A stretch of 64,000 nucleotides of DNA from an uncultured Acidobacteriota bacterium (GTDB taxonomy: Bacteria; Acidobacteriota; Blastocatellia; RBC074), in NCBI GenBank assembly GCA_963796275.1, contig CAWCKY010000006.1:1600001-1664000 (forward strand), given 5' to 3'. The first letter of the stretch is position 1; each line of letters begins with the position of its first letter. This document shows positions 1-64,000 of the stretch, in pieces. The position numbers were made by a program, and so were the translations under genes. Below the pieces are notes generated by a model. It made no database searches and was not told the DNA's origin. It was given only the letters and a program-made list of their open reading frames with translations.

Positions 1-1
1 G

Positions 2-2464
2 CACAACTCGTTTGGACAGATAACGCACCAGAAATTGGCGGAACAGGCTGGGACGCTCAATGACGCGGGTGAGTATGTCGAGACGGGCCAGTGGAGCAGT
101 GTCTTCAAATACGACCCGCGCACGAGCCTGATGATTGAGAGCGTGGATGCGCGGGGGGTGAAGACCAAATTCGACTACGACGACGATGTGTTCGACCGGC
201 TGCAGAAGATGAGCTATGACAAGAGCGGAGTGCTGGGGAGTCTGGTGGGGACGATACCGGATGCGGCGAGCGTGGAATATTTTTATATGACGACGGGAGA
301 CGTGACGCGAGTGCGGAGTATGGTCGTAGGATCAGGGATGGGGAACGAGACGATGAGCTACGACAGCGAGGGAAGGTTGAGCGAGGTGAGGCGGACCTTC
401 GCCGGGCGAGGAAGCTATCCGCTGGTGATGAACTATGAGTGGAACACGCTGGGACAGCTGACGGCGATGACCTATCCGGCGCAGTACGGAGCGGGAGATA
501 TGCGCAAGAAGGTGGAATACACCTATGACAAGGCGAGCCGGATGGAGAGTCTGAAGTTCGGAGGAGTGACCTTCGCCTCCGAGCCCGTCTACAACGCAGC
601 GGACCAGATGGCGTCGTTGAAGATGGGGAGCCAGATCGTGGAGAACTATGGCTATGACGTGAAGACGGGACTGCTGACGACGCAGGATGTGGTGCGCGGC
701 GGGACGGATAAATTGGTGGATTTGAAGTACAACTACACGCTGACCAATGCTGCTAATAACAACGGGGCGAAGACGGGGCAGCTGACTGGGATCGAGGATC
801 TGAAGAACCCGGCGCGCAACCGGATACATGTATATGACAACCTGGGAAGATTGAAGAGTGTCAGTGGAGGAACAAATGCGTTCACGAGCCCGGACTGGAG
901 TCAGAGTTACGCTTATGACCGGTTTGGGAACAAATTGGGAGTGACGAAGAGTGGGAATGCGCCGCAGATACCGCTGGACGGAATGGGGAGTGTGAGCGTC
1001 AACCCGGAGACCAACCGGATCACGAGCGCTGGTTTCGCGTATGACGATGGGGGAAATCAGACGAAGGTAGTGATCGATGGGAGCGGGACGCAGCAGCAGA
1101 GTCAGTATGATGCGGCGGGGAGACTGGTGAAGGTGCTGGACGGGAGCGGGACGACGGTGGTGGCGAGCTACAGCTACGGAGCGGGGAACCAGCGGCTGAT
1201 GAGCGTCGAGGGAGGAGTGACGAGATATTACGGATGGGGAGAAGGGGGAATAATCTGTGAGTACGAGGCTGCAGGTGCGAGCGGGTTGCAGTGGAAGACG
1301 AGCTACGTCTATCTGGGCGGGCAACTGATGGCGACGACGAGCGGGAGCGACGGGAGTGAGACGCGATTTCATCACCCTGATCGATTGAGCGGGACGAGGC
1401 TGGTGACCGATGCGGCGAATGGAGAGGTGGTGGCGGAGCAGTTGAGCTTGCCATACGGGACGATGCAACCGTACGGGGCGTATGGGGGAGACAACTCGTA
1501 TCGGCACGCAACCAAGAGCAATCCGTCGAGGAAGCGGTTCACGAGCTATGATCTGGACGATGCGACTGGAATGCATTATGCGGTGAATCGGTATTACAGC
1601 AGCCGGCAGGGGCGATTCACGCAGGTCGATCCGATAGGGATGGGATCGGTGGAGTTGGCGAATCCGCAGAGTTTGAATCTGTATGCGTATGTGGAGGGCG
1701 ATCCGGTAAACAGTCGAGATCCGTTGGGGCTTGATGGTCTGTCCTTTTCTTTCGGAGGACCCTATCCGACAGGTGGAGGAGGTGGTGGCTGGTGGAACAG
1801 CTTGTTATCATTTGGGCCGTTTACCTTCAGTTTCGGGTTTGGCAGTGGATTTGGGGGTCCATTCATTCCATGGTTCCCGCTTCCCATGAACAGGATGCTG
1901 TTGCTGCAGCAACAACTCGGGATACAGCCAACATACATGGCGAAGCCACAGGAGCCAAAACCACTACTGCCGCTGCTACAGGAGCCACCTACGGCTCAAT
2001 CCATAGTAACGAAGTCTGGGTCTGGTGGTCAGGAAGGTACAAGTAATGGTCGTAGACGTCCAAGCTGGGAAGAGCTAGATAGACTATTAAATCCTACTGA
2101 TGAGGATTACAAGAGAATTTGGCTTGAAAGGTTTCCTAGCCATGATGGAATGGTGCCTGACCCGACCCAGCCACCGATAAGCCAATGGATTTATGGGCGT
2201 AGGATGGTGCACTATTCTCAAATAGCCACTGAAGATTACAAATACGGATTTATCCGTTTTGAGCCAAGTGTACCAGGTGGTGGCGTCGGTATAGGAATGG
2301 CTAAAAAGGCAGATATCAAATGGATAAAATGGGTTGTCAAGAAGATCGGGTTAAGCAAAGATCAAAAGCGGATTCTTCACGATACAATCACAGGTGAAAA
2401 TCTCACGAAGGAAGAGATTAAACAGATTGCTGAAGAAATTAAAAAGAATTTTCCCAACAAGTGA
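2..2464 (+). CDS. Rhs/YD-repeat polymorphic toxin, 5'-truncated by the window edge
   Basis: Frame is open from base 2. Many YD repeats (YDSEGRL, YDNLGRL, YDAAGRL), Rhs core motifs (HHPDRLSGTR, YAVNRYY..GRFTQVDP, NLYAYV.GDPVN..DPLGL), then a lower-GC variable C-terminal domain. Confidence 0.95.
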   Translation, partial: HNSFGQITHQKLAEQAGTLNDAGEYVETGQWSSVFKYDPRTSLMIESVDARGVKTKFDYDDDVFDRLQKMSYDKSGVLGSLVGTIPDAASVEYFYMTTGDVTRVRSMVVGSGMGNETMSYDSEGRLSEVRRTFAGRGSYPLVMNYEWNTLGQLTAMTYPAQYGAGDMRKKVEYTYDKASRMESLKFGGVTFASEPVYNAADQMASLKMGSQIVENYGYDVKTGLLTTQDVVRGGTDKLVDLKYNYTLTNAANNNGAKTGQLTGIEDLKNPARNRIHVYDNLGRLKSVSGGTNAFTSPDWSQSYAYDRFGNKLGVTKSGNAPQIPLDGMGSVSVNPETNRITSAGFAYDDGGNQTKVVIDGSGTQQQSQYDAAGRLVKVLDGSGTTVVASYSYGAGNQRLMSVEGGVTRYYGWGEGGIICEYEAAGASGLQWKTSYVYLGGQLMATTSGSDGSETRFHHPDRLSGTRLVTDAANGEVVAEQLSLPYGTMQPYGAYGGDNSYRHATKSNPSRKRFTSYDLDDATGMHYAVNRYYSSRQGRFTQVDPIGMGSVELANPQSLNLYAYVEGDPVNSRDPLGLDGLSFSFGGPYPTGGGGGGWWNSLLSFGPFTFSFGFGSGFGGPFIPWFPLPMNRMLLLQQQLGIQPTYMAKPQEPKPLLPLLQEPPTAQSIVTKSGSGGQEGTSNGRRRPSWEELDRLLNPTDEDYKRIWLERFPSHDGMVPDPTQPPISQWIYGRRMVHYSQIATEDYKYGFIRFEPSVPGGGVGIGMAKKADIKWIKWVVKKIGLSKDQKRILHDTITGENLTKEEIKQIAEEIKKNFPNK

Positions 2465-2474
2465 TAGAGGAGAT

Positions 2475-2987
2475 ATGAAGATTCAAGTTGAGGATGCATT
2501 GAAAGTGATCATTGGCAAAATATTTTGGGGAGCAGGCCGTGCTGGTGAAATACAATGGTTCCAGTTTGGAAACAAACAAGTAATAGTAACAGAACGTGAA
2601 ACCATTAAAGAAGTGGGTGAGTATGCATTACACGTGCAATGTGCTTGGCGAATCACCTCTCCAAAGGGGATTTTCGTTGGATCCCAAGATAAATATCTTC
2701 CAGCGAATGACTCCAATGAGCAAGCTGATGATTTTGATTGGGATCAACCAGGCGTCAATCGTTGTGATGATAGAATATCCATGCTTTTCAATGGACGGGA
2801 ATCCCATACCCTGTTAGTTAAGAATGTATCGGCTGATTCTTATGGTGGATTCTGCCTAAACTTGAGTGACAATTTTTCTATTGAGGTTTTCCCGGACCTC
2901 TCTCTTGACGATGAGTGCTGGAGGCTGTTCCAACCTTACAAAAATGGCCCGCATTTTATTGTCACCGGGGAAGGAATTGAAATGTAG
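2475..2987 (+). CDS. Putative immunity protein of the Rhs toxin (170 aa)
   Basis: ATG at 2475 follows the RBS-like GAGGAG, 10 nt after the toxin stop. AT-rich like the toxin C-terminus. Function is inferred from position only. Confidence 0.65.
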   Translation: MKIQVEDALKVIIGKIFWGAGRAGEIQWFQFGNKQVIVTERETIKEVGEYALHVQCAWRITSPKGIFVGSQDKYLPANDSNEQADDFDWDQPGVNRCDDRISMLFNGRESHTLLVKNVSADSYGGFCLNLSDNFSIEVFPDLSLDDECWRLFQPYKNGPHFIVTGEGIEM

Positions 2988-3130
2988 CGAAGTTACTAGT
3001 TGTAACTGGAGCGAGTCAATGAGTTTGAATTATGCAGTAAACCGGTACTCACAACAAGAGAGGGCAGGTTCAAGCAGATCGATCCGAGTGAGATGGGATC
3101 TGGCGAACCTGCAGAGTTCGAATCTATACT
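2988..3130 (+). pseudogene. Decayed Rhs core-end fragment
   Basis: With frameshifts it reads TSCNWSESMSLNYAVNRY..GRFKQIDPSEMG..LANLQSSNLY, matching FTSYD..TGMHYAVNRYY..GRFTQVDPIGMG..LANPQSLNLY at ~1535-1690. Confidence 0.8.
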
Positions 3131-3159
3131 TCTTAGCAGTCAGGCAAAATTTGAGGTAT

Positions 3160-3222
3160 TTTCATTTTGCATTTGTCATTGACTTGTGCAGCGGGCAACT
3201 CAATGACAAATGTAAAATGAAA
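3160..3222. terminator. 23-bp-arm inverted repeat between convergent units (possible bidirectional terminator or repeat element)
   Basis: TTTCATTTTGCATTTGTCATTGA ... TCAATGACAAATGTAAAATGAAA, one mismatch. Confidence 0.55.
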
Positions 3223-3319
3223 GATAATTACGCCATGAAACATCTCTGTCGGAGCCTAAATGGAGAACAATTCAGCAAACAGTGCTGAGCGGATTATTTG
3301 TCGTCTTTAGGTCAATTTA

Positions 3320-4984
3320 TCAAGGCACCATCCACGGAAAAACATAAGCCTGCGAAAGCACCAGCAATCCCACCAGAACGGCTAACGCCAGGCTGTGAAA
3401 GAAGACGTACCTGAGAATAGTCCCTTCGCTTCCATGCTGGTTGGTCGCCACGCTCGCCACGACGATCGACTGCGCGTCGATCATTTTTCCCATAACTCCG
3501 CCCGAGCTATTTGACGCCGCAGCGAGCACCGGCGAAATGCCGAGCTGCTCCGCCGTGATCTGCTGAAGATTGCCGAACAACACGTTCGATGACGTGTCGC
3601 TCCCCGTCAGCGCGACTCCGAGCCAGCCCAGTAGCGGAGAGAAGAAGGGAAAGAGTACTCCCGTGCTCGCGAACGCCAGACCCATCGTTGCGTCCAGCCC
3701 GCCGTATCGCGTGGTAAATCCTAACGCCAGCATTGCTGCAATTGTTATCAGGGAAATGCTCACCCGGCTGAGCGTTCGCATAAATATCTGTATCAATCTC
3801 ACCGGCGAAAGACGCAGTAATAATCCAGACACGATCCCGGTTAGAAGTAATGCAGTTCCTGTTGCTGAGAGCCAGTTGAAGACGAAGACCGCATCTTCCG
3901 CCTTCGGCTGCGCGACGACCGGCGGCGCACGGAATACCAACTTATGGAGATACGGCACCTGAAGCTCGATCAGAGAAATGCCGTTGAGCAGTGTTTTGAT
4001 CTGCGGCAATCCCCAGAGAAAAACGAGGATCGAGAGCACTATCCACGGCATCCATGCAGTGAATGCCTCTCGGCCGGGCACTTTGATCGGCGCTTCCTGC
4101 GCGTGGGAAGCGACTCCCGCGGCGCTGGCGGCTTTCTCGTATTGGTCATCATTAGCGAAGCGCCATATGTTACGCGGCTGCCAGAATCTGAGCAGGACTA
4201 TCAGCGATAGGATTGAGACGAAAGCGCCGGCGATGTCGACGACCCACGGACCGTGATAATTGCTGACGAGATACTGCACTATCCCGAAGCTCAGGCCCGA
4301 GGCCAGACAGGCGGGCCACACCTCGCGCATCCCTTTGAAGCCGGCCATCGCCCAAACCAACCAGAATGGGACGATGACCGAGAAGATGGGAAGCTGCCGC
4401 CCGACCATCGCGCTCAGTTGTTCGATCGGTAGATTGGTGACCCGGGCGAGCGCGATGATGGGCGTCCCGAGCGCGCCGAACGCCACTGGCGCGGTGTTAC
4501 CGATCAGGGCCAGCCCCGCGGCTTGCAGCGGTTTGAATCCCAGGCCGATCAGCATAGCCGCGGAGATCGCCACAGGTGTGCCGAAGCCCGCCGCTCCCTC
4601 GATAAACGCGCCGAAGCTGAAGGCGATCAACAATGCTTGTATACGGCGGTCGCTCGCCAAACCGGCTATCGTATGTTTGACGGTCTCGAATTTTCCGGTC
4701 TCGACCGTGATGTCATAGACGAAGATCGCAGCGAGAACTATCCAGCCGATGGGAAAGAGCCCGTAGGCTGCGCCGTTCGCCGCGGCCGCAAAGGCCAGCG
4801 ATGCCGGCATCCCATAGACGGTCATCGCAACAAGGAGCGAGATGCCCAGTCCGGCGATCGCCGCTAGGTGAGCCCTGACGTGAAAGAATGCGAGCAAACC
4901 TAGCAGGATAACAACGGGTAAGGAAGCGACCAGGGCAGATACAAGCAGGTTTCCGAGTGGGTTATATATTTGGGTCCAATTCAT
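3320..4984 (-). CDS. lctP: L-lactate permease
   Basis: Polytopic membrane protein with [41 protein letters not shown] and [12 protein letters not shown] motifs. Confidence 0.92.
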
Positions 4985-5017
4985 ATTTTGGGTGCCTCAG
5001 TTTAATGTTGTCAGTTC

Positions 5018-5098
5018 ACCACGGATTGACGCAGAGATGCGGCCGATTATCTCAGATTCGATCAACGATAATCCGCCGCACCCGCGTAAATCTGCGGT
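5018..5098. repeat. Imperfect palindromic intergenic element
   Basis: ACCACGGATTGACGCAGA..GCGGCCGATTATC pairs with GATAATCCGCCGC..GCGTAAATCTGCGGT. Confidence 0.6.
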
Positions 5099-5172
5099 AC
5101 ATCGACAATCTAGTTATCAATGGCTGCAGGGTTACTACTTCCTTCTTATTTCGTTTTTCGTTTTTTTATTTA

Positions 5173-6708
5173 TTATTCTTCGATTTTCCACCACTCCCGT
5201 CCGTCGCGTTCCAGCAACTCATCCGCTTCTTTCGGTCCCCATGTGCCCGAAATATAGTTGGGAAATGCCCGTGGTGGGAGGGCCTTCCATACATCGATGA
5301 TCGGTTCAATCGCTCTCCATCCGGCTTCCACCATATCGGCGCGCTGGAAGAGTGTTGCGTCGCCAGTCATACAGTCGTAGAGCAATCGTTCGTACCCGGT
5401 GCTCGGCATACTGCCGAAATAGTCGACGTAGTCGAAGTCCATCTCGACCGCTCCGACGCGCATGATCGGTCCCGGAATTTTGGCGCCGAAGCGTAGCGAT
5501 ATCCCTTCATCGGGGTGTATGCGAATCACCAGCCGGTTCGTCCTCAGTCTTTCGACCGGCGTGTCACGGAAGAGCAGTAATGGAGCCTGTTTGAACTGAA
5601 TTGAAACCTCGGACACGCGCTTTCCCATCCTTTTACCGGTCCTCAGGTAGAAAGGCACGTCGGCCCATCGCCAATTGTCTACCATAACCTTGAGCGCGAC
5701 GAAAGTCTCGGTCGTTGAATTCGGCGCGACCTGCAATTCCGTACGGTAGGCCGGAACGCGTTCTTCTTTCATCATCCCTTCGCCATACTGCCCGCGCACC
5801 GAGCGCGATAGGACATCTTCCGGAGGGATGGGAGAGATCGCGTGCAGAACTTTCGCTTGTTCATCCCGGACTGCGTTGGCGTCGAAAGATATGGGCGGCT
5901 CCATCGCGGTAAGCGAAAGCAGTTGAAAGAGATGATTCGGAACCATATCGCGCAGGGCGCCCGATGATTCGTAATAGTTGCCACGTTTTTCAACCCCGAC
6001 GGTCTCGGACGCCGTGATCTGGATGTGATCGATATAGCGGCGGTTCCAGATCGGTTCGAAGATGGCATTGCCGAAGCGGAAGACCAAAATGTTCTGTACC
6101 GTCTCCTTGCCCAGATAATGATCGATGCGGTAAATCTGGCTTTCGCTGAGCACCTGGCTGATCTCGGAGTTGAGCGTGCGGGCGGATTCGAGGTCGTGCC
6201 CGAAAGGTTTTTCGAAGATCACGCGCCGCCAATTTCCATCTTCCTCGCGCGCCAGTCCCGCGGCGCCCAACTGTTTCACGATATTACCGAACAGGTCGGG
6301 CGCAGTAGCCAGATAGAAGAAGTAGTTCCCGTTCGTCCCATGCGTTTGATCGATCTGTACCAGATAATCCTTTAGTTTCTGGTAGCATTCGGGGTTTTTG
6401 ACGTCGCCTGATTTGTAATAAATGCGCTGTAAAAACCAATCCCACAGGCTCGGGTCGATATCGCTGGTGGCAAAGTTCTTCATTCCCTGAGTGATCTGCT
6501 CGCGGAATGTTTCATTCGACATTTCTGTACGGGAGATGCATACGACTGCAAAACCCTGGGAGAGCAGGTTGCCCTTCGCCAGGTTGTATAGGGCAGGGAA
6601 GAGCTTCCTCTTGGTGAGGTCTCCCGTCGCTCCGTATATAACCATCACGCATGGAGCGGTAGCCTTGCCTGTTTGTTGATTTTGTCCGTTAAATTCGTTC
6701 ATTCTCAC
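5173..6708 (-). CDS. zwf: Glucose-6-phosphate 1-dehydrogenase
   Basis: [25 protein letters not shown] and PFYLRTGKR motifs. Confidence 0.97.
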
Positions 6709-6817
6709 TCTACAACCTTCTCCTTTGAAAAACGGTCGGCAGTTAGCAGTAGGAAGTAGGCGGTTCGAGAATAGTCGTCAGAGATTAAACGAACCGCCAA
6801 TGCCAAAGATTCTTCCG

Positions 6818-7308
6818 TTACTTCTGCCTTTTGACATTCGCCTTTTGTTTTTTGCCTTCCCAATCGATGCGTCTTTCGAGATTATTTATTTTCTCGAGCC
6901 TCCTTTGATGTCGCTCCTCTCCCGTGAATTCGGCCGACAGGAAAGTCCTGACGAGTTCGCGCGCCATCTCCGAGCCGATGACCCGCGCACCCAGGACGAG
7001 GATATTCATATCATCGTGTTCGACCCCCTGATGCGCCGAGTAGGTATCGTGCGTCAGGCCGGCGCGGATGCCGGGATCTTGTTGGCCGCGACCGATGCGC
7101 CAACCCCGCTGCCGCAGATTAACACGCCGCGCCGCGCTCGCCCATCGCGGACCGCCAACCCAACTGCCTCTGCGAAATCCGGATAGTCCACCGGCGCAAG
7201 ACTGTCGGTCCCCACGTCGACCACATCATGGCCGAGTTCCGCGAGATAACGCGCCAACGCCTGCTTCAATTCAAAGCCCGCATGATCGGAACCGATTGCT
7301 ATTTGCAT
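6818..7308 (-). CDS. rpiB: Ribose-5-phosphate isomerase B, single-base frameshift near 7071 (probably a sequencing error)
   Basis: GSDHAG..DYPD..CGSGVG..ANKIP continues in another frame as [39 protein letters not shown]. Confidence 0.9.
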
Positions 7309-7320
7309 GACTTGACCCCG

Positions 7321-7830
7321 TTAGAAAGATTCTTCATCAGCCGATGGGCCGTAGATCGACGGCACCGGCACATCGTTGAGCCTCAAATATATCCCGAGCT
7401 GGGCGCGGTGGTGGATGATGTGATTCATGATGAAGCCGCGTAAGACGGCGATTCGAGCCATCGTGAAGATTGTTTGCCCGCCCGATAGAAGCGTCCAGGG
7501 CTTGAGTAGCAGCTCATCGCTCGCGCCGGCAATCGCCGCTCGCGCCGCCATCACGTTCTTATCGAACGTCTCCAGCGCCTCTTGCCGCGACCTGACCGGG
7601 ACGGCGCGAAAAGGCGGAGCGCCGGGCGGAGACAGGTCGAGGGCATCCTGTTCGATGGTGGGTTGAGCCCAGCTCGGTATAGTCGCAAGATGGGTTGCCA
7701 ATTCCCTCAATGCATAGGATTTCTCATGAGGTTTCCAATCGAGCCGATCATCCGGCACTCGCTCCAGCGTCTTCCTCGTATTCGCCATCTCATGGTCGAA
7801 TTCCGGTAATAGCGATTCGCTCATCGACAT
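7321..7830 (-). CDS. DinB/YfiT family protein
   Basis: WKPHEKS..LATHLA and NHIIHHRAQLGIYLR..VPSIYGPSAD. Confidence 0.88.
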   Translation of the reverse strand: MSMSESLLPEFDHEMANTRKTLERVPDDRLDWKPHEKSYALRELATHLATIPSWAQPTIEQDALDLSPPGAPPFRAVPVRSRQEALETFDKNVMAARAAIAGASDELLLKPWTLLSGGQTIFTMARIAVLRGFIMNHIIHHRAQLGIYLRLNDVPVPSIYGPSADEESF

Positions 7831-7916
7831 ACACTCCCTCCATTCTTTATCCGAGCAGCAGAAAGAATCACCATATCATTGAATGTCTTGTTTTTGATTC
7901 TGGGGAATCATCTCCA

Positions 7917-8984
7917 TCAGATAATTTTACCTTTGGTCGTTAGCCTGACCCGGAGCACCGCGTCATCGGCCGTGATGTAAAGGGTCGAGCCGTCATCGCC
8001 CCACGCGCAGTTGGAGGTATTCACTCCGGTGTCAAATGTTCCGAGATGTGTGCCATCCGGCGCGAAGACGAGAACTCCACCCGGACCGGTCGCAAAGAGA
8101 TTCCCCTCCATATCCACCTTCATCCCGTCGGGCAGACCCTTCTTCCCCTCTTTCACCCAATTGGTTGCATCGAAAAATATTTTGCCGTTTGCGATGTTCC
8201 CCTTTTGATCAATGTCATAGACCATCCAGATGGCCTTATCCGGGTCAGAGGATGCCACGTAGAGTTTCTTTTCATCGGGTGAGAATGCGATGCCGTTCGG
8301 CCGCTTGATCTCTTTGGTCAGAAGGGTCAGCTTGTTATTCTTTGTCAGACGGTAGACGCCGCAGTAATCGAGCTCGCACTGGGGATCATCCATTGACTGT
8401 TTCGGAAGACCGTACGGCGGGTCAGTGAAATAAAGGTCGCCGTTCGACCTGAAGACCAGATCGTTCGGGCTGTTCAGACGCTTACCCTCGAATTTGTCGG
8501 CCAGCGTCTCTTTAGTCTTGCCATCCGCCGCGAGCCGTGAAACGCGCCGGTCGCCGTGCTCGCAGGCGACGAGGTGACCCGCGGAGTCAAACGTCAATCC
8601 GTTGGTGCCGGGTTCCGGTCCATTAAACGGCTCTTTTCCCGTATAACCGCTCGGATTCATAAATTTCGTCGCGCCTTCGCCTTCCTTCCATTTGTAGATC
8701 GTATTGCTCGGAATCTCGGAGAATAGCAGGTAATTCTCTTTACTATTCCAGACCGGGCCTTCGACCCATTCGTAGCCGTCAGCCAGTCTCTCAAATTTCG
8801 GCTCCTGCGGCACCAGCTTGTCGAACCGCGGGTCCAGCTTCACAACCTTCACTTTGGGACTTGATTCTGGTTTCATATTTGTTGAACTCGTGTTGTTCTC
8901 CGTTCCATTCGACGAACATGATGCGATGACAACCGTTAGGGCAATCATCATTAAATATTGAGACAAATGTCTTTTATGGGTCAT
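7917..8984 (-). CDS. SMP-30/gluconolactonase family protein, probable lipoprotein
   Basis: EGPVW, NSPND, FTDPPYG, PNGIAFSPD and PDGMKVD motifs, plus lipobox-like VIASC. Start reassigned to the ATG at 8984, after GGAG. Confidence 0.88.
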   Translation of the reverse strand: MTHKRHLSQYLMMIALTVVIASCSSNGTENNTSSTNMKPESSPKVKVVKLDPRFDKLVPQEPKFERLADGYEWVEGPVWNSKENYLLFSEIPSNTIYKWKEGEGATKFMNPSGYTGKEPFNGPEPGTNGLTFDSAGHLVACEHGDRRVSRLAADGKTKETLADKFEGKRLNSPNDLVFRSNGDLYFTDPPYGLPKQSMDDPQCELDYCGVYRLTKNNKLTLLTKEIKRPNGIAFSPDEKKLYVASSDPDKAIWMVYDIDQKGNIANGKIFFDATNWVKEGKKGLPDGMKVDMEGNLFATGPGGVLVFAPDGTHLGTFDTGVNTSNCAWGDDGSTLYITADDAVLRVRLTTKGKII

Positions 8985-9206
8985 ATGTTCTCCTGTGAGT
9001 GTGATTTGTCGCAGTCTAGCGCAAGATGGGAACGGATGGAACAGAGATCGGAAGGCAGGAGGCCACCTCAAAATACATGAGACATTGAAAGGAAGGCAGT
9101 AGCGGAAAAAAATCTCGCAAGAGTTTCTTCTGCCGCCTTAATCCCTATGTTTTTTATCTCTTTTGTACTTTGTGTGAAATGTCTCTTTCTATGTGAATGT
9201 CTCTCT

Positions 9207-10610
9207 CTATTGGAGAGACTCTCGGACGACCGCCGGAAGATTGCAGACCACGGGGCGAACCTTGCCCGAGTTGCTTCGCGCGATAGAGTGGACGACCTCA
9301 ACGTATGTTTGGACATCGCCTACGTGCGATCGCATATTGCGTTTGATCTTTTCGATATCCTGATCGTTAAAGCCGATGCCGGGAACCACAAAGACGGTGA
9401 ATACTTTAAATCGCTCCTGTGCTATTTGAGCTTCCCTGATGTTGTCTACATCGTTGAATACGGTATCGAATCTGGTTACTCGACGGCCATCAGCCGTATA
9501 ACAAACATCGTCAAGGCGGTTTTCTATCGATTCCAGAATAGGCATATTTCGGTCGCAGGGACAATTTTGATCCACCGCCCACGACGCGACGTCACCGACC
9601 CGGTAGCGGATCAATGGCTGAAGTCGGTTGTTAAGACCAGTGCAAACCACATCACCTATCTCACCGGGGGGACATGGATTACCATTCGCATCGATGATTT
9701 CGATGATCCCGACGTCAGGGCTGACGTGGTACCGGCCGTATTGGCATTCTGAAGCGAAGAACGCATTTTCGATACAGTAGTAGCGGTCAAATACGCGGCA
9801 CTGCCACGCCGCCTCAATTGTCTCCCTGATCTGATCGGTTACCGTTTCGGATGTCGTCAGCACAGCGTTCGCCGGCGCAGGCATATCATTATTTTCCAGC
9901 GCGTAACGAGCCACGATATTGAGAGCGCCCGGATACCCCATGATCACCGGAGGCCTGTATTTTCTGAGAAATGCCAGGTAATGCGGCAGGTACTTCGGTG
10001 AAAGATGATAGATCGAGGCATACGCCATATCTCCGGCCGGGCTGAAGCGCCAGAAAGGCGGATGATCTTGATCGTAGCGGCAGACTTTGCGCACACCGAA
10101 TATGACGCGTCGGTTGCGGTAGTTGACCCCGGCCCAACTGAGATTACGCGCTTCCGGGACCGCCATTTCCGCCGCATAGGATTCGCGCGTGAAATAGATT
10201 TCAGTCGGTGAACAGTTGGCCGCCATCGATTTCCGCACAATCGCGCGGACCGGCAAGGGATTGGCAGTCAGCAGATCCTTCGATCTCGTACGCAGCATTT
10301 CTCTTGTAAGTAGAGGCATGCGGCCCAATGCTTCCATCGGCGGCATCTTGGGGGTAATACCGGCTTCGAGAAAAACCTGATGATAATATGGCGATCCCCA
10401 GGCGGCCTGGAAGATTTTCTGTAACAACATTAACTGGTAGTTATGGAACTGCTCTTTCGTCCAACTATCCCGCGCCTTGTATTCATCGACTAACTGGATG
10501 AAATTTTTGCTGAAACGGCGCCTGTACCACCACCAGCCATAAGTCGATACCATTACCTGCTGCGCCCAGATAGGGCTGTTGGAATATAGATATTCAATCA
10601 GATTTAACAT
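9207..10610 (-). CDS. CapK/phenylacetate-CoA-ligase-like protein with a degenerate P-loop
   Basis: GYPGAL, TTSE, CTGLNN..PLIRYRVGD and GKVRPV motifs. The P-loop position reads KSMAANCSP instead of TSGTTGTP. Confidence 0.8.
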   Translation of the reverse strand: MLNLIEYLYSNSPIWAQQVMVSTYGWWWYRRRFSKNFIQLVDEYKARDSWTKEQFHNYQLMLLQKIFQAAWGSPYYHQVFLEAGITPKMPPMEALGRMPLLTREMLRTRSKDLLTANPLPVRAIVRKSMAANCSPTEIYFTRESYAAEMAVPEARNLSWAGVNYRNRRVIFGVRKVCRYDQDHPPFWRFSPAGDMAYASIYHLSPKYLPHYLAFLRKYRPPVIMGYPGALNIVARYALENNDMPAPANAVLTTSETVTDQIRETIEAAWQCRVFDRYYCIENAFFASECQYGRYHVSPDVGIIEIIDANGNPCPPGEIGDVVCTGLNNRLQPLIRYRVGDVASWAVDQNCPCDRNMPILESIENRLDDVCYTADGRRVTRFDTVFNDVDNIREAQIAQERFKVFTVFVVPGIGFNDQDIEKIKRNMRSHVGDVQTYVEVVHSIARSNSGKVRPVVCNLPAVVRESLQ

Positions 10611-10652
10611 ATCAGTATTTAGCTAAGAGGTTGTATAAACCGGTGATAGAAC

Positions 10653-10749
10653 TTCTTCACAACACAAATGAAGGAGACCGGAAAACCGCGATATCCGGCA
10701 ACTCGACTCATTCATGTTGTCGATTTCATTTGTGAAATTTTGTGATGAA
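10653..10749. repeat. Imperfect palindromic intergenic element
   Basis: TTCTTCACAACACAAATGAA ... TTCATTTGTGAAATTTTGTGATGAA. Confidence 0.5.
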
Positions 10750-10768
10750 TCTTATCACCCTCAATTAA

Positions 10769-12607
10769 TCAAGCTTGATCCCATACCGCGAGCATAACCA
10801 ACTGCCTGATGAGAGGTTCATTGGTATCGTCGCCGTTTTCATATTTGCTGACCATTTTTTTGACTTTGGAGAGATTAAACGGACCGTCTTTAATGATGTC
10901 GATATTGGGCAATTCGCCGACCACTTCTCTGAACTCTTTGTTCTGTCGGAGGTAATACCTCCAGGGTACGCCGAATCCCCATTTGCGGTGGTGCAGCACG
11001 ACCTGCGGTAACCGCGAGCCGATTGCACGGCGCATTATTGATCTGCTTTTCCTTCTTGAATTAAGCGTGGAGGAGGGTATGGCTGCCAGTATCTCAACCA
11101 GCCTATGGTCGAGGAATGGTACGCGGCACTCGATCGATGCGCCCATCATCATTCGGTCGTTTCGTTCCAGTGCCGAACAAAGTAATGTATGTTGATCGCA
11201 ATACATCGCCTGTCGCATCGGTTCATTGGGATAGAGAGCTTTGGCCTCGGCGAGCACGGCATTCCGATAAGGGAAATCTAGCGATAGCTTCATTCCCAGC
11301 TTTTCCAGGTCTTCCGGAAAGGTTTCACATGCATTGAAAAGGATGATGCGGTCGATTGAGCTCAGTTTGAGGTACCTGCTCAATTTCCGAAGGCGTCCCG
11401 GGAGCTTAACGATTGCGATGAATCGCGGTAAGAATGGCCGTACAGCCTTTAATAATTTGGGGTTGCGCAGCGGTATATACCGCGCATGTCCACCCAGCAT
11501 TTCATCGCCGCCCTCGCCGGAAAGCAGGATCGTCACACGCGACCTGGCGTATTTTGCTGCCGCCAGCAGATGAATATCATTCGCATGCGCGAGCGGTTGG
11601 TCGTTGAGCCAGGAAGCCTTGCGCAAGAGCGGAAGCAGCTCATAGGGTTCAACTTCCAGCTCATGGAAATTCAATTGCCAGCGATCGGCAACCTGCTTCG
11701 CGATCGGCCCTTCGTCATAACCGGGTTTGGCGAAGCGTACCGTGAAGCTGGCCATCCCGGAACCTGCCTGTGTCGCCAGCGATGCCGCTAAGCTGCTTGA
11801 ATCCATACCACCGCTCAAGAGCACGCCTAGCGGAACATCGCCGGCACGTTCGATGTTCACCGCGCTATCGAATGTCTTGCGGAACCAGTCTGCTGCATCT
11901 TTCGGCAGGTTCTCGCGATGCGCGAGAGCCTGGTCCGCCAGGTTCCACCATCGCCTGATTTGACTGACGCCGTTCTTCCAGATGATGTAATGTCCCGGAA
12001 GCAGCCGCCTTACTCCGGTGAAGACAGTTCGCTCGCCGCTGACGAAGCGAAAGCATAATAGCTCTTCCCAGACGTTGCGATCGAACTGCCTGGGGACCCC
12101 CATGGTGAACAATGCCTTCTGTTCTGACGCGAAGTAGAGCCCATCGTCGTGAAACGCATAATAGACCGGCTTGATTCCCAGGCGGTCACGCGCCAAAAAC
12201 AAAACACGCTCATTCTCATCCCAGATGGCGAAGGCGAACGTTCCGTTAAGCCGTTCCAGCATCCTCGGTCCCTGATTTACGAATAAGTTCAATACCACCT
12301 CGGTATCTGTATTCGAGCGGAAGCTGAAACCGCGATCTTTCAGTACAGAACGAATCTCCTTATAGTTATAGACCCCGCCGTCAAAAATGATCTTATAACG
12401 TCCGGCCCCGGAGCTCATCGGCATACGGCCGTGTTCCGAAAGGTCTAGTACCGCCAGACGGCGGGATCCGAAGGCGATCCCGGGGGCTATGTAGTATCCC
12501 GAGTCGTCGGGCCCACGATGAGTCAGGGAATCTCGCATTTCGATGAATTTATCTGTCCTGACGATTCGCCGGCGATCGTTATACACAACACCACAGATAC
12601 CGCTCAT
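10769..12607 (-). CDS. Asparagine-synthase-like amidoligase with an apparently inactive glutaminase domain
   Basis: HRGPD, RDRLGIKP, LSGGMDSS, GEGGDE and RVPFLD are present, but the N-terminus is MSGICG (no nucleophilic Cys) and FDGGVYN replaces FNGEIYN. Confidence 0.85.
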   Translation of the reverse strand: MSGICGVVYNDRRRIVRTDKFIEMRDSLTHRGPDDSGYYIAPGIAFGSRRLAVLDLSEHGRMPMSSGAGRYKIIFDGGVYNYKEIRSVLKDRGFSFRSNTDTEVVLNLFVNQGPRMLERLNGTFAFAIWDENERVLFLARDRLGIKPVYYAFHDDGLYFASEQKALFTMGVPRQFDRNVWEELLCFRFVSGERTVFTGVRRLLPGHYIIWKNGVSQIRRWWNLADQALAHRENLPKDAADWFRKTFDSAVNIERAGDVPLGVLLSGGMDSSSLAASLATQAGSGMASFTVRFAKPGYDEGPIAKQVADRWQLNFHELEVEPYELLPLLRKASWLNDQPLAHANDIHLLAAAKYARSRVTILLSGEGGDEMLGGHARYIPLRNPKLLKAVRPFLPRFIAIVKLPGRLRKLSRYLKLSSIDRIILFNACETFPEDLEKLGMKLSLDFPYRNAVLAEAKALYPNEPMRQAMYCDQHTLLCSALERNDRMMMGASIECRVPFLDHRLVEILAAIPSSTLNSRRKSRSIMRRAIGSRLPQVVLHHRKWGFGVPWRYYLRQNKEFREVVGELPNIDIIKDGPFNLSKVKKMVSKYENGDDTNEPLIRQLVMLAVWDQA

Positions 12608-12647
12608 CAGATGTTCTCCAGAATTACTTGAAGATTGTGCGAATTAA

Positions 12648-12892
12648 ACAGATGCGTGCAAATAAAAAGGTCATTGAACTCAATGTTATCGGTCCTGAGC
12701 GCAAGAGGCGCGGGATGTTTTGAACTCGTCTCCCACATCTCGCAACCTCCGGAGGAGCGACATATGAAATGCCTATATGCTGCAAATCCGGAGCTTGTTA
12801 GACTTGGGTGATCGAGTGCTATATACATCAGACTCCTCAGGGGCCAATCAGAAACTTTCGACAATGACCAAGTTTAATTTGCACAGTCCTCA
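12648..12892 (+). mobile_element. ~245-bp MITE/REPIN-like element, family A copy 1
   Basis: Colinear similarity to 20301-20544. Ends in ATTTGCACAGTCCTCA and has an internal CTCCGGAGGAGCGACAT hairpin. Confidence 0.75.
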
Positions 12893-12924
12893 ATTAAATT
12901 CCAACGTAATCAGAAGTTAGGCAG

Positions 12925-13078
12925 CTCAGTACTGAAAGGCGCGAAATGTTTAAGGCCATTCGATTGCCCACATTTCATCAGCTCAGAGGAGCGACATCTC
13001 CGCTTTCAGATGCCGCTCCTTCAGGGGGGAGATTTAACTCATCAACAGCGCTATAAAATATCGGAGACCACCGGACCT
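12925..13078 (+). repeat. Divergent partial family-A-related unit without terminal repeats
   Basis: GGCGCGAAATGTTT..GAGGAGCGACATCT..AGATGCCGCTCCT..GCTATAAAATATCGG. Confidence 0.5.
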
Positions 13079-13350
13079 ACCAGAAACTGGTAACAACCGG
13101 CTTTAATTGGTACAGGCATCAATTACCTCGGCAATTCATCTTACGCTCGTATAAACGCAATTGAGCCTTCCCCTTTTTCAAAGCCGGTACGCGCTATCGG
13201 GAGTATCCAGTCGCGTAATCGGCGGCTGAGCTGTTCTTATTATTCGCGGCGCGGTTGCTGCGCTCCGCACCCCTATCGAAAATATGCGTTTATATGACCT
13301 CCGGCGTTGAAAGGCTGACCGCTTACGCGGCTGTTATCTGAAATTGTCGA

Positions 13351-14736
13351 TTACTCGGACATCAATGCTACCCATCTATGATCGCCGAGCTGAATCTGGG
13401 CTCCACGCGGTTCAAGCCTGGCTTCTGGTAACAGATCGTTTAGGTACTTGCGTAGCTCCCGTTCCTGTCCAGCCTGCGCCATTTCGGTAAGTCGCTGCAG
13501 CGAGTGGTGCATTTTTTCCGGGGAGTATGCGGCCATTTTTCCCAGGCGGATCATCGGGTGATTTGTATTCGTTCCCGCATCTTCGCTCTCACAGGGTTCA
13601 TCAACCTCACCCAGACCGAGTATGAATATCTCGCCTCCATCTCCCATGGCGCCGGCCTGCAGCGCTAATTGCGCCGCCTCTGGTATCGACGAGCCGACAA
13701 CATTGCCGAAGCGCACTGAAACATAACGGCTGTAAGATCGCTGGTTCAGACCTTGGATTGCCAGCTCGGCTATGCGCTTAGACGCGCCCATGACTGATTT
13801 GGGACGGGAAGCTTTATTGGTTGATATCAGGACGAATGTTTCCACGCCGCAAGTGCCTGCCAATTCCCCGAGATTGAATGCGGCGATCGCGTTATTCTTG
13901 ACCGCCTCGATCATATTAAATTCCATCATCGCGATGTGCTTGTGTGCTGCCGCATGAAGTACAACTTGAGGATTGAATAGATTGAAGATCGTCCACATTC
14001 TTCTGATGTCGCAAACGTCAGCGAGCAGAGGGACAAGTGATATCTCAAGCCGGCGATCGCGTAGCTCTCGATCGATGCTCAGTAACGAACATTCAGCCCG
14101 CTCTACTAACAAAAGCGATGCCGGTCGAAAGCGCGCCACCTGTCGCGCGAGCTCTGCCCCAATCGATCCGCCGGCCCCCGTCACCATTACCGTTTTTCCG
14201 GTCAGGAACTGCCCCATCTCATCTTCAGCGAGTTGATACGGCTCTCGGCCGGGAAAAATTTCTACCGTCCTGCCACGATCGCAGTCGATCGGAACCTCCT
14301 GCTGCGCCGCTTCCGACTTCACCTTCGTATGCGTCTCATCCAGAGCGCGGCAGATCACTCGGACTCCGAGTATTCCGCAATAACCGATAATCATGTTTAT
14401 AACAATTACGGAGAGGGGGATCCTGAACTCTCCCATAGAATTGGGAAGTACCAGCCGGAGTAACGCTATGGGCATCGCGGCGCTGACTGCAGCCATGAAA
14501 AATGTCTGCACATCTGCGAGTTTGACGAAGCGCCAGTTGAATTTTTGGCACCCGAAGAAATGAAGCGCAGCGAGCTCGATAGCTACTACATAGGGTAACT
14601 GTAACGATAAGTTATGGAACTGATTTTGAGGTATGTTGAAATCGAATCGTAAAAGATAAGCCGTTACGAAAGATACTATCAAAATTAATAGGTCAAATGA
14701 GCGTTGTAGCAATTTTATAAGTTGAAGATGGTACAT
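13351..14736 (-). CDS. CapD/PglF/WbpM-like nucleotide-sugar dehydratase homologue, internally deleted and degenerate
   Basis: Four N-terminal TMs (AYLLRFDF), TGAGGSIGAEL, HAAAHKH, MGASKR and RFGNV. STNKA replaces STDKA, and segments are missing in-frame. Confidence 0.8.
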   Translation of the reverse strand: MYHLQLIKLLQRSFDLLILIVSFVTAYLLRFDFNIPQNQFHNLSLQLPYVVAIELAALHFFGCQKFNWRFVKLADVQTFFMAAVSAAMPIALLRLVLPNSMGEFRIPLSVIVINMIIGYCGILGVRVICRALDETHTKVKSEAAQQEVPIDCDRGRTVEIFPGREPYQLAEDEMGQFLTGKTVMVTGAGGSIGAELARQVARFRPASLLLVERAECSLLSIDRELRDRRLEISLVPLLADVCDIRRMWTIFNLFNPQVVLHAAAHKHIAMMEFNMIEAVKNNAIAAFNLGELAGTCGVETFVLISTNKASRPKSVMGASKRIAELAIQGLNQRSYSRYVSVRFGNVVGSSIPEAAQLALQAGAMGDGGEIFILGLGEVDEPCESEDAGTNTNHPMIRLGKMAAYSPEKMHHSLQRLTEMAQAGQERELRKYLNDLLPEARLEPRGAQIQLGDHRWVALMSE

Positions 14737-14764
14737 AGGTCGGCGTGGATAAAGCTACAAAAAT

Positions 14765-14820
14765 ACACACCTCGGCTAAGCGTACAGGACCGTAAAAGGA
14801 AAGACACCCTGTCGAAGCGG
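14765..14820 (-). promoter_or_regulatory. Conserved upstream motif, copy 2 (shared with the wza leader)
   Basis: Plus strand ACACACC-N17-ACCGTAAAAGGAAA-N7-TGTCGAAGCGG, compared with 41822-41875. Confidence 0.45.
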
Positions 14821-15019
14821 AAATTTATGAAGCTATAGTTGCTAACTGGGCGACAAGGAAGAGAGGTTTTATTGACCGTCGCCGGATTAGTGTGATGAAT
14901 AGAGCCGAGAGTCACAGGCTGGGGTAAACAATCGATAACTAAATGTGGTTTATAAATTCCACATTCATAATCGCTGTTTCTGTAGACTCGAGTTTATGTC
15001 AAATATTCAGCTTTTATAC

Positions 15020-15192
15020 TCATCTTTTATTTCAAACTTACTCTATCTTTTCAAATATTTTCAAACTTACTCTATCTTTTCAAACTTATCTATCTTTTCA
15101 ATCTTCTTTCAAACTTTGCTATCTACATCTATCTTTGCTATCTAAATCTTTGCTATCTACAGCTATCTTATCTATATTCAACCTTATCTATT
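15020..15192. repeat. AT-rich degenerate tandem repeat tract
   Basis: TTTCAAACTTACTCTATCTTTTCAAA twice plus a variant, and CTTTGCTATCTA three times. G is very scarce on the plus strand. Confidence 0.7.
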
Positions 15193-15469
15193 AGATTGGG
15201 ATGAATAGAATATTATTTCCTATAGAAACACATCAGAAATTACTCTCGTATAGTTCACATTTTGCATTAACTCAGCATTGCTGTCAATAATTTTTTCTGC
15301 TTGTTATCAATGATATCTGTTATTTCAAGAATGTGATTGCACAAGACGGACGCACAAGGTGCGGGTAATGGCCAGAAAGCGCAGTGGATAAACCATATCT
15401 CAGTCACTTTCTGCGTTTCCTTCCCGCTCTTTGCCTCTTTTGGGCGAACCGGCTTCACTCATGGACCAT

Positions 15470-18400
15470 CTATGGCGACGTCGTGGTATTCCCTGTATTC
15501 GAGTAAGACGAATTGCCCGCCGAATTCTGCGCCCGCACTCGATAGTAGTACGTAATATTGCCTGTCAATCCGGAGTCCGAAAAGCCAGTTACACCGGCGC
15601 CGGCCGACGCGATTTGCACGAAAGTCGTACCGTTGGTCGAGCGCTCTATCCTGAATAAATTTTCGTTCGTTGAATTATCTGTCCAGCTCAGGTCGATCCG
15701 ATTGCTCGAGATCGCCGTTGCTGTGAGGTTGCCCGGCGCATTCGGCAGGACATCACTGACCGTCATGGTAACCGATCCTGAATAGGCATATGCCCCGTTG
15801 TCGGATGTAGCTTTCGCCCTGAGCGAGTAGTTGCCTGTATCGACATCGCCCCACGTGAACTCATAAGGCGCAGCCTCGTCTGTGCCGATCAGAGTCGAGC
15901 CGCGATAAAAATCGACCCTGGTAATCGCGCCATCGGCGTCTGCGGCATTCGCCGTAATATTGATGGTCGACGGGGCTATGAACGTCGCGCCGCTCGCCGG
16001 GTTTGTGATGCTCACCGTTGGCGGCTGGTTCGGATTGACCGTGATGCCTATAACGCTCGATGTTGTCGTCCCTCCTCTGTTGTCGATCGCTTTGGCCGTC
16101 AGCGAGTAGCTGCCTGGAGAAACATTGCTCCAAGTGAAATCGAAAGGCGCCGTAGTGTCAGAGCCGAGGGACGATGTGCCGCGATAGAAGTCGACCCTCG
16201 CGATTGTGCCGTCAACGTCAGCTACATCGGCGATGATCGTGATCGTCGCCGGAGCGGCGAAAGTCGCGCCGCCCGACGGGCTTAAAATACTCACAGTCGG
16301 CAGCACGTTCGGATTATCTGTGATCGTAATGTTGACCGCGCTCGAAATCGTGGCCCCTCCGCTATTGTCCGTCGCCCTGGCTGTCAGCGTGTGGCTGCCC
16401 GGCACCGCATTGCTCCATGCGAATTCATACGGCGCAACATTGTCTGTGCCGAGTAGAATTGTGCCGCGATAAAAATCTACTCTCGTAATCGTCCCGTCAG
16501 CATCAGCCGCGCCCGCGGTAATCGTGATAGTCGAAGCCGCGCTGAAGGTCAAACCACTCGATGGACTCGTGATGCTCACTGTCGGTGGCGCGCTCGGTGT
16601 GAGACTGACGCCTATCGCGCTCGAAGTCGCGACGCCTCCGCTGTTGTCCGTCGCCCTGGCTGTCAAGGAATAACTGCCGGCCAGGACATTGCTCCACGTG
16701 AATTCATAAGGCGCAGTCAGATCCGTCCCCAGGAGATTCGCATCCTGATAAAAATCGACTTTCTCCACCGTGCCATCGTTGTCGGAAGCGGCGGCTGTGA
16801 TCGTGAATGTGGCCGGCGCTCCGAAGCTCGAGCCGCTTGCCGGGCCCGTGATACTCACAGTGGGCCGCACATTCGACGAAGTTATCCCTTTGACGATCGT
16901 GAAGCTGTCGTCAATCGCGCCGGTATCGCGGATGTATTTGGCGTCGAGCCTGTTTGAGTCGATGTCGAGCACCAGCGTGCCTCTATTGTTCATCGAGATG
17001 AACATACCCGGATGATTGAGCGCGCCGCCGCTCAACTGTCCCGCATTTCCTGCGACGACGTAAACGGTGCCCCCATGCGGAGCAGGACCCAATGTAGGTT
17101 TAGTATATTCTCCTGCGCCTGCCGGCCGGCCATCTCCATCGTTCTTTTTCATCGCACTGTTGAATGTGCTTGACGCGCCGTAATGTCCATCGAGCAGATA
17201 TGAACGCTCATAGCCGTGGCTGTGCCCGCAGAGCACCAGGTCTACCCCGTGGTTCTCCAGGATCGGCAGGATATATTGGCGCATCTCGACGAGCTCGTCC
17301 TCAGTATCCGAATTATGTGACCCTTTGCTGTATGGCGGGTGATGCCAGTATGCGATCACCCAGTCTTTGGTGTTGTTGGCCAGGTCGTTCTGCAACCAGG
17401 ATAACATCGGGCTGCCCGGCGCGCGCGCGGAAGTGAACGAATCAAGGCAGACAAAATGGATATTCCCGTAATTGAACGAATAGTAGTCTTCGGTTCCCGA
17501 CGCGATGCCCCCCACCTCGCCATTCTGTGGAAGGACAAAGATGTTGTGAAAGGGCAATGGTTTTACCGGATTGGGCAAACCTGCAGAATCATGATTACCG
17601 AGCGTCGGCCACAGGACCGACTGCCTCAATGTCATCGGGTAGACATTGAAGAGACCTCTCTGGTAATCGGCATCGCTGCCGAAATCGTATGCGTTGTCGC
17701 CTAGCATCAGCCACAGGTCGGTGAAACGTGAGCCGGTGAAATTGTAGTAGGCGTCCCGCGTCAATCTTTGACCTTCTCCGGCGGTCCCCGCATCGCCCAG
17801 CACCCAGATGCGTGTCGGTTTGGCAGCCGCAGGTGCAGTGACGAAGAAATGTGTTGGGTCGCCGCCCCCCAAAGTCAACGATGATGTGCCGAATGAATAA
17901 TAGTACTTGGTGTTCGGCGACATGCCCGTAAGAGTTACTCGATGTTCGTTAGTCGCTGCCGTATCGACCGCAATCAGGTTCAAATTCGATTGGTTTGTGC
18001 CGAAGCGCACGCGGCTGTCGCCTGGGGTAGCGGTGCGCCAGCAGATCACCATGCTCGTCGTTGTGCCCATCTGCAGATATGGCCCACGCGTGACGTTTGT
18101 CGCCAGCTGCTCGCTCGACCCTGTCAATTCAAGGTCGAAGCTGATGTCGGGATCGGATGGGCTGACCTGATGGATTTCGACAGCCAAGACATTTGTCCCG
18201 GTCACGAGCGACGACGGGCTGACATTCGTTTGAATGACGGTGTTGCCGTCATTCGCCGCTGAGGTCGATGCCGGGGTGGAGTAGGAAACGGCTCCCGCAG
18301 GCATATTGTTCCGATAGACCTCGCTGCCGTTCAGATAAACGATGATTCCGTCATCGCGTTTCACGCTCAGGCTTAGTGAGCTGAACGACGGCGGATATAC

Positions 18401-19258
18401 GACCGTGAACGCTTTACGAAAATAGGTTGTGAGGTGTTTATTGCCGGAGCTCGGGCCATAACTGACGACTGTCGCCTCGTCCCCATTGCCATAACCGAGT
18501 TCTGCGGGCCCCGATGCCCAGGAGAAGTCATCGAATGACGGGGCAACCCACTCTGTCCCCTGGTTCGAGCCGTCATCGAGATATTTCCAGGCCGAACCTA
18601 GCGCGACGAATGTATTCAATGCGGGCGAGAGCGCCCCTTGCAATTCAAGATCGAAACTTATATCGGAGCTGGAACGGTCGGATTGGTGGATTTCGACCGC
18701 CAGCACATTGATTCCGCTGGTCAGCAGACTGGCGCTGACGGATGATTGAAGGAAAGTTGCGCCGTCATCAGCGGCGGCAAGGGCCGGCGTGGTATAGCTC
18801 ACCGTCCCCGCCGGTATATTGTCCCGATAGACTTCGTTGCCGTTCAGATAGACCACAACCCCATCGTCGCGCTTGACGCGCAACGTCAAACCCTGAAGGT
18901 CACCCGCATTGGCGACTGAGAACGCTAGCCGGAAATAGGTCGTGATAAATTTGCTGCCGGGGCTGGGACCGTAGCTGACAACCGTGGCTTCACCGCCATC
19001 GCCATAACCGAGTTCTGCTGGGCCCGAAGCCCAGGAAGAATCATCGAAGTTCGGAGATCGCCATGCCGTGCCCAGGTCTGTGCCGTTATCCAGAAATTTC
19101 CAGGTGGCGCCCGCTGGCACGAGCATTGCCGATGATTGCGCCCTGGCAGTCATCGGTAGGTAATGATAAAAGATGAATGCTAGGAAGAATGCGGCGAGGA
19201 GTAATTTGGCGAACGCCTGGCCGTGTGAAATTGCATGGGATCGTTTGTTTGTTGACAT
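15470..19258 (-). CDS. Secreted or membrane-anchored purple-acid-phosphatase-like metallophosphoesterase with two N-terminal beta domains, four Ig-like repeats and Fn3
   Basis: Signal/TM segment; duplicated WKxLDxG..WASGPAELGYG domain; GDAG, GDNAY, GNHD, HHPPY and GHSH motifs; four PTVSI..P..RVDFY..YSLTA.A.DN repeats; C-terminal Fn3 (LSWTDNS..YYYRVRA). Confidence 0.88.
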   Translation of the reverse strand: MSTNKRSHAISHGQAFAKLLLAAFFLAFIFYHYLPMTARAQSSAMLVPAGATWKFLDNGTDLGTAWRSPNFDDSSWASGPAELGYGDGGEATVVSYGPSPGSKFITTYFRLAFSVANAGDLQGLTLRVKRDDGVVVYLNGNEVYRDNIPAGTVSYTTPALAAADDGATFLQSSVSASLLTSGINVLAVEIHQSDRSSSDISFDLELQGALSPALNTFVALGSAWKYLDDGSNQGTEWVAPSFDDFSWASGPAELGYGNGDEATVVSYGPSSGNKHLTTYFRKAFTVVYPPSFSSLSLSVKRDDGIIVYLNGSEVYRNNMPAGAVSYSTPASTSAANDGNTVIQTNVSPSSLVTGTNVLAVEIHQVSPSDPDISFDLELTGSSEQLATNVTRGPYLQMGTTTSMVICWRTATPGDSRVRFGTNQSNLNLIAVDTAATNEHRVTLTGMSPNTKYYYSFGTSSLTLGGGDPTHFFVTAPAAAKPTRIWVLGDAGTAGEGQRLTRDAYYNFTGSRFTDLWLMLGDNAYDFGSDADYQRGLFNVYPMTLRQSVLWPTLGNHDSAGLPNPVKPLPFHNIFVLPQNGEVGGIASGTEDYYSFNYGNIHFVCLDSFTSARAPGSPMLSWLQNDLANNTKDWVIAYWHHPPYSKGSHNSDTEDELVEMRQYILPILENHGVDLVLCGHSHGYERSYLLDGHYGASSTFNSAMKKNDGDGRPAGAGEYTKPTLGPAPHGGTVYVVAGNAGQLSGGALNHPGMFISMNNRGTLVLDIDSNRLDAKYIRDTGAIDDSFTIVKGITSSNVRPTVSITGPASGSSFGAPATFTITAAASDNDGTVEKVDFYQDANLLGTDLTAPYEFTWSNVLAGSYSLTARATDNSGGVATSSAIGVSLTPSAPPTVSITSPSSGLTFSAASTITITAGAADADGTITRVDFYRGTILLGTDNVAPYEFAWSNAVPGSHTLTARATDNSGGATISSAVNITITDNPNVLPTVSILSPSGGATFAAPATITIIADVADVDGTIARVDFYRGTSSLGSDTTAPFDFTWSNVSPGSYSLTAKAIDNRGGTTTSSVIGITVNPNQPPTVSITNPASGATFIAPSTINITANAADADGAITRVDFYRGSTLIGTDEAAPYEFTWGDVDTGNYSLRAKATSDNGAYAYSGSVTMTVSDVLPNAPGNLTATAISSNRIDLSWTDNSTNENLFRIERSTNGTTFVQIASAGAGVTGFSDSGLTGNITYYYRVRAQNSAGNSSYSNTGNTTTSP

Positions 19259-19310
19259 TGCTTCAGGCTCATTAAGGAGTTGGGGGTGATAGCGGGGAAC
19301 CGGCCCAGAT

Positions 19311-19554
19311 TATTGACATTCAGATTGGTCGTTTAATGCCCATGCCGAATTGCCGCGTGGCGGCAGGGATGAGTCTCATCCGGCGTTTCAACGCCGGCAC
19401 CGGCATCCATCGTCGCTACGCGACGAAGAAGGTGTACATTTCGTGCGAAAGTTTGGGCAATGACAAGGCGTTGAAACGCCGGGCTATATCCATAGCGTCG
19501 CGACGCGGCGGAAGCGAAGCAGGCAAACTTTGTAAAACCGATTGTCTGAAGCTC
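19311..19554 (+). repeat. ~240-bp REPIN-like element, family B copy 1
   Basis: Near-identical direct repeat of 29595-29825. Internal palindromes CCGGCGTTTCAACGCC/GGCGTTGAAACGCCGG and CGTCGCTACGCGACG. Confidence 0.8.
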
Positions 19555-19587
19555 GATACTTCGGGAATCGAGCCTTCATCGGTAGAA

Positions 19588-20265
19588 TTACGAAAAGGGG
19601 GGATGATCATCACTCAGAGTCCCGATCTCATCCATCGAAGGCTGATCAGTCATGGTGGGAAGAGCAACAGCTACAACCGTTTGCCATAAGACTTTCAGAT
19701 CGCTCATCCAGCTTCTACTCTCGAGATAGTTGATGTAACCTCTAAGTTTGAAAGGTTGAAGCATCTCCAGGTAAAATCTCTCACGATCCCCTTTGACTTG
19801 AGCGAGCAGCTCCTCTTCATTTCGCAGTCGCAGAGTCATAGGGTCAGTCAATCCAGGCCTCGCCTGAAGTACCATGAGCCATTCCGGATTTCCAAGATCG
19901 ACATAGCGCGGCACTTCAGGGCGTGGGCCGATCAGCGACATATCGCCTTTGAGAATATTCCAAAGTTCCGGAAGCTCATCGAGCTTGGTTTTACGTAGTA
20001 GCTTCCCCACTTTTGTGACGCGTGAATCGTCGCCGGCTGTTACCTGCGGCCCGCCGGACGCTACCCGCATCGTACGGATTTTGAATAACACGAAGTGCCG
20101 TCCCTTGAGCCCTACTCGTTTCTGACGGAAGATCACGGGTCCGGGCGAGGTGAGCGCCACTGCTGTCGCTGCCAGTGCGATAATGGGGCCGGAAACGATC
20201 AGGCCTACTATCGCTATCGCCGCTTCAATCGGGCGAGGTATTCCGCGTTTGATTTTGTTGGTCAT
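19588..20265 (-). CDS. Priming phosphoglycosyl transferase (small PglC-like sugar transferase)
   Basis: GPVIFRQKRVG, FKIRTM, LDELPELWNILKGDMSLIGPRPE. Confidence 0.92.
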   Translation of the reverse strand: MTNKIKRGIPRPIEAAIAIVGLIVSGPIIALAATAVALTSPGPVIFRQKRVGLKGRHFVLFKIRTMRVASGGPQVTAGDDSRVTKVGKLLRKTKLDELPELWNILKGDMSLIGPRPEVPRYVDLGNPEWLMVLQARPGLTDPMTLRLRNEEELLAQVKGDRERFYLEMLQPFKLRGYINYLESRSWMSDLKVLWQTVVAVALPTMTDQPSMDEIGTLSDDHPPFS

Positions 20266-20300
20266 CTTTTTGGTTTTTTCGTGAACCTTTCAGTTTAGAT

Positions 20301-20544
20301 AGAAGAGTGTGCAAATAAAGGTTCAATGAATCAACGATATCAATCCTGAGCGCCAGAGGCGCGGGATGTTTATAGAACTCGTTCTCCTACATCTAACAAG
20401 CTCCGGAGGAGCGACATATGAATCCTATATTTTGCTCCTCCGGAGCTTGTTAGACCTGGGTAATCGAATGCTAGATACATCGGGCTCCTCCGGAGACAAT
20501 CAGATACTATTGATAATAACCAACTTTAATTTGCACTGTCCTCA
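20301..20544 (+). mobile_element. ~245-bp MITE/REPIN-like element, family A copy 2
   Basis: GTGCAAAT...ATTTGCACTGTCCTCA ends and a hairpin CTAACAAGCTCCGGAGGAGC/GCTCCTCCGGAGCTTGTTAG. Confidence 0.75.
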
Positions 20545-20545
20545 G

Positions 20546-21664
20546 CTATATCAGTGCCGACATACCATCGCTGTGACCACGGGTCAGATGAATCTCGTGT
20601 AGCGGGCATGACTCTTCGAGCAGAGGATGTCCGCCCGCGGTAACGAAGGTTTGATAATTACTCGGACCACTAAGCATACCAGCGCGGCGGCACGCCCCTA
20701 TCCAGACAGCATGTGAAAAGTTCGCCACGATGAGATCGGCCCCAATCTCTGCCAGGTAACTGATGCCGGCTGCGACCAGCGCTGGCACATCTGCGAAATG
20801 CCCGAAACCGTCGGCCAAAGTTCCGACGGTCAAGTCGCCGAAATAAGGGTTATCACGCATCCGCTTTAGCGCCACCACTATCCACCCGGCATCCTTCATT
20901 GTCCTTTTTTGCAGTACTCTCAGCCGGATGAAGCGACGATCGAAAGGGGGATAAACGATATTGAGAGATGTCGAATCAGACCGGATTGCGGCCCCATAGG
21001 CCGGGAGTGATGAGGTGAAGATTCGATCGGCCCATTCATCAAATGCATCGACTACCGACCATTGGTAGGACGAGTAACTCGCGTTTAGCTTGCGCCGCAA
21101 GGTTAAGAGCCCGCCTATTCCTGCCCCCACGCCGGAACAAATACTCAGGAGACCTCCATATTGGAACATGGGGTGACCCTTGAAGTATGTCATCCCGCGT
21201 AACACCTTACTTACTCTGACAGGGTAGAAAAAGAAGGGTATGGACTTATACCTCCAACCGAGCTTGGTCAAAAAGCGAAATATCTCCAAATCGGCTGATC
21301 CAACTCCAAGCCCTATCAAGAAAGGTTGATAAGACAATGCGTTCCTCATGAGTTGGACAACTGCCAGCGAGTAGATAGGATTTATTATCCCTTCGGAGAG
21401 TGGCCCGTTGATAAAACAAAAGTCACGTTTCTCGCCATGGACAAATATGTTGTGATGGTAAAGCAATACTGCCGCATGAGCTTCGCTTCCATTTTCGGCG
21501 ATCATCATCCTGCGATATACCGGAAACCCTTCCGGTCTGTACAACGCCTCGCCCCGCAGTCTGGGACTAAGGCTTATTTGTTCTTTGCTTCCACCAGCTT
21601 TAATGCGCCGGTTGAGTCGATCGACAGCAGCGAGGTCATCATCCTTGATGAAGCGGATATTCAT
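20546..21664 (-). CDS. Hypothetical protein, possibly a tandem GNAT-fold acyltransferase
   Basis: 372-aa ORF overlapping the upstream gene by 4 nt. GNAT-like start (IRFIKDDDL) and a FLTKLGW segment. The fold is inferred. Confidence 0.55.
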   Translation of the reverse strand: MNIRFIKDDDLAAVDRLNRRIKAGGSKEQISLSPRLRGEALYRPEGFPVYRRMMIAENGSEAHAAVLLYHHNIFVHGEKRDFCFINGPLSEGIINPIYSLAVVQLMRNALSYQPFLIGLGVGSADLEIFRFLTKLGWRYKSIPFFFYPVRVSKVLRGMTYFKGHPMFQYGGLLSICSGVGAGIGGLLTLRRKLNASYSSYQWSVVDAFDEWADRIFTSSLPAYGAAIRSDSTSLNIVYPPFDRRFIRLRVLQKRTMKDAGWIVVALKRMRDNPYFGDLTVGTLADGFGHFADVPALVAAGISYLAEIGADLIVANFSHAVWIGACRRAGMLSGPSNYQTFVTAGGHPLLEESCPLHEIHLTRGHSDGMSALI

Positions 21665-22602
21665 AACTCCCCTGATTCTCCTTGCGCCAGCGGCGAATTC
21701 TTACGATACCTCCTTCCCGTACCATCCGGGTTCTCCAGCAAGCGGCCGGTTGCTGCGATCGCCATTTTCAACTCGATCCTGGCGCGACTATCCCCGCCAA
21801 AGAATTGCACGCGCGGCAATCGCCAGGTGGGGAAGCTGCTATCGGCCCACATCGGTTCTGTGGTCATCGCTGTCTCTACCCCGCACCCAAGCACATAGCG
21901 CGCCAGATGCTCCGTATAGTTTCCGTTCGGGAAAGCGAAAGTGCGGCACTCTCCGATCTCCTGCCTGACTTCTTCAATGCTCTGCTTGATCTCGAAGTAG
22001 GCGTCAATCTCGGTCTCGCGTGTCAGGATGGTATGTCGCAGACCATGCGCTCCCAGCGTAAAACCGCGGCGCCCCAGCCCACGCGCTTCATCCCAGGTCA
22101 TCGGACGGATGTCGTCACACTCCATATCGGGAGTCACTTTGTAACTGGGGCATAGGCAGTTCAACCGATCGTTCAGCGATTTAAAAGGAAGCTGTTTCAA
22201 TCTCTTATCCTCGAGCTCAGGAGGTGTATAACCGAGCGACCGCCTGATAGCGTCTCTACGATCGAACCAGAGCGGGAACCCGTCAGTCAGAAAACGCGTC
22301 GTGACGTAGAAGACCGCAGGCACGCCCATCTGCTCCAATACGGGGGCGGTTTCCGTAAAGTTGCTGCGTTTACCGTCGTCGAAGGTGAGCAGGCAGAAGG
22401 GACGAGCTCTCGGTCGCGATAACCGGTCGAGTAACTCATCATGATGAATAAAGTCAAACCACCGGCCGAAGGCCTCTATGTGGAGGCGCGTCTGTGGGGC
22501 CGTCAGCGTGTGTTCGTTGACGATTATTCCAGCTTGTCCGGTATGGCGAGTCATTGTTGCTATAGCCATAGAACACCATCCAACCAGGCTTGGTAATTTC
22601 AT
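21661..22602 (-). CDS. Polysaccharide deacetylase (CE4/NodB-like)
   Basis: LTFDDG, GAHGLRH and FAFPNG motifs. Confidence 0.88.
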   Translation of the reverse strand: MKLPSLVGWCSMAIATMTRHTGQAGIIVNEHTLTAPQTRLHIEAFGRWFDFIHHDELLDRLSRPRARPFCLLTFDDGKRSNFTETAPVLEQMGVPAVFYVTTRFLTDGFPLWFDRRDAIRRSLGYTPPELEDKRLKQLPFKSLNDRLNCLCPSYKVTPDMECDDIRPMTWDEARGLGRRGFTLGAHGLRHTILTRETEIDAYFEIKQSIEEVRQEIGECRTFAFPNGNYTEHLARYVLGCGVETAMTTEPMWADSSFPTWRLPRVQFFGGDSRARIELKMAIAATGRLLENPDGTGRRYRKNSPLAQGESGEL

Positions 22603-22611
22603 GACGTATTT

Positions 22612-23898
22612 TTATTGGTGATTCAGGTAAGTGTCCGTATCTCCCAACGGCAGTTGAGAGGATTGAGCGGTGTATGGTCGAGCATGTCGCGCACACGCTG
22701 ATCTGACCGAACCTGTCACGTACTCCAACTCTTCGTCTTTCATCCCGGGAAAGATCGGCAGGCTGATCGACCGCTCCCATATATCCGTAGCGGTTGGGAA
22801 GTCTTCGGGTCGCCAGCCGAAATTCTCCTGATAGTATGGATGCAGGTGCAACGGTCGCCAGTGGACCGAGCAGCCGACTCCATCCTCTTTCAGCTCCTCC
22901 ATGAACTCGTTGCGTGTAATCGAGAGTCGTTCGAGGCATAATTTGATGGGGAAGAGGTGCCACGATTGGATCCGGTTCGAATCCTCACCCGGCAGATCGA
23001 TCTCCGCAATATCAGCCAATGCTTCACGATAGTAGCGGGCCACCTCCTGGCGCATCCGGCGCATCTCCTCCGCCTTGGCCAATTGGTGGATACCTATGGC
23101 CGCGGCGATGTCCGTCAGGTTGTACTTGTAACCTGGCGCGATAATCTTGTAGTCCCAGGTTCCGCTGTTCGAGTATCTGCCCCACGCATTCTGCGAAAGC
23201 CCATGAAGCGACATTGATCGCATTCGATCAGCGATCGCGATATCTTCTGTTACTGCCATCCCTCCTTCACCAGTGGTGATTGTCTTATTGGCATAGAATG
23301 AGAAGCAGGTTACCCGCGCGGTCCTCTCGCCACACCGCTGCCAGGCTTGATCCGGCCCAGGTCTCCAGGCCGATGGGAAGGCGTGAGCGGCGTCCTCGAT
23401 CACCCACAACCCATTCTCGGAAGCGAAATTGCGGATTGCCTCTATATCCATCATCACTCCCCCCACGTGGACAGGTATCATCCCCACCACGCGCGTGTCC
23501 GCTGCCAGTCCTTGCCATAGTTTTCCCGCCCTGAGCTGAGCCAGCCTCCACACGGCGTCGAACAAATCCATGTTCTTCGTCATTGGATCGCAATCCACCA
23601 GAATAGGGATCGCATTCATGTAACGAACGACTGCTGCGGTGGCAGCGAACGTCATGGTCGGGACCAGGACCGCTTGGCCTGCTTCCACTCCAGATGCCTC
23701 AAGCGCGAGGTGAAGAGCTGCTGTGCAGGAATTTACCGCCACAGCATGGCTGGCGCCTACCGCAGCGGCGAACTCCTGTTCGAATCGTTTGACCTTTGTA
23801 CCGCTCGTCAGCCAGCCCGAGCGTATGGTGTCCATTACCTCGTCCAGCTCACGCTCGCCGAGGTATGGACGGAAGAACGGTATCCGATTTCCCTTCAT
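22612..23898 (-). CDS. DegT/DnrJ/EryC1/StrS PLP-dependent sugar aminotransferase
   Basis: SGWLTSG, NSCTAALHL, EDAAHA and FSFYANKTITTGEGG. Confidence 0.93.
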   Translation of the reverse strand: MKGNRIPFFRPYLGERELDEVMDTIRSGWLTSGTKVKRFEQEFAAAVGASHAVAVNSCTAALHLALEASGVEAGQAVLVPTMTFAATAAVVRYMNAIPILVDCDPMTKNMDLFDAVWRLAQLRAGKLWQGLAADTRVVGMIPVHVGGVMMDIEAIRNFASENGLWVIEDAAHAFPSAWRPGPDQAWQRCGERTARVTCFSFYANKTITTGEGGMAVTEDIAIADRMRSMSLHGLSQNAWGRYSNSGTWDYKIIAPGYKYNLTDIAAAIGIHQLAKAEEMRRMRQEVARYYREALADIAEIDLPGEDSNRIQSWHLFPIKLCLERLSITRNEFMEELKEDGVGCSVHWRPLHLHPYYQENFGWRPEDFPTATDIWERSISLPIFPGMKDEELEYVTGSVRSACARHARPYTAQSSQLPLGDTDTYLNHQ

Positions 23899-23915
23899 AA
23901 TGGTCCCCCTATGTG

Positions 23916-24803
23916 TTACAACCCCAAAACTACAATCTCAGAATAAAGATTATCGATTTGCTCGCCGGTCAACACTTCTGACTTATACATTTTGGGAATC
24001 TTCAGCTTGTATATTTTGCTGTAAGGTAGATGTATTTTTCCTATCAGTCTCTCATCGACAGCCAGGAATAAATACCCCTTGCTCGTGAGAAAATGAATCC
24101 TGATCCTGCTGAGGTGCTTTAAAAAGATATTACGGTCGCTGATGTATTGTATGTGACCATAAGGTATCTTGCAGTTGTATTTTTTATAGCTCTTGCTAGT
24201 GTACAGAAGATAACAGTAGCTGTCCTTCTCTTGTATCACAAGATGGCCGCAGTCGTATTGCGAATGATCATTGAATATTCGTAAGTGCGCCGGGTTCAGC
24301 ATCTCCGCGATCCTGGTCCGATCGGGGACTATAGCCGTCGGAGTCTCACCAGCCTCACTGGATAACTGCGGTATCGGGAAGAGAAGTCTGACGTGTGTAT
24401 CGAGAGTCTTAAAACCCAATCGCTTCGCGATAGCCCAGGCCCTCTCGTTCATCGTTAGATTGGTGAGCGTATAACCCTTCAGATTTAGCAGCGGAAAGAC
24501 CAGGCGCAAGCTTTCAGATCGATATTTTTCCTTAACTATCCAGCTCGTGAGGTTGCAAAATCTGGCCTCCATGCCGCCTATGGTCCTGCGACTGAATAAC
24601 GTGCCGTTAAAACCGACGACTTGTCGATAATCGGTAAGAGCATATCCGACGTAACCCTCATCAAATTCCCACTGGTAATCGAAGATCAGTTTCCACTTCT
24701 CACCGGTCAACTGTGAGTCATCGAGTTCTAAAAGGAGAGGATATATATCATCGAACATTGCTGGTGTAACTTTTTCCACTTTCGCCATTTCCGTAGCCTT
24801 CAA
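23916..24803 (-). CDS. GNAT-like N-acyltransferase
   Basis: VVGF, CNLTSWIVKEKYR and KRLGF segments fit GNAT motifs. Directly follows the ACP gene. Confidence 0.6.
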   Translation of the reverse strand: MKATEMAKVEKVTPAMFDDIYPLLLELDDSQLTGEKWKLIFDYQWEFDEGYVGYALTDYRQVVGFNGTLFSRRTIGGMEARFCNLTSWIVKEKYRSESLRLVFPLLNLKGYTLTNLTMNERAWAIAKRLGFKTLDTHVRLLFPIPQLSSEAGETPTAIVPDRTRIAEMLNPAHLRIFNDHSQYDCGHLVIQEKDSYCYLLYTSKSYKKYNCKIPYGHIQYISDRNIFLKHLSRIRIHFLTSKGYLFLAVDERLIGKIHLPYSKIYKLKIPKMYKSEVLTGEQIDNLYSEIVVLGL

Positions 24804-24821
24804 CGCATCAACACTTCTTCC

Positions 24822-25082
24822 TTAAGCAATCTTTTGTAATTGATCTATACACGAAATGAACTCGGCGATCTTCGCTATCGTCTTGAAGTTGTCAATTTCG
24901 ATCGCATCTACAGGGATAGCCGTTCCAAATTCCTGCTCGAGGCAGACCAGCAGTTCGACGAATGTCAGCGAGTCTAAAAGCCCTTCTTCGACGAGGTCTG
25001 TAACAACAGAACTGACCTCCAGATTGAGTTTATCGGAGAAAAGCTTGGTGATCTTTGGGTATAATGCTTTTGCATCTAACAT
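24822..25082 (-). CDS. Acyl/aminoacyl carrier protein (DltC-like)
   Basis: 86 aa, acidic, with a GLLDSL phosphopantetheine motif and LEQEFG..NFKTIAKI. Confidence 0.9.
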   Translation of the reverse strand: MLDAKALYPKITKLFSDKLNLEVSSVVTDLVEEGLLDSLTFVELLVCLEQEFGTAIPVDAIEIDNFKTIAKIAEFISCIDQLQKIA

Positions 25083-25183
25083 TTTGATTCCCTGCTTCGG
25101 ATTCAGATGAGTATTCAGGTTTGAGGATTGCGGAATTTTGGTTGTGTCAAGTCTGTATGATTGCGACCGCTTTGGTAGTTAAT

Positions 25184-25425
25184 TGAGGACTGGGCAAATT
25201 AAAGTTGATTGTTATCAGTAGTATCTGTTTGGCTCCGTATGAGCCCGATGTTTATAGCTTAGATGATAATGTTCATCGCAAGCTCCGGAGGAGCGACATC
25301 TGAACGCCTATATGCCGTTCCTTCGGAGCTTACGAGGTTTGGATGATCGAGTGCTAAAAATATTTCGCGCCGCTGGCGCTCGGGACCAACAACATTACAA
25401 TGATCTTTTATTTGCACAGTCCTCA
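25184..25425 (-). mobile_element. ~242-bp MITE/REPIN-like element, family A copy 3, both terminal repeats intact
   Basis: TIRs TGAGGACTGGGCAAAT / ATTTGCACAGTCCTCA (15 of 16 match). Outer arms are reverse-complementary to those of copies 1 and 2. Confidence 0.8.
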
Positions 25426-25519
25426 GTCACTTCGTTTATCCTGATAACGGTGACAACGGCTGAATGGTCGAGGCGATAGCCTCCCGGATTGTCAAACCAG
25501 CCATTATCTTTTCTATATC

Positions 25520-26362
25520 TTAAGGTTTGAATAACTCATTGTTCATATTTTGTCGTTCGCCTAGTATCCACCTGCGAAGTAGAGTATACCGCCTCATACC
25601 GAGCGCAGCGCGAGGTATATGAAGAAGTGACCAACGTAGTACCTCTCTCTGGACATTATAGTTGCAATACCTTCGGATATCTGCAGTAGAGGTATTCTCA
25701 CGGATTGCAATTCTTCTCAAATTGAATAAAGACATATTCGGGTTGTTTATGCCGGGTTTGGAGGTACAGAGCATTTTGAGGCCCACCTCTTTCGCAGAGG
25801 AAGCTATTATCTCATTCCAATCACCGCCTGGCATTGAAGCGGATTCAATTGGTTGTTGCAAAAGAGATTCTAGATATTGTTTGCATGCTGATAATTCCAG
25901 CTTTATTTCTGCGCGAGAACAGCTTGATAGCATGCGATGAGTTTTCCCATGAACTCCGACTTCCATACCAGCCCTTGCGGCATTCAATATCAAGCCTTGA
26001 TCGCAAAATCCTTTTCGCCCTACAAAATCTTGCGTAATGAAGAAGGTAGCCTTAAACCCGAATTCAATCAGCAAAGGAACAGCTGTTTCAAAAGCACCCC
26101 GCCATCCATCATCGAAGGTCAGAATTACCGTTTCGCCGTCGCTGCTGCTGATAGATTCTGAGGCGGTTATGACCCGATGCCCTGAAGCCTTGATGGCAAT
26201 CAGATGTTGAGTGAAGACATCTTTGGGAACGTGATACATTGCAGCGGAACGGGGAATGCCGGATACCGGATCTTTCTGGTAAATGTCATGATACATAAGC
26301 CAGATTGACTCTGTTTCCTGTACCGAAACCGATTTCGCTGCATGTTTATTGGCTTGATTCAC
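25520..26362 (-). CDS. Polysaccharide deacetylase (CE4/NodB-like)
   Basis: LMYH, LTFDDG, GVHGKTH and SMPGG motifs. Confidence 0.88.
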   Translation of the reverse strand: MNQANKHAAKSVSVQETESIWLMYHDIYQKDPVSGIPRSAAMYHVPKDVFTQHLIAIKASGHRVITASESISSSDGETVILTFDDGWRGAFETAVPLLIEFGFKATFFITQDFVGRKGFCDQGLILNAARAGMEVGVHGKTHRMLSSCSRAEIKLELSACKQYLESLLQQPIESASMPGGDWNEIIASSAKEVGLKMLCTSKPGINNPNMSLFNLRRIAIRENTSTADIRRYCNYNVQREVLRWSLLHIPRAALGMRRYTLLRRWILGERQNMNNELFKP

Positions 26363-26365
26363 AGC

Positions 26366-27415
26366 TTATCTTGGCTCCCTGGTCTCACGGTCTCCCCAGC
26401 GTTTTCGGAAACCGGCCAGCCCGGCGAGAAATCCGAGCCCGAAGGCGAAGTGGATCGTTGCGAAGCAGAGGGGTAGCGCCAGCCGCAGCCGCCATCCCTG
26501 CTTTCGAACCGTAATTAGAGAAGCACATATGTTGGCGAGCGCGTAGATACCCAGGGTCAACGCGAATACCAATCCGGCTGCCGTTGAGAGCGGAGTCATT
26601 AACATTGATAGCATCAAGCAGGAGATGAACAGTAGGGGGACGAACTGACGCATGCGCATCTGCCGCGGCGTCTTCTGCATTATGCGTACTTTCCAGTATC
26701 CGTATTGGAAATATTGACGCCAAAGAGAGCTGATCGAGCTTCGGCTGTAATATCGGGAACGTATGTCGGCGGCCAGCAGTATCTTTCCCCCGATCCTGCG
26801 CAAGCGGTAGTTATAATCGTCATCCTGATTGCGGACCAACTCTTCATCGAAGTATCCCACACGCTGCATAATGGAGCGTGTGTAAGCAGGGAACGCAATA
26901 GTATCCGCTGCCATGGTTCTATCTTTCACGATGCGGAAAGCGGAATTGCCAACTCCAAAAGGCGAGCTCATAGCTAAAGCTATCGTCCGGGCAAGAGGTG
27001 TCTCTCCCACTGTCTCTATCGGGCCGCCCACGCCATCGACGCCATCATTCTGGAGGTGCTCAACGCAGCGACGAACGTAATCCCTTTCGATTACACAATG
27101 ACCATCAACGCGAATAAATACCTCTCCGTTCGCGCGGAAAATGGCGGCGTTCAGGCCCGTAGGCGCGATCTTACCCGTATTATCGATCATCAGAATATTT
27201 GGGTGCCGGTCTTGAAACGTGCGGATGATCGCTCGTGTGCCATCGGTTGACATACCGTCAGATACGACTACCTCCATAAGGTTTACCGGGTAGTCCTGCG
27301 CCATCACTGCATTCAGACTGCGGGCGATGTAACGAGCCTCGTTGCGTACGGGGAGGACGACAGTTACGAGCGGCAGGCTGATAGCATTGGGTGATTCGGA
27401 ATCGGTACAATACAT
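26366..27415 (-). CDS. Glycosyltransferase family 2 (ExoA-like)
   Basis: PVRNE, DGMSTDGT, RVDGH, RNQDDD and QYFQYGYWK motifs, with C-terminal TMs. Start is uncertain (27415 or 27442). Confidence 0.9.
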   Translation of the reverse strand: MYCTDSESPNAISLPLVTVVLPVRNEARYIARSLNAVMAQDYPVNLMEVVVSDGMSTDGTRAIIRTFQDRHPNILMIDNTGKIAPTGLNAAIFRANGEVFIRVDGHCVIERDYVRRCVEHLQNDGVDGVGGPIETVGETPLARTIALAMSSPFGVGNSAFRIVKDRTMAADTIAFPAYTRSIMQRVGYFDEELVRNQDDDYNYRLRRIGGKILLAADIRSRYYSRSSISSLWRQYFQYGYWKVRIMQKTPRQMRMRQFVPLLFISCLMLSMLMTPLSTAAGLVFALTLGIYALANICASLITVRKQGWRLRLALPLCFATIHFAFGLGFLAGLAGFRKRWGDRETREPR

Positions 27416-27527
27416 CGGGATATATCCAACTACCGGGAGCACGAGGAAAAACGGAATTTGTCGAATTCCATGTGCTCTCCGTGCTTCCCATGTTAGGTTT
27501 TTGTGTGTGTTAATCTTGGGTGTTCGG

Positions 27528-29513
27528 TTAGGGGATGTTAAAAACGCGCATCCACATCTCCAACGACAATATCCTGAAGAGGCCCAGATAGGACTCGGTG
27601 TTCGCTGAGTCTGCCTTTGCAGAACTATACCATCGGCGCAGAGCCGCGGCGTCTATATACTTTTGGCAGCGGAGATCGTCGCCGATCATCTCGGTCGTAA
27701 ATTTGCGCAGGTCTTGCGATAGCCAGATACGATCCGGGGCTGCGAAACCTAGCTTGCTTTTACGGAGCCTGACAGACTCGGGCATCATATTTTTCATCGC
27801 CTGCCTGATCGCGAATTTGCTCCAGCCGTTCCGCACCTTGAGGTTATCCGGTAAGGAGATGCCATACTCGACGAGCTTGTGATCCAGGAGCGGCACGCGA
27901 GCCTCGATTGAAAACGCCATAGAGGAGCGATCTTCCAGGCGCAGGAGCTGTGGAAGCGTATCGATCTGAATGTCGTCGATCTGTATCCGCTGCATGGCCG
28001 TCCACGGCCCATCACCGTTCCGTTTACCGGAAGCATTGCGCCACCATCGGGTTGCCGGTGTGCTGCCGTCTGAAATGACTTGACTGAGATCGGCTCTCAA
28101 AACCTCTTGTAATACCGAATCCACTTTCATAAACCGGCGAATGTTATGAGGAAGGTAACGAAAGCCATTCCGCAGGTTCAGCACATAACGGTCACCCTGA
28201 CTTACGGTAGCTCCCAGCTCGCGTAACATTCGAAGTACGCGGCCATCCTTCAGCAATGAGGCAAAATATGCATAACGGAACTTCGCGTAGCCTCCGAATA
28301 CTTCGTCGCCCCCCTGGCCATCGAGCAATACTTTGACCCCGGCTTCCATTGCCGCACGCATGACTCGCCACTGAGCGTAGAAGCTGAACCCCCCAAATGG
28401 CATGTCCTGGTGCCAGGCCATTCGCTGGAAGTCTTCCCGGAAGTCCTCGGCTGTCGGGAAGACGAGCTCTGGAGTTGCGTCTACTGATCGCGCAACGGTC
28501 AAGGCATATTCACGTTCATCGATTTCTCTATATTTATAGCAGGATGTGAATGTACGTAGACTGTCTCCGATCGCGGTAGCCGCCTCAGGGTGTTCACCGG
28601 ATATTTTCCCTATCAGAGAGACCACTGTCGATGAGTCGAGGCCACCGCTCAGGCAGCTACCCACTCGCACATCGCTTATCAGGTGTTTGCGCATAGTCTC
28701 CAACAACAACTCCCTCAACTGCTCTATATGTTCATCGTCTCCTGCGCCATTCGCCGGTTGCGGTACTAGATGCCAGTACCTGTTAACCATGATTTGTCGG
28801 GTCCTGCTGTCAAGCCGCAGCGAGTGAGCCGCAGGCAGCGCTCTCAGGTTCCGGACAACCGTACGCTCCCCATAATCGCAATTACCATGCGCCAGAAAGC
28901 CGAGTATCGCCTCGTCATCTGCTACCGCTTCTATTCCGGGAAATGACAGGAGAGCCTTGATCTCGGATGCACAGATAAAATAACCGGCGGCGACGGCATA
29001 ATAGAATGGTTTTATTCCAAACCTGTCGCGAGCGCAGAATAGTTGCCTCCGTCGGCTATCCCAAATTGCGAAGGCATACATTCCCTCGAGCTGATCCAGG
29101 CAATCCTCGCCCCAATGGAGGTATGCTTGCAGGAGCACCTCGGTGTCCGTCCGGGTTCTGAAGATGTATCCCTTAGACTTGAGCTCGGACCTGAGTTCCA
29201 AATGGTTATAGATTTCGCCGTTAAAGACGATCCATATGCTGCCATCACCCACTGACATTGGCTGTAGCCCGCGATCAGTCAGGTCTATGATCGCGAGGCG
29301 GCGGTGCCCCAATGCAACCTGAGCCGCGGTTTTCGCCTCCCATCGGTCCGTGTTCTGTAGAAAAGTATGATGATACCTCCCATTTTGAAGCGAGCCTATA
29401 ACGAACCCCTCTCCATCCGGTCCACGGTGCGCTTGCCGATCGTTCATTCGTTGCAATGCTGCTAGGTCTACCGGCCTTCCATCGAGACTAACTATTCCTA
29501 CTATCCCGCACAT
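27528..29513 (-). CDS. asnB: Asparagine synthase (glutamine-hydrolysing) family amidotransferase, polysaccharide-associated
   Basis: Intact MCGIVG, HRGPD, FNGEIYN, LSGGLDSS, GQGGDE and RVPLLD motifs. Confidence 0.9.
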   Translation of the reverse strand: MCGIVGIVSLDGRPVDLAALQRMNDRQAHRGPDGEGFVIGSLQNGRYHHTFLQNTDRWEAKTAAQVALGHRRLAIIDLTDRGLQPMSVGDGSIWIVFNGEIYNHLELRSELKSKGYIFRTRTDTEVLLQAYLHWGEDCLDQLEGMYAFAIWDSRRRQLFCARDRFGIKPFYYAVAAGYFICASEIKALLSFPGIEAVADDEAILGFLAHGNCDYGERTVVRNLRALPAAHSLRLDSRTRQIMVNRYWHLVPQPANGAGDDEHIEQLRELLLETMRKHLISDVRVGSCLSGGLDSSTVVSLIGKISGEHPEAATAIGDSLRTFTSCYKYREIDEREYALTVARSVDATPELVFPTAEDFREDFQRMAWHQDMPFGGFSFYAQWRVMRAAMEAGVKVLLDGQGGDEVFGGYAKFRYAYFASLLKDGRVLRMLRELGATVSQGDRYVLNLRNGFRYLPHNIRRFMKVDSVLQEVLRADLSQVISDGSTPATRWWRNASGKRNGDGPWTAMQRIQIDDIQIDTLPQLLRLEDRSSMAFSIEARVPLLDHKLVEYGISLPDNLKVRNGWSKFAIRQAMKNMMPESVRLRKSKLGFAAPDRIWLSQDLRKFTTEMIGDDLRCQKYIDAAALRRWYSSAKADSANTESYLGLFRILSLEMWMRVFNIP

Positions 29514-29514
29514 A

Positions 29515-29594
29515 ATAATTGATAATTGATAATTGATAATTGATAATTGATAATTGAAAGTTGATAGTGTTAGTTAATAGTTGATAGTGTTAGT
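29515..29594 (+). repeat. Heptamer tandem repeat (ATAATTG)n with variants
   Basis: Six ATAATTG units, then AAAGTTG/ATAGTTG-type variants. Confidence 0.9.
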
Positions 29595-29825
29595 TATTGA
29601 CATTCAGTTGGTCGTTTAACGCCCATGCCGAATTGCCGGGTAGCGGCAGGGATGAGTCTAATCTGGAGTTTCAACGCCTGCACTGGCATCCATCGTCGCT
29701 AGAAGGTGTACATTTCGTGCGAAAGTTTGAGGATAAAGCGTTGAAAACGCCGGGTTACATCCATAGCGTCGCGATGTGGCGGAATCGAAGCAAACAATCT
29801 TTGTTAAACCGATTGCCTGAAGCTC
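29595..29825 (+). repeat. REPIN-like element, family B copy 2
   Basis: Direct repeat of 19311-19554 with small indels. Confidence 0.8.
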
Positions 29826-29910
29826 AATGATAGTTGATAGTTCGTATAAACTGTGGCCACGATCTATACAAATTATCAATTATCAACTATCAATTATCCA
29901 TTATTAACTG
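29826..29910. repeat. Heptamer tract continuing after the element, then its inverted complement (CAATTAT)n
   Basis: ATGATAGTTGATAGTT ... AATTATCAATTATCAACTATCAATTATCCATTAT. Confidence 0.7.
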
Positions 29911-29911
29911 C

Positions 29912-30895
29912 CTACTTTTTCATGACAGACCTGTAGATACCGATCAGTCTGTCCGCAAGTACCTTCTCATCCAGCTCTTCGACCGCCTCACGGCCGTTTA
30001 TCCTCTCTCCCCTTCGCAGAACGCGTTCGAGTGAGACTGCAATAGTCTCGGGCGAATCATCCGAACATATCTCGCATCCTTGAACGCCATGCAGGCGCAT
30101 AACCACATCACCGACGATCACTGATACGACCGGCAGATTGCATGCGAGAGCCTCTTTCACTACGGTTGGCGAGCCCTCCTGAAAAGAGGTCATGACAAAT
30201 ACATCACACGCATGCATCAGGACGAGGATGTCTCTGTGCACCATCTTCCATCCAGTGATCAACCGGGCAGGTAACCTCTTATTGAGCTGATCGACGGCTC
30301 GTTTGGCGAGTCCGTATCGTTTATATGGATCATCGGGGTTCCCGACGAACAGGACCAATCGTTCATCGAGCGGGAGCCCCAACTGGCGACGCGCCTCTCC
30401 CTGCGGCATGTTCGGCAACGCATCCATATCCACGCCGGTTGGGAGCAGGTGCAGCGGGACAGATGCCGGGATGTGGGCCCGCATCTGGTCGGAGACTATG
30501 ATCACCGCATCGGCTCTTATTGAGATCAGTCGCGACAGCCACTGCAGAAGCCTGCCTCTCAGCGTCGGGCGGCCATCGTCGCCCTTGATGCCCAGAATGT
30601 CGTCTCCATGAAAAGTCACGACGAGCGGCATTTGCCTGGGCCAGGGAAGCAGGGCGCTTTGGCCGAATTGAGCATGAACCAGATCGTACCGGCTCGGGTC
30701 GATCTGCTTCCGCAGCCGGCTCCATGCCCTCACGTAGTTCATCGGATTCTGCGCACCGCGGTATGAGAAGATATCCACCTCGACGCCCGCCCGTCGCAGG
30801 AAGTTCACTTGCTGCACGAGGAAGGGAACGGCGTGTGGATATTCGGTAGTTGGCCAAGCGTTTGAAAGCATCAAAACGCGTATTTTATCATTCAT
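29912..30895 (-). CDS. Glycosyltransferase family 4
   Basis: HAQFG, TFHGDD and SFQEGSPTVVKEALAC (EX7E) motifs. Confidence 0.9.
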   Translation of the reverse strand: MNDKIRVLMLSNAWPTTEYPHAVPFLVQQVNFLRRAGVEVDIFSYRGAQNPMNYVRAWSRLRKQIDPSRYDLVHAQFGQSALLPWPRQMPLVVTFHGDDILGIKGDDGRPTLRGRLLQWLSRLISIRADAVIIVSDQMRAHIPASVPLHLLPTGVDMDALPNMPQGEARRQLGLPLDERLVLFVGNPDDPYKRYGLAKRAVDQLNKRLPARLITGWKMVHRDILVLMHACDVFVMTSFQEGSPTVVKEALACNLPVVSVIVGDVVMRLHGVQGCEICSDDSPETIAVSLERVLRRGERINGREAVEELDEKVLADRLIGIYRSVMKK

Positions 30896-30929
30896 ATGGA
30901 CTGCTCAGTCATACCCGCCGTTAGTCCCT

Positions 30930-32241
30930 TTAAGCGTTGCCATTTTTGATTACAAACCCTCGTTGGCTAGACCTGACCCAATTACTACGTATTGAGTAAC
31001 AGCCGGCGACCAGTGCATACGCGAAGATAAGCCAGGTTTGCTTGGCTGCCTGCAGAGGTACGGTCATGTTGACCGTCAGGACGGATAAGGTAAGTGCAAA
31101 AGGTAGAATCCCATATATACCAGCGCGCGCCTTCCACCCTCCCCAAACACAGAGTCCTATACAAATGAAGAGCGGAATGCCTCCCGCTACTCCGGTTGAT
31201 GTTAGTACCTCTAGCACCAGGTTATGGCTGTGCTTGGTGTTACGTTTCTTACTTTTGCTGCCGAATTCGAAATGTTTTGTCCGATTATACAGTTCGTATT
31301 GTTGATTGCTCGGTCCCCAGCCGAGGATCGGTTTTTCATTGATCATTGCGGTCGCCGCGGGGAAGATATATTGACGGCCTGCCATATCTCCCCGCTTGAC
31401 CGATTTATTGTACCGGCTCTTCATCGGCTCGGTATTTATAACTATCCAGCCGGCAATACCTATCGCCGAGAGGACGATTATGAAGTTCCTGAGCATTTTT
31501 CCGATATTCCCACGCTTCAGAGTGAACGCGAGGATGCCAATGCCTAAGCCGAGCATCCCACCGCGTGAGCCGGTCATCACCAGGCAAACAGCGATGAGCG
31601 CCATCATTGGCCAGAAGATCAAGCGGTATCTCGGCTTATTGGTTTGCAGGCCGTAAGAAAGACCGATAAGCGTGATCAATCCCAATGCCATGTTGGCAGC
31701 GACAGTATTCGGATCTTGACCGAGAACCGTCACTCGGTCGCCTTCGGTCTCAGAATGATAGACGGTAGTTCCAATTCCCATTATCAGCAGGGAGGCCAGT
31801 ACTGTGGTGGAGATGGCGAAACTGAGAAAAGTAGTTTTGACTATCGTATCGAATCGTAACAGATTATAGCTGGCCCAGAAGAGGAATGCAGCTTGGAGCA
31901 TATTGAAAAAGAATATCGTTGCATTGGGAATATCCGTTGAGTAGAGCGCCATCAAAGCCAAATAGACGAATAGATAGATGGCGAGCCACCAAAAAGCCTT
32001 GGGCGGTTTACGAAAACAGACTTTTGGTTGAAGTAATGCGGTCAGAAGGAAGATCGATCCGGTTATGGTATGCACTTCCACTGGAATCGACCTCGGCGGG
32101 TACTCAAATGGGATCGACATTACAAACACATAGAAGCTCCAGCGAACAATGGGTATCTACGGCGAGGTAAGTTGGCCGGTGTCTGATGGGGTGAGCGGGT
32201 GGAATGCCGGCGGGCACTACCGCTGCGAATGGGCCTCTCAT
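30930..32241 (-). CDS. wzy: Wzy-like O-antigen polymerase/ligase family protein; frameshift near 32152 in the 5' part
   Basis: Polytopic membrane protein with TGSRGG, PILGWGP and HSHNLVLEVL motifs. The ATG at 32241 joins IVRWSFYVF if one base of the GGG at 32151-32153 is removed. Confidence 0.75.
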
Positions 32242-32252
32242 TGGCCTGATTA

Positions 32253-35108
32253 TTAGACCGGGATGAGCCATTTATCTATATCGTAACTAGCCACAGATGC
32301 ACAGTGGCTGCGCAAGATGATGCTTATTGGCCGGGGTCCGGGGTCACCAGTCAGGTATGACGACCCTATGACCTTCAGATCATCACTCAGCATTGTCTTT
32401 AACAAGTTGGGGAAGTATTCGATACGCTCCGAATCGCGGCCCTCATAGACCAGGATACGCCAGGGGATGGAACATAAACTTTCAAGCACGCCGTCATAAG
32501 CGCCACCCGCGACATAATAGACGACCGCATCGGTCAACCTGGGCTGTAGGGCTTCGGGTATGTCGTCTTCCAATCGATATCTCTCTGCGAGGTTGGCGCC
32601 TATGAGGTAGAACCTGGTCGCTCCAGAGGCGAGCAGGAATAGCTCGGAATCCGCCACTACTTCGGGCTTATCCCATCCGATGCCCCAGGCAGCCCCCGCG
32701 ACCAGTGAGGAGTACAACCTCGCTCCTGAGTTGCACCCGATATCCAGTACGACTCGCCCGGCCAGTCCCATCGAAGACTTTTCCAATACATCATTGACGA
32801 ATGACCACTGCCTCGCGCTATTCCCGTTGCCGTGACTCGCGTTCGAGCCGATCAGCCGTGACCAGGCGTTCGGTTGGGATAAACCGAAATTCTGGAAGTC
32901 TATGTACTGAACGCGTCCCAGACTGTTCGAGTAGATGAGGTTTCTGTTGCAGTGCGGCTCCATGAAGTCGATGTTCTCTTCCCACTTTGGGATCAGTATG
33001 CGTAGCTGTGTGCTTGCATTCAGCTGCCTGAGTTGATCAATGAATGATACATATTGTTGTGGCGTAGGACACTCACCGCTCACATGGTCGACAGCAAAGA
33101 CCGAGTAAGACTTTCCTTGCGCCTTCCAGCAAGCCAGGTCCCAGATTCTTGGTCCGATACCGAACGAGTACATGAGGTTTGCCGCAGCCAACCTGTCTTG
33201 TGGCGTCCCGAGTAACCTCTTCAGCACAATGAGAGATTTACGGTGGTTATAAAGGTATCTGGCTTTCGCCGGATGTCGAAAATCTTTGAGAATTTTGAAT
33301 CCTGTTCCTGGCCGGTAGAAATTGACGATGGACGGAATAAGGTCATTCAACCTTTCCTGTGGTGGGATATAAAATGTATGACCTCCCTCGTTCACCTCCA
33401 GGCCTTTTCCTCGAAGCCATCCGAGGAGTTCGCCGGGGGAGTCGCAATGGGGAAAGGGAACGTCCCAAGCCATCGCCAGTTGCCTGGGCGTCTTGCTGAA
33501 GATCCCATTATGAATACCAACAGCTCCCCAGTGGCCGTTCTGAATTATATGACGCAAGACCAACAGGTTATCGTATATGACCTCTATAACTTTAAATGCC
33601 ATCCGGTTTTGGCGCAGGTAGGTCTTGAGAGTTGGCTTCAGGTTATCGGTGAAGTATTGTTTTACTTTATCGCTAGAGCCGAGGGAACACATGTTTAACC
33701 ACCGATCCGGCAGTAGCAGCGCCGCCGAAATGACTCCTATGAGCGACATCGCAAATGTCGCAGCAAGAATAACCAGATGAGGCAATTGAGCGCCTCGCAA
33801 CAGGAGAGTTACCGGCAATGCGAATGCGACGACCGATGCCCCCAAGGCCAGCCCCGGCAGTTGGGATAAGTAGAACTCTCTCCAAGTAGATTCCGTCAGG
33901 TAGATGCTCAGCCGTCCCAGCAACAGGTAGATGACGGCAAGAGCGGCGACGACGCCGACCGCCACACCATTGATCCCGAATGATGCGCCCGCCACAGAGC
34001 CTGCGATTACACAGGCCGCATAAACGGTATGGCACCAGAATTTCAAATAGACCGCGCCTTTTGCCCGAGCCAGCGAATCCCCAAGGTTATAGATTGAATG
34101 AAAGACGCCGCCCAGGCAGAGGATCTGAAGGGACGCGATAGCGCCCGTCCACTGCGGACCGAAGACGCCTGCCATAACTTCCGGGGCAGCGATGGCGAGC
34201 GAGGTCAGCAGAGGGATTACTACAATCGTGGAAAAAAAGACCGAGGCGATATATGCGCGCCTCAGCGCTCGCGTGTCATCCTGCATCCTCGAATAGACGG
34301 GGAAGAGCACATAGCTGATCACCGAAGAGAACTGATACATCGGTAATGAGATCAGTTGATAGGTCCGTGAGTAGAGGCCCAAATCCGTCGCGCCGAGCCA
34401 GCGGCCGACGACGAAGTAATCGCCGTTCCGCGCGGCATAATTCGCGAGCCGTGAGAGGCTCGACCCTACCCCGAAGTTCAGGAACTGTCGCGTCTCGATC
34501 CGTGCAAAACTTGGCCGCAGCGGGTGTGGGGAAGCTACGAAAAGTAACACCGCCCTTAATACCGACTCGATCACGATCGCCCAGGCTAATGCCCATACAC
34601 CCCGGTCCGATAGAGCGAGTATTACCCCCACCAGCGCATAACCGACCGAATACGATGACAACTCAACTACGAAGAGTTTTCGGTAGTCGAGCTTCCGTTC
34701 GAGAAGGGCCGCCGATGTTGAGCTGAGACTCGAAAGAAGAAATGATAAGGATATGAACCGCAGCAGCGGCGTGACAGCATCGTTGCGAAATACCGCAGCA
34801 ACCAGCGGCGCGCCGGCGTAGATTCCCGCAGTGATCGCCATACCGCTCGCCACCGAGACCGTGAATGCAACGCGTATATGAGTTTTGGTCAGCTCTTTGC
34901 ATTGTATAACCGCAGGAGCCATACCGATCTGTGATATCCGGTATGCGAGGTTCATCACGATCATCACCAGAGTCAGCAGCCCGAATGCTTCCACCGGGAG
35001 AAGCCTCGCCAGGATAATGGTGACGATCAGGCGTAGAACGAATATCGATGACTCGGAGAGGAAGCGCCAGGCAAATGCGCCCATCGTTCGCTCAAATAGT
35101 GGTTGCAT
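32253..35108 (-). CDS. wzx: Wzx-type flippase fused to kinase-like and SAM-methyltransferase-like domains (951 aa)
   Basis: First ~470 aa: ILARLL..FG, DYFVVGRWLG..LGLYSR. C-terminal half: EGGHTFY, FKILK, DF..CNRNLI, YIDFQ, then VLDIGCNSG. Confidence 0.8.
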   Translation of the reverse strand: MQPLFERTMGAFAWRFLSESSIFVLRLIVTIILARLLPVEAFGLLTLVMIVMNLAYRISQIGMAPAVIQCKELTKTHIRVAFTVSVASGMAITAGIYAGAPLVAAVFRNDAVTPLLRFISLSFLLSSLSSTSAALLERKLDYRKLFVVELSSYSVGYALVGVILALSDRGVWALAWAIVIESVLRAVLLFVASPHPLRPSFARIETRQFLNFGVGSSLSRLANYAARNGDYFVVGRWLGATDLGLYSRTYQLISLPMYQFSSVISYVLFPVYSRMQDDTRALRRAYIASVFFSTIVVIPLLTSLAIAAPEVMAGVFGPQWTGAIASLQILCLGGVFHSIYNLGDSLARAKGAVYLKFWCHTVYAACVIAGSVAGASFGINGVAVGVVAALAVIYLLLGRLSIYLTESTWREFYLSQLPGLALGASVVAFALPVTLLLRGAQLPHLVILAATFAMSLIGVISAALLLPDRWLNMCSLGSSDKVKQYFTDNLKPTLKTYLRQNRMAFKVIEVIYDNLLVLRHIIQNGHWGAVGIHNGIFSKTPRQLAMAWDVPFPHCDSPGELLGWLRGKGLEVNEGGHTFYIPPQERLNDLIPSIVNFYRPGTGFKILKDFRHPAKARYLYNHRKSLIVLKRLLGTPQDRLAAANLMYSFGIGPRIWDLACWKAQGKSYSVFAVDHVSGECPTPQQYVSFIDQLRQLNASTQLRILIPKWEENIDFMEPHCNRNLIYSNSLGRVQYIDFQNFGLSQPNAWSRLIGSNASHGNGNSARQWSFVNDVLEKSSMGLAGRVVLDIGCNSGARLYSSLVAGAAWGIGWDKPEVVADSELFLLASGATRFYLIGANLAERYRLEDDIPEALQPRLTDAVVYYVAGGAYDGVLESLCSIPWRILVYEGRDSERIEYFPNLLKTMLSDDLKVIGSSYLTGDPGPRPISIILRSHCASVASYDIDKWLIPV

Positions 35109-36654
35109 AATGAGGCGAAGATTCTTTTATCAACTCATGTTCCCAGCCATGCTGGCATACGAGTCGAGAGGTACCCTCGTTACCCAGGAACTTGACATTG
35201 CTGTATACCGGATCGCGATAGTCAGTTACCTTGCCGCTTTCGATGGCCTCGATAACCTGCTTAACTCCCAGATTCACAGTCCATTTGGGCACAAACCCGA
35301 GAACATTGCGTATCTTGTTGAAGTTGACCCGGTAATTCCGGCGGTCAGCGTCCGGTCCCAGATCGATGATCTGAGCAGAGGGAACCAGTCGATTGATCAT
35401 TTCACCGACCATGTTGATGGTGTAGTTCTGTTCATTCGAACCGACGTTGAAGGTCTGATTCCTTACCAGCGGGAAGGGAGCTTCCAGAGTCTTGAATACG
35501 GCGCGCGCCGCATCGTGCACGTGCAGAAATGGCCGCCATTGATCACCGCCGCGAATAGTTATCTGTCCCTCGATGAGAGCTTTCGCAGTCAGCAGGTTGA
35601 TCACCAGGTCGAAGCGGGTGCGCCCGGAAAGGCCGTAGATGGTGCCGAAGCGCAGCACGCTGGGAGCGAAGCTGTGATCGGTCATGCTCATCAGGACCCG
35701 CTCGGACGCGATCTTGCTTCGCGCGTAGAGTGAAACGGGATTCAGTTCGGAGTGTTCATCCAGAACTTCGTCGCAGGCTCCATAGACGGAACAGGTGCTG
35801 GCGAAGATAAATCGACTGACTCCGCTCCCCTTGGCGACCTCGGCGATCATGCGCGTGGCCATCAGGTTGACCTCGATAGTCAGGTCTTCATCGAGCGCGC
35901 AGGCCGGATCGCCGACGATCGCGCCCAGATGTATCACCGCATCCATGTTTTTCGTAGCCTGCACGACTTTATCGACCTGCCGGAAATCAGCCCGCATAAT
36001 CTCCAGCCTCGGGTGACCCAATAGTTCCCGTATCGCATCAGAGCCGTAGAGGAACAGGTCGAGCAGTCGCACGCGATACCCTTTATCCAGTAACATCGGC
36101 AGTAGAGCAGACCCGATGTACCCGGCGCCCCCGATGACCAGGACATTTTTCACCTTATTATCATCGCTCTGCTTATAATTATGGATCTCCGCACGGACCA
36201 CGCTCGACCAGAGTGACGACCATATCCGCGAACCAACCAGAAAAAATATGCTTAAGAACCATGCGTAGAGGTATGTGCCGCGTTGCAGGCCCGGACCTTT
36301 CATGAAGTAAGAAAGGAAGCCGAATAGCAGATAAGCCAGGCTGACGGCGTGGGTTACAACCAAGGCCTTGTATCGTCCGCGGTAAACCCGGCCGTACGTA
36401 TAAAAGCCGCTGAGAGAGAAGACAAAGAGACAGACCAGTGTAAGCTGCAGGGCACTGTTTCGGTATCCGATCAGGTTATTCCAGAGGACTTGCTTGTAGC
36501 TGGCTCCATTCCCGTCATTCTCTGTAATTATGAAGTGAACCAAACGGATAACTATCGAGGTCAGAACCGCCGCATTGATGAGCAGGGTATCGGCGATGCC
36601 TCGTAACACCATTACCTTAGTAACACGCAAGTGAGACAGTAGATTCATCGTCAA
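35092..36654 (-). CDS. NAD-dependent epimerase/dehydratase with an N-terminal multi-TM domain
   Basis: About four TMs, then IGGAGYIG, HLGAIVGD, STCSVYG and YARSK. Confidence 0.88.
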   Translation of the reverse strand: MTMNLLSHLRVTKVMVLRGIADTLLINAAVLTSIVIRLVHFIITENDGNGASYKQVLWNNLIGYRNSALQLTLVCLFVFSLSGFYTYGRVYRGRYKALVVTHAVSLAYLLFGFLSYFMKGPGLQRGTYLYAWFLSIFFLVGSRIWSSLWSSVVRAEIHNYKQSDDNKVKNVLVIGGAGYIGSALLPMLLDKGYRVRLLDLFLYGSDAIRELLGHPRLEIMRADFRQVDKVVQATKNMDAVIHLGAIVGDPACALDEDLTIEVNLMATRMIAEVAKGSGVSRFIFASTCSVYGACDEVLDEHSELNPVSLYARSKIASERVLMSMTDHSFAPSVLRFGTIYGLSGRTRFDLVINLLTAKALIEGQITIRGGDQWRPFLHVHDAARAVFKTLEAPFPLVRNQTFNVGSNEQNYTINMVGEMINRLVPSAQIIDLGPDADRRNYRVNFNKIRNVLGFVPKWTVNLGVKQVIEAIESGKVTDYRDPVYSNVKFLGNEGTSRLVCQHGWEHELIKESSPHYATTI

Positions 36655-36681
36655 AACTTTCTTTTTGGTGGAAGTCAGACC

Positions 36682-36775
36682 ACCTCAACGGCGCAGAGAA
36701 CGCTGATGGTGAGCTGAGGTCATATGATCCCGGCTATGCCTCCGCACACCTCAGCGTTCTCTGCCCAACTGAGGT
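36682..36775. repeat. Imperfect palindromic intergenic element
   Basis: ACCTCAACGGCGCAGAGAACGCTGA ... TCAGCGTTCTCTGCCCAACTGAGGT. Confidence 0.65.
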
Positions 36776-36791
36776 TAACCGGTAATCTTCA

Positions 36792-39215
36792 CTACGTTTT
36801 CTTGGCACCGGGGGCATTATCACGTGTGTAATTTGAGTAATAGTTATGGTTTTTACCATTCTGCGCATCGACGTTGTTTAGCACGACTCCCAGAATGTGC
36901 CCTCCCACGTGGAAAAGCTTTTGCCGCGAGCGGCGCACGGCATCACGATTACTCTTACCCATGCTCACGACGAGGATTACGCCGTCGACCAGGGTCGATA
37001 GTATCACCGGGTCAGCCAGGTTGATCATGGGTGGGGAGTCTATGATGATGTGATCGTAACGCTGTGAAAGCGCCTGTAGCATTTCCTTCATCCTTTGCGA
37101 GCTGATCAACTCGGCCGGTCTCTCCGGGATAGAGCCGCTCGGAAGCAGCGAGAGGTCGTGAATATTGAGCTTTTTGATGACAGTGTTCAGTTTCGCATTA
37201 CCTGAAAGGTATTCTGATAGACCAGGCCTGGAATTAATGCCGAGTTCTTTATGAATGCGTGGTGTGCGAAGATCGCAATCGATAATTAACACCGATTTTC
37301 CCAGCTGCGCCAGGCTCACTGCGGCGTTGATGGTTGTAGTGGTTTTTCCTTCGCCCGGTTGGCTGCTCGTGATCAGCAGCGTCTTGCACGAATTGATCTC
37401 GACTGAGAGCATCAGGGACGCGACCAGCAAGCGGTAGGCTTCGGCTGCCTGTGAATGACTATCGAGCCTCACCGTGTAAACAGGAAAAACTTCGTCTGGT
37501 GTTACCGCAGTTAGCGGGATTTCTTGCGTCGCGATTATCGAGGTAACTGTTGTGTTTTGATCTCCCGCAGGGAAGTGCCTGTCCGGCCCCTTTTGTGAGA
37601 TTGTTCTACGGTGGACCGGGCCAATAGTCGGGATTGCAGCGAGCGCGGGCAATTGCAGGTAGCGGTCGATGTCGTCGACGCTCTGAATTGTCTGGTCGAA
37701 GTATTCAATGAGTATTGTAAGTCCGATCCCCAGGATCAGGCTGAAGAGCATGCTGATCAGTATCCATTGCTTGCGGTGGGGGCCGGCGTCCTGCCTCGGC
37801 ACACGCGCGTACTCGACCAGACGCAAGTTGTTCTCCTGCTGGGCCATCTCGAACTTGGCCTGGTTGCTTTTTTCGAGAAAGCTCCGGAAGAGAGACTTGG
37901 ATGTTTCAACTTCCTGTTGGAGAACGCCGAACTGTATCGTCTCCTGATTCTCCTGTGCGCTCTCCTGTTTCGCCTGTTCCAGCGCTGCTTTGAATGCGCC
38001 TTCATCGCGTATAGCGCGCTCGAAATCGTTCTTAAGTTTTTCACCCATCGTTTTGCTGGAAGATTCCAACTGCTTTCGGAGGGCTGCTATCTGCTGGTTC
38101 ACCTCGATGGTTTGCGGGTTCTCGGGGCCGTAATTGACGTCGAGCTGTGCGGATCGAAGTGTGAGTTCACTCAGCTTTTTCTGTAGCTCTGATACTATCG
38201 GATCAGCGAAAGCTTCAGGGATCAGCGTGGCACGGCCAAGTTTCGCCTCCTCAAAGAGCGATCCCTTGATGATGCGATCGGTTTCGGCACGCGTGACCTC
38301 GCCCTGAAGGCGCGCGACTTTTTCGGCGCTCAAGGAGCCCTTACCCAGCGGTGCGATGATAGTGTGAGCCCGAGTATAATCGGCCAGCGCCTGTTCGGAC
38401 TTCTCAGCCCGCGACTTGAGCTCTCGCGTTGTACGGTCAAGCCAGCCCGATGTCTCCGAGAACTTGCTGGCTTTGCCCTGGAAATTGCGCTGAATGAAAA
38501 ACTGAGCGAGACGGTTGCAGACGGTGGCGGCGAGAACCGGATCGGAGTGCGTAAATTTGATCTTGATCAGACGTGTGTCTGAGATGGCTTCCACCGAGAG
38601 CAATTCGTCGAATAACGCTACATAAGGCTCCAGGCGCCAGCTTTCCGCCGCGGTAAGTTGGTGCGGCGGGATGCTCTTAGCATCGGGTATAACTGACGAT
38701 GTGGGGACATCCAAAGCGGGGTTCTCAGCTGGTCTCATTTGTATTCGGTCGACGATGCTCTTGAATGTTTCCCGGATCGTCCTTTTCTCCGGTCTCAACA
38801 ATCCCGGTTGGTGATCGAGCTTCATGTCGACTATCACATCTTCAATCAGCGGGATGCTATTGAGCATGAAGAGCTTCGTCTTCATGCTCTCGTCGCCCTG
38901 GATGACCAGATCATTCTCCCCATACTTGATCAACGATGTATCCTCTTTGCCGACCGAGACGATGGCATATGACTGATAAGTCTCTTTCCTCCGGTACATT
39001 TCGAAAGTAACGAGTGAAGTGACGAAGAGAACCAGTAAAGCGATTGACCATTTGCGCTTTAATATTCCTCTCAAGCATCTTGATAGGTCAATTCCCGAGT
39101 TTCCATCATCTGCGCCATAACCATTGTTATTGGTATCCTGGTAATCGACCCGGGGATAAGAAAATGTCTCATTCGTCAGCTGGCGGCGTTCTAGTGCGGT
39201 TCTATCATCTGACAT
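36792..39215 (-). CDS. wzc: Wzc-like polysaccharide co-polymerase / tyrosine autokinase
   Basis: Two TMs flanking a coiled-coil domain; Walker A GEGKTT, IDCDLRTP, IIIDSPP; C-terminal YYSNY. Confidence 0.9.
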   Translation of the reverse strand: MSDDRTALERRQLTNETFSYPRVDYQDTNNNGYGADDGNSGIDLSRCLRGILKRKWSIALLVLFVTSLVTFEMYRRKETYQSYAIVSVGKEDTSLIKYGENDLVIQGDESMKTKLFMLNSIPLIEDVIVDMKLDHQPGLLRPEKRTIRETFKSIVDRIQMRPAENPALDVPTSSVIPDAKSIPPHQLTAAESWRLEPYVALFDELLSVEAISDTRLIKIKFTHSDPVLAATVCNRLAQFFIQRNFQGKASKFSETSGWLDRTTRELKSRAEKSEQALADYTRAHTIIAPLGKGSLSAEKVARLQGEVTRAETDRIIKGSLFEEAKLGRATLIPEAFADPIVSELQKKLSELTLRSAQLDVNYGPENPQTIEVNQQIAALRKQLESSSKTMGEKLKNDFERAIRDEGAFKAALEQAKQESAQENQETIQFGVLQQEVETSKSLFRSFLEKSNQAKFEMAQQENNLRLVEYARVPRQDAGPHRKQWILISMLFSLILGIGLTILIEYFDQTIQSVDDIDRYLQLPALAAIPTIGPVHRRTISQKGPDRHFPAGDQNTTVTSIIATQEIPLTAVTPDEVFPVYTVRLDSHSQAAEAYRLLVASLMLSVEINSCKTLLITSSQPGEGKTTTTINAAVSLAQLGKSVLIIDCDLRTPRIHKELGINSRPGLSEYLSGNAKLNTVIKKLNIHDLSLLPSGSIPERPAELISSQRMKEMLQALSQRYDHIIIDSPPMINLADPVILSTLVDGVILVVSMGKSNRDAVRRSRQKLFHVGGHILGVVLNNVDAQNGKNHNYYSNYTRDNAPGAKKT

Positions 39216-39330
39216 TGGTGATTTCTCTACTGGAACAGAGATTTTTGAGAGGAATTATAGGAATGAGATAGATCCTAGAAAAAAAGTAAAATCCTGTCAT
39301 TTCCATTTTTTGCGATGGGCTGAGTGCTAC

Positions 39331-40677
39331 CTATCGACCTCTCTGTGAAGAGTTTCCGATAAACTCATGAGCGCCTATATCGAAACCTTTCCCCTGCGGC
39401 CTGATGCACCAGCTTTTATCAAATGGCGCTTCAGGCATATTCATACCCTTATCTATTGCAGCACTGTCCGGAAGCAGGCGGAAATCCAACGCCGAAAGAT
39501 TGATAAATTTCGGATCGGTGAAGAGAAGGTTATCGATCACCGCAACACCCATTTGTGGCATCCGGTCCGTTATGCTTTTTGCGGTCGTCAGGTTGTTGCT
39601 TATTACTACGTCGATGAACCGGGCGGAACCGACATCAATGGCAGCATCGGTTGGTTGGTGGAAGATATTATTGACTATTCTGATGTCGGTCATATCGCTT
39701 CCGCCGCCAATGACGATGTGCCCCGTCTGGTTGGGATTCGGCCCGGAAAAGGTGTTGTGCGCGATAACAGTTCGCGACCTGGTATGAGGGTACTCCTGAA
39801 TCGCCCATCCGCGCTGATGGTTGTAGAAGATGTTATTGCGGATCGTAACGTCGTTTCCCCGAGAATGATATATGCCATGATCATGGTTTTGCCAGAATTT
39901 GTTGGACGGATTACATCCACCTTCTCCAGGCGCAAAACGTCCGATGTCGTGGATAGTATTTCCCTCTATCAGCACGTTATCACGACCAATATAAATACCT
40001 ACCTGCCCGTTTGTGGTATTGGTGCAATGTCTCCCGATATGATGGATGCGGTTGCCGATGATCTGCACATCATGGCCGCCATTGTACAACTCGAATCCGG
40101 ATGAACTGCCGTCATTGCCCATTCCATAAACGTCGAAACCCTCTATCCGGATATACGCCGCTTTCGAAGAAGCAAACCTGAAGCCGTTTTGCACCTTGTT
40201 CTTCTCACCGTCAATCCTGGCTCCCCCTGGGTTCCTGGACTTGAACACTACCCAGTTATCAGGAGCTCCTCCTCTCGTCAGACAGACAACCGCCGTAAAG
40301 CGATTACATGACGGATGTGGCGACCCCATCGTATAGACGCCATCCTCGACGATAACTGTGTCACCGGGATTGACGGTATCGGCAGCTTTTTGAATTGTTT
40401 TGAATGGAGATGTCCCGCTACCGGGATTGGAATCAGTACCAATTGTCGAGACGAAGTATTTCATCCCTCTTACCAAAAATCGGGTGTTCGGCGACGTTTG
40501 CCCGCAGACCGAAGAGACTGTCTCTGAAACCGCCGGATTCGGATTTTTCCGTTGTTTTCGCGCAGCTGATGTAGCCCGATCCGAATCGGTCGCCGGAGCT
40601 GGATTCTGTGTGGACGATGTATTCGCCAGTATTATGAGGAAGAAGATGATGATTTTAGTTGCTTCAAGAGTGCCCAT
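39331..40677 (-). CDS. Secreted right-handed beta-helix protein (pectate-lyase-like fold)
   Basis: Signal peptide, YFVS..GTDSNPG..PFKTIQKA, PGDTV.V.DGVY, repeated I.NN.F units, C-terminal DFRL..AID.G..DIGA.E. Confidence 0.8.
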   Translation of the reverse strand: MGTLEATKIIIFFLIILANTSSTQNPAPATDSDRATSAARKQRKNPNPAVSETVSSVCGQTSPNTRFLVRGMKYFVSTIGTDSNPGSGTSPFKTIQKAADTVNPGDTVIVEDGVYTMGSPHPSCNRFTAVVCLTRGGAPDNWVVFKSRNPGGARIDGEKNKVQNGFRFASSKAAYIRIEGFDVYGMGNDGSSSGFELYNGGHDVQIIGNRIHHIGRHCTNTTNGQVGIYIGRDNVLIEGNTIHDIGRFAPGEGGCNPSNKFWQNHDHGIYHSRGNDVTIRNNIFYNHQRGWAIQEYPHTRSRTVIAHNTFSGPNPNQTGHIVIGGGSDMTDIRIVNNIFHQPTDAAIDVGSARFIDVVISNNLTTAKSITDRMPQMGVAVIDNLLFTDPKFINLSALDFRLLPDSAAIDKGMNMPEAPFDKSWCIRPQGKGFDIGAHEFIGNSSQRGR

Positions 40678-40681
40678 CGAA

Positions 40682-41747
40682 TTACCACCTCGGGATTCGC
40701 ACGATGCTTGTACCTAGCCCGGAGAGTAATGTACCGCCGACCGATTTGAATCGGCTGTTAGGTACAATGATAACGTCGTTAGCGAAGATGGGGATATCAT
40801 CCTTTTTGCCGTTCATCACCGATGCTATATCCACCTTTATCTCCTGCCTTCTTCTGGTTACCGGGTCTTCGCGGAATATCAACCCGCTGCCGGCTGCGGC
40901 CTTGAATGTTGTCCCCTGTGCGAGTGATATCGCCTGTCTGAGTGTGGTGCCTTCTTTAAATGGGAAAGACCCAGGAGCGTGGATACTCGCCGGCGACGAA
41001 GAACACGTCGGCTGGCGGTATATTGATGATGCTACCAGGTTCGACGTACATATTTTTATCGAAGTCCCCTCTAAATAACCCGCTGATACTCACTCTGATC
41101 AGTTCGTACATATCCTCTTCTTTTTCTTTACTTTCCTGTGATTCAACCGGTGATTCATCTCCATTGGGGGTGTCAGCTACAGCGCGATGTAAGATGGGAG
41201 TGCTCATCGGCTGCTTCACCTCACGGATGATGAAGGCGCTCGTCCCATGATTAATACTCAACCCTCCGGCGACGATAATCAGTTTCATGAGCGTCGGCTT
41301 GCCTTCGAGCTGGTACGCACCAGGGCGGTTGACCGCTCCTTGAATGAAGAAGGTATGGCTGTTTAACTGTTCAATCGTAATGGATACGCGAGGGTTTTTG
41401 AGATATCGTCCGCGCAGACCATCGGCGATAAGCGCGGCCAATTCTTCCTGAGTCTTATTCTGAACGGTCATCCGGCCGAGAAAATCCAAGCTGATTGTGC
41501 CTGAAGCAGACACGCGAAATTCACCTGATAACTCGGGCGCTCGGTCGATGTTGATGCCGATCACATCGCCGGGGCCGATTCGATAGTCCTCTTTTGTTTC
41601 AGCAATGGCGCGAGTGAGACTCGCTTCGTCCAACGGTTGGGGCCGTGGGCGGCTCACCGGACCTTGTTGAGCCGATTGCGCCGTGCATACCAGGGGAGAC
41701 CAGGATGCTACGAGACAAAGCAAGAGAAATTGATACTTGGTTAGCAT
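40682..41747 (-). CDS. wza: Wza-like polysaccharide export protein (Poly_export + SLBB); frameshift near 40985
   Basis: YRIGPGD, G.ISL..LG, YLKNPRV, GAVNRPGAY and FFVAGE, then in another frame HAPGSFPFKEGTTLRQAISLAQG..ANDVIIVP. Confidence 0.85.
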
Positions 41748-41821
41748 AGTGATTCTCCACGGAAAATCAGTAGGCAATCCGCATGGATTGTGGCAGCAAT
41801 GTTCACGAAACTGAGCAGCAG

Positions 41822-41875
41822 ACACACCCCACCCACAAACTTCAAAACCATAAAGGAAACCTCATGCCGAGGCAG
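41822..41875 (-). promoter_or_regulatory. Conserved upstream motif, copy 1 (shared with the capD-like leader)
   Basis: Plus strand ACACACC-N18-ACCATAAAGGAAA-N5-TGCCGAGGCAG. Confidence 0.45.
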
Positions 41876-42062
41876 CTGACTGATTTTCCGATGTGCCACT
41901 GATTTCGAGATGTACCTCTACTGAGGCTGTTTGCGGTGTGGCTATGGTGTTATGTTATTTAAAATTTTGGCTTGAGATTTCGCCGTTCTATGGCTAAGAT
42001 ACACAACAACCGAAGTGTGCTTCTTCAAGCATGTAAGTGCGACGAAGAGAGCATATTATCCA

Positions 42063-42100
42063 AAGGCTCCGTCACTGCTTCCAGTTAGTGGCGGGGCCTT
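42063..42100 (-). terminator. Hairpin in the putative EPS operon leader
   Basis: Minus strand AAGGCCCCGCCACT-loop-AGTGACGGAGCCTT followed by only a short T run. Confidence 0.4.
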
Positions 42101-42408
42101 AGAATTATGACAGTCTCTTACTCAAACCCCTAAACTTTCCCACCTCCATCACTACCACCCATACCTCTGCTTCGGGTATTCTTATATGAAACATATACGA
42201 TTTACATTGATGATAACTACCGATCGGTTAAAGAGATGGCTATCGGCCGTAACTTGGCAAGATTTACGGTGAGTGTCACAGGTCGGGATAAACCTCATGC
42301 TTCCTCTATTTCCTTAGTAGATCCGTATATCCCAGTTTGCATCCTGTGATGTAAAGAGCACGGCTACCTGTTAATCAAGTATTAAATCTCTCTTCCTGCA
42401 GGTTGATG

Positions 42409-42437
42409 ATATTGCATAAACTTACCTCACTTGTCAA
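42409..42437 (-). promoter_or_regulatory. Candidate sigma70 promoter for the EPS locus
   Basis: Minus strand TTGACA-17nt-CAATAT. The -10 box is imperfect. Confidence 0.35.
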
Positions 42438-42632
42438 GTATGTTCTTAATAAGATGCTAAGAAAAATAAGATTTGCTGTGTATTGTGAGATTGTGACAGA
42501 AAGCTCCCGGAGAGCGAGCAGTTGATGGCGCATATCGCCTGTTAACCGAGGTAAGGTGTTCGCTGGCGGTACGGCGGTTTAGCAGTTTAGCGGCTCGGAT
42601 TTGACAGATGTGTAGTATAAGATGTGTGGTAT

Positions 42633-43436
42633 ATGATGGGTACTATAAGGATATTCCGCGTCATATCTCGCTCGGCAGCATTGATTTTAACGGCCGCAAC
42701 TATCTATCTCCTTTGGGCCATTGGCAACTTTCTGCTCCTGCCGCTTTGGGAGTCCAGGCGGCGATGGCTCATCTTCATGATCAAAACCTGGGCGAAGCTG
42801 GTTGCGAGAATCGTGGGAATGTCGATTGAAGTGAAGGGTGAGCCGCCTCAACCGCCGTTCTTTCTGGTATCGAACCATTTGAGTTATATCGACATCATCG
42901 CTTATGCTGCGCGTCTTGGCAGTCTATTTGTTGCCAAGCGAGAGATCGGCTCATGGCCGTTTATCGGTTGGATCGCGCAGAGTATCGGCACGATCTTTAT
43001 CGATCGAACCAATTTTCAGGACATCCCGCGCGTAATCAGTTTGATCAATAGAAATCTTGATACTGGTTACGGCATCGTCCTCTTCGCCGAGGGGACCAGC
43101 ACGAGAGGCGATAAAGTATTACCATTCAACCCGGCGCTGCTTGAGCCGGCAGCCAGGGGAAACTATCCCGTATCCTATGCCTCTATCAGTTATCGCACGC
43201 CACCGGATGAAAAACCTGCTCACCTTGCTGTTTGTTGGTGGGACAATATCAGTTTCTTATCGCACGCCGGTGCATTGCTCAAAATGCGGAAATTCGATGC
43301 CGTTCTTACCTTCGGCTCTCACGCGATTCAAGCCGATGATCGTAAAACCCTGGCCAGGAGTTTATGGGTCGCCGTGAACAATCAATTTATCCCGGTAGTC
43401 GAACCATCGTCGGTAGATCATAAAAAAGGAGTTTGA
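42633..43436 (+). CDS. Lysophospholipid acyltransferase (PlsC/OlsA-like)
   Basis: NHLSYID (HX4D), FIDR and FAEGT motifs. Confidence 0.9.
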   Translation: MMGTIRIFRVISRSAALILTAATIYLLWAIGNFLLLPLWESRRRWLIFMIKTWAKLVARIVGMSIEVKGEPPQPPFFLVSNHLSYIDIIAYAARLGSLFVAKREIGSWPFIGWIAQSIGTIFIDRTNFQDIPRVISLINRNLDTGYGIVLFAEGTSTRGDKVLPFNPALLEPAARGNYPVSYASISYRTPPDEKPAHLAVCWWDNISFLSHAGALLKMRKFDAVLTFGSHAIQADDRKTLARSLWVAVNNQFIPVVEPSSVDHKKGV

Positions 43437-43644
43437 TCATCTCTCGAGGCCGATCAGAATAGCCGCATGGGATGAGCTATGGCTACAAACCGACTGTCAT
43501 AATACTTTCAGACACTTTCAGCTCGATCTTCGTTGGTTAACCTTTGCCGGAGACCGCTGCAGACGGGCGCGCGAGGAGGCGGATCAATATATTCAACAAG
43601 ATGTTGGGAAAAATAGGGTCGACTATTTATTGATATTGTGCGTT

Positions 43645-44556
43645 ATGCAAATATGGTTATCCAAAGACAGTAATGTTCCGGTACGCGAGCAATTGAAGGC
43701 GCAGATCAAGCTGGCCATTCTCAGCCACGATTTGAAACCGGGCCAGAAACTGCCGAGCACGCGCGAACTCGCGCGGCGTTTCACTATCCATCCCAATACA
43801 GTGAGCGCCGCTTATCGAGAGCTTTCGGGAGAGGGATGGGTTGATCTGCGCGCCGGCAGCGGAATCTATGTCCATACATTCAAATCGGATGCCGCGCTCG
43901 AATCGCAGCATGATCTGGATGGGTTGATAATTGAGTTTTTACGGATAGCGCGGCGCCAAGAGTTTTCACTCTCCGAGATACAATCCCGCATCAAACACTG
44001 GATGAGGTTGCAGCCGCCCGATCATTTTCTGGTAATCGATCCGGATCAGGAATTTCGTGCGATTTTAATCACTGAGCTGAGACAGGCTCTCAACTTTCGT
44101 GTGGAAGGAGCGAGCCTCGCGGACTGCGGCAATCGAGGTACATTGGTCGGCTCGATTCCGGTGGCGCTTTATGGTCAAGCGGAAACGATTACCGCCGTAT
44201 TACCGGATAAATTGTCGTGTCTGTTGATACGCACACGATCGGTCCCGGAGACGCTGAAGGAAGAGAAGATGCCATCGAAAGATGACCTGATTATTATCGT
44301 TTCCCGGTGGCCCGCATTTCTGCAGTACGCTCATTCCATACTGGGCGCGTTCAAAATCGACCCCGATTCTTTGAACTTTCGCGATGCGCGTGAGCCCGAT
44401 TGGCAAAAGGGCTTGCGCGCCGGCACGTTTGTCATAACCGATGCCGCCACCGCAGAACATATACCTTCCGGCGTGCGCGTGCGTGTCTTCCGGATAATCG
44501 CAGAAACATCTCTCGTAGAGTTGCGGCAATACGTCGAGAAGTTTCTGACCCGCTGA
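43645..44556 (+). CDS. GntR-family transcriptional regulator
   Basis: PGQKLPSTRELA..HPNTVSAAYREL..GSGIYV winged HTH. Confidence 0.9.
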   Translation: MQIWLSKDSNVPVREQLKAQIKLAILSHDLKPGQKLPSTRELARRFTIHPNTVSAAYRELSGEGWVDLRAGSGIYVHTFKSDAALESQHDLDGLIIEFLRIARRQEFSLSEIQSRIKHWMRLQPPDHFLVIDPDQEFRAILITELRQALNFRVEGASLADCGNRGTLVGSIPVALYGQAETITAVLPDKLSCLLIRTRSVPETLKEEKMPSKDDLIIIVSRWPAFLQYAHSILGAFKIDPDSLNFRDAREPDWQKGLRAGTFVITDAATAEHIPSGVRVRVFRIIAETSLVELRQYVEKFLTR

Positions 44557-44759
44557 GTCGATACGCTGCAGAATGATCTACCTCGCTACTCCGGTTTTTG
44601 CATTTTCTGGTTTCCTATATTTACTTTTTGCCGTGGGTTTCCGAATGTGGCGGTGAAGAAAGTGCCACAATCGCAGGCATTTATCTGGTAAATATTTTGT
44701 TATACATCTTATTGATTAATGCAGTTTGGACATGCCTCGAAATGTGGAAGGAGTGACGA

Positions 44760-47700
44760 ATGGAGTGGTGGATAATTTTTATTTTATTCCTGTTGGCTCT
44801 GGTGACTGTCATCGGACATGGCATCTGGGTGATTTGTCGGTATGTAGTTCGTGGCATCGTAAATCGAGAGAGTGCAAATCCCCCGATCAAATGCCGGGTG
44901 TGCGGTACGACTTTGAGTTTGGGGAGCAATTTTTGCGGTTTTTGCGGAAGAAAACAGGTGACGCACGAGCAGAATTCCCCTGATCTGGATATCTTCATCA
45001 GACAGCTTGATCGCCTACTTTCGCGGGGAAAGATCGATCAGACGACATACGACTCCGTCATGCAGGCGGTCAAAGACGAACAGCCGCGCCCGAGACATGA
45101 GAGAGGGTTGGTTCCGCAGTCTCCCAAAGTGGAAATCACAGACCCGGCTGATTTGCTAGAACGGCCCATCTCAACTGCGCCCACCGATCCAGTGGAAACG
45201 ACGGCTCCAGAAATACCCGATCGTCCAATCACAATCGACCGTCCGCCGGTTCTGGCAGAAAGGTCCCTATCGATCGCAACACCCAATCCTGTGGAAGCAA
45301 CGGCCGCTAAGAAGCCCGATCGCCAACCGTCCCGATCATTCACAGAGGTGCTCGCCACGTTTATGGAAGAGCGCAGCATCATGTGGGGTGAGGTCATCGG
45401 AGGGTTACTGATCGTCGGATTCTCGACAGCGCTCGTTGTCAGATTCTGGGCGCAGATCACAATGTTCCCGTTGCGCCAGTTTTTAGTATTCACCGGCATA
45501 ACTATCGCGTTGTTCGGGCTGGGATTTTATAGCGCGCACCGGTGGAAACTGCCCACGACCAGCCGGGGTGTCTTGATCATTGCGTCACTGCTAGTGCCCC
45601 TCAATTTCCTGGGAATATCAGCCTATTCATCGACTGCGTTTCCCGCGTCGAGATCAATCATCGCCTGTGAACTGGCCGCCCTCGCTCTTTTCCTGTTTCT
45701 CGTCTACCTGGCGGGCCGCGTGATTCTGCCCCGCTGCGAATGGCTCCTGGTGTGCGCAGCGCTCGGCCCTTCGTTCACTATGATGCTGGCGCAACACTGG
45801 ACGGCCACGGATGATGAGATACGGCAGTTGATGCTGTTGGGTGTTTTCCCGCTGGCTTTCTACTGGGTCAGTATGGGCGCGGTCCTGCGCCGGATAAAAA
45901 AGAACGATATTGAAGTCAGTACGGCACATAATTTCATCACGCTGGGAATCGGGATTTTTTCAGCGTCGCTGCCGTTCGCCTTGTTGATCTTCGATAATGC
46001 GAGCTATACCGCAGCTCTGCGGGAATATGCGCCATTGATAGCTTTTTTTGGAGTGCCTGCGATCGCCACAGGCCTTGCGGTCTGGCTCAGATTACCGCCG
46101 GCCGAACTGTCTGGCAGCATGCGAACGCTTGCGACTAGCATAAGTTTCATAGGTGGGCTCATAGCTCTCTCCGCCCTTCCGATCGCCTGGCCGGACCCGG
46201 TTTCGCTTTTGCTTGTAGCGTTGATCAACTGTGGGATCTGCTATGCGCTTGCCTTTGCGTTCAAGCCGCTCAAGTTATTACATTGCCTGGCCATTGCGCA
46301 TCTCCTGTTGGGTTATCTGATAGGTATCAATCTCGCCGTAAAAAATATCCCGCCCCGGGGAGAGGATGGGGCCCGTCTACTCGGATCATTGGCATCACCG
46401 GCGAGCACTTATTCGCTGGTGTTCTTTTTCCTATTCCTGTCGATCGTAGCTGAACTGCTGCTGAAAGCGGGTAGTAGGGAGTCGAAGACCGGAGAAGGAA
46501 TGATAGCGGCAGGAGTTGAGAGGTACTATGCCATCGCTGCCGCGACTGTGGGAGCTATATGCCTGGCGCTCACTACGCTTCACGGGTTCGCTCGCGCCGG
46601 CGATCCGCACCAAACCGCGATGATCTATGCATTCTATTCAATCGCAGCGTTCATCGCCGCGTGGCGAAGGGAGGCTGGGATTGCGGGCTGGATCGGATCC
46701 GGATTGGCGATACTCGCAGTTTTGCAGGCGATGGCCTTCAAATTCGGGGCCGCACTAGCGTCGTATCATCCCGTAAGAAATTCTTTCCTCGTATGTGCAA
46801 GCGTTGCGTCGATCACCGCCATCTTATTGCGAGGCGAACGAGCGCAGCGTTTATATCGCCCGCCTCTCACCGCCAGCGCCCTATTCGCTACGACAGTTGC
46901 CGCCTTTGGTATTCTGTTGGGCGGTTGGATGACAACAACGAGGATGTCAGCCGGTATGTTATGGCTGTCGCTCATCTGGGCCCTCCTGGCCTGTTTCAAT
47001 GGCTGGCCCAAGTTGTTCGCGGCTTTTCAAGCGGCTCTGGCCTTGAGCGTGGTTTTTGGGACGGCTGCGGTGGTCGATCATCGATTCGCATCCACATCGG
47101 CACTTGATCCATTGATGATTCAGGCTCAGGGTATTGCGCTCGCGCTCCTGAGCTTCGCGTGGGTGCTGGTTCGGTTATATCTGCGGAGCGCCGGTTATAA
47201 AAACGAAGCGGGTCATCCCGATACTTCGGTCGCCGCGAAGCTGCTCTATCCGGGTTGGCCCGCGATCGACCGCATCACGATCTTCATCTCAATATTGATG
47301 CTATTCTTTTTGAGCGCCACCGCGTTATTGCCGTTGTCGTATGCGGGCCACTATGCGTTGGATTCGGCGGGGGCTGGCTCGTGGATGCTGGCTTTCGTCT
47401 TGGCGATTGTCCTGTTAGCAGGATTGTGGGTCAGGTTCGAGCAAGTCACCGTATTGGCACTGCTCATTTTATTGTCGTGCGTCACTATGCTGCTGGCGGG
47501 CCGTTGGCTGCCGAACGGTGCGGAAGCGACCGCATTCTCCTGGTTCGCATCGTGCGGCTTCCTGATCGCCTCTCTACCGATACTGTTTCGCAATCAAGTA
47601 TCGCACTTGTGCCTGCATTGCGGCTGGCCGGAGATGAAGGAGCGGTCTGCGGGATTGAAAAGCGCCGCGCGGATATTGTCTCTCATCCTATTCGTTGCGC

Positions 47701-49892
47701 CCGTTTTGCTCTCGACCTTCATTACTTTGGGATGGACGGGATCGAGTCGGGAGGTGCCGGATTTTATCGGGATCGGAACGACAGCCTCGCTCGTCATTCC
47801 GCTTATCGTGATCAGCCTCACATTGATCGCGCACGCCTTGGGAGAGCGCTCTACCGGATACGCGATCTTCTCGAGCGTCATGCTAAACCTGGCTGTAACG
47901 ATGGGGAGTCTTCTCGGTGAAAGCGAGTTCGGGTGGCCGTTGTTAGTACGCATTGTCAATTTGAACATCCTGACGATGTCCGTCACATCGCTCGCCTGGT
48001 TTGCCGCGGTTCGTTTATGGCTCGATCCTGTAACATTTCGCAGAGGCGCGATTCGCCGGGCGCCTCATCAACCCCTTGCTTCGCTCTCGCTCATTTTGTG
48101 CGTCATCGTTGGCGTAATTCATCTTTGCGCCATGATTTTCAATCCGGGTTCACTGAGCGAAGCGGCGTGGTCCGGATGGATTGCCATAACTTCCATACTC
48201 GTATTGATGATTGCATGTCTCTGGGATGGTGAATATAAGTATGCGCTACCGGGACTATTCCTGACCGGCCTGCTGATCATCTGCGCGCTTCTGATCGATC
48301 TCGGTGGCGCGGACCTGAGCATGGCTGGTTCTATATTGCTCGCCTCGTACGGGCTGGCTCTGAGCGTCTTATGGCACAAGCGCAGCGCGTTGGTGGGTTT
48401 CACCGAAATCCTGAATCTGCCGAAAAGAGATCCCGCAACATCCTGGGAATGGCTGATGTCTGCGAATGCGATGATCACACTCTCGCTCATCGTCATCAGC
48501 TTGATAAGCGTCTTCTCTTTCGATGCGCTGACCCATCGTATGGTAGTCGCCACCGCAGCGCTCACGCTCCCCGTCTCAACCGGGCTGCTCGGCGCCGGCG
48601 AGCGGAAAGGGCATCTGATAACGATCTCGGTCAACCTGGGGCTATTGAGCGCGTTGATCTGGAGCTGGGCGTGGATCGAACCGGAAACGGGGGGACGCAA
48701 TTATCTGGTCGCGGTAGCGGCGATGATGACCATCGTGGTCGCGGGGGTCAAGCTTTGGGCTATGCCGTTGTTCATTTCGTATGCGAGCGAATGGCGCGCT
48801 TCATTGCGGCCTGAAATCTCCAGGATAGTCGTGATCGGGCTTATCTCGCTCGCGGCCCTGTTTATCATCGATCTGCGGGACTACTTCATCGCGGGCGAAG
48901 TGATGATGGGCGAGACCGCCGTATTCATCGTGCTGGCGACTTTAATCGTTCTGAGTTTGCTTAGCCTCGCGCTCGCTCTCATACCGGGCGAGGATCCATT
49001 GGGTTTGGACAAACCGGAACTCGAACGGAAGAAGATGGGGTATGTCTATGCTGCAGAGGCCTTCATCGCGATGGGGCTGATGCACGCGCGCATCACGATG
49101 CCGTGGTTGTTCGGAGGGGTATTCCAGCTTTTCTGGCCGCTCATTGTCATGGCGTTGGCATTTAGCGGCGTTGCCCTGGGGGAATTATTTCGCAGGAGAA
49201 AGCTATATGTACTCGCGGAGCCGCTGGCGAGAACGGGAATGATTCTGCCCTTATTGCCGGTCTTCGGTTTCTGGGTTGCGGATTCGCTTGTCCCTTTATC
49301 CGGTTTGTTGCTGTTGGTAGGGTTGTTCTACGGGATACTGTCGGTGATGCGACATTCATTTTTCATCGGACTGCTGGCGGCGGTGGCAGGAAATGGCGGG
49401 GTATGGCATTTCTTCAACGGGATAGATGGATATGGTTTCTATCAACATCCTCAGCTCTGGTTGATACCTGCGGCTCTATCGGTGCTCGCTGCCGCTCGGG
49501 TCAATCGAGATAGCCTGACTCAGGATCAGATGACCGGGATACGGTATGCATCGCTGATGACGATCTACATCTCTTCGACGGCGGATATCTTCATCAATGG
49601 TGTTTATGAAAAGCCGTGGTTATCTGTGTTACTCGCGGCGATATCGGTTTCGGGCGTGATAGCAGGACTGATTTTGCGGGTGCGCGCATTTCTCTTCCTG
49701 GGGACGGGTTTTTTACTGATCGCGGTGCTCACCATGATCTGGACCGCGTCGGTCACTCTGGGCTGGAGCTGGTTGTGGTATGTCACCGGGATCGCCCTCG
49801 GAATTTTTATCATATATTCATTCGCGATGTTTGAACGGAGACGGACGCGGATGTTGAATCTGCTTGACCAATTGAAACAATGGAAAGCATGA
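44760..49892 (+). CDS. Very large polytopic membrane protein (1710 aa) with an N-terminal zinc ribbon
   Basis: N-terminal TM, CRVC..CGFC, Pro-rich duplicated linker, FMEERSIMWGEVIGGLL, then dozens of hydrophobic helices. Confidence 0.85.
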   Translation: MEWWIIFILFLLALVTVIGHGIWVICRYVVRGIVNRESANPPIKCRVCGTTLSLGSNFCGFCGRKQVTHEQNSPDLDIFIRQLDRLLSRGKIDQTTYDSVMQAVKDEQPRPRHERGLVPQSPKVEITDPADLLERPISTAPTDPVETTAPEIPDRPITIDRPPVLAERSLSIATPNPVEATAAKKPDRQPSRSFTEVLATFMEERSIMWGEVIGGLLIVGFSTALVVRFWAQITMFPLRQFLVFTGITIALFGLGFYSAHRWKLPTTSRGVLIIASLLVPLNFLGISAYSSTAFPASRSIIACELAALALFLFLVYLAGRVILPRCEWLLVCAALGPSFTMMLAQHWTATDDEIRQLMLLGVFPLAFYWVSMGAVLRRIKKNDIEVSTAHNFITLGIGIFSASLPFALLIFDNASYTAALREYAPLIAFFGVPAIATGLAVWLRLPPAELSGSMRTLATSISFIGGLIALSALPIAWPDPVSLLLVALINCGICYALAFAFKPLKLLHCLAIAHLLLGYLIGINLAVKNIPPRGEDGARLLGSLASPASTYSLVFFFLFLSIVAELLLKAGSRESKTGEGMIAAGVERYYAIAAATVGAICLALTTLHGFARAGDPHQTAMIYAFYSIAAFIAAWRREAGIAGWIGSGLAILAVLQAMAFKFGAALASYHPVRNSFLVCASVASITAILLRGERAQRLYRPPLTASALFATTVAAFGILLGGWMTTTRMSAGMLWLSLIWALLACFNGWPKLFAAFQAALALSVVFGTAAVVDHRFASTSALDPLMIQAQGIALALLSFAWVLVRLYLRSAGYKNEAGHPDTSVAAKLLYPGWPAIDRITIFISILMLFFLSATALLPLSYAGHYALDSAGAGSWMLAFVLAIVLLAGLWVRFEQVTVLALLILLSCVTMLLAGRWLPNGAEATAFSWFASCGFLIASLPILFRNQVSHLCLHCGWPEMKERSAGLKSAARILSLILFVAPVLLSTFITLGWTGSSREVPDFIGIGTTASLVIPLIVISLTLIAHALGERSTGYAIFSSVMLNLAVTMGSLLGESEFGWPLLVRIVNLNILTMSVTSLAWFAAVRLWLDPVTFRRGAIRRAPHQPLASLSLILCVIVGVIHLCAMIFNPGSLSEAAWSGWIAITSILVLMIACLWDGEYKYALPGLFLTGLLIICALLIDLGGADLSMAGSILLASYGLALSVLWHKRSALVGFTEILNLPKRDPATSWEWLMSANAMITLSLIVISLISVFSFDALTHRMVVATAALTLPVSTGLLGAGERKGHLITISVNLGLLSALIWSWAWIEPETGGRNYLVAVAAMMTIVVAGVKLWAMPLFISYASEWRASLRPEISRIVVIGLISLAALFIIDLRDYFIAGEVMMGETAVFIVLATLIVLSLLSLALALIPGEDPLGLDKPELERKKMGYVYAAEAFIAMGLMHARITMPWLFGGVFQLFWPLIVMALAFSGVALGELFRRRKLYVLAEPLARTGMILPLLPVFGFWVADSLVPLSGLLLLVGLFYGILSVMRHSFFIGLLAAVAGNGGVWHFFNGIDGYGFYQHPQLWLIPAALSVLAAARVNRDSLTQDQMTGIRYASLMTIYISSTADIFINGVYEKPWLSVLLAAISVSGVIAGLILRVRAFLFLGTGFLLIAVLTMIWTASVTLGWSWLWYVTGIALGIFIIYSFAMFERRRTRMLNLLDQLKQWKA

Positions 49893-49964
49893 GGGAGAGA
49901 AGTCCGGAATCTCTAATAGCCGGGGCGATGCGCAGCCCATGGTAAGTGGTAAGCGGGGCGTTTA

Positions 49965-50350
49965 AGCGCCGAAGGCGCGGAATAGAATAGCCAGGGGTGG
50001 AGCGCGTGCCGCGCGTAACCCCTGGTAATCGGCAAGCGAATCGACGCGCCCTGTAAGGGCGCAATAGGCGAATGGCTATTTCGCCCGTTCAGGGCTTGTC
50101 GGTTCTCCTCGATGCTTCCCAGGGGCTGCGCTGCGTTCCACCCCTGGCTATTTTATTTAGGCCCCTTTGGGGCCCTTTCAGGGTTTTGATGCATCGTGGT
50201 GATGTGTTCCAGGGGCAGCGCTTCGCTCACCCCTGGCTGTTTTATTTAGGCTCCTTTGGGCCCTTTCAAAGTTTTGGTGCTTCTTGGTGATGCGTTCCAG
50301 GGTCTGCACTTCGCTCACCCTCTGGTGTTCGTTTGCGCTCCGTTGGGGCG
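49965..50350. repeat. REPIN-like cluster (family C) with a ~89-bp tandem amplification
   Basis: CCAGGGG..CCCCTGG hairpins; repeat units start at ~50119, 50209 and 50297. Confidence 0.75.
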
Positions 50351-50433
50351 GAAACCGTAATATCCATCAGAATAAAAGATTGATAAGGATAACGTCTGAG
50401 GTCGCTGGCATCAGACAATAGGAGGGCAGAGTA

Positions 50434-51516
50434 ATGAAGAATATATTTTTGCTGTTGCTTCTGGGGGTATTTCTTCCGGCTTCTGTTTTTCATCTTCAGA
50501 CTTCGGACCTCACAGAAGCGCATTGGATATCGCAGACCAGCCATACGACGGCCAGGTTGCGGGGCGTCAGCGCGGTCAGCGAGCAAGTCGCGTGGGCGAG
50601 CGGGAGCAATGGCACTTTTCTGAGGACCGTCGATGGCGGGACGACATGGCAGTCTGCGATCGTGCCCGGCGCTGAATCCCTCGATTTCCGAGATGTCGAG
50701 GCATTCGACGCAAACACAGCATGCCTGCTCAGCATCGGCGAGGGCGAGAAATCCAAAATCTTCAAAACCACCGATGGCGGCCGTAATTGGAAATTGCAGT
50801 TCTCAAATCGCAATCCGAAAGCATTCTTCGATGCTATGGCATTCTGGGATGCCGATCATGGTATCGCCTTCAGCGATCCGGTCGATGGTCGCTTCCTGAT
50901 CATCAAAACCGATGATGGCGGAAAGACCTGGAGAGAGGTACCGCGTGAAAACATTCCGCCCGCCCTCCCCGACGAGGCCGCATTCGCCGCCAGCGGAACA
51001 TGCATCACGGTGCAGGGGCGAAATAACGTCTGGATAGGGACCGGCGGCGGCGCCGCGCGCGTTTTCAGATCGACCGATGGAGGTATTACCTGGCAGGCGG
51101 CGGCGACGCCCATACCCGGTGGACAACCGTCATCCGGAATTTTTTCAATAGCCTTCAAAGACTCGATGAACGGAGTGATTGTGGGCGGCGATTATAGGAA
51201 GGAGAGCGAAGCGCGTGACAATGTGGCAACCACTACTGATGGCGGCCGCACCTGGAATTTGGTGAAAGGTTCTCTGCCGGGAGGATTCAGGTCGGGCGTC
51301 TTCTACACGCCTGGCGCGGTTGTCGCAGTCGGGCCGTTGGGATCTGACTATTCGTTGGATGGCGGCGCGAATTGGAGGAGCTTCGGGTCAGCTGGTTTTC
51401 ACGCGCTCAGCTTCGCACGATCCGGCGCCGGTTGGGCTGTGGGGGAGGGAGGAAGAGTAGGGAAGTTCGTGGGAGGCCAATCGCAAAACTCACAAAAAAG
51501 AGAGCAAAAAAAGTAA
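50434..51516 (+). CDS. Secreted BNR/Asp-box repeat (YCF48/sialidase-like beta-propeller) protein
   Basis: Signal peptide and six T/S.DGG..W Asp-boxes. Confidence 0.88.
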   Translation: MKNIFLLLLLGVFLPASVFHLQTSDLTEAHWISQTSHTTARLRGVSAVSEQVAWASGSNGTFLRTVDGGTTWQSAIVPGAESLDFRDVEAFDANTACLLSIGEGEKSKIFKTTDGGRNWKLQFSNRNPKAFFDAMAFWDADHGIAFSDPVDGRFLIIKTDDGGKTWREVPRENIPPALPDEAAFAASGTCITVQGRNNVWIGTGGGAARVFRSTDGGITWQAAATPIPGGQPSSGIFSIAFKDSMNGVIVGGDYRKESEARDNVATTTDGGRTWNLVKGSLPGGFRSGVFYTPGAVVAVGPLGSDYSLDGGANWRSFGSAGFHALSFARSGAGWAVGEGGRVGKFVGGQSQNSQKREQKK

Positions 51517-51532
51517 TGAGCGGGATGACGCG

Positions 51533-52768
51533 TTATTCCGTTTCTTGCATCCTTTGATCTGTTTTGGCGATTTTTGCGGTTGTTCTTCTCTTCAGAATGA
51601 AAATGATGGCGACCTGCAAAGCGACCGATACCAGGGCACCGAACAAGGGCACTCCGAGACCGATACGCAATTCACCGTAATGTTTGGAGGTCGCACCGAC
51701 GATCCACGGAACGACCGCTGCCCCCAATGCCGCAAGCATGAATAAGACTCCTACCATATTTCTCGCGAACATACCGAAGTGACGAGTGAAGATCGCAAAG
51801 GTGGTCGGGAACACCGGCGCCAGGCCGAGGCCGGTGATAAATGCCCCGGCAGAGAGCGATGCGAGTTCCCGGCTCATCAGAATGAGAGATAACCCGCAAA
51901 CCGCCGCGATCAGACCGGCCAGCACCAATCCTCTATCGCTGAGTAACCTTAACGCCGCGGGCGCCAGGGCCCTGCCCAGCAATAACCCGGCCCAGAAGAG
52001 CGAAGGCGTGATCCCCCAGAATTGCTGAGCCGAACTCCCGAGACGCTGTGTGTAGGATGCGAGCCATCCGCCGACAGAAGTCTCAACACCGACGTAAATG
52101 AAGATCAATATGCCGGTCAGCAAAGCGTATGGGCTTATCCATGAACGCATCGCGGAAACATCGCCCGACTCGGTATGACGATCATTCTGATGTGAGACCG
52201 ATAAATTGCGAGCGAACCCGAGGGCCGATATTGCGAGCAGCAGTGCGAGGCCGAATAGTAGTCCGGGAAATTGGCCATGACGAGCGAAGAAGGAGATCAG
52301 TGGAGGGCAGAGAAGCGCGCCGATGCCCCAGACAAAATTCAGCAAGTTGAGCGCCCCCGCGGACCGTTCGGGATTGAGCTCCGCAATCATCAGGTTGGTA
52401 GCCGGGATAGTGAAACCCAAACCTATTCCGATCGTGAAGATGGCGAAGACACCGCCAACCCATTCGCTGATGCCGAGAATGGCGACGGATATGGAAAGAA
52501 AACCATAGCCCGCGATTAGCAAAGTCGCCATCGACAGCCTCTTGAACAACCAGCCGGAGACGGCAGATCCAATCAAAGCACCGGTGAATTGCGCGAAAAA
52601 AAGCGAGCCCGCCTGAGAATCATTGAGCTGCCATCGAGCGGAGAGCACCGGCAACACAGGCCCGAGAAATGTATTCAGCACGCCGATGAGGAGAAAGCTG
52701 CAATATGTAAGGATAACGACTTGCTTGATACGCTCTGACGAAGAGACGGCCGTATCACTCGTAATCAT
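51533..52768 (-). CDS. MFS transporter (FucP/TsgA-like)
   Basis: About 12 TMs; GPVLP, YVGVE..GGW and GLAPVFPT motifs. Confidence 0.85.
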   Translation of the reverse strand: MITSDTAVSSSERIKQVVILTYCSFLLIGVLNTFLGPVLPVLSARWQLNDSQAGSLFFAQFTGALIGSAVSGWLFKRLSMATLLIAGYGFLSISVAILGISEWVGGVFAIFTIGIGLGFTIPATNLMIAELNPERSAGALNLLNFVWGIGALLCPPLISFFARHGQFPGLLFGLALLLAISALGFARNLSVSHQNDRHTESGDVSAMRSWISPYALLTGILIFIYVGVETSVGGWLASYTQRLGSSAQQFWGITPSLFWAGLLLGRALAPAALRLLSDRGLVLAGLIAAVCGLSLILMSRELASLSAGAFITGLGLAPVFPTTFAIFTRHFGMFARNMVGVLFMLAALGAAVVPWIVGATSKHYGELRIGLGVPLFGALVSVALQVAIIFILKRRTTAKIAKTDQRMQETE

Positions 52769-52784
52769 TTGGTTTCTCTATGAC

Positions 52785-53888
52785 TCAGTGCCTCTGCGCT
52801 GGTTTCAGCGAAGGAGCCTGGAATGTCGATTGGCGGATCACGAGCTCGGGCTCTACGGTGACCAGTTCGGGATAGGGAAATTGCGAACCTTTCGCGATCC
52901 TCCTCAAAAGGTGTTGAGCGGCCAGTCTGCCCATTTGATAGAGAGGCTGGCGAATCGTGGTGAGAGCCGGGTTATGGAAAGCCGCCGCGTGCACATCATC
53001 GAACCCGATCACCGAAATGTCTTCCGGAACACTGAGACCGGATTCCCGGAGGGCGCGAATAGCTCCGGTCGCCGAGACGTCGTTGAAGGCGAATAATGCG
53101 GTAAATTTGACGCCCGAAGCCAATAACTTTTTGGTCGCGAGATAACCGGTTTCTGGAGATGGCGAGTCGCCTTCGAGCTGAACCACCAGCCCGGCATCAA
53201 TCGGCGTTTTAAGTCTGACCGCCGTCTCTCTTATCGATTTCCATCGCAACTCGGTATCCGAACTGAACGCCTGCCCCTTGATGACCGCTATCTTGCGGTG
53301 ACCGAGGCCGATCAGATGCTTGAGCGCGAGCTCGGCGGCGCGTCGATGATTGAGCACGATGCTGGTTACGCCCGGAGTATCGTCGTGGCCGGAGACCGAA
53401 ATGGCGGGTAGAGTCGACGGGCCGCGCGGCGGAGTATCGACCGCTATCAATCCTTCGACGCAGCGTTCCATGAATAGCTGCGGATATCTTTCGATTAATT
53501 CAGCGCGATGCCGGTGGCTGGCGACGAAATAAAAATAGTCCTCCTGCAGCAGATGGTCTTCGATCCCGCTGAGTATCATCGCGGCGTAACCGATGCTAAG
53601 TTCGGGCACCAGCACGCCGAGCGTGTAGGTGCGTTGCGATTTGAGCGAGCGCGCGATGAAGTTCGGCCGGTAATTGAACTTCCGGGCGGCCTCGAAGATG
53701 CGGTCCTTGGTCTCTTGCGGGATAGCGCCGGCAGCCGCCGAATCGTTGAGCACGATCGAAAGAGTTGCGGGCGAAAGGTCGAGATGCGCAGCCAATTCTT
53801 TTAAACCGACCGGCTTCTCTCCCTGCACCTTACTGGCGATCCCATTTTTATTGCCGTTTTTGCCGCGTGACATAGCGCAGTCTTGCAT
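52785..53888 (-). CDS. LacI-family transcriptional regulator
   Basis: LKELAAHLDLSPATLS..YRPNFIARSL, FNDVSA, VPEDISVIGFDD and LTTIRQP. The start may be 53873. Confidence 0.93.
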   Translation of the reverse strand: MQDCAMSRGKNGNKNGIASKVQGEKPVGLKELAAHLDLSPATLSIVLNDSAAAGAIPQETKDRIFEAARKFNYRPNFIARSLKSQRTYTLGVLVPELSIGYAAMILSGIEDHLLQEDYFYFVASHRHRAELIERYPQLFMERCVEGLIAVDTPPRGPSTLPAISVSGHDDTPGVTSIVLNHRRAAELALKHLIGLGHRKIAVIKGQAFSSDTELRWKSIRETAVRLKTPIDAGLVVQLEGDSPSPETGYLATKKLLASGVKFTALFAFNDVSATGAIRALRESGLSVPEDISVIGFDDVHAAAFHNPALTTIRQPLYQMGRLAAQHLLRRIAKGSQFPYPELVTVEPELVIRQSTFQAPSLKPAQRH

Positions 53889-53952
53889 AGCGACCTGTTC
53901 GAAGCAAGCATTAAATCCTGCGGTTCAAATTATCAATAAAATAACAAATTTC

Positions 53953-53981
53953 TTGACGCTCAAATTGTGAAGTGCTATAAA
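53953..53981 (+). promoter_or_regulatory. Sigma70 promoter of the TBDR operon
   Basis: TTGACG-17nt-TATAAA with an extended -10 TG. Confidence 0.7.
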
Positions 53982-53991
53982 GCGGGCCAGC

Positions 53992-54009
53992 TACTTAATC
54001 GTTTTAGTA
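53992..54009. promoter_or_regulatory. Putative LacI-family operator
   Basis: TACTTAATCGTTTTAGTA is a pseudo-palindrome with a central CG, just downstream of the -10 box and next to the divergent LacI gene. Confidence 0.6.
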
Positions 54010-54074
54010 CACCATCCAAACGATCACAGCTGTTGCTGGATAGCTATTGCTGGGATGAATTTTCGCAGGAAGAT

Positions 54075-54163
54075 ATTCACCACAGAAACCACAGAAGGAC
54101 GAAGAACAAAATAAACACATAAAGAAAGGTTTGTGGTTTCGGTAATTGAATTTTGTGGTGAAT
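54075..54163. repeat. Nonamer-type palindromic element in the 5' leader
   Basis: ATTCACCACAGAAACCACAGA ... TGTGGTTTC ... TTTTGTGGTGAAT. Confidence 0.55.
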
Positions 54164-54247
54164 CTCTTCGCCATCTTTAACCTCAATCAAGAATATTGAC
54201 AGAACACCACTATGCCCAGATTGGCATAGGCAGAGGGAGGGGAATTG

Positions 54248-57200
54248 ATGCAATATGCTCTTTCAGCATTTTGCCGTAAGACTTTAATCGTGTTGATTCT
54301 GCTACTGGGGCTGCAGATTTCGGCCAGCGCCCAGTTTCGCGCAGGCATCCAGGGCGCAGTGACCGATAGCCAGGGGGCAGCGGTTTACGGTGCGAGCGTC
54401 ACATTAACCAATAAAGAGACCAACAGGACGTTACAGACAAAGACAGGCGATGGCGGATTCTATCGCTTCGACAGGCTCGCTCCCGGCAGTTATACGATTT
54501 CTACAGAACTGGACGGGTTTAAGAAGAAAGTCCTGGAGTACGTTGAGGTCAATGCTGAAGAGATGCGGGGCATCAATATCGAGCTGGAAGCGGGGAATCT
54601 CACCGAGACGATAACGATCTCCTCTCAGGCAGCGGAACAACTCGATACCGAGAACGCGAATCTCGACCGATCGATCACAACAGATGAGATCCTGCGACTC
54701 CCTCAGACCGGGCGCGACCCGTACGAACTAGTCCGATTGACGCCGGGCGTCTTCGGCCTGGGAATGCGCGATGGCAACGGCGGCTCCGTCAAGCTGCCTA
54801 ATACCTCCGGCCCCGGCGGTTCGAGCACATCGATCTTCCAGACCGAGAATCAGGTCCCGATCAGCGCGAACGGCCAGCGCCTGCAGGCCAATAACTTCGA
54901 GGTCGATGGTGTGAGCGTCAACAGCCAGGCGTGGGGCGGCGCCGCCGTCGTGACTCCGAACCAGGAGTCGGTCAAAGAGGTGCGCGTGTTGGCGAACTCT
55001 TACTCGGCGGAGTATGGGCGGAACACCGGCGCCCAGATTCAGGTGGTCTCGCAGAACGGGACGAATGACTTTCACGGGAGCGCGTTCTTCAAATATAACG
55101 ACCCATCACTCAACGCCTTCAATGGGTGGGGCGGCTCCGGGGGCGGCCCTCCGAAGCGCGTCGAAAATCGCTTTCGCCAATGGGGCGGCAGCATCGGCGG
55201 CCCCGTCTATCTTCCGCGCTTCGGGGAGGGTGGGCCAACCTCCTGGAGCGGAAAGAACAGACTCTTCTTCTTCTTCTCCTTCGAGAGACTCCGCAATAAC
55301 GCCAACAACTTTGAAAACAAGTGGATCGAGACCCAACAGTTTCGCGAGCTCGTCCAGAGGGAGCGCCCCAACAGTCTCGCCAACCGGATAGTGAACTTCC
55401 CGGGTATGGCGCCGAGCATACTTGGCGTAACTCCCAATACCTGCGAGGCAGCGCATGGCTCCCTGGTCGATGTGAAAAAATGCCAACAAGTGGCGGGCGG
55501 ATTGGATATCGGCTCGCTCGCTCTCCCAGGAGAGGATTTTCTATCGTCCGACGGTGGCGGCCTGGATGGTCGTCCGGATATTCAGTTTGCCCAGGTCTCC
55601 CGGCCACGCAACAACACTGCGCAACAGTTCAACGGTCGCGTCGATTTTCAGGCGACGAGCAACGACCTGATCGCGTTCAGCTTCTACTACACTCCTAACG
55701 ATAACCTGGCTGCCGATGAGAGGGGCCGCCCGGCACTCGAGTTTCTCTCAGCGCGGCGCAATACCTCGGGGATGTTGCTCTGGAACCATACCTTTTCACC
55801 GACCGTGCTCAACGAAGCGCGCTTCAACGTGACCCGCTGGTATTTCAACGAATTCAATTCCAACCCCGATCTGCCCTGGGGCATTCCATACACCGAGGTC
55901 AGCGACGTTATTCCAACCATCGGCTGGGGGGTAAACGGGGCCGGCGTCTTTTACCAGACCACTTTCAATTTCCGCGATGTCCTGAGCAAAGTGGTAGGCA
56001 GTCACGGGTTGAAGTTCGGCGGCGATATCTCGCGCGAACAGAACAACGACACGGTAGCGTGGGCTGCGCGTCCGAGTTACTTCTTCGGCAGTATGTGGAA
56101 TTTCGCCAATGATACGCCGATCAGGGAGACGGGCAACTTCGATCCGAGGAGCGGCATCCCGACCGATTTGAAGAAATATATCCGCGCCGGCACATACTCT
56201 CTCTTCGCCCAGGACGATTGGAAGGTACGGCCCAATCTGACCTTCAACCTCGGCGTACGCTGGGAGTACTGGCAACCTCCCAGGGAGAAGTACGGAAACT
56301 TTAGCAAATTGGTCCTGGGTCCGGGCCGGGAGCTGGTCAATGGCGCAAGGTTTGTGACGGGTGAGCCACTCCATGATCCTGATCGTAATAACTTCGGGCC
56401 GCAGGTCGGCCTCGCCTGGAGCCCGGCTCGATTCAGGAATAAGGCGGTGGTACGCGGCGGCTTCGGCATCGGTTATAACCGCATTCCGTACTCCATCACA
56501 CTAAACGGGCGTTTGAATCCGCCGTACGTCGGAGCGTTTACATTAAGGGAGCGGGATCAGATAGTGTATACGTTCGGACAGGAGCTTACCTCTCCCGGCG
56601 GCTATCCATCCAACCCGAGCACAATCTTGCAGTTCAACTCGGATAATGGGTTCCCAGTGATACCGCCCGGGTCCATTCTGGCTGAACCGAATGTAGACGT
56701 GGCGACGTTTCAGAACGTGCCTAATCCTTATGCATATCGCTACTCTCTCGATCTGCAGTATGAGCTTGGGACGGATTGGGTAGCATCGCTCGGCTTTCAG
56801 GGCAGTAGCGGCCGAAAGTTAACCCGCCTGGTTGAACAATTGATACTCGCCAGAGCCGGCTTCATTCAGGAATACGATGGCCTCTTAAAAGTCAGGGTCA
56901 TGCAGAGCGACGTCAACAGCAACTTCAACGCTCTGATCGCTCGCATTTCGCGACGATTTTCTAAAGGCATAAACCTCAACGCCCAGTACCGCTGGAGCAA
57001 AAGTATAGACTTCTGCTCCGACGATCAGGATTGCAGGCAGAGTTATCCCTTCGACCAGAGCACCGAGCGCGGCCCCTCGGACTTCGATGTTACTCATTCA
57101 TTCCTTGCGTCGGGGCTGTGGGAACTGCCGATACTCAGGAATCGCAGTGACTTTATCGGTAAGGCATTCGGAGGATGGCAACTCAATGGAATCCTCACGG

Positions 57201-57688
57201 CGAGTTCGGGTTTCCCGTGGACACCCGTGTACAATCCCAACAATGGCTGTGATTCGATGATAAACATGGGAATTCAATGTCCGCAGCGCCCAGTCGCCGT
57301 CCGGGGTAGTTTTGAACAGGACATGAGCAATGAAGCTTTCCGGCGACCCGGTGGTACTTTGGGAACGGGCTCCGCTCAGCTCTTCCAATCGCCCAATTTC
57401 AATACTTTATCGCCTCAAATGCCTGGGATCGGGCGTAACGTGTTTCGCGGCCCGCATTACTTCAGCGTCGATATGAGCGCGATCAAGCGCTTCAAACTAC
57501 CACGATTTTTCGGTGAGAGCGCAGGTCTGGATATTCGCGCCAACTTCTTGAATGCTTTCAACAATCTGAACCTGAAGCCGTTCGAGTGGGACAGCGAGAA
57601 TACCAGGATCAATCACGTCAATTTCGGCCGGGCGCCCGATGCTCTCTCCGGTCGCGTGGTTGAATTTCAAGCGAGGTTCTTCTTCTAA
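54248..57688 (+). CDS. TonB-dependent receptor (carboxypeptidase-regulatory N-domain, Oar/acidobacterial type), paralogue 1
   Basis: Signal peptide, G.VTD..GA, GTNDFHGS, QDDWKV..LT.NLGVRWE, RWSKSID and C-terminal RVVEFQARFFF. Confidence 0.92.
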   Translation: MQYALSAFCRKTLIVLILLLGLQISASAQFRAGIQGAVTDSQGAAVYGASVTLTNKETNRTLQTKTGDGGFYRFDRLAPGSYTISTELDGFKKKVLEYVEVNAEEMRGINIELEAGNLTETITISSQAAEQLDTENANLDRSITTDEILRLPQTGRDPYELVRLTPGVFGLGMRDGNGGSVKLPNTSGPGGSSTSIFQTENQVPISANGQRLQANNFEVDGVSVNSQAWGGAAVVTPNQESVKEVRVLANSYSAEYGRNTGAQIQVVSQNGTNDFHGSAFFKYNDPSLNAFNGWGGSGGGPPKRVENRFRQWGGSIGGPVYLPRFGEGGPTSWSGKNRLFFFFSFERLRNNANNFENKWIETQQFRELVQRERPNSLANRIVNFPGMAPSILGVTPNTCEAAHGSLVDVKKCQQVAGGLDIGSLALPGEDFLSSDGGGLDGRPDIQFAQVSRPRNNTAQQFNGRVDFQATSNDLIAFSFYYTPNDNLAADERGRPALEFLSARRNTSGMLLWNHTFSPTVLNEARFNVTRWYFNEFNSNPDLPWGIPYTEVSDVIPTIGWGVNGAGVFYQTTFNFRDVLSKVVGSHGLKFGGDISREQNNDTVAWAARPSYFFGSMWNFANDTPIRETGNFDPRSGIPTDLKKYIRAGTYSLFAQDDWKVRPNLTFNLGVRWEYWQPPREKYGNFSKLVLGPGRELVNGARFVTGEPLHDPDRNNFGPQVGLAWSPARFRNKAVVRGGFGIGYNRIPYSITLNGRLNPPYVGAFTLRERDQIVYTFGQELTSPGGYPSNPSTILQFNSDNGFPVIPPGSILAEPNVDVATFQNVPNPYAYRYSLDLQYELGTDWVASLGFQGSSGRKLTRLVEQLILARAGFIQEYDGLLKVRVMQSDVNSNFNALIARISRRFSKGINLNAQYRWSKSIDFCSDDQDCRQSYPFDQSTERGPSDFDVTHSFLASGLWELPILRNRSDFIGKAFGGWQLNGILTASSGFPWTPVYNPNNGCDSMINMGIQCPQRPVAVRGSFEQDMSNEAFRRPGGTLGTGSAQLFQSPNFNTLSPQMPGIGRNVFRGPHYFSVDMSAIKRFKLPRFFGESAGLDIRANFLNAFNNLNLKPFEWDSENTRINHVNFGRAPDALSGRVVEFQARFFF

Positions 57689-57692
57689 TAAA

Positions 57693-58886
57693 ATGATCTG
57701 TAACAGGAGAGAGGAGAATACGAAACAAGCGAAAACGGCAAAACAAACGAAAGATGTTATAGGTTTCGTTTGTTTCGCTTATTTCGTTTGTTTCGTCCTC
57801 TCTACCGGTCTTCATCATCATGCCTATTCCAGTTCGCTCCAGGATTTCGAGAAGCTTGCGGCACAAGCAGCACAGGCGCGTGAGGCCAATCGGGTGGATG
57901 AAGCTATCTCGCTCTATCGCGAAGCGATTCGATTACGCACGAAGTGGGATGAGGGCTGGTTCTACCTTGGGACTTTACTGCACGAGCGCGATAACAATGC
58001 CGAGGCTGCTCGGGCTTTCAAAGAGGCGGCCGATCTCAACCCCAAGGTGGGAACAGCGTGGGTGATGCTAGGCTTATCCGAATTTAAGCTGGGCCGGTAC
58101 AATGATGCGCTCAAACATATTCAGCACGGCCGGCAACTAGGCATCACTGACAATCCGAATCTCAGGAAAGTCATGCTCTATCACGAAGGGTTGCTGTTGC
58201 TGGATAAAGAAGATTTCGCGACTGCCCAGCAGACGCTGGGTTCTCTGAGTCGCGAAGGCGTCCAGAATGAAGACCTGATTGCCGCGCTCGGCCTTTCGGT
58301 TCTTAACGTGCGGCCATCGGATCTGCCATCGGCCAATCCAACAACTCAGATGGCAGTCGGCCGCGCAGGCCAGGCTGAGCTTCTCGCGGTCCAGAAGAAG
58401 TTCACCGAAGCGCGCGCGGAGTACGATCGCCTGGCCTCAGACTTTCCCAAGCTAGCAAACGTTCAGTACGCCTACGGGCGTTTTTTGCTTACCAGCAACG
58501 ACGATGACCAGGCGATCTCGGCGTTCCAGCGCGAGATTGCGAATTCGCCGGAGCACCTGCCGGCCCGCCTGATGATTGCCGATATAAAACTCAAGCTCAG
58601 GGATGCCGCAGGAGGTATGCCTCACGCGGAGGAAGCGGTGAAGCTCAACCCAGGATTACCGCTCGCACGCTATCTGCTGGGATCATTGCTGCTCGAGGCC
58701 GGTCAGGCGGCGCGGGCGATTGTCGAGCTGGAGACGGCTCAACGATTGTTAGCGGATGAACCGAAAATATACTTCGCATTGGGAAGAGCCTACGCGCGCG
58801 CGAACCGTAAAGAGGACGCTGAACGTGCGCGAGCCGAATTTGAGCGCCTAAATAAGAAGGAAGAGGCGAAGAATCGCCTGAAGTGA
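57693..58886 (+). CDS. Exported tetratricopeptide-repeat protein
   Basis: Multiple TPR units (A...YREAI, WFYLG, A..LNP, YFALGRAY) and an N-terminal signal-like segment. Start is uncertain. Confidence 0.85.
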   Translation: MICNRREENTKQAKTAKQTKDVIGFVCFAYFVCFVLSTGLHHHAYSSSLQDFEKLAAQAAQAREANRVDEAISLYREAIRLRTKWDEGWFYLGTLLHERDNNAEAARAFKEAADLNPKVGTAWVMLGLSEFKLGRYNDALKHIQHGRQLGITDNPNLRKVMLYHEGLLLLDKEDFATAQQTLGSLSREGVQNEDLIAALGLSVLNVRPSDLPSANPTTQMAVGRAGQAELLAVQKKFTEARAEYDRLASDFPKLANVQYAYGRFLLTSNDDDQAISAFQREIANSPEHLPARLMIADIKLKLRDAAGGMPHAEEAVKLNPGLPLARYLLGSLLLEAGQAARAIVELETAQRLLADEPKIYFALGRAYARANRKEDAERARAEFERLNKKEEAKNRLK

Positions 58887-58932
58887 TACTCACATTCGCC
58901 CAATTTGAGATAGATTTTGAAACCGCACTCTA

Positions 58933-58982
58933 AGTCGCGTAGCGACGAATGAGAGTCCGAACACGACCGTCGCTACACGACT
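58933..58982. repeat. REP-like hairpin related to family B
   Basis: AGTCGCGTAGCGACG ... CGTCGCTACACGACT. Confidence 0.6.
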
Positions 58983-59039
58983 GAATATCTCAGTAAAATT
59001 AAAACGAGAACCGAAAATAACTGCTCAGGGAGACAAGTT

Positions 59040-62000
59040 ATGCAAGATGCTCTTTCAGTATTCAGCCGAAACATTCTCCTCACTATGGTACTGATGCTGA
59101 TGCCGGCGATGGCGGCCAACGCACAATACGGTGCGGGCATTCAGGGCACTGTGACCGATAAGACCGGGGCCGTTATTCCCGGTGCGAAGATCGCTATCAC
59201 CAACTCGGAGACAGGACGCACACAAAAGACTGTAGCCAGCGGGGAAGGCTTCTATCGCTTCTCCGCATTGCCGCCCGGCAAATATAAGGTGACTGCCGAA
59301 CTGGATGGATTCAAAAAGACGGAACTCGAAAGCGCCACAGTCGGCGCGGAAGCGGTCACCGGCGTCGACCTGACGATGGAAGCCGGTCAGGTGAATGAAT
59401 CGATCACCGTCTCGGCCGATTCCACGAACGGGCTGCAGACCGAGAACGCCAATGTCACGCGTGCCATTTCAACCGTAGAGATTCGAGAGTTGCCGCAGGT
59501 CGGACGCGATCCGTACGAGCTGCTGCGGCTGACCCCCGGTGTTTTCGGCGACGGCGCCCGTGGTGGCAATGGGAATTCGGTAGCCCTGCCGAACACCACG
59601 GGGCCGGGCGGCTCGAACAGTTCGATCTTCCAGACCGAGAACCAGGTCCAGATATCGGCCAACGGCCAGCGGCTTTCGAGCAATAACTTTCAGATCGACG
59701 GCGTGAGCGTCAACAGCTTCAACTGGGGCGGCGCAGCGCTCGTCACTCCGAATCAGGAGTCGGTCAAGGAGATCCGCGTGCTATCGTCGAGCTACTCGGC
59801 CGAAGACGGGCGAAATTCGGGCGCGCAGATCAAAGTGGTCTCGCAGAACGGCACCAACGAGATACACGGTTCGGCCTTCTTCAAGTACAACTCGCCGGAG
59901 CTGAACGCGTTTAACAAGTATGGTGGGCCGAACGCGCCGCCGATGCGTGTCGCCGACTACATCCGGCAGTTCGGGGGCTCGTTCGGCGGGCCTCTCCCGT
60001 TACCGCGATTCGGCGAAGGCGGGCCGGTCTTTACAGGAGGTAAGAACAAGTCTTTCTTCTTCTTCTCATACGAGGGATTGCGGAATAATTTGAGCAACAC
60101 TGGGCGCGGCTTCGTCGAGACGCCCGCGTTTCGCCAGGCCGTGTTAGCGCAGCGCCCCGGCAGCGTCACAGCGCATGTGCTCTCCGCCGCGGGTATCGAG
60201 CCGCGCATAGTGGGCGTGTTCGCGCCCTCCTGTGGGGTCTTCGACAACGACCAGACACGTTGCCAAATCAGGGGCATCGGATTGGGCATCGGATTGGACA
60301 TCGGCTCGCTGAGTGCGCCGGCATCCAACCCTTATGTAGGCCTTCAAGGCGGAGGTTTGGACGGTATCCCAGACATTCAGGAAGTGTTATTCGCGTTGCC
60401 TAGCCAAAATCGTGGCAATCAGTACAACCTGCGGTTGGACTTCACACCCAACGAAAAGAATACCATCGCGTTCAGCACTTACATCACGCGGTTGAACAAC
60501 CTGGGGAGCGATAGCGCGGGGCAGAGCCGCCCGATGGCCGACCTGCCTTTCAAGCCGCTCAATACTTCGGGAACGATACTCTTCACCCACGTCTTTTCAC
60601 CCACGATGGTCAACGAGGCGCGCTTCAATGCGACGCGGTTCAGCGTCGACCAGGGATTGGATGCCGCCAACGTCAACTTCGGAATCCCACGCATCGAGGT
60701 CGAGGGGCTGCCAATCGGCGATCGCATACGCTTCGGCGCGCCGCGGGCTGAGACGACGCCGAACGTCTCCGCGCAGAACATCTTCGAATTCAGCGATACG
60801 GTGAGCAAGACGTTTGGCAATCACGCGATGAAGTTCGGCGTGGTCGTTCGCAAGGAGGAGAACAACAGCGATCCATCGGGCGGATCGCGCCCGATCTACT
60901 CCTTCTCAGGGCTCTTCAACCTGGCCAATGACGCGCCTGTCTTCGAGGCGATCAACGCTGATCCGGTGACGGGGGACCCCGCCGATGCTCAGCGTTATTA
61001 CCGCACGCCCTACTATGCGGGTTTTGTGCAGGACGATTGGAAGGCGCTTCCCAATTTGACGCTCAACCTGGGTGTGCGCTACGAATACTATTCGCCGCTG
61101 CAGGATGAAGATGGTCGTCTGAGCAACCTTTTTCTCGGCTCACAAGGTTTTGACAACGCGGTGTTGCGCGTCGTTGACGAGCTCTATAAGCCGGATCGTA
61201 ATAATATTATGCCGCGCTTCTCATTCGCTTATAGCCCGAATACTGGAATATTCGGCAGGTTGCTGCGTGGGAACAATGCGGTGATTCGTGGCGGATTCGG
61301 CGTCGCCTTCAATCGCATCCCGGTCGCGCCGTTAGGCAACGTACGCGGCAACCCGCCATTCTTCGCACGCTACAGTCTTTGCTGCGGCAATGAAGGATAT
61401 CCATTTTTTGGTGGACGGATTCAGTATGATACCGGCTCGAGCAACTCGGTTGTGAGCTACCCGCGCAATTCCGCACTCGCTCCCGGCATCAATCCGGCGA
61501 ACGGCTTGCCGAATGTGACTGATCCAGTAATAGAGGTCTACGGTTCATCTCAGAACATCCCGACTCCATATGTCTACCTCTATTCGCTCGAAGCTCAGTA
61601 TGAACTGGGCGCGCAGTTCACGCTGACCACGGGGTATCAGGGGAGCGCTGGTCGCAAACTGGTCAGGCTCGTCAATCAGAGGTTCCTCTATCAAATATCT
61701 AATACCAGTACGACCCCCATATCCGCCGCATACTTCACGATGCCGGACGTGAATTCGAACTTCAACGCGGCGCTCGTCAGTCTTTCACGGCGCTTCTCGC
61801 GAGGCATGCAATTGCAGGCCAACTACCGTTGGAGCAAGAGCATCGACCAGCTTTCATACGAGGGCCCGGGCTTCGAGACAAACCAGACGTATCCACAAGA
61901 CAACGGCACCGAGCGTGGGCCATCAGACTTCGACGTGCGCCACTACGTGACGGTATCGGGTCTCTACGAACTGCCATTCTTCCGAGGCAAAAATTTCGCT

Positions 62001-62567
62001 AACGCGCTTCTCGGCGGTTGGAAGGTTACTGGCATCATGAGCTACCGGGGCGGTTTCCCGTTTACGCCGGTCGTCGGTGGGTGCACGAGCACGCCCGGTG
62101 GGTCGCAGCTCTGCCCCGTTCGCCCGCAGGGTTACAACGGGCCGAGCGAGATCGACACCTCGCATGAAGCATTCATGACTGGCAGCAACTTCCCAGGTGG
62201 CGGTAAACCTTTCTTCACGGTCTTCAAACAGGACGACAATACGATTGCGCCGCCGGGCATCGGGCGCAATTCATTCCGTGGGCCTAAATATTTCGGCTTC
62301 GATATGAGCTTCGTGAAGGAGACTCGCTTGCCATTCCTGCGGCTCGGCGATGGCACGAACCTGGAACTCCGGGCGAATGTTTTCAATATCTTCAACAAGC
62401 TGAACCTCGCGCCATTCGCGTTCGGAAGCAATGCAGTGACTATCGGTTCTTTCAACACAGGCGAGCAGGGTACTGCTGGGACCCTCACCAACAACCCCGA
62501 TTTCGGGAAAGCGACGTCCGGATTGGCCGGGCGAGTCGTCGAGTTGCAGGCGAGGTTCAGGTTCTAA
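59040..62567 (+). CDS. TonB-dependent receptor, paralogue 2
   Basis: Same architecture as paralogue 1, with long near-identical blocks (IFQTENQV.ISANGQRL..WGGAA.VTPNQESVKE). Ends RVVELQARFRF. Confidence 0.92.
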   Translation: MQDALSVFSRNILLTMVLMLMPAMAANAQYGAGIQGTVTDKTGAVIPGAKIAITNSETGRTQKTVASGEGFYRFSALPPGKYKVTAELDGFKKTELESATVGAEAVTGVDLTMEAGQVNESITVSADSTNGLQTENANVTRAISTVEIRELPQVGRDPYELLRLTPGVFGDGARGGNGNSVALPNTTGPGGSNSSIFQTENQVQISANGQRLSSNNFQIDGVSVNSFNWGGAALVTPNQESVKEIRVLSSSYSAEDGRNSGAQIKVVSQNGTNEIHGSAFFKYNSPELNAFNKYGGPNAPPMRVADYIRQFGGSFGGPLPLPRFGEGGPVFTGGKNKSFFFFSYEGLRNNLSNTGRGFVETPAFRQAVLAQRPGSVTAHVLSAAGIEPRIVGVFAPSCGVFDNDQTRCQIRGIGLGIGLDIGSLSAPASNPYVGLQGGGLDGIPDIQEVLFALPSQNRGNQYNLRLDFTPNEKNTIAFSTYITRLNNLGSDSAGQSRPMADLPFKPLNTSGTILFTHVFSPTMVNEARFNATRFSVDQGLDAANVNFGIPRIEVEGLPIGDRIRFGAPRAETTPNVSAQNIFEFSDTVSKTFGNHAMKFGVVVRKEENNSDPSGGSRPIYSFSGLFNLANDAPVFEAINADPVTGDPADAQRYYRTPYYAGFVQDDWKALPNLTLNLGVRYEYYSPLQDEDGRLSNLFLGSQGFDNAVLRVVDELYKPDRNNIMPRFSFAYSPNTGIFGRLLRGNNAVIRGGFGVAFNRIPVAPLGNVRGNPPFFARYSLCCGNEGYPFFGGRIQYDTGSSNSVVSYPRNSALAPGINPANGLPNVTDPVIEVYGSSQNIPTPYVYLYSLEAQYELGAQFTLTTGYQGSAGRKLVRLVNQRFLYQISNTSTTPISAAYFTMPDVNSNFNAALVSLSRRFSRGMQLQANYRWSKSIDQLSYEGPGFETNQTYPQDNGTERGPSDFDVRHYVTVSGLYELPFFRGKNFANALLGGWKVTGIMSYRGGFPFTPVVGGCTSTPGGSQLCPVRPQGYNGPSEIDTSHEAFMTGSNFPGGGKPFFTVFKQDDNTIAPPGIGRNSFRGPKYFGFDMSFVKETRLPFLRLGDGTNLELRANVFNIFNKLNLAPFAFGSNAVTIGSFNTGEQGTAGTLTNNPDFGKATSGLAGRVVELQARFRF

Positions 62568-62611
62568 GATGAGCCCTGAAAAGTGCAATGGTGTTAAATT
62601 ATAGGTCGATA

Positions 62612-62830
62612 ACCCCGGTGGGGGGGAGGGTAGCCGGTGATCGGAGCGCAGCGTCAATCCCTGGAGGGGTATTTCCGCATCCAGAAGGGATGCGAGAACA
62701 GCCAGAAATGCGATAGATCACTCTCTCGCGTCCCTTCAGGATGCGAAGCTCTTTGGGACGGTCCCAGGGGTTTCCGCTGCGCTCCAACCCCTGGCTACCT
62801 TCTATTGCCCCTCTGGGGCATACCGACCCC
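62612..62830. repeat. REPIN-like nested palindromic element (family C-related)
   Basis: GCATCCAGAAGGGATGCGAGA/TCTCGCGTCCCTTCAGGATGC, and CCAGGGG..CCCCTGGCTA as at ~50 kb. Confidence 0.7.
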
Positions 62831-62906
62831 TTAATTAAATGCTATTGCTTTTGTGGGGTTAAGGTCGAATTAACGACCACGTTATAATTTTCGAGGAGTT
62901 ACACGG

Positions 62907-64000
62907 ATGCTACGGATCGACACAGAATTAACGAAGCATTTCAAAAGCCTGGGCTTTTTAGTTTGTTTCGCTATTTTCGTTTGTTTCGTCTTCTCTCTTC
63001 AACCTGCTATCACCTCGCAATCCGACAAGGATATCGAGAGAAAGACTGACGTCCTTCTGGGGCAGATGACGCTCGAAGAGAAGCTCGGCCAGCTTCAGCA
63101 GCTCGACGGCCACGCCGATGGCCGTTACCGCGAAGAGCACGTCGAACTTATCCGCAAGGGGCAGCTGGGCTCGACGCTTAACGTCCGCGGAGGGGCGCGC
63201 ACCAATGAACTGCAGCGGATCGCGATGGAAAGATCGCGGCTGAAAATCCCGGTACTATTCGCCTTCGACGTTATTCACGGATACCGCACGGTTTTTCCCG
63301 TCCCTCTCGGTGTCGCATCGAGCTGGGACCCCGCCGCCGCCGAACGGGCAGCGAGCATTGCCGCCGTCGAATCGGCCGCGGCCGGCGTTCGATGGACCTT
63401 TGCACCGATGGTGGATATCGCGCGCGATCCGCGATGGGGCCGCATCGTCGAGGGTGCGGGAGAGGATCCATACCTCGGCTCAGCCATGTCCGCGGGCCGG
63501 CGTGCTCGGTTTCCAGGGGAGGGATTACAGCGCGCCGGATAAGGTCGTGGCGTGCGCAAAGCATTGGGTCGGTTATGGCGCAGCCGAAGGCGGGCGCGAT
63601 TACAACACGACCGATATCCCGGAAAATACGTTGCGCAACGTTTATTTCCCGCCGTTCAAAGCGGCCGTAGATGCGGGCGTCGGAACTTTCATGAGCGCAT
63701 TTAACGATTTGAACGGGATCCCCACATCGGCCAACCCGTTCACGCTCACCCGAATCCTGCGAGGTGAATGGAAGTTCGACGGCTTCGTGGTCAGCGATTA
63801 TGAATCGGTTCGCGAACTGCTCAATCACGGGATTGCTGCCAATGAGGCGGAAGCGGCCCGCCTCGCCCTCACCGCCGGCGTCGAGATGGAGATGGTCAGC
63901 CGTCTTTACAACAAGCATCTGCCTTTGTCGGTAAAAGAAGGCAAAGTATCAATGGCGGTGATCGACGAGGCGGTGCGGCGCGTCCTGCGCATCAAATTGC
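62907..64000 (+). CDS. bglX: GH3 beta-glucosidase (BglX-like), frameshift near 63495, 3'-truncated by the window edge
   Basis: MTLEEKLGQL, DVIHGYRT.FP, FAPMVDIARDPRWGR..EG.GED, then in another frame ACAKHW..AEGGRDY, MSAFN and GFVVSDY (nucleophile Asp). Confidence 0.9.

Follow-up and report, generated by a model that had tools for sequence, protein, structure and literature searches.

[quoted passage not shown] According to the accounts of the two enzymes, WbdD and ORF6 of K. pneumoniae O7 are unrelated methyltransferase-kinase pairs, each of which puts methyl phosphate on glycans (PMC3482155, PMC11231755). Among flippases of the MOP superfamily, TacF of S. pneumoniae is portrayed as a "gatekeeper" that monitors the cytoplasmic phosphocholine decoration of its lipid-linked substrate during transport (PMC13385700), and Wzx of P. 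aeruginosa is reported to have both its N terminus and its C terminus in the cytoplasm (PMC2932511). Here we describe a gene of an uncultured soil bacterium of the Acidobacteriota in which a Wzx flippase is joined to a kinase-like and a methyltransferase-like domain. The gene lies in a stretch of 64,000 nucleotides, which was analyzed as a whole and is referred to here as the window.

The fused gene and its polysaccharide locus

The gene occupies positions 32253..35108 of the minus strand, stop codon included, and according to the ORF list and its translation it encodes, from an ATG start, a protein of 951 aa with zero internal stops. The first 17 nt of the gene are shared with the epimerase-like ORF upstream of it (35092..36654). 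Residues 1 to ~472 (33693..35108, minus strand) were delimited as the flippase domain by Pfam, NCBIfam, and hydropathy, with matches to PF13440 (Polysacc_synt_3; residues 32-324, E = 1.9e-74, 251 bits against a cut-off of 23), PF01943 (residues 14-276, E = 6.4e-28, 98.4 bits against a cut-off of 28.2), and NCBIfam model NF007773, "MOP flippase family" (residues 6-460). By these profile matches, the N-terminal half is a member of the Wzx/PST family of the MOP flippase superfamily; since the NF007773 score of 231 bits lies under the 273-bit equivalog cut-off, we do not assign it as a WzxC equivalog. In a crude hydropathy scan, hydrophobic segments extended from residue 21 to ~471 and the remaining 480 residues were hydrophilic. 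A preliminary description of this gene had the Wzx domain running without a stop into a soluble half, which is borne out by the PF13440 match, the only one within the window, and by the ~475-480 hydrophilic residues that follow the flippase domain. If the topology reported for P. aeruginosa Wzx (PMC2932511) applies here, the C terminus of the flippase would be cytoplasmic.

Related genomes hold free-standing versions of both halves, and public reads over the stretch are sparse, both of which would be compatible with two genes having been joined artificially by an assembly error or a frameshift. Of the sampled words, five public runs contained a fraction of 0.12 at most, and an assembly of four of these runs gave only short contigs of relatives, none of which spanned the whole stretch; this is too little for read-level confirmation of the junction. 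Nevertheless, the same fusion recurs in 34 of the 38 long homologues (523-1665 aa) from various sources, contigs, and assemblies, with module identities of 38-89%. The fused reading frame was also present in loci L048 and L051, the former lying on a named Blastocatellia contig with the syntenic order Wzc-epimerase-fusion-Wzy-GT4. Moreover, in a genome search the open frame of 957 aa was free of stops, and a 152-nt contig of a related organism, obtained from the four assembled runs, crosses positions 33590-33741 gap-free. Because independent assemblies show the identical join, even at identities as low as 38%, we reject an assembly artefact, and the chance of such an error, a worry raised in the preliminary description, is now vanishingly small. 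An 814-aa Wzx in locus L061 was considered as a further fusion but discarded, since its length results from reading through a stretch of N.

The fused gene lies in a Wzx/Wzy-type polysaccharide locus (19588..41825), all genes of which are on the minus strand. A Pfam scan of 17 ORFs identified a Wza-like protein (Poly_export; 40956-41825), a beta-helix protein (39331-40677), a Wzc-like protein (36792-39215), and the membrane-anchored epimerase (35092-36654) upstream of the fusion, followed downstream by a Wzy-like protein (Wzy_C; 30930-32129), GT4 (29912-30895), an AsnB-like protein (27528-29513), GT2 (26366-27442), a DegT aminotransferase (22612-23898), and Bac_transf (19588-20265), with two deacetylases elsewhere within the locus. 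No ABC-transporter family was detected among these 17 ORFs.

Loci encoding the module in other genomes were collected with a 25-sequence alignment and the single pattern Y[VI]DFQNFx[LVI], and the sample covers the members having that motif. Among the resulting 63 species-representative loci, which are not independent because related Pyrinomonadaceae dominate the sample, the module is fused or immediately adjacent to a Wzx gene in 43 (fused in 2). Wzx lies within two genes of the module in 45 of the 63 loci and some polysaccharide gene does so in 55, leaving 8 with no polysaccharide gene at that distance. Fused or adjacent arrangements were observed in Acidobacteriota (34/48), Gemmatimonadota (5/6), and Chloroflexota (1/1). 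The preliminary description had suggested looking for the fusion, or for the split genes, in other loci; the coupling to Wzx turned out to be much broader than this one gene. On the tree of the module, Wzx-fused forms fall into at least three well-separated, supported clades. We limit the claim to this number and do not use the 15 label changes counted directly on the tree, because truncated gene calls on short contigs inflate that figure. Other members of the module family are fused to a GT2 (P0109) or a PAP2 (P0190) domain.

Architecture and conservation of the module

The module, numbered here from protein residue 477 (module residue 1), belongs to a family with at least 329 cluster representatives at E ≤ 1e-3 and 151 at E ≤ 1e-30, most of them 440-500 aa long. 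The majority are free proteins of ~470 aa, and neither Pfam nor NCBIfam covers the family. AlphaFold2 (AF2) gave a confident, rigid two-domain model (pLDDT 90.5, pTM 0.90), in which the C-terminal half takes up the two folds that had been proposed for it, a protein-kinase-like domain followed by a class I methyltransferase. The domains are preceded by a basic helical hairpin linker (33501..33680, minus strand; residues 477-536, module residues 1-60) with predicted helices at module residues 3-23 and 26-47 and block pLDDT values of 68-89; in alignments, this segment is also present in close free-standing homologues. Structure searches with the full model returned only methyltransferases among the matches listed, and no solved structure there spans both domains. 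The BFVD viral library yielded only generic methyltransferases and kinases. A feature search of the ESM Atlas returned mostly phage methyltransferase clusters (0.88-0.96) and one "protein kinase" cluster (0.88), which we regard as leads only.

Five motifs mark the module on the minus strand, in the order stated before and roughly at the places given for them: EGGHTFY (33369-33389; residues 574-580), GFKILK (33285-33302; residues 603-608), DFMEPHCNRNLI (32934-32969; residues 714-725), YIDFQ (32892-32906; residues 735-739), and motif I of the methyltransferase, VLDIGCNSG (32724-32750; residues 787-795). They do not occur by chance, because they are the most conserved columns of the whole family of at least 329 cluster representatives.

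The first domain (32856..33500, minus strand; residues 537-751, module residues 61-275) reached a pLDDT of 94.1 when modelled alone, and structure comparison recognized a bilobal kinase fold in the model. The best structural matches were the protein kinases DAPK1, BRAF, PknB, and YabT; the small-molecule kinases APH(2''), YihE, and Rv3197 were also matched, and the structural neighbors include Rio1/Rio2, Bud32/PRPK, OspG, HopBF1, and archaeal Ark1. An ATP-grasp fold was considered and rejected, as no ATP-grasp protein was among the structural matches listed. The structural alignments end just past the DFG-equivalent strand, and the substrate-binding C-lobe and the activation segment are absent. 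The domain models confidently as a shortened protein-kinase-like ATP-binding domain that comprises the N-lobe through the DFG-equivalent strand. As putative catalytic residues we propose K605 (beta3 Lys), D714 and N723 (catalytic loop), and D737 (DFG equivalent). In module numbering, K129, D238, N247, D261, and Q263 are conserved in 93%, 87%, 88%, 89%, and 85%, respectively, of the 98 family members across which conservation of the didomain was counted, and each is present in 32/32 members of the main fused clade.

At the sequence level, K129, D238, N247, and D261 pair with the VAIK Lys, the HRD Asp, the Asn, and the DFG Asp of kinases in alignments that are statistically non-significant. The candidate catalytic Asp precedes the conserved Asn by 9 residues, compared to a canonical spacing of 5, and no alphaC Glu was identified in the domain. 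No kinase family of Pfam (Pkinase, APH, RIO1, Kdo, and others) matched any of the 98 members at E ≤ 0.1, NCBIfam gave no kinase match for the window protein, and a 62-sequence profile found no kinase in the PDB at E ≤ 10. When compared by hhalign with 22 Pkinase domains of the same genome, the domain matched them locally over only 23 columns (probability 2.2%, E = 0.021), and the global alignment was not significant. Of the kinase-like assignment in the preliminary description, the conserved motifs and the modelled fold hold up; no sequence model recognizes a kinase, and the Asp-Asn spacing is unusual.

The second domain (32301..32855, minus strand; residues 752-936, module residues 276-460) was modelled by AF2 as a seven-stranded, Rossmann-like class I SAM-dependent methyltransferase fold. 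Motif I contains D313, G315, and G319, its middle Gly being replaced by Asn as in most of the family, and the acidic residue after it, at the end of beta2, is D813 (D337 of the module) in "GWD". D313, G315, C316, G319, and D337 are kept both among the 98 family members and in the fused clade. A profile search aligned the motif I region with VLDIGCGTG...GID of the PRMT N-methyltransferases, which are the closest in sequence; the domain comprises only ~185 residues and lacks the PRMT beta-barrel substrate domain. No Pfam methyltransferase model exceeded its threshold for the window protein, Methyltransf_9 alone appearing at 16.2-17.6 bits against a cut-off of 23.8; at E ≤ 0.1, the same model matched 51 of the 98 family members (best E = 7.3e-6). 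The protein ends 15 residues past this domain, without a coiled coil.

Comparison of the main fused clade (n = 32) with free-standing members (n = 118) revealed differences on the methyltransferase side. R286 is an Arg in 97/118 free forms versus 7/32 fused ones, R291 in 105/118 versus 14/32, and the His residues H395 and H415 are present in 82/118 versus 3/32 and in 77/118 versus 3/32, respectively; a linker motif, YLYQS.PG, is absent from the main fused clade. Conservation in this clade is lower in the methyltransferase half (0.529) than in the kinase half (0.588), whereas free forms show the opposite trend (0.346 versus 0.298). Given this lower relative conservation, members of the main fused clade may transfer methyl groups in an altered way or may no longer do so.

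Proposed function and alternatives

The module sits beside flippase genes in several phyla, which makes it probable that each sugar unit is modified by it immediately ahead of export. Our preferred reading, to which we give a probability of about 0.5, is that of an enzyme that uses ATP and SAM and acts at the flippase to modify lipid-linked repeat units, to which it might add (methyl)phosphate in the manner of WbdD. The fused gene provides its exopolysaccharide locus, which is of the Wzx/Wzy type, with the only flippase, and this flippase would carry the rigid two-domain module on its cytoplasmic C terminus. At the cytoplasmic membrane face, the module would use ATP, and in most family members also SAM, to decorate the undecaprenyl-diphosphate-linked repeat unit once this is complete, plausibly with a phosphate that is possibly then methylated, as in the two characterized kinase-methyltransferase O-antigen pairs. 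The decorated unit would be handed directly to the attached or neighboring Wzx and flipped. It is by analogy with these pairs that we infer phosphorylation or phosphomethylation of repeat units; a characterized example of such a system was not found in the published literature. In a stricter version, which we consider unlikely, the didomain would write a mark such as methyl phosphate on each finished unit, and the partnered Wzx would flip only units so tagged. If true, this would give the Wzx/Wzy pathway a checkpoint equivalent to that formed by the terminal cap and the carbohydrate-binding module in ABC pathways, conserved across several phyla and hard-wired repeatedly by gene fusion.

The module might instead leave the sugar unmodified and act as a partner that controls or energizes flipping or brings further enzymes to Wzx, with the kinase-like domain as an ATP-binding switch or ATPase and the methyltransferase-like domain mainly as a scaffold. 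Such a role, a minority possibility that we nonetheless take seriously, would fit the finding that the tightest conserved partner of the module is Wzx rather than any particular sugar-pathway gene, as well as the minimal ATPase-type kinases among the structural neighbors (Rio1/Rio2, Bud32/PRPK, OspG, HopBF1), the end of the domain before a substrate-binding C-lobe, and the loss of family-typical methyltransferase-side residues from the fused clade. However, this clade has kept the SAM-binding residues (D313 in 31/32, G319 in 30/32, and D337 in 28/32), and its methyltransferase half is evidently under constraint because it is still 53% identical on average. The GT2 and PAP2 fusions also point to glycan-lipid chemistry rather than to transporter control, and we found no ATP-dependent regulator of a Wzx flippase in the literature searched.

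Enzymatic activity could also be directed at other substrates. LicA and choline kinases phosphorylate small alcohols, and phosphoethanolamine methyltransferases exist, so that the kinase-like domain could phosphorylate such a compound, for example ethanolamine or choline, and the methyltransferase N- or O-methylate the phosphorylated form before other enzymes transfer the product to the polysaccharide. The small-molecule kinases of the same fold and the PRMT-like motif I region would agree with this synthesis of a head group, but we judge it quite improbable: the 17 ORFs of the locus include no cytidylyltransferase or LicD-type transferase by Pfam, an NTP-transferase gene is near the module in only 1 of the 63 loci, and a soluble precursor pathway would leave both the repeated fusion or adjacency to the flippase and the GT2 and PAP2 fusions unexplained. 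It is more improbable still that the module phosphorylates and/or methylates an export protein, be it Wzx itself, Wzc, or a glycosyltransferase. Protein kinases are indeed the best structural matches, and motif I resembles that of protein arginine methyltransferases; yet the kinase of WbdD is likewise described as resembling eukaryotic protein kinases while phosphorylating mannose (PMC3482155). Moreover, the module has neither the activation segment nor the C-lobe helices with which protein substrates are bound, and its short methyltransferase lacks the PRMT substrate domain.

Comparison with known systems

To our knowledge, every characterized kinase-methyltransferase modifier of glycans belongs to an ABC-transporter pathway. 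WbdD resembles the module, as far as its published description extends, in combining a protein-kinase-like domain and an adjacent class I SAM methyltransferase domain in one polypeptide. The contrast drawn in the preliminary description agrees with that account, in which WbdD belongs to an ABC-transporter pathway and has the opposite domain order, methyltransferase (1-210) and kinase (211-459) followed by a C-terminal coiled-coil ruler (PMC3482155), whereas the kinase-like domain comes first in the module and, unlike that of WbdD, is truncated after the DFG-equivalent strand. WbdD is described as capping the chain end and as not being fused to the transporter, while the module is fused in a Wzx/Wzy locus and is proposed to act on each repeat unit. 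No WbdD chain was among the sequence matches or the structural matches listed, although the two may still be similar. ORF6 of K. pneumoniae O7, which we set apart by its description, has an N-terminal methyltransferase followed by a kinase, along with a coiled coil and GT modules, and likewise serves an ABC-transporter pathway (PMC11231755).

In its N-terminal ~470 residues, the fused protein is an ordinary flippase, comparable to P. aeruginosa Wzx and to WzxC of E. coli (NF007773), and its gene lies together with those for Wzy, Wzc, and Wza; no described Wzx protein with a cytoplasmic enzyme module was found in the literature searched. Since TacF is portrayed as monitoring the decoration of its substrate, modification would precede flipping in that system too, which is the concept that it has in common with the module. 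Its decorating enzymes, in contrast, are presented as separate proteins of other families, and the available part of the source describes no fusion (PMC13385700). Rio1/Rio2, Bud32/PRPK, OspG, HopBF1, and Ark1 share with the first domain a compact kinase fold with a reduced C-lobe, but they have no detectable sequence relationship to the module and differ in catalytic-loop spacing. We know of no such minimal kinase that is joined to a methyltransferase or tied to polysaccharide loci.

The module family bears on how Wzx flippases choose complete, correctly decorated repeat units and offers a concrete way to approach decoration in the cytoplasm that is coupled to flipping. Its presence may also predict that exopolysaccharides of the Acidobacteriota and Gemmatimonadota that abound in soil carry substituents of the phosphate or methyl type. 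Next to WbdD and, by its description, ORF6, the module represents a third, sequence-unrelated family of kinase-like and methyltransferase didomains, and one that is tied to Wzx by gene order in at least three phyla and by fusion in at least three separate clades.

The fused reading frame and its locus

The reading frame at 32253..35108 (-) is genuine; ORF calling and translation gave 951 aa from an ATG start with zero internal stops. Judged by sequence, the product is an ordinary Wzx, matched by PF13440 over residues 32-324 (E = 1.9e-74) and PF01943 over residues 14-276 (E = 6.4e-28) in Pfam, and by the NCBIfam MOP-flippase model NF007773 over residues 6-460 with 231 bits, below the equivalog cut-off of 273. 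In a crude hydropathy scan the last hydrophobic segment lay at about residue 471, and the following 480 residues were hydrophilic. No explaining family for this C-terminal half was found in Pfam or NCBIfam, where its sole match, below threshold, linked the motif I region with Methyltransf_9/CmoB. The kinase-like and methyltransferase motifs reported in the preliminary description were all recovered in their places, EGGHTFY at residues 574-580, GFKILK at 603-608, DFMEPHCNRNLI at 714-725, YIDFQ at 735-739 and VLDIGCNSG at 787-795.

The preliminary description had also considered that a concealed stop or frameshift might make the fusion an assembly artefact, and this was contradicted by our searches. 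Residues 477-951, referred to here as the module, retrieved 38 homologues among proteins of 523-1665 aa. Wzx Pfam domains preceded the module in 34 of them, at identities from 89% down to 38%, from several sources and on contigs of up to 1.1 Mb; three of the other four derived from contigs shorter than 3 kb. The window's own genome contained a single module copy, in a 957-aa open frame without a stop, and a named Blastocatellia contig (L048) carried the same fusion in the syntenic order Wzc-epimerase-fusion-Wzy-GT4. Public reads were sparse, with one short gap-free contig spanning the fusion junction. We thus consider an artefactual origin of the fusion extremely improbable.

The window holds a classical locus of the Wzx/Wzy type, with Wza-, Wzc- and Wzy-like, GT4, GT2, AsnB-like, DegT, two deacetylase and Bac_transf genes by Pfam, and PF13440 matched the fused protein only. 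The AsnB-type glutamine amidotransferase (27528-29513, -) matched TIGR01536 with 455 bits and the XrtA/PEP-CTERM-system amidotransferase model with 397 bits, below that model's cut-off; in 19 of 63 related loci the module has such a gene no more than two genes away. The gene for a 520-aa NAD-dependent epimerase/dehydratase (35092-36654, -) shares 17 nt at its stop with the start of Wzx, and in L048 the same gene lies ahead of the fused Wzx. The enzyme's hydrophobic N-terminal part of about 160 aa weakly resembles the N terminus of EPS polyprenyl glycosylphosphotransferases (TIGR03025, residues 44-158). Two ORFs inside the locus, of 372 and 295 aa (20546-21664 and 23916-24803, both -), had no Pfam or NCBIfam match. 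Flanking ORFs encode 1262 aa (15470-19258, -), with a purple-acid/metallophosphatase domain, four Big_7 Ig domains and fn3, and 1710 aa (44760-49892, +).

Fold and conserved residues of the module

An AlphaFold2 model of the module, built from a 98-sequence alignment, was confident and rigid (pLDDT 90.5, pTM 0.90). All Foldseek matches listed for the first domain were kinases, the best being Rio1 (E = 4e-4). Because the structural alignments end just beyond the DFG strand, this domain is predicted to be a truncated kinase fold that lacks both the activation segment and the distal C-lobe. The family profile aligned the motif I region to PRMTs (E = 4e-7), placing 'VLDxGCNxG...GWD' over 'VLDIGCGTG...GID'.

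Among the 98 members, the most conserved first-domain columns (module numbering, K129 being K605 of the full protein) were Q67, Y104, P107, Y122-P123, G127, K129 (93%), D181 (99%), H199 (89%), D238 (87%), N247 (88%), D261 (89%) and Q263 (85%). In the strand order of the model, K129 would lie on the strand corresponding to beta3, the hinge-like 'FAVDHVSG' after beta5, N247 ahead of a beta7-like strand and D261 after a beta8-like strand. In a sequence search of the PDB, a 62-sequence profile of the domain retrieved no kinase. When the profile was aligned with 22 Pkinase domains from the window's own genome, with non-significant outcomes (probability 0.4% and 2.2%) that serve as a guide only, K129 fell on the VAIK Lys, D238 on the HRD Asp, N247 on the Asn of the catalytic loop and D261 on the Asp of DFG; relative to the Pkinase domains, these non-significant alignments showed a four-residue insertion between D238 and N247.

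With the module as a single query, we retrieved 329 cluster representatives (50% identity) at E ≤ 1e-3, of which 151 also passed E ≤ 1e-30. Most were 440-500 aa long, and Wzx fusions made up 8 of the 150 matches listed. A word-indexed search of 261-832-aa proteins gave 41 relatives, 38 of them without any Pfam domain. Individual Pfam scans of 98 members returned only weak methyltransferase matches (to Methyltransf_9 in 51) and no kinase family. Judged from these searches, the soluble half forms a family of its own, described by neither Pfam nor NCBIfam.

Linkage to Wzx and the fused clade

The module was present in 4 of 301 genomes sampled from the phylum, the window's own included; in the other three, the module is encoded as a free-standing protein within polysaccharide loci, in one case with Wzx directly downstream. 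A scan with one sequence motif and one genome per species gave 63 loci from phylogenetically clustered genomes, mostly Acidobacteriota, with others from Gemmatimonadota, Chloroflexota, Pseudomonadota, Methylomirabilota, Armatimonadota, Omnitrophota and Planctomycetota. Neighbours were surveyed by ORF calling and clustering, with a Pfam scan of 97 representatives of 230 neighbouring ORFs. Module and Wzx were fused in 2 loci; including immediate neighbours brought the number to 43, and allowing a distance of up to two genes gave 45. A polysaccharide gene of some kind lay within two genes in 55. These counts are non-independent, since many of the 63 loci are related Pyrinomonadaceae. By phylum, fused or adjacent arrangements accounted for 34/48 loci in Acidobacteriota, 5/6 in Gemmatimonadota, 1/1 in Chloroflexota, 3/3 unlabelled and 0/1 in each of the five remaining phyla.

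In 44 of the 63 loci, 80-149 residues precede the module. In free-standing proteins, mostly from Pyrinomonadaceae, the N terminus is extended by a soluble region of about 100-125 aa (e.g., L087:3841-4200, +) for which neither Pfam nor NCBIfam gave a match; in the window's protein its place is taken by the Wzx domain and a helical linker. Two conserved families of neighbours, about 400 aa in length, occurred with the module in 22/63 and 9/63 loci (representatives L100:2764-3954, +, and L078:9240-10460, +) and likewise had no match in either database; an AMP-binding enzyme occurred with it in 7/63. In the second fused locus (L051:2309-4309, +; Pyrinomonadaceae), a bifunctional ATP-sulfurylase/APS-kinase gene two genes upstream hints at a sulfated polymer.

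Other proteins join the module to GT2 (P0109), PAP2 (P0190), a second methyltransferase (P0107) or a different Wzx subtype (P0156, P0180). P0080 combines it with a sugar C-methyltransferase C-terminal piece, and P0141 with a soluble 557-aa N-terminal region of no assigned kind. What looked like a Wzx of 814 aa, much extended at its C terminus (L061:1998-4439, +), was rejected as read-through of an N run in its contig. A FastTree phylogeny of 175 module sequences placed the Wzx-fused forms in at least three separated, supported clades, which suggests repeated fusion, or repeated fission, of Wzx and module.

In the main fused clade, K129, D181, H199, D238, N247, D261 and Q263 were each retained in 32/32 sequences, so that every kinase-side residue is kept; motif I, D337, G353, R356 and E413 are kept as well. 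In contrast, several residues conserved in free-standing forms were replaced: R286 (97/118 free-standing versus 7/32 fused), R291 (105/118 versus 14/32), H395 (82/118 versus 3/32) and H415 (77/118 versus 3/32), the window's protein having G, Q, Y and R, respectively. The linker motif 'YLYQS.PG...KRD' is likewise absent from the clade. Its mean pairwise identity was 0.588 in the kinase-like and 0.529 in the methyltransferase domain, an order reversed in free-standing forms (0.298 and 0.346). Given these identities and the replaced positions, the methyltransferase half of the clade is still constrained, with its substrate side changed. The window's protein may have lost methyl transfer or carry it out in an altered form.

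Proposed function and known systems

We propose, with a probability of about one half, that a cytoplasmic didomain using ATP and SAM would decorate the completed Und-PP-linked repeat unit and hand it over to the attached or neighbouring flippase. We infer the cytoplasmic location from the topology of P. aeruginosa Wzx (PMC2932511) and from the cofactors. TacF offers a precedent for a MOP flippase checking a cytoplasmic decoration (PMC13385700). A module acting as an ATP-dependent gating or scaffolding partner of the flippase is an unlikely alternative; synthesis of a small-molecule head group seems less probable still, and an enzyme directed at proteins is the most doubtful of these three.

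For the decoration of repeat units, (methyl)phosphate would be the leading candidate, in a chemistry that we infer throughout. Two unrelated, experimentally characterised methyltransferase-kinase pairs, WbdD of E. coli O9a and K. pneumoniae O7 ORF6, are both reported to put methyl phosphate on glycans (PMC3482155, PMC11231755, PMC7685785). No sequence similarity between module and WbdD was detected, and full-text literature searches yielded no account of a kinase/methyltransferase module joined to a Wzx or acting as its partner. The module may be likened to WbdD in outline of action, but its domain order is reversed, it has no coiled coil and the locus showed no ABC transporter among the 17 ORFs scanned. 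A Wzx/Wzy cluster of Actinoplanes carries separate kinase-like and methyltransferase genes (PMC13390465).
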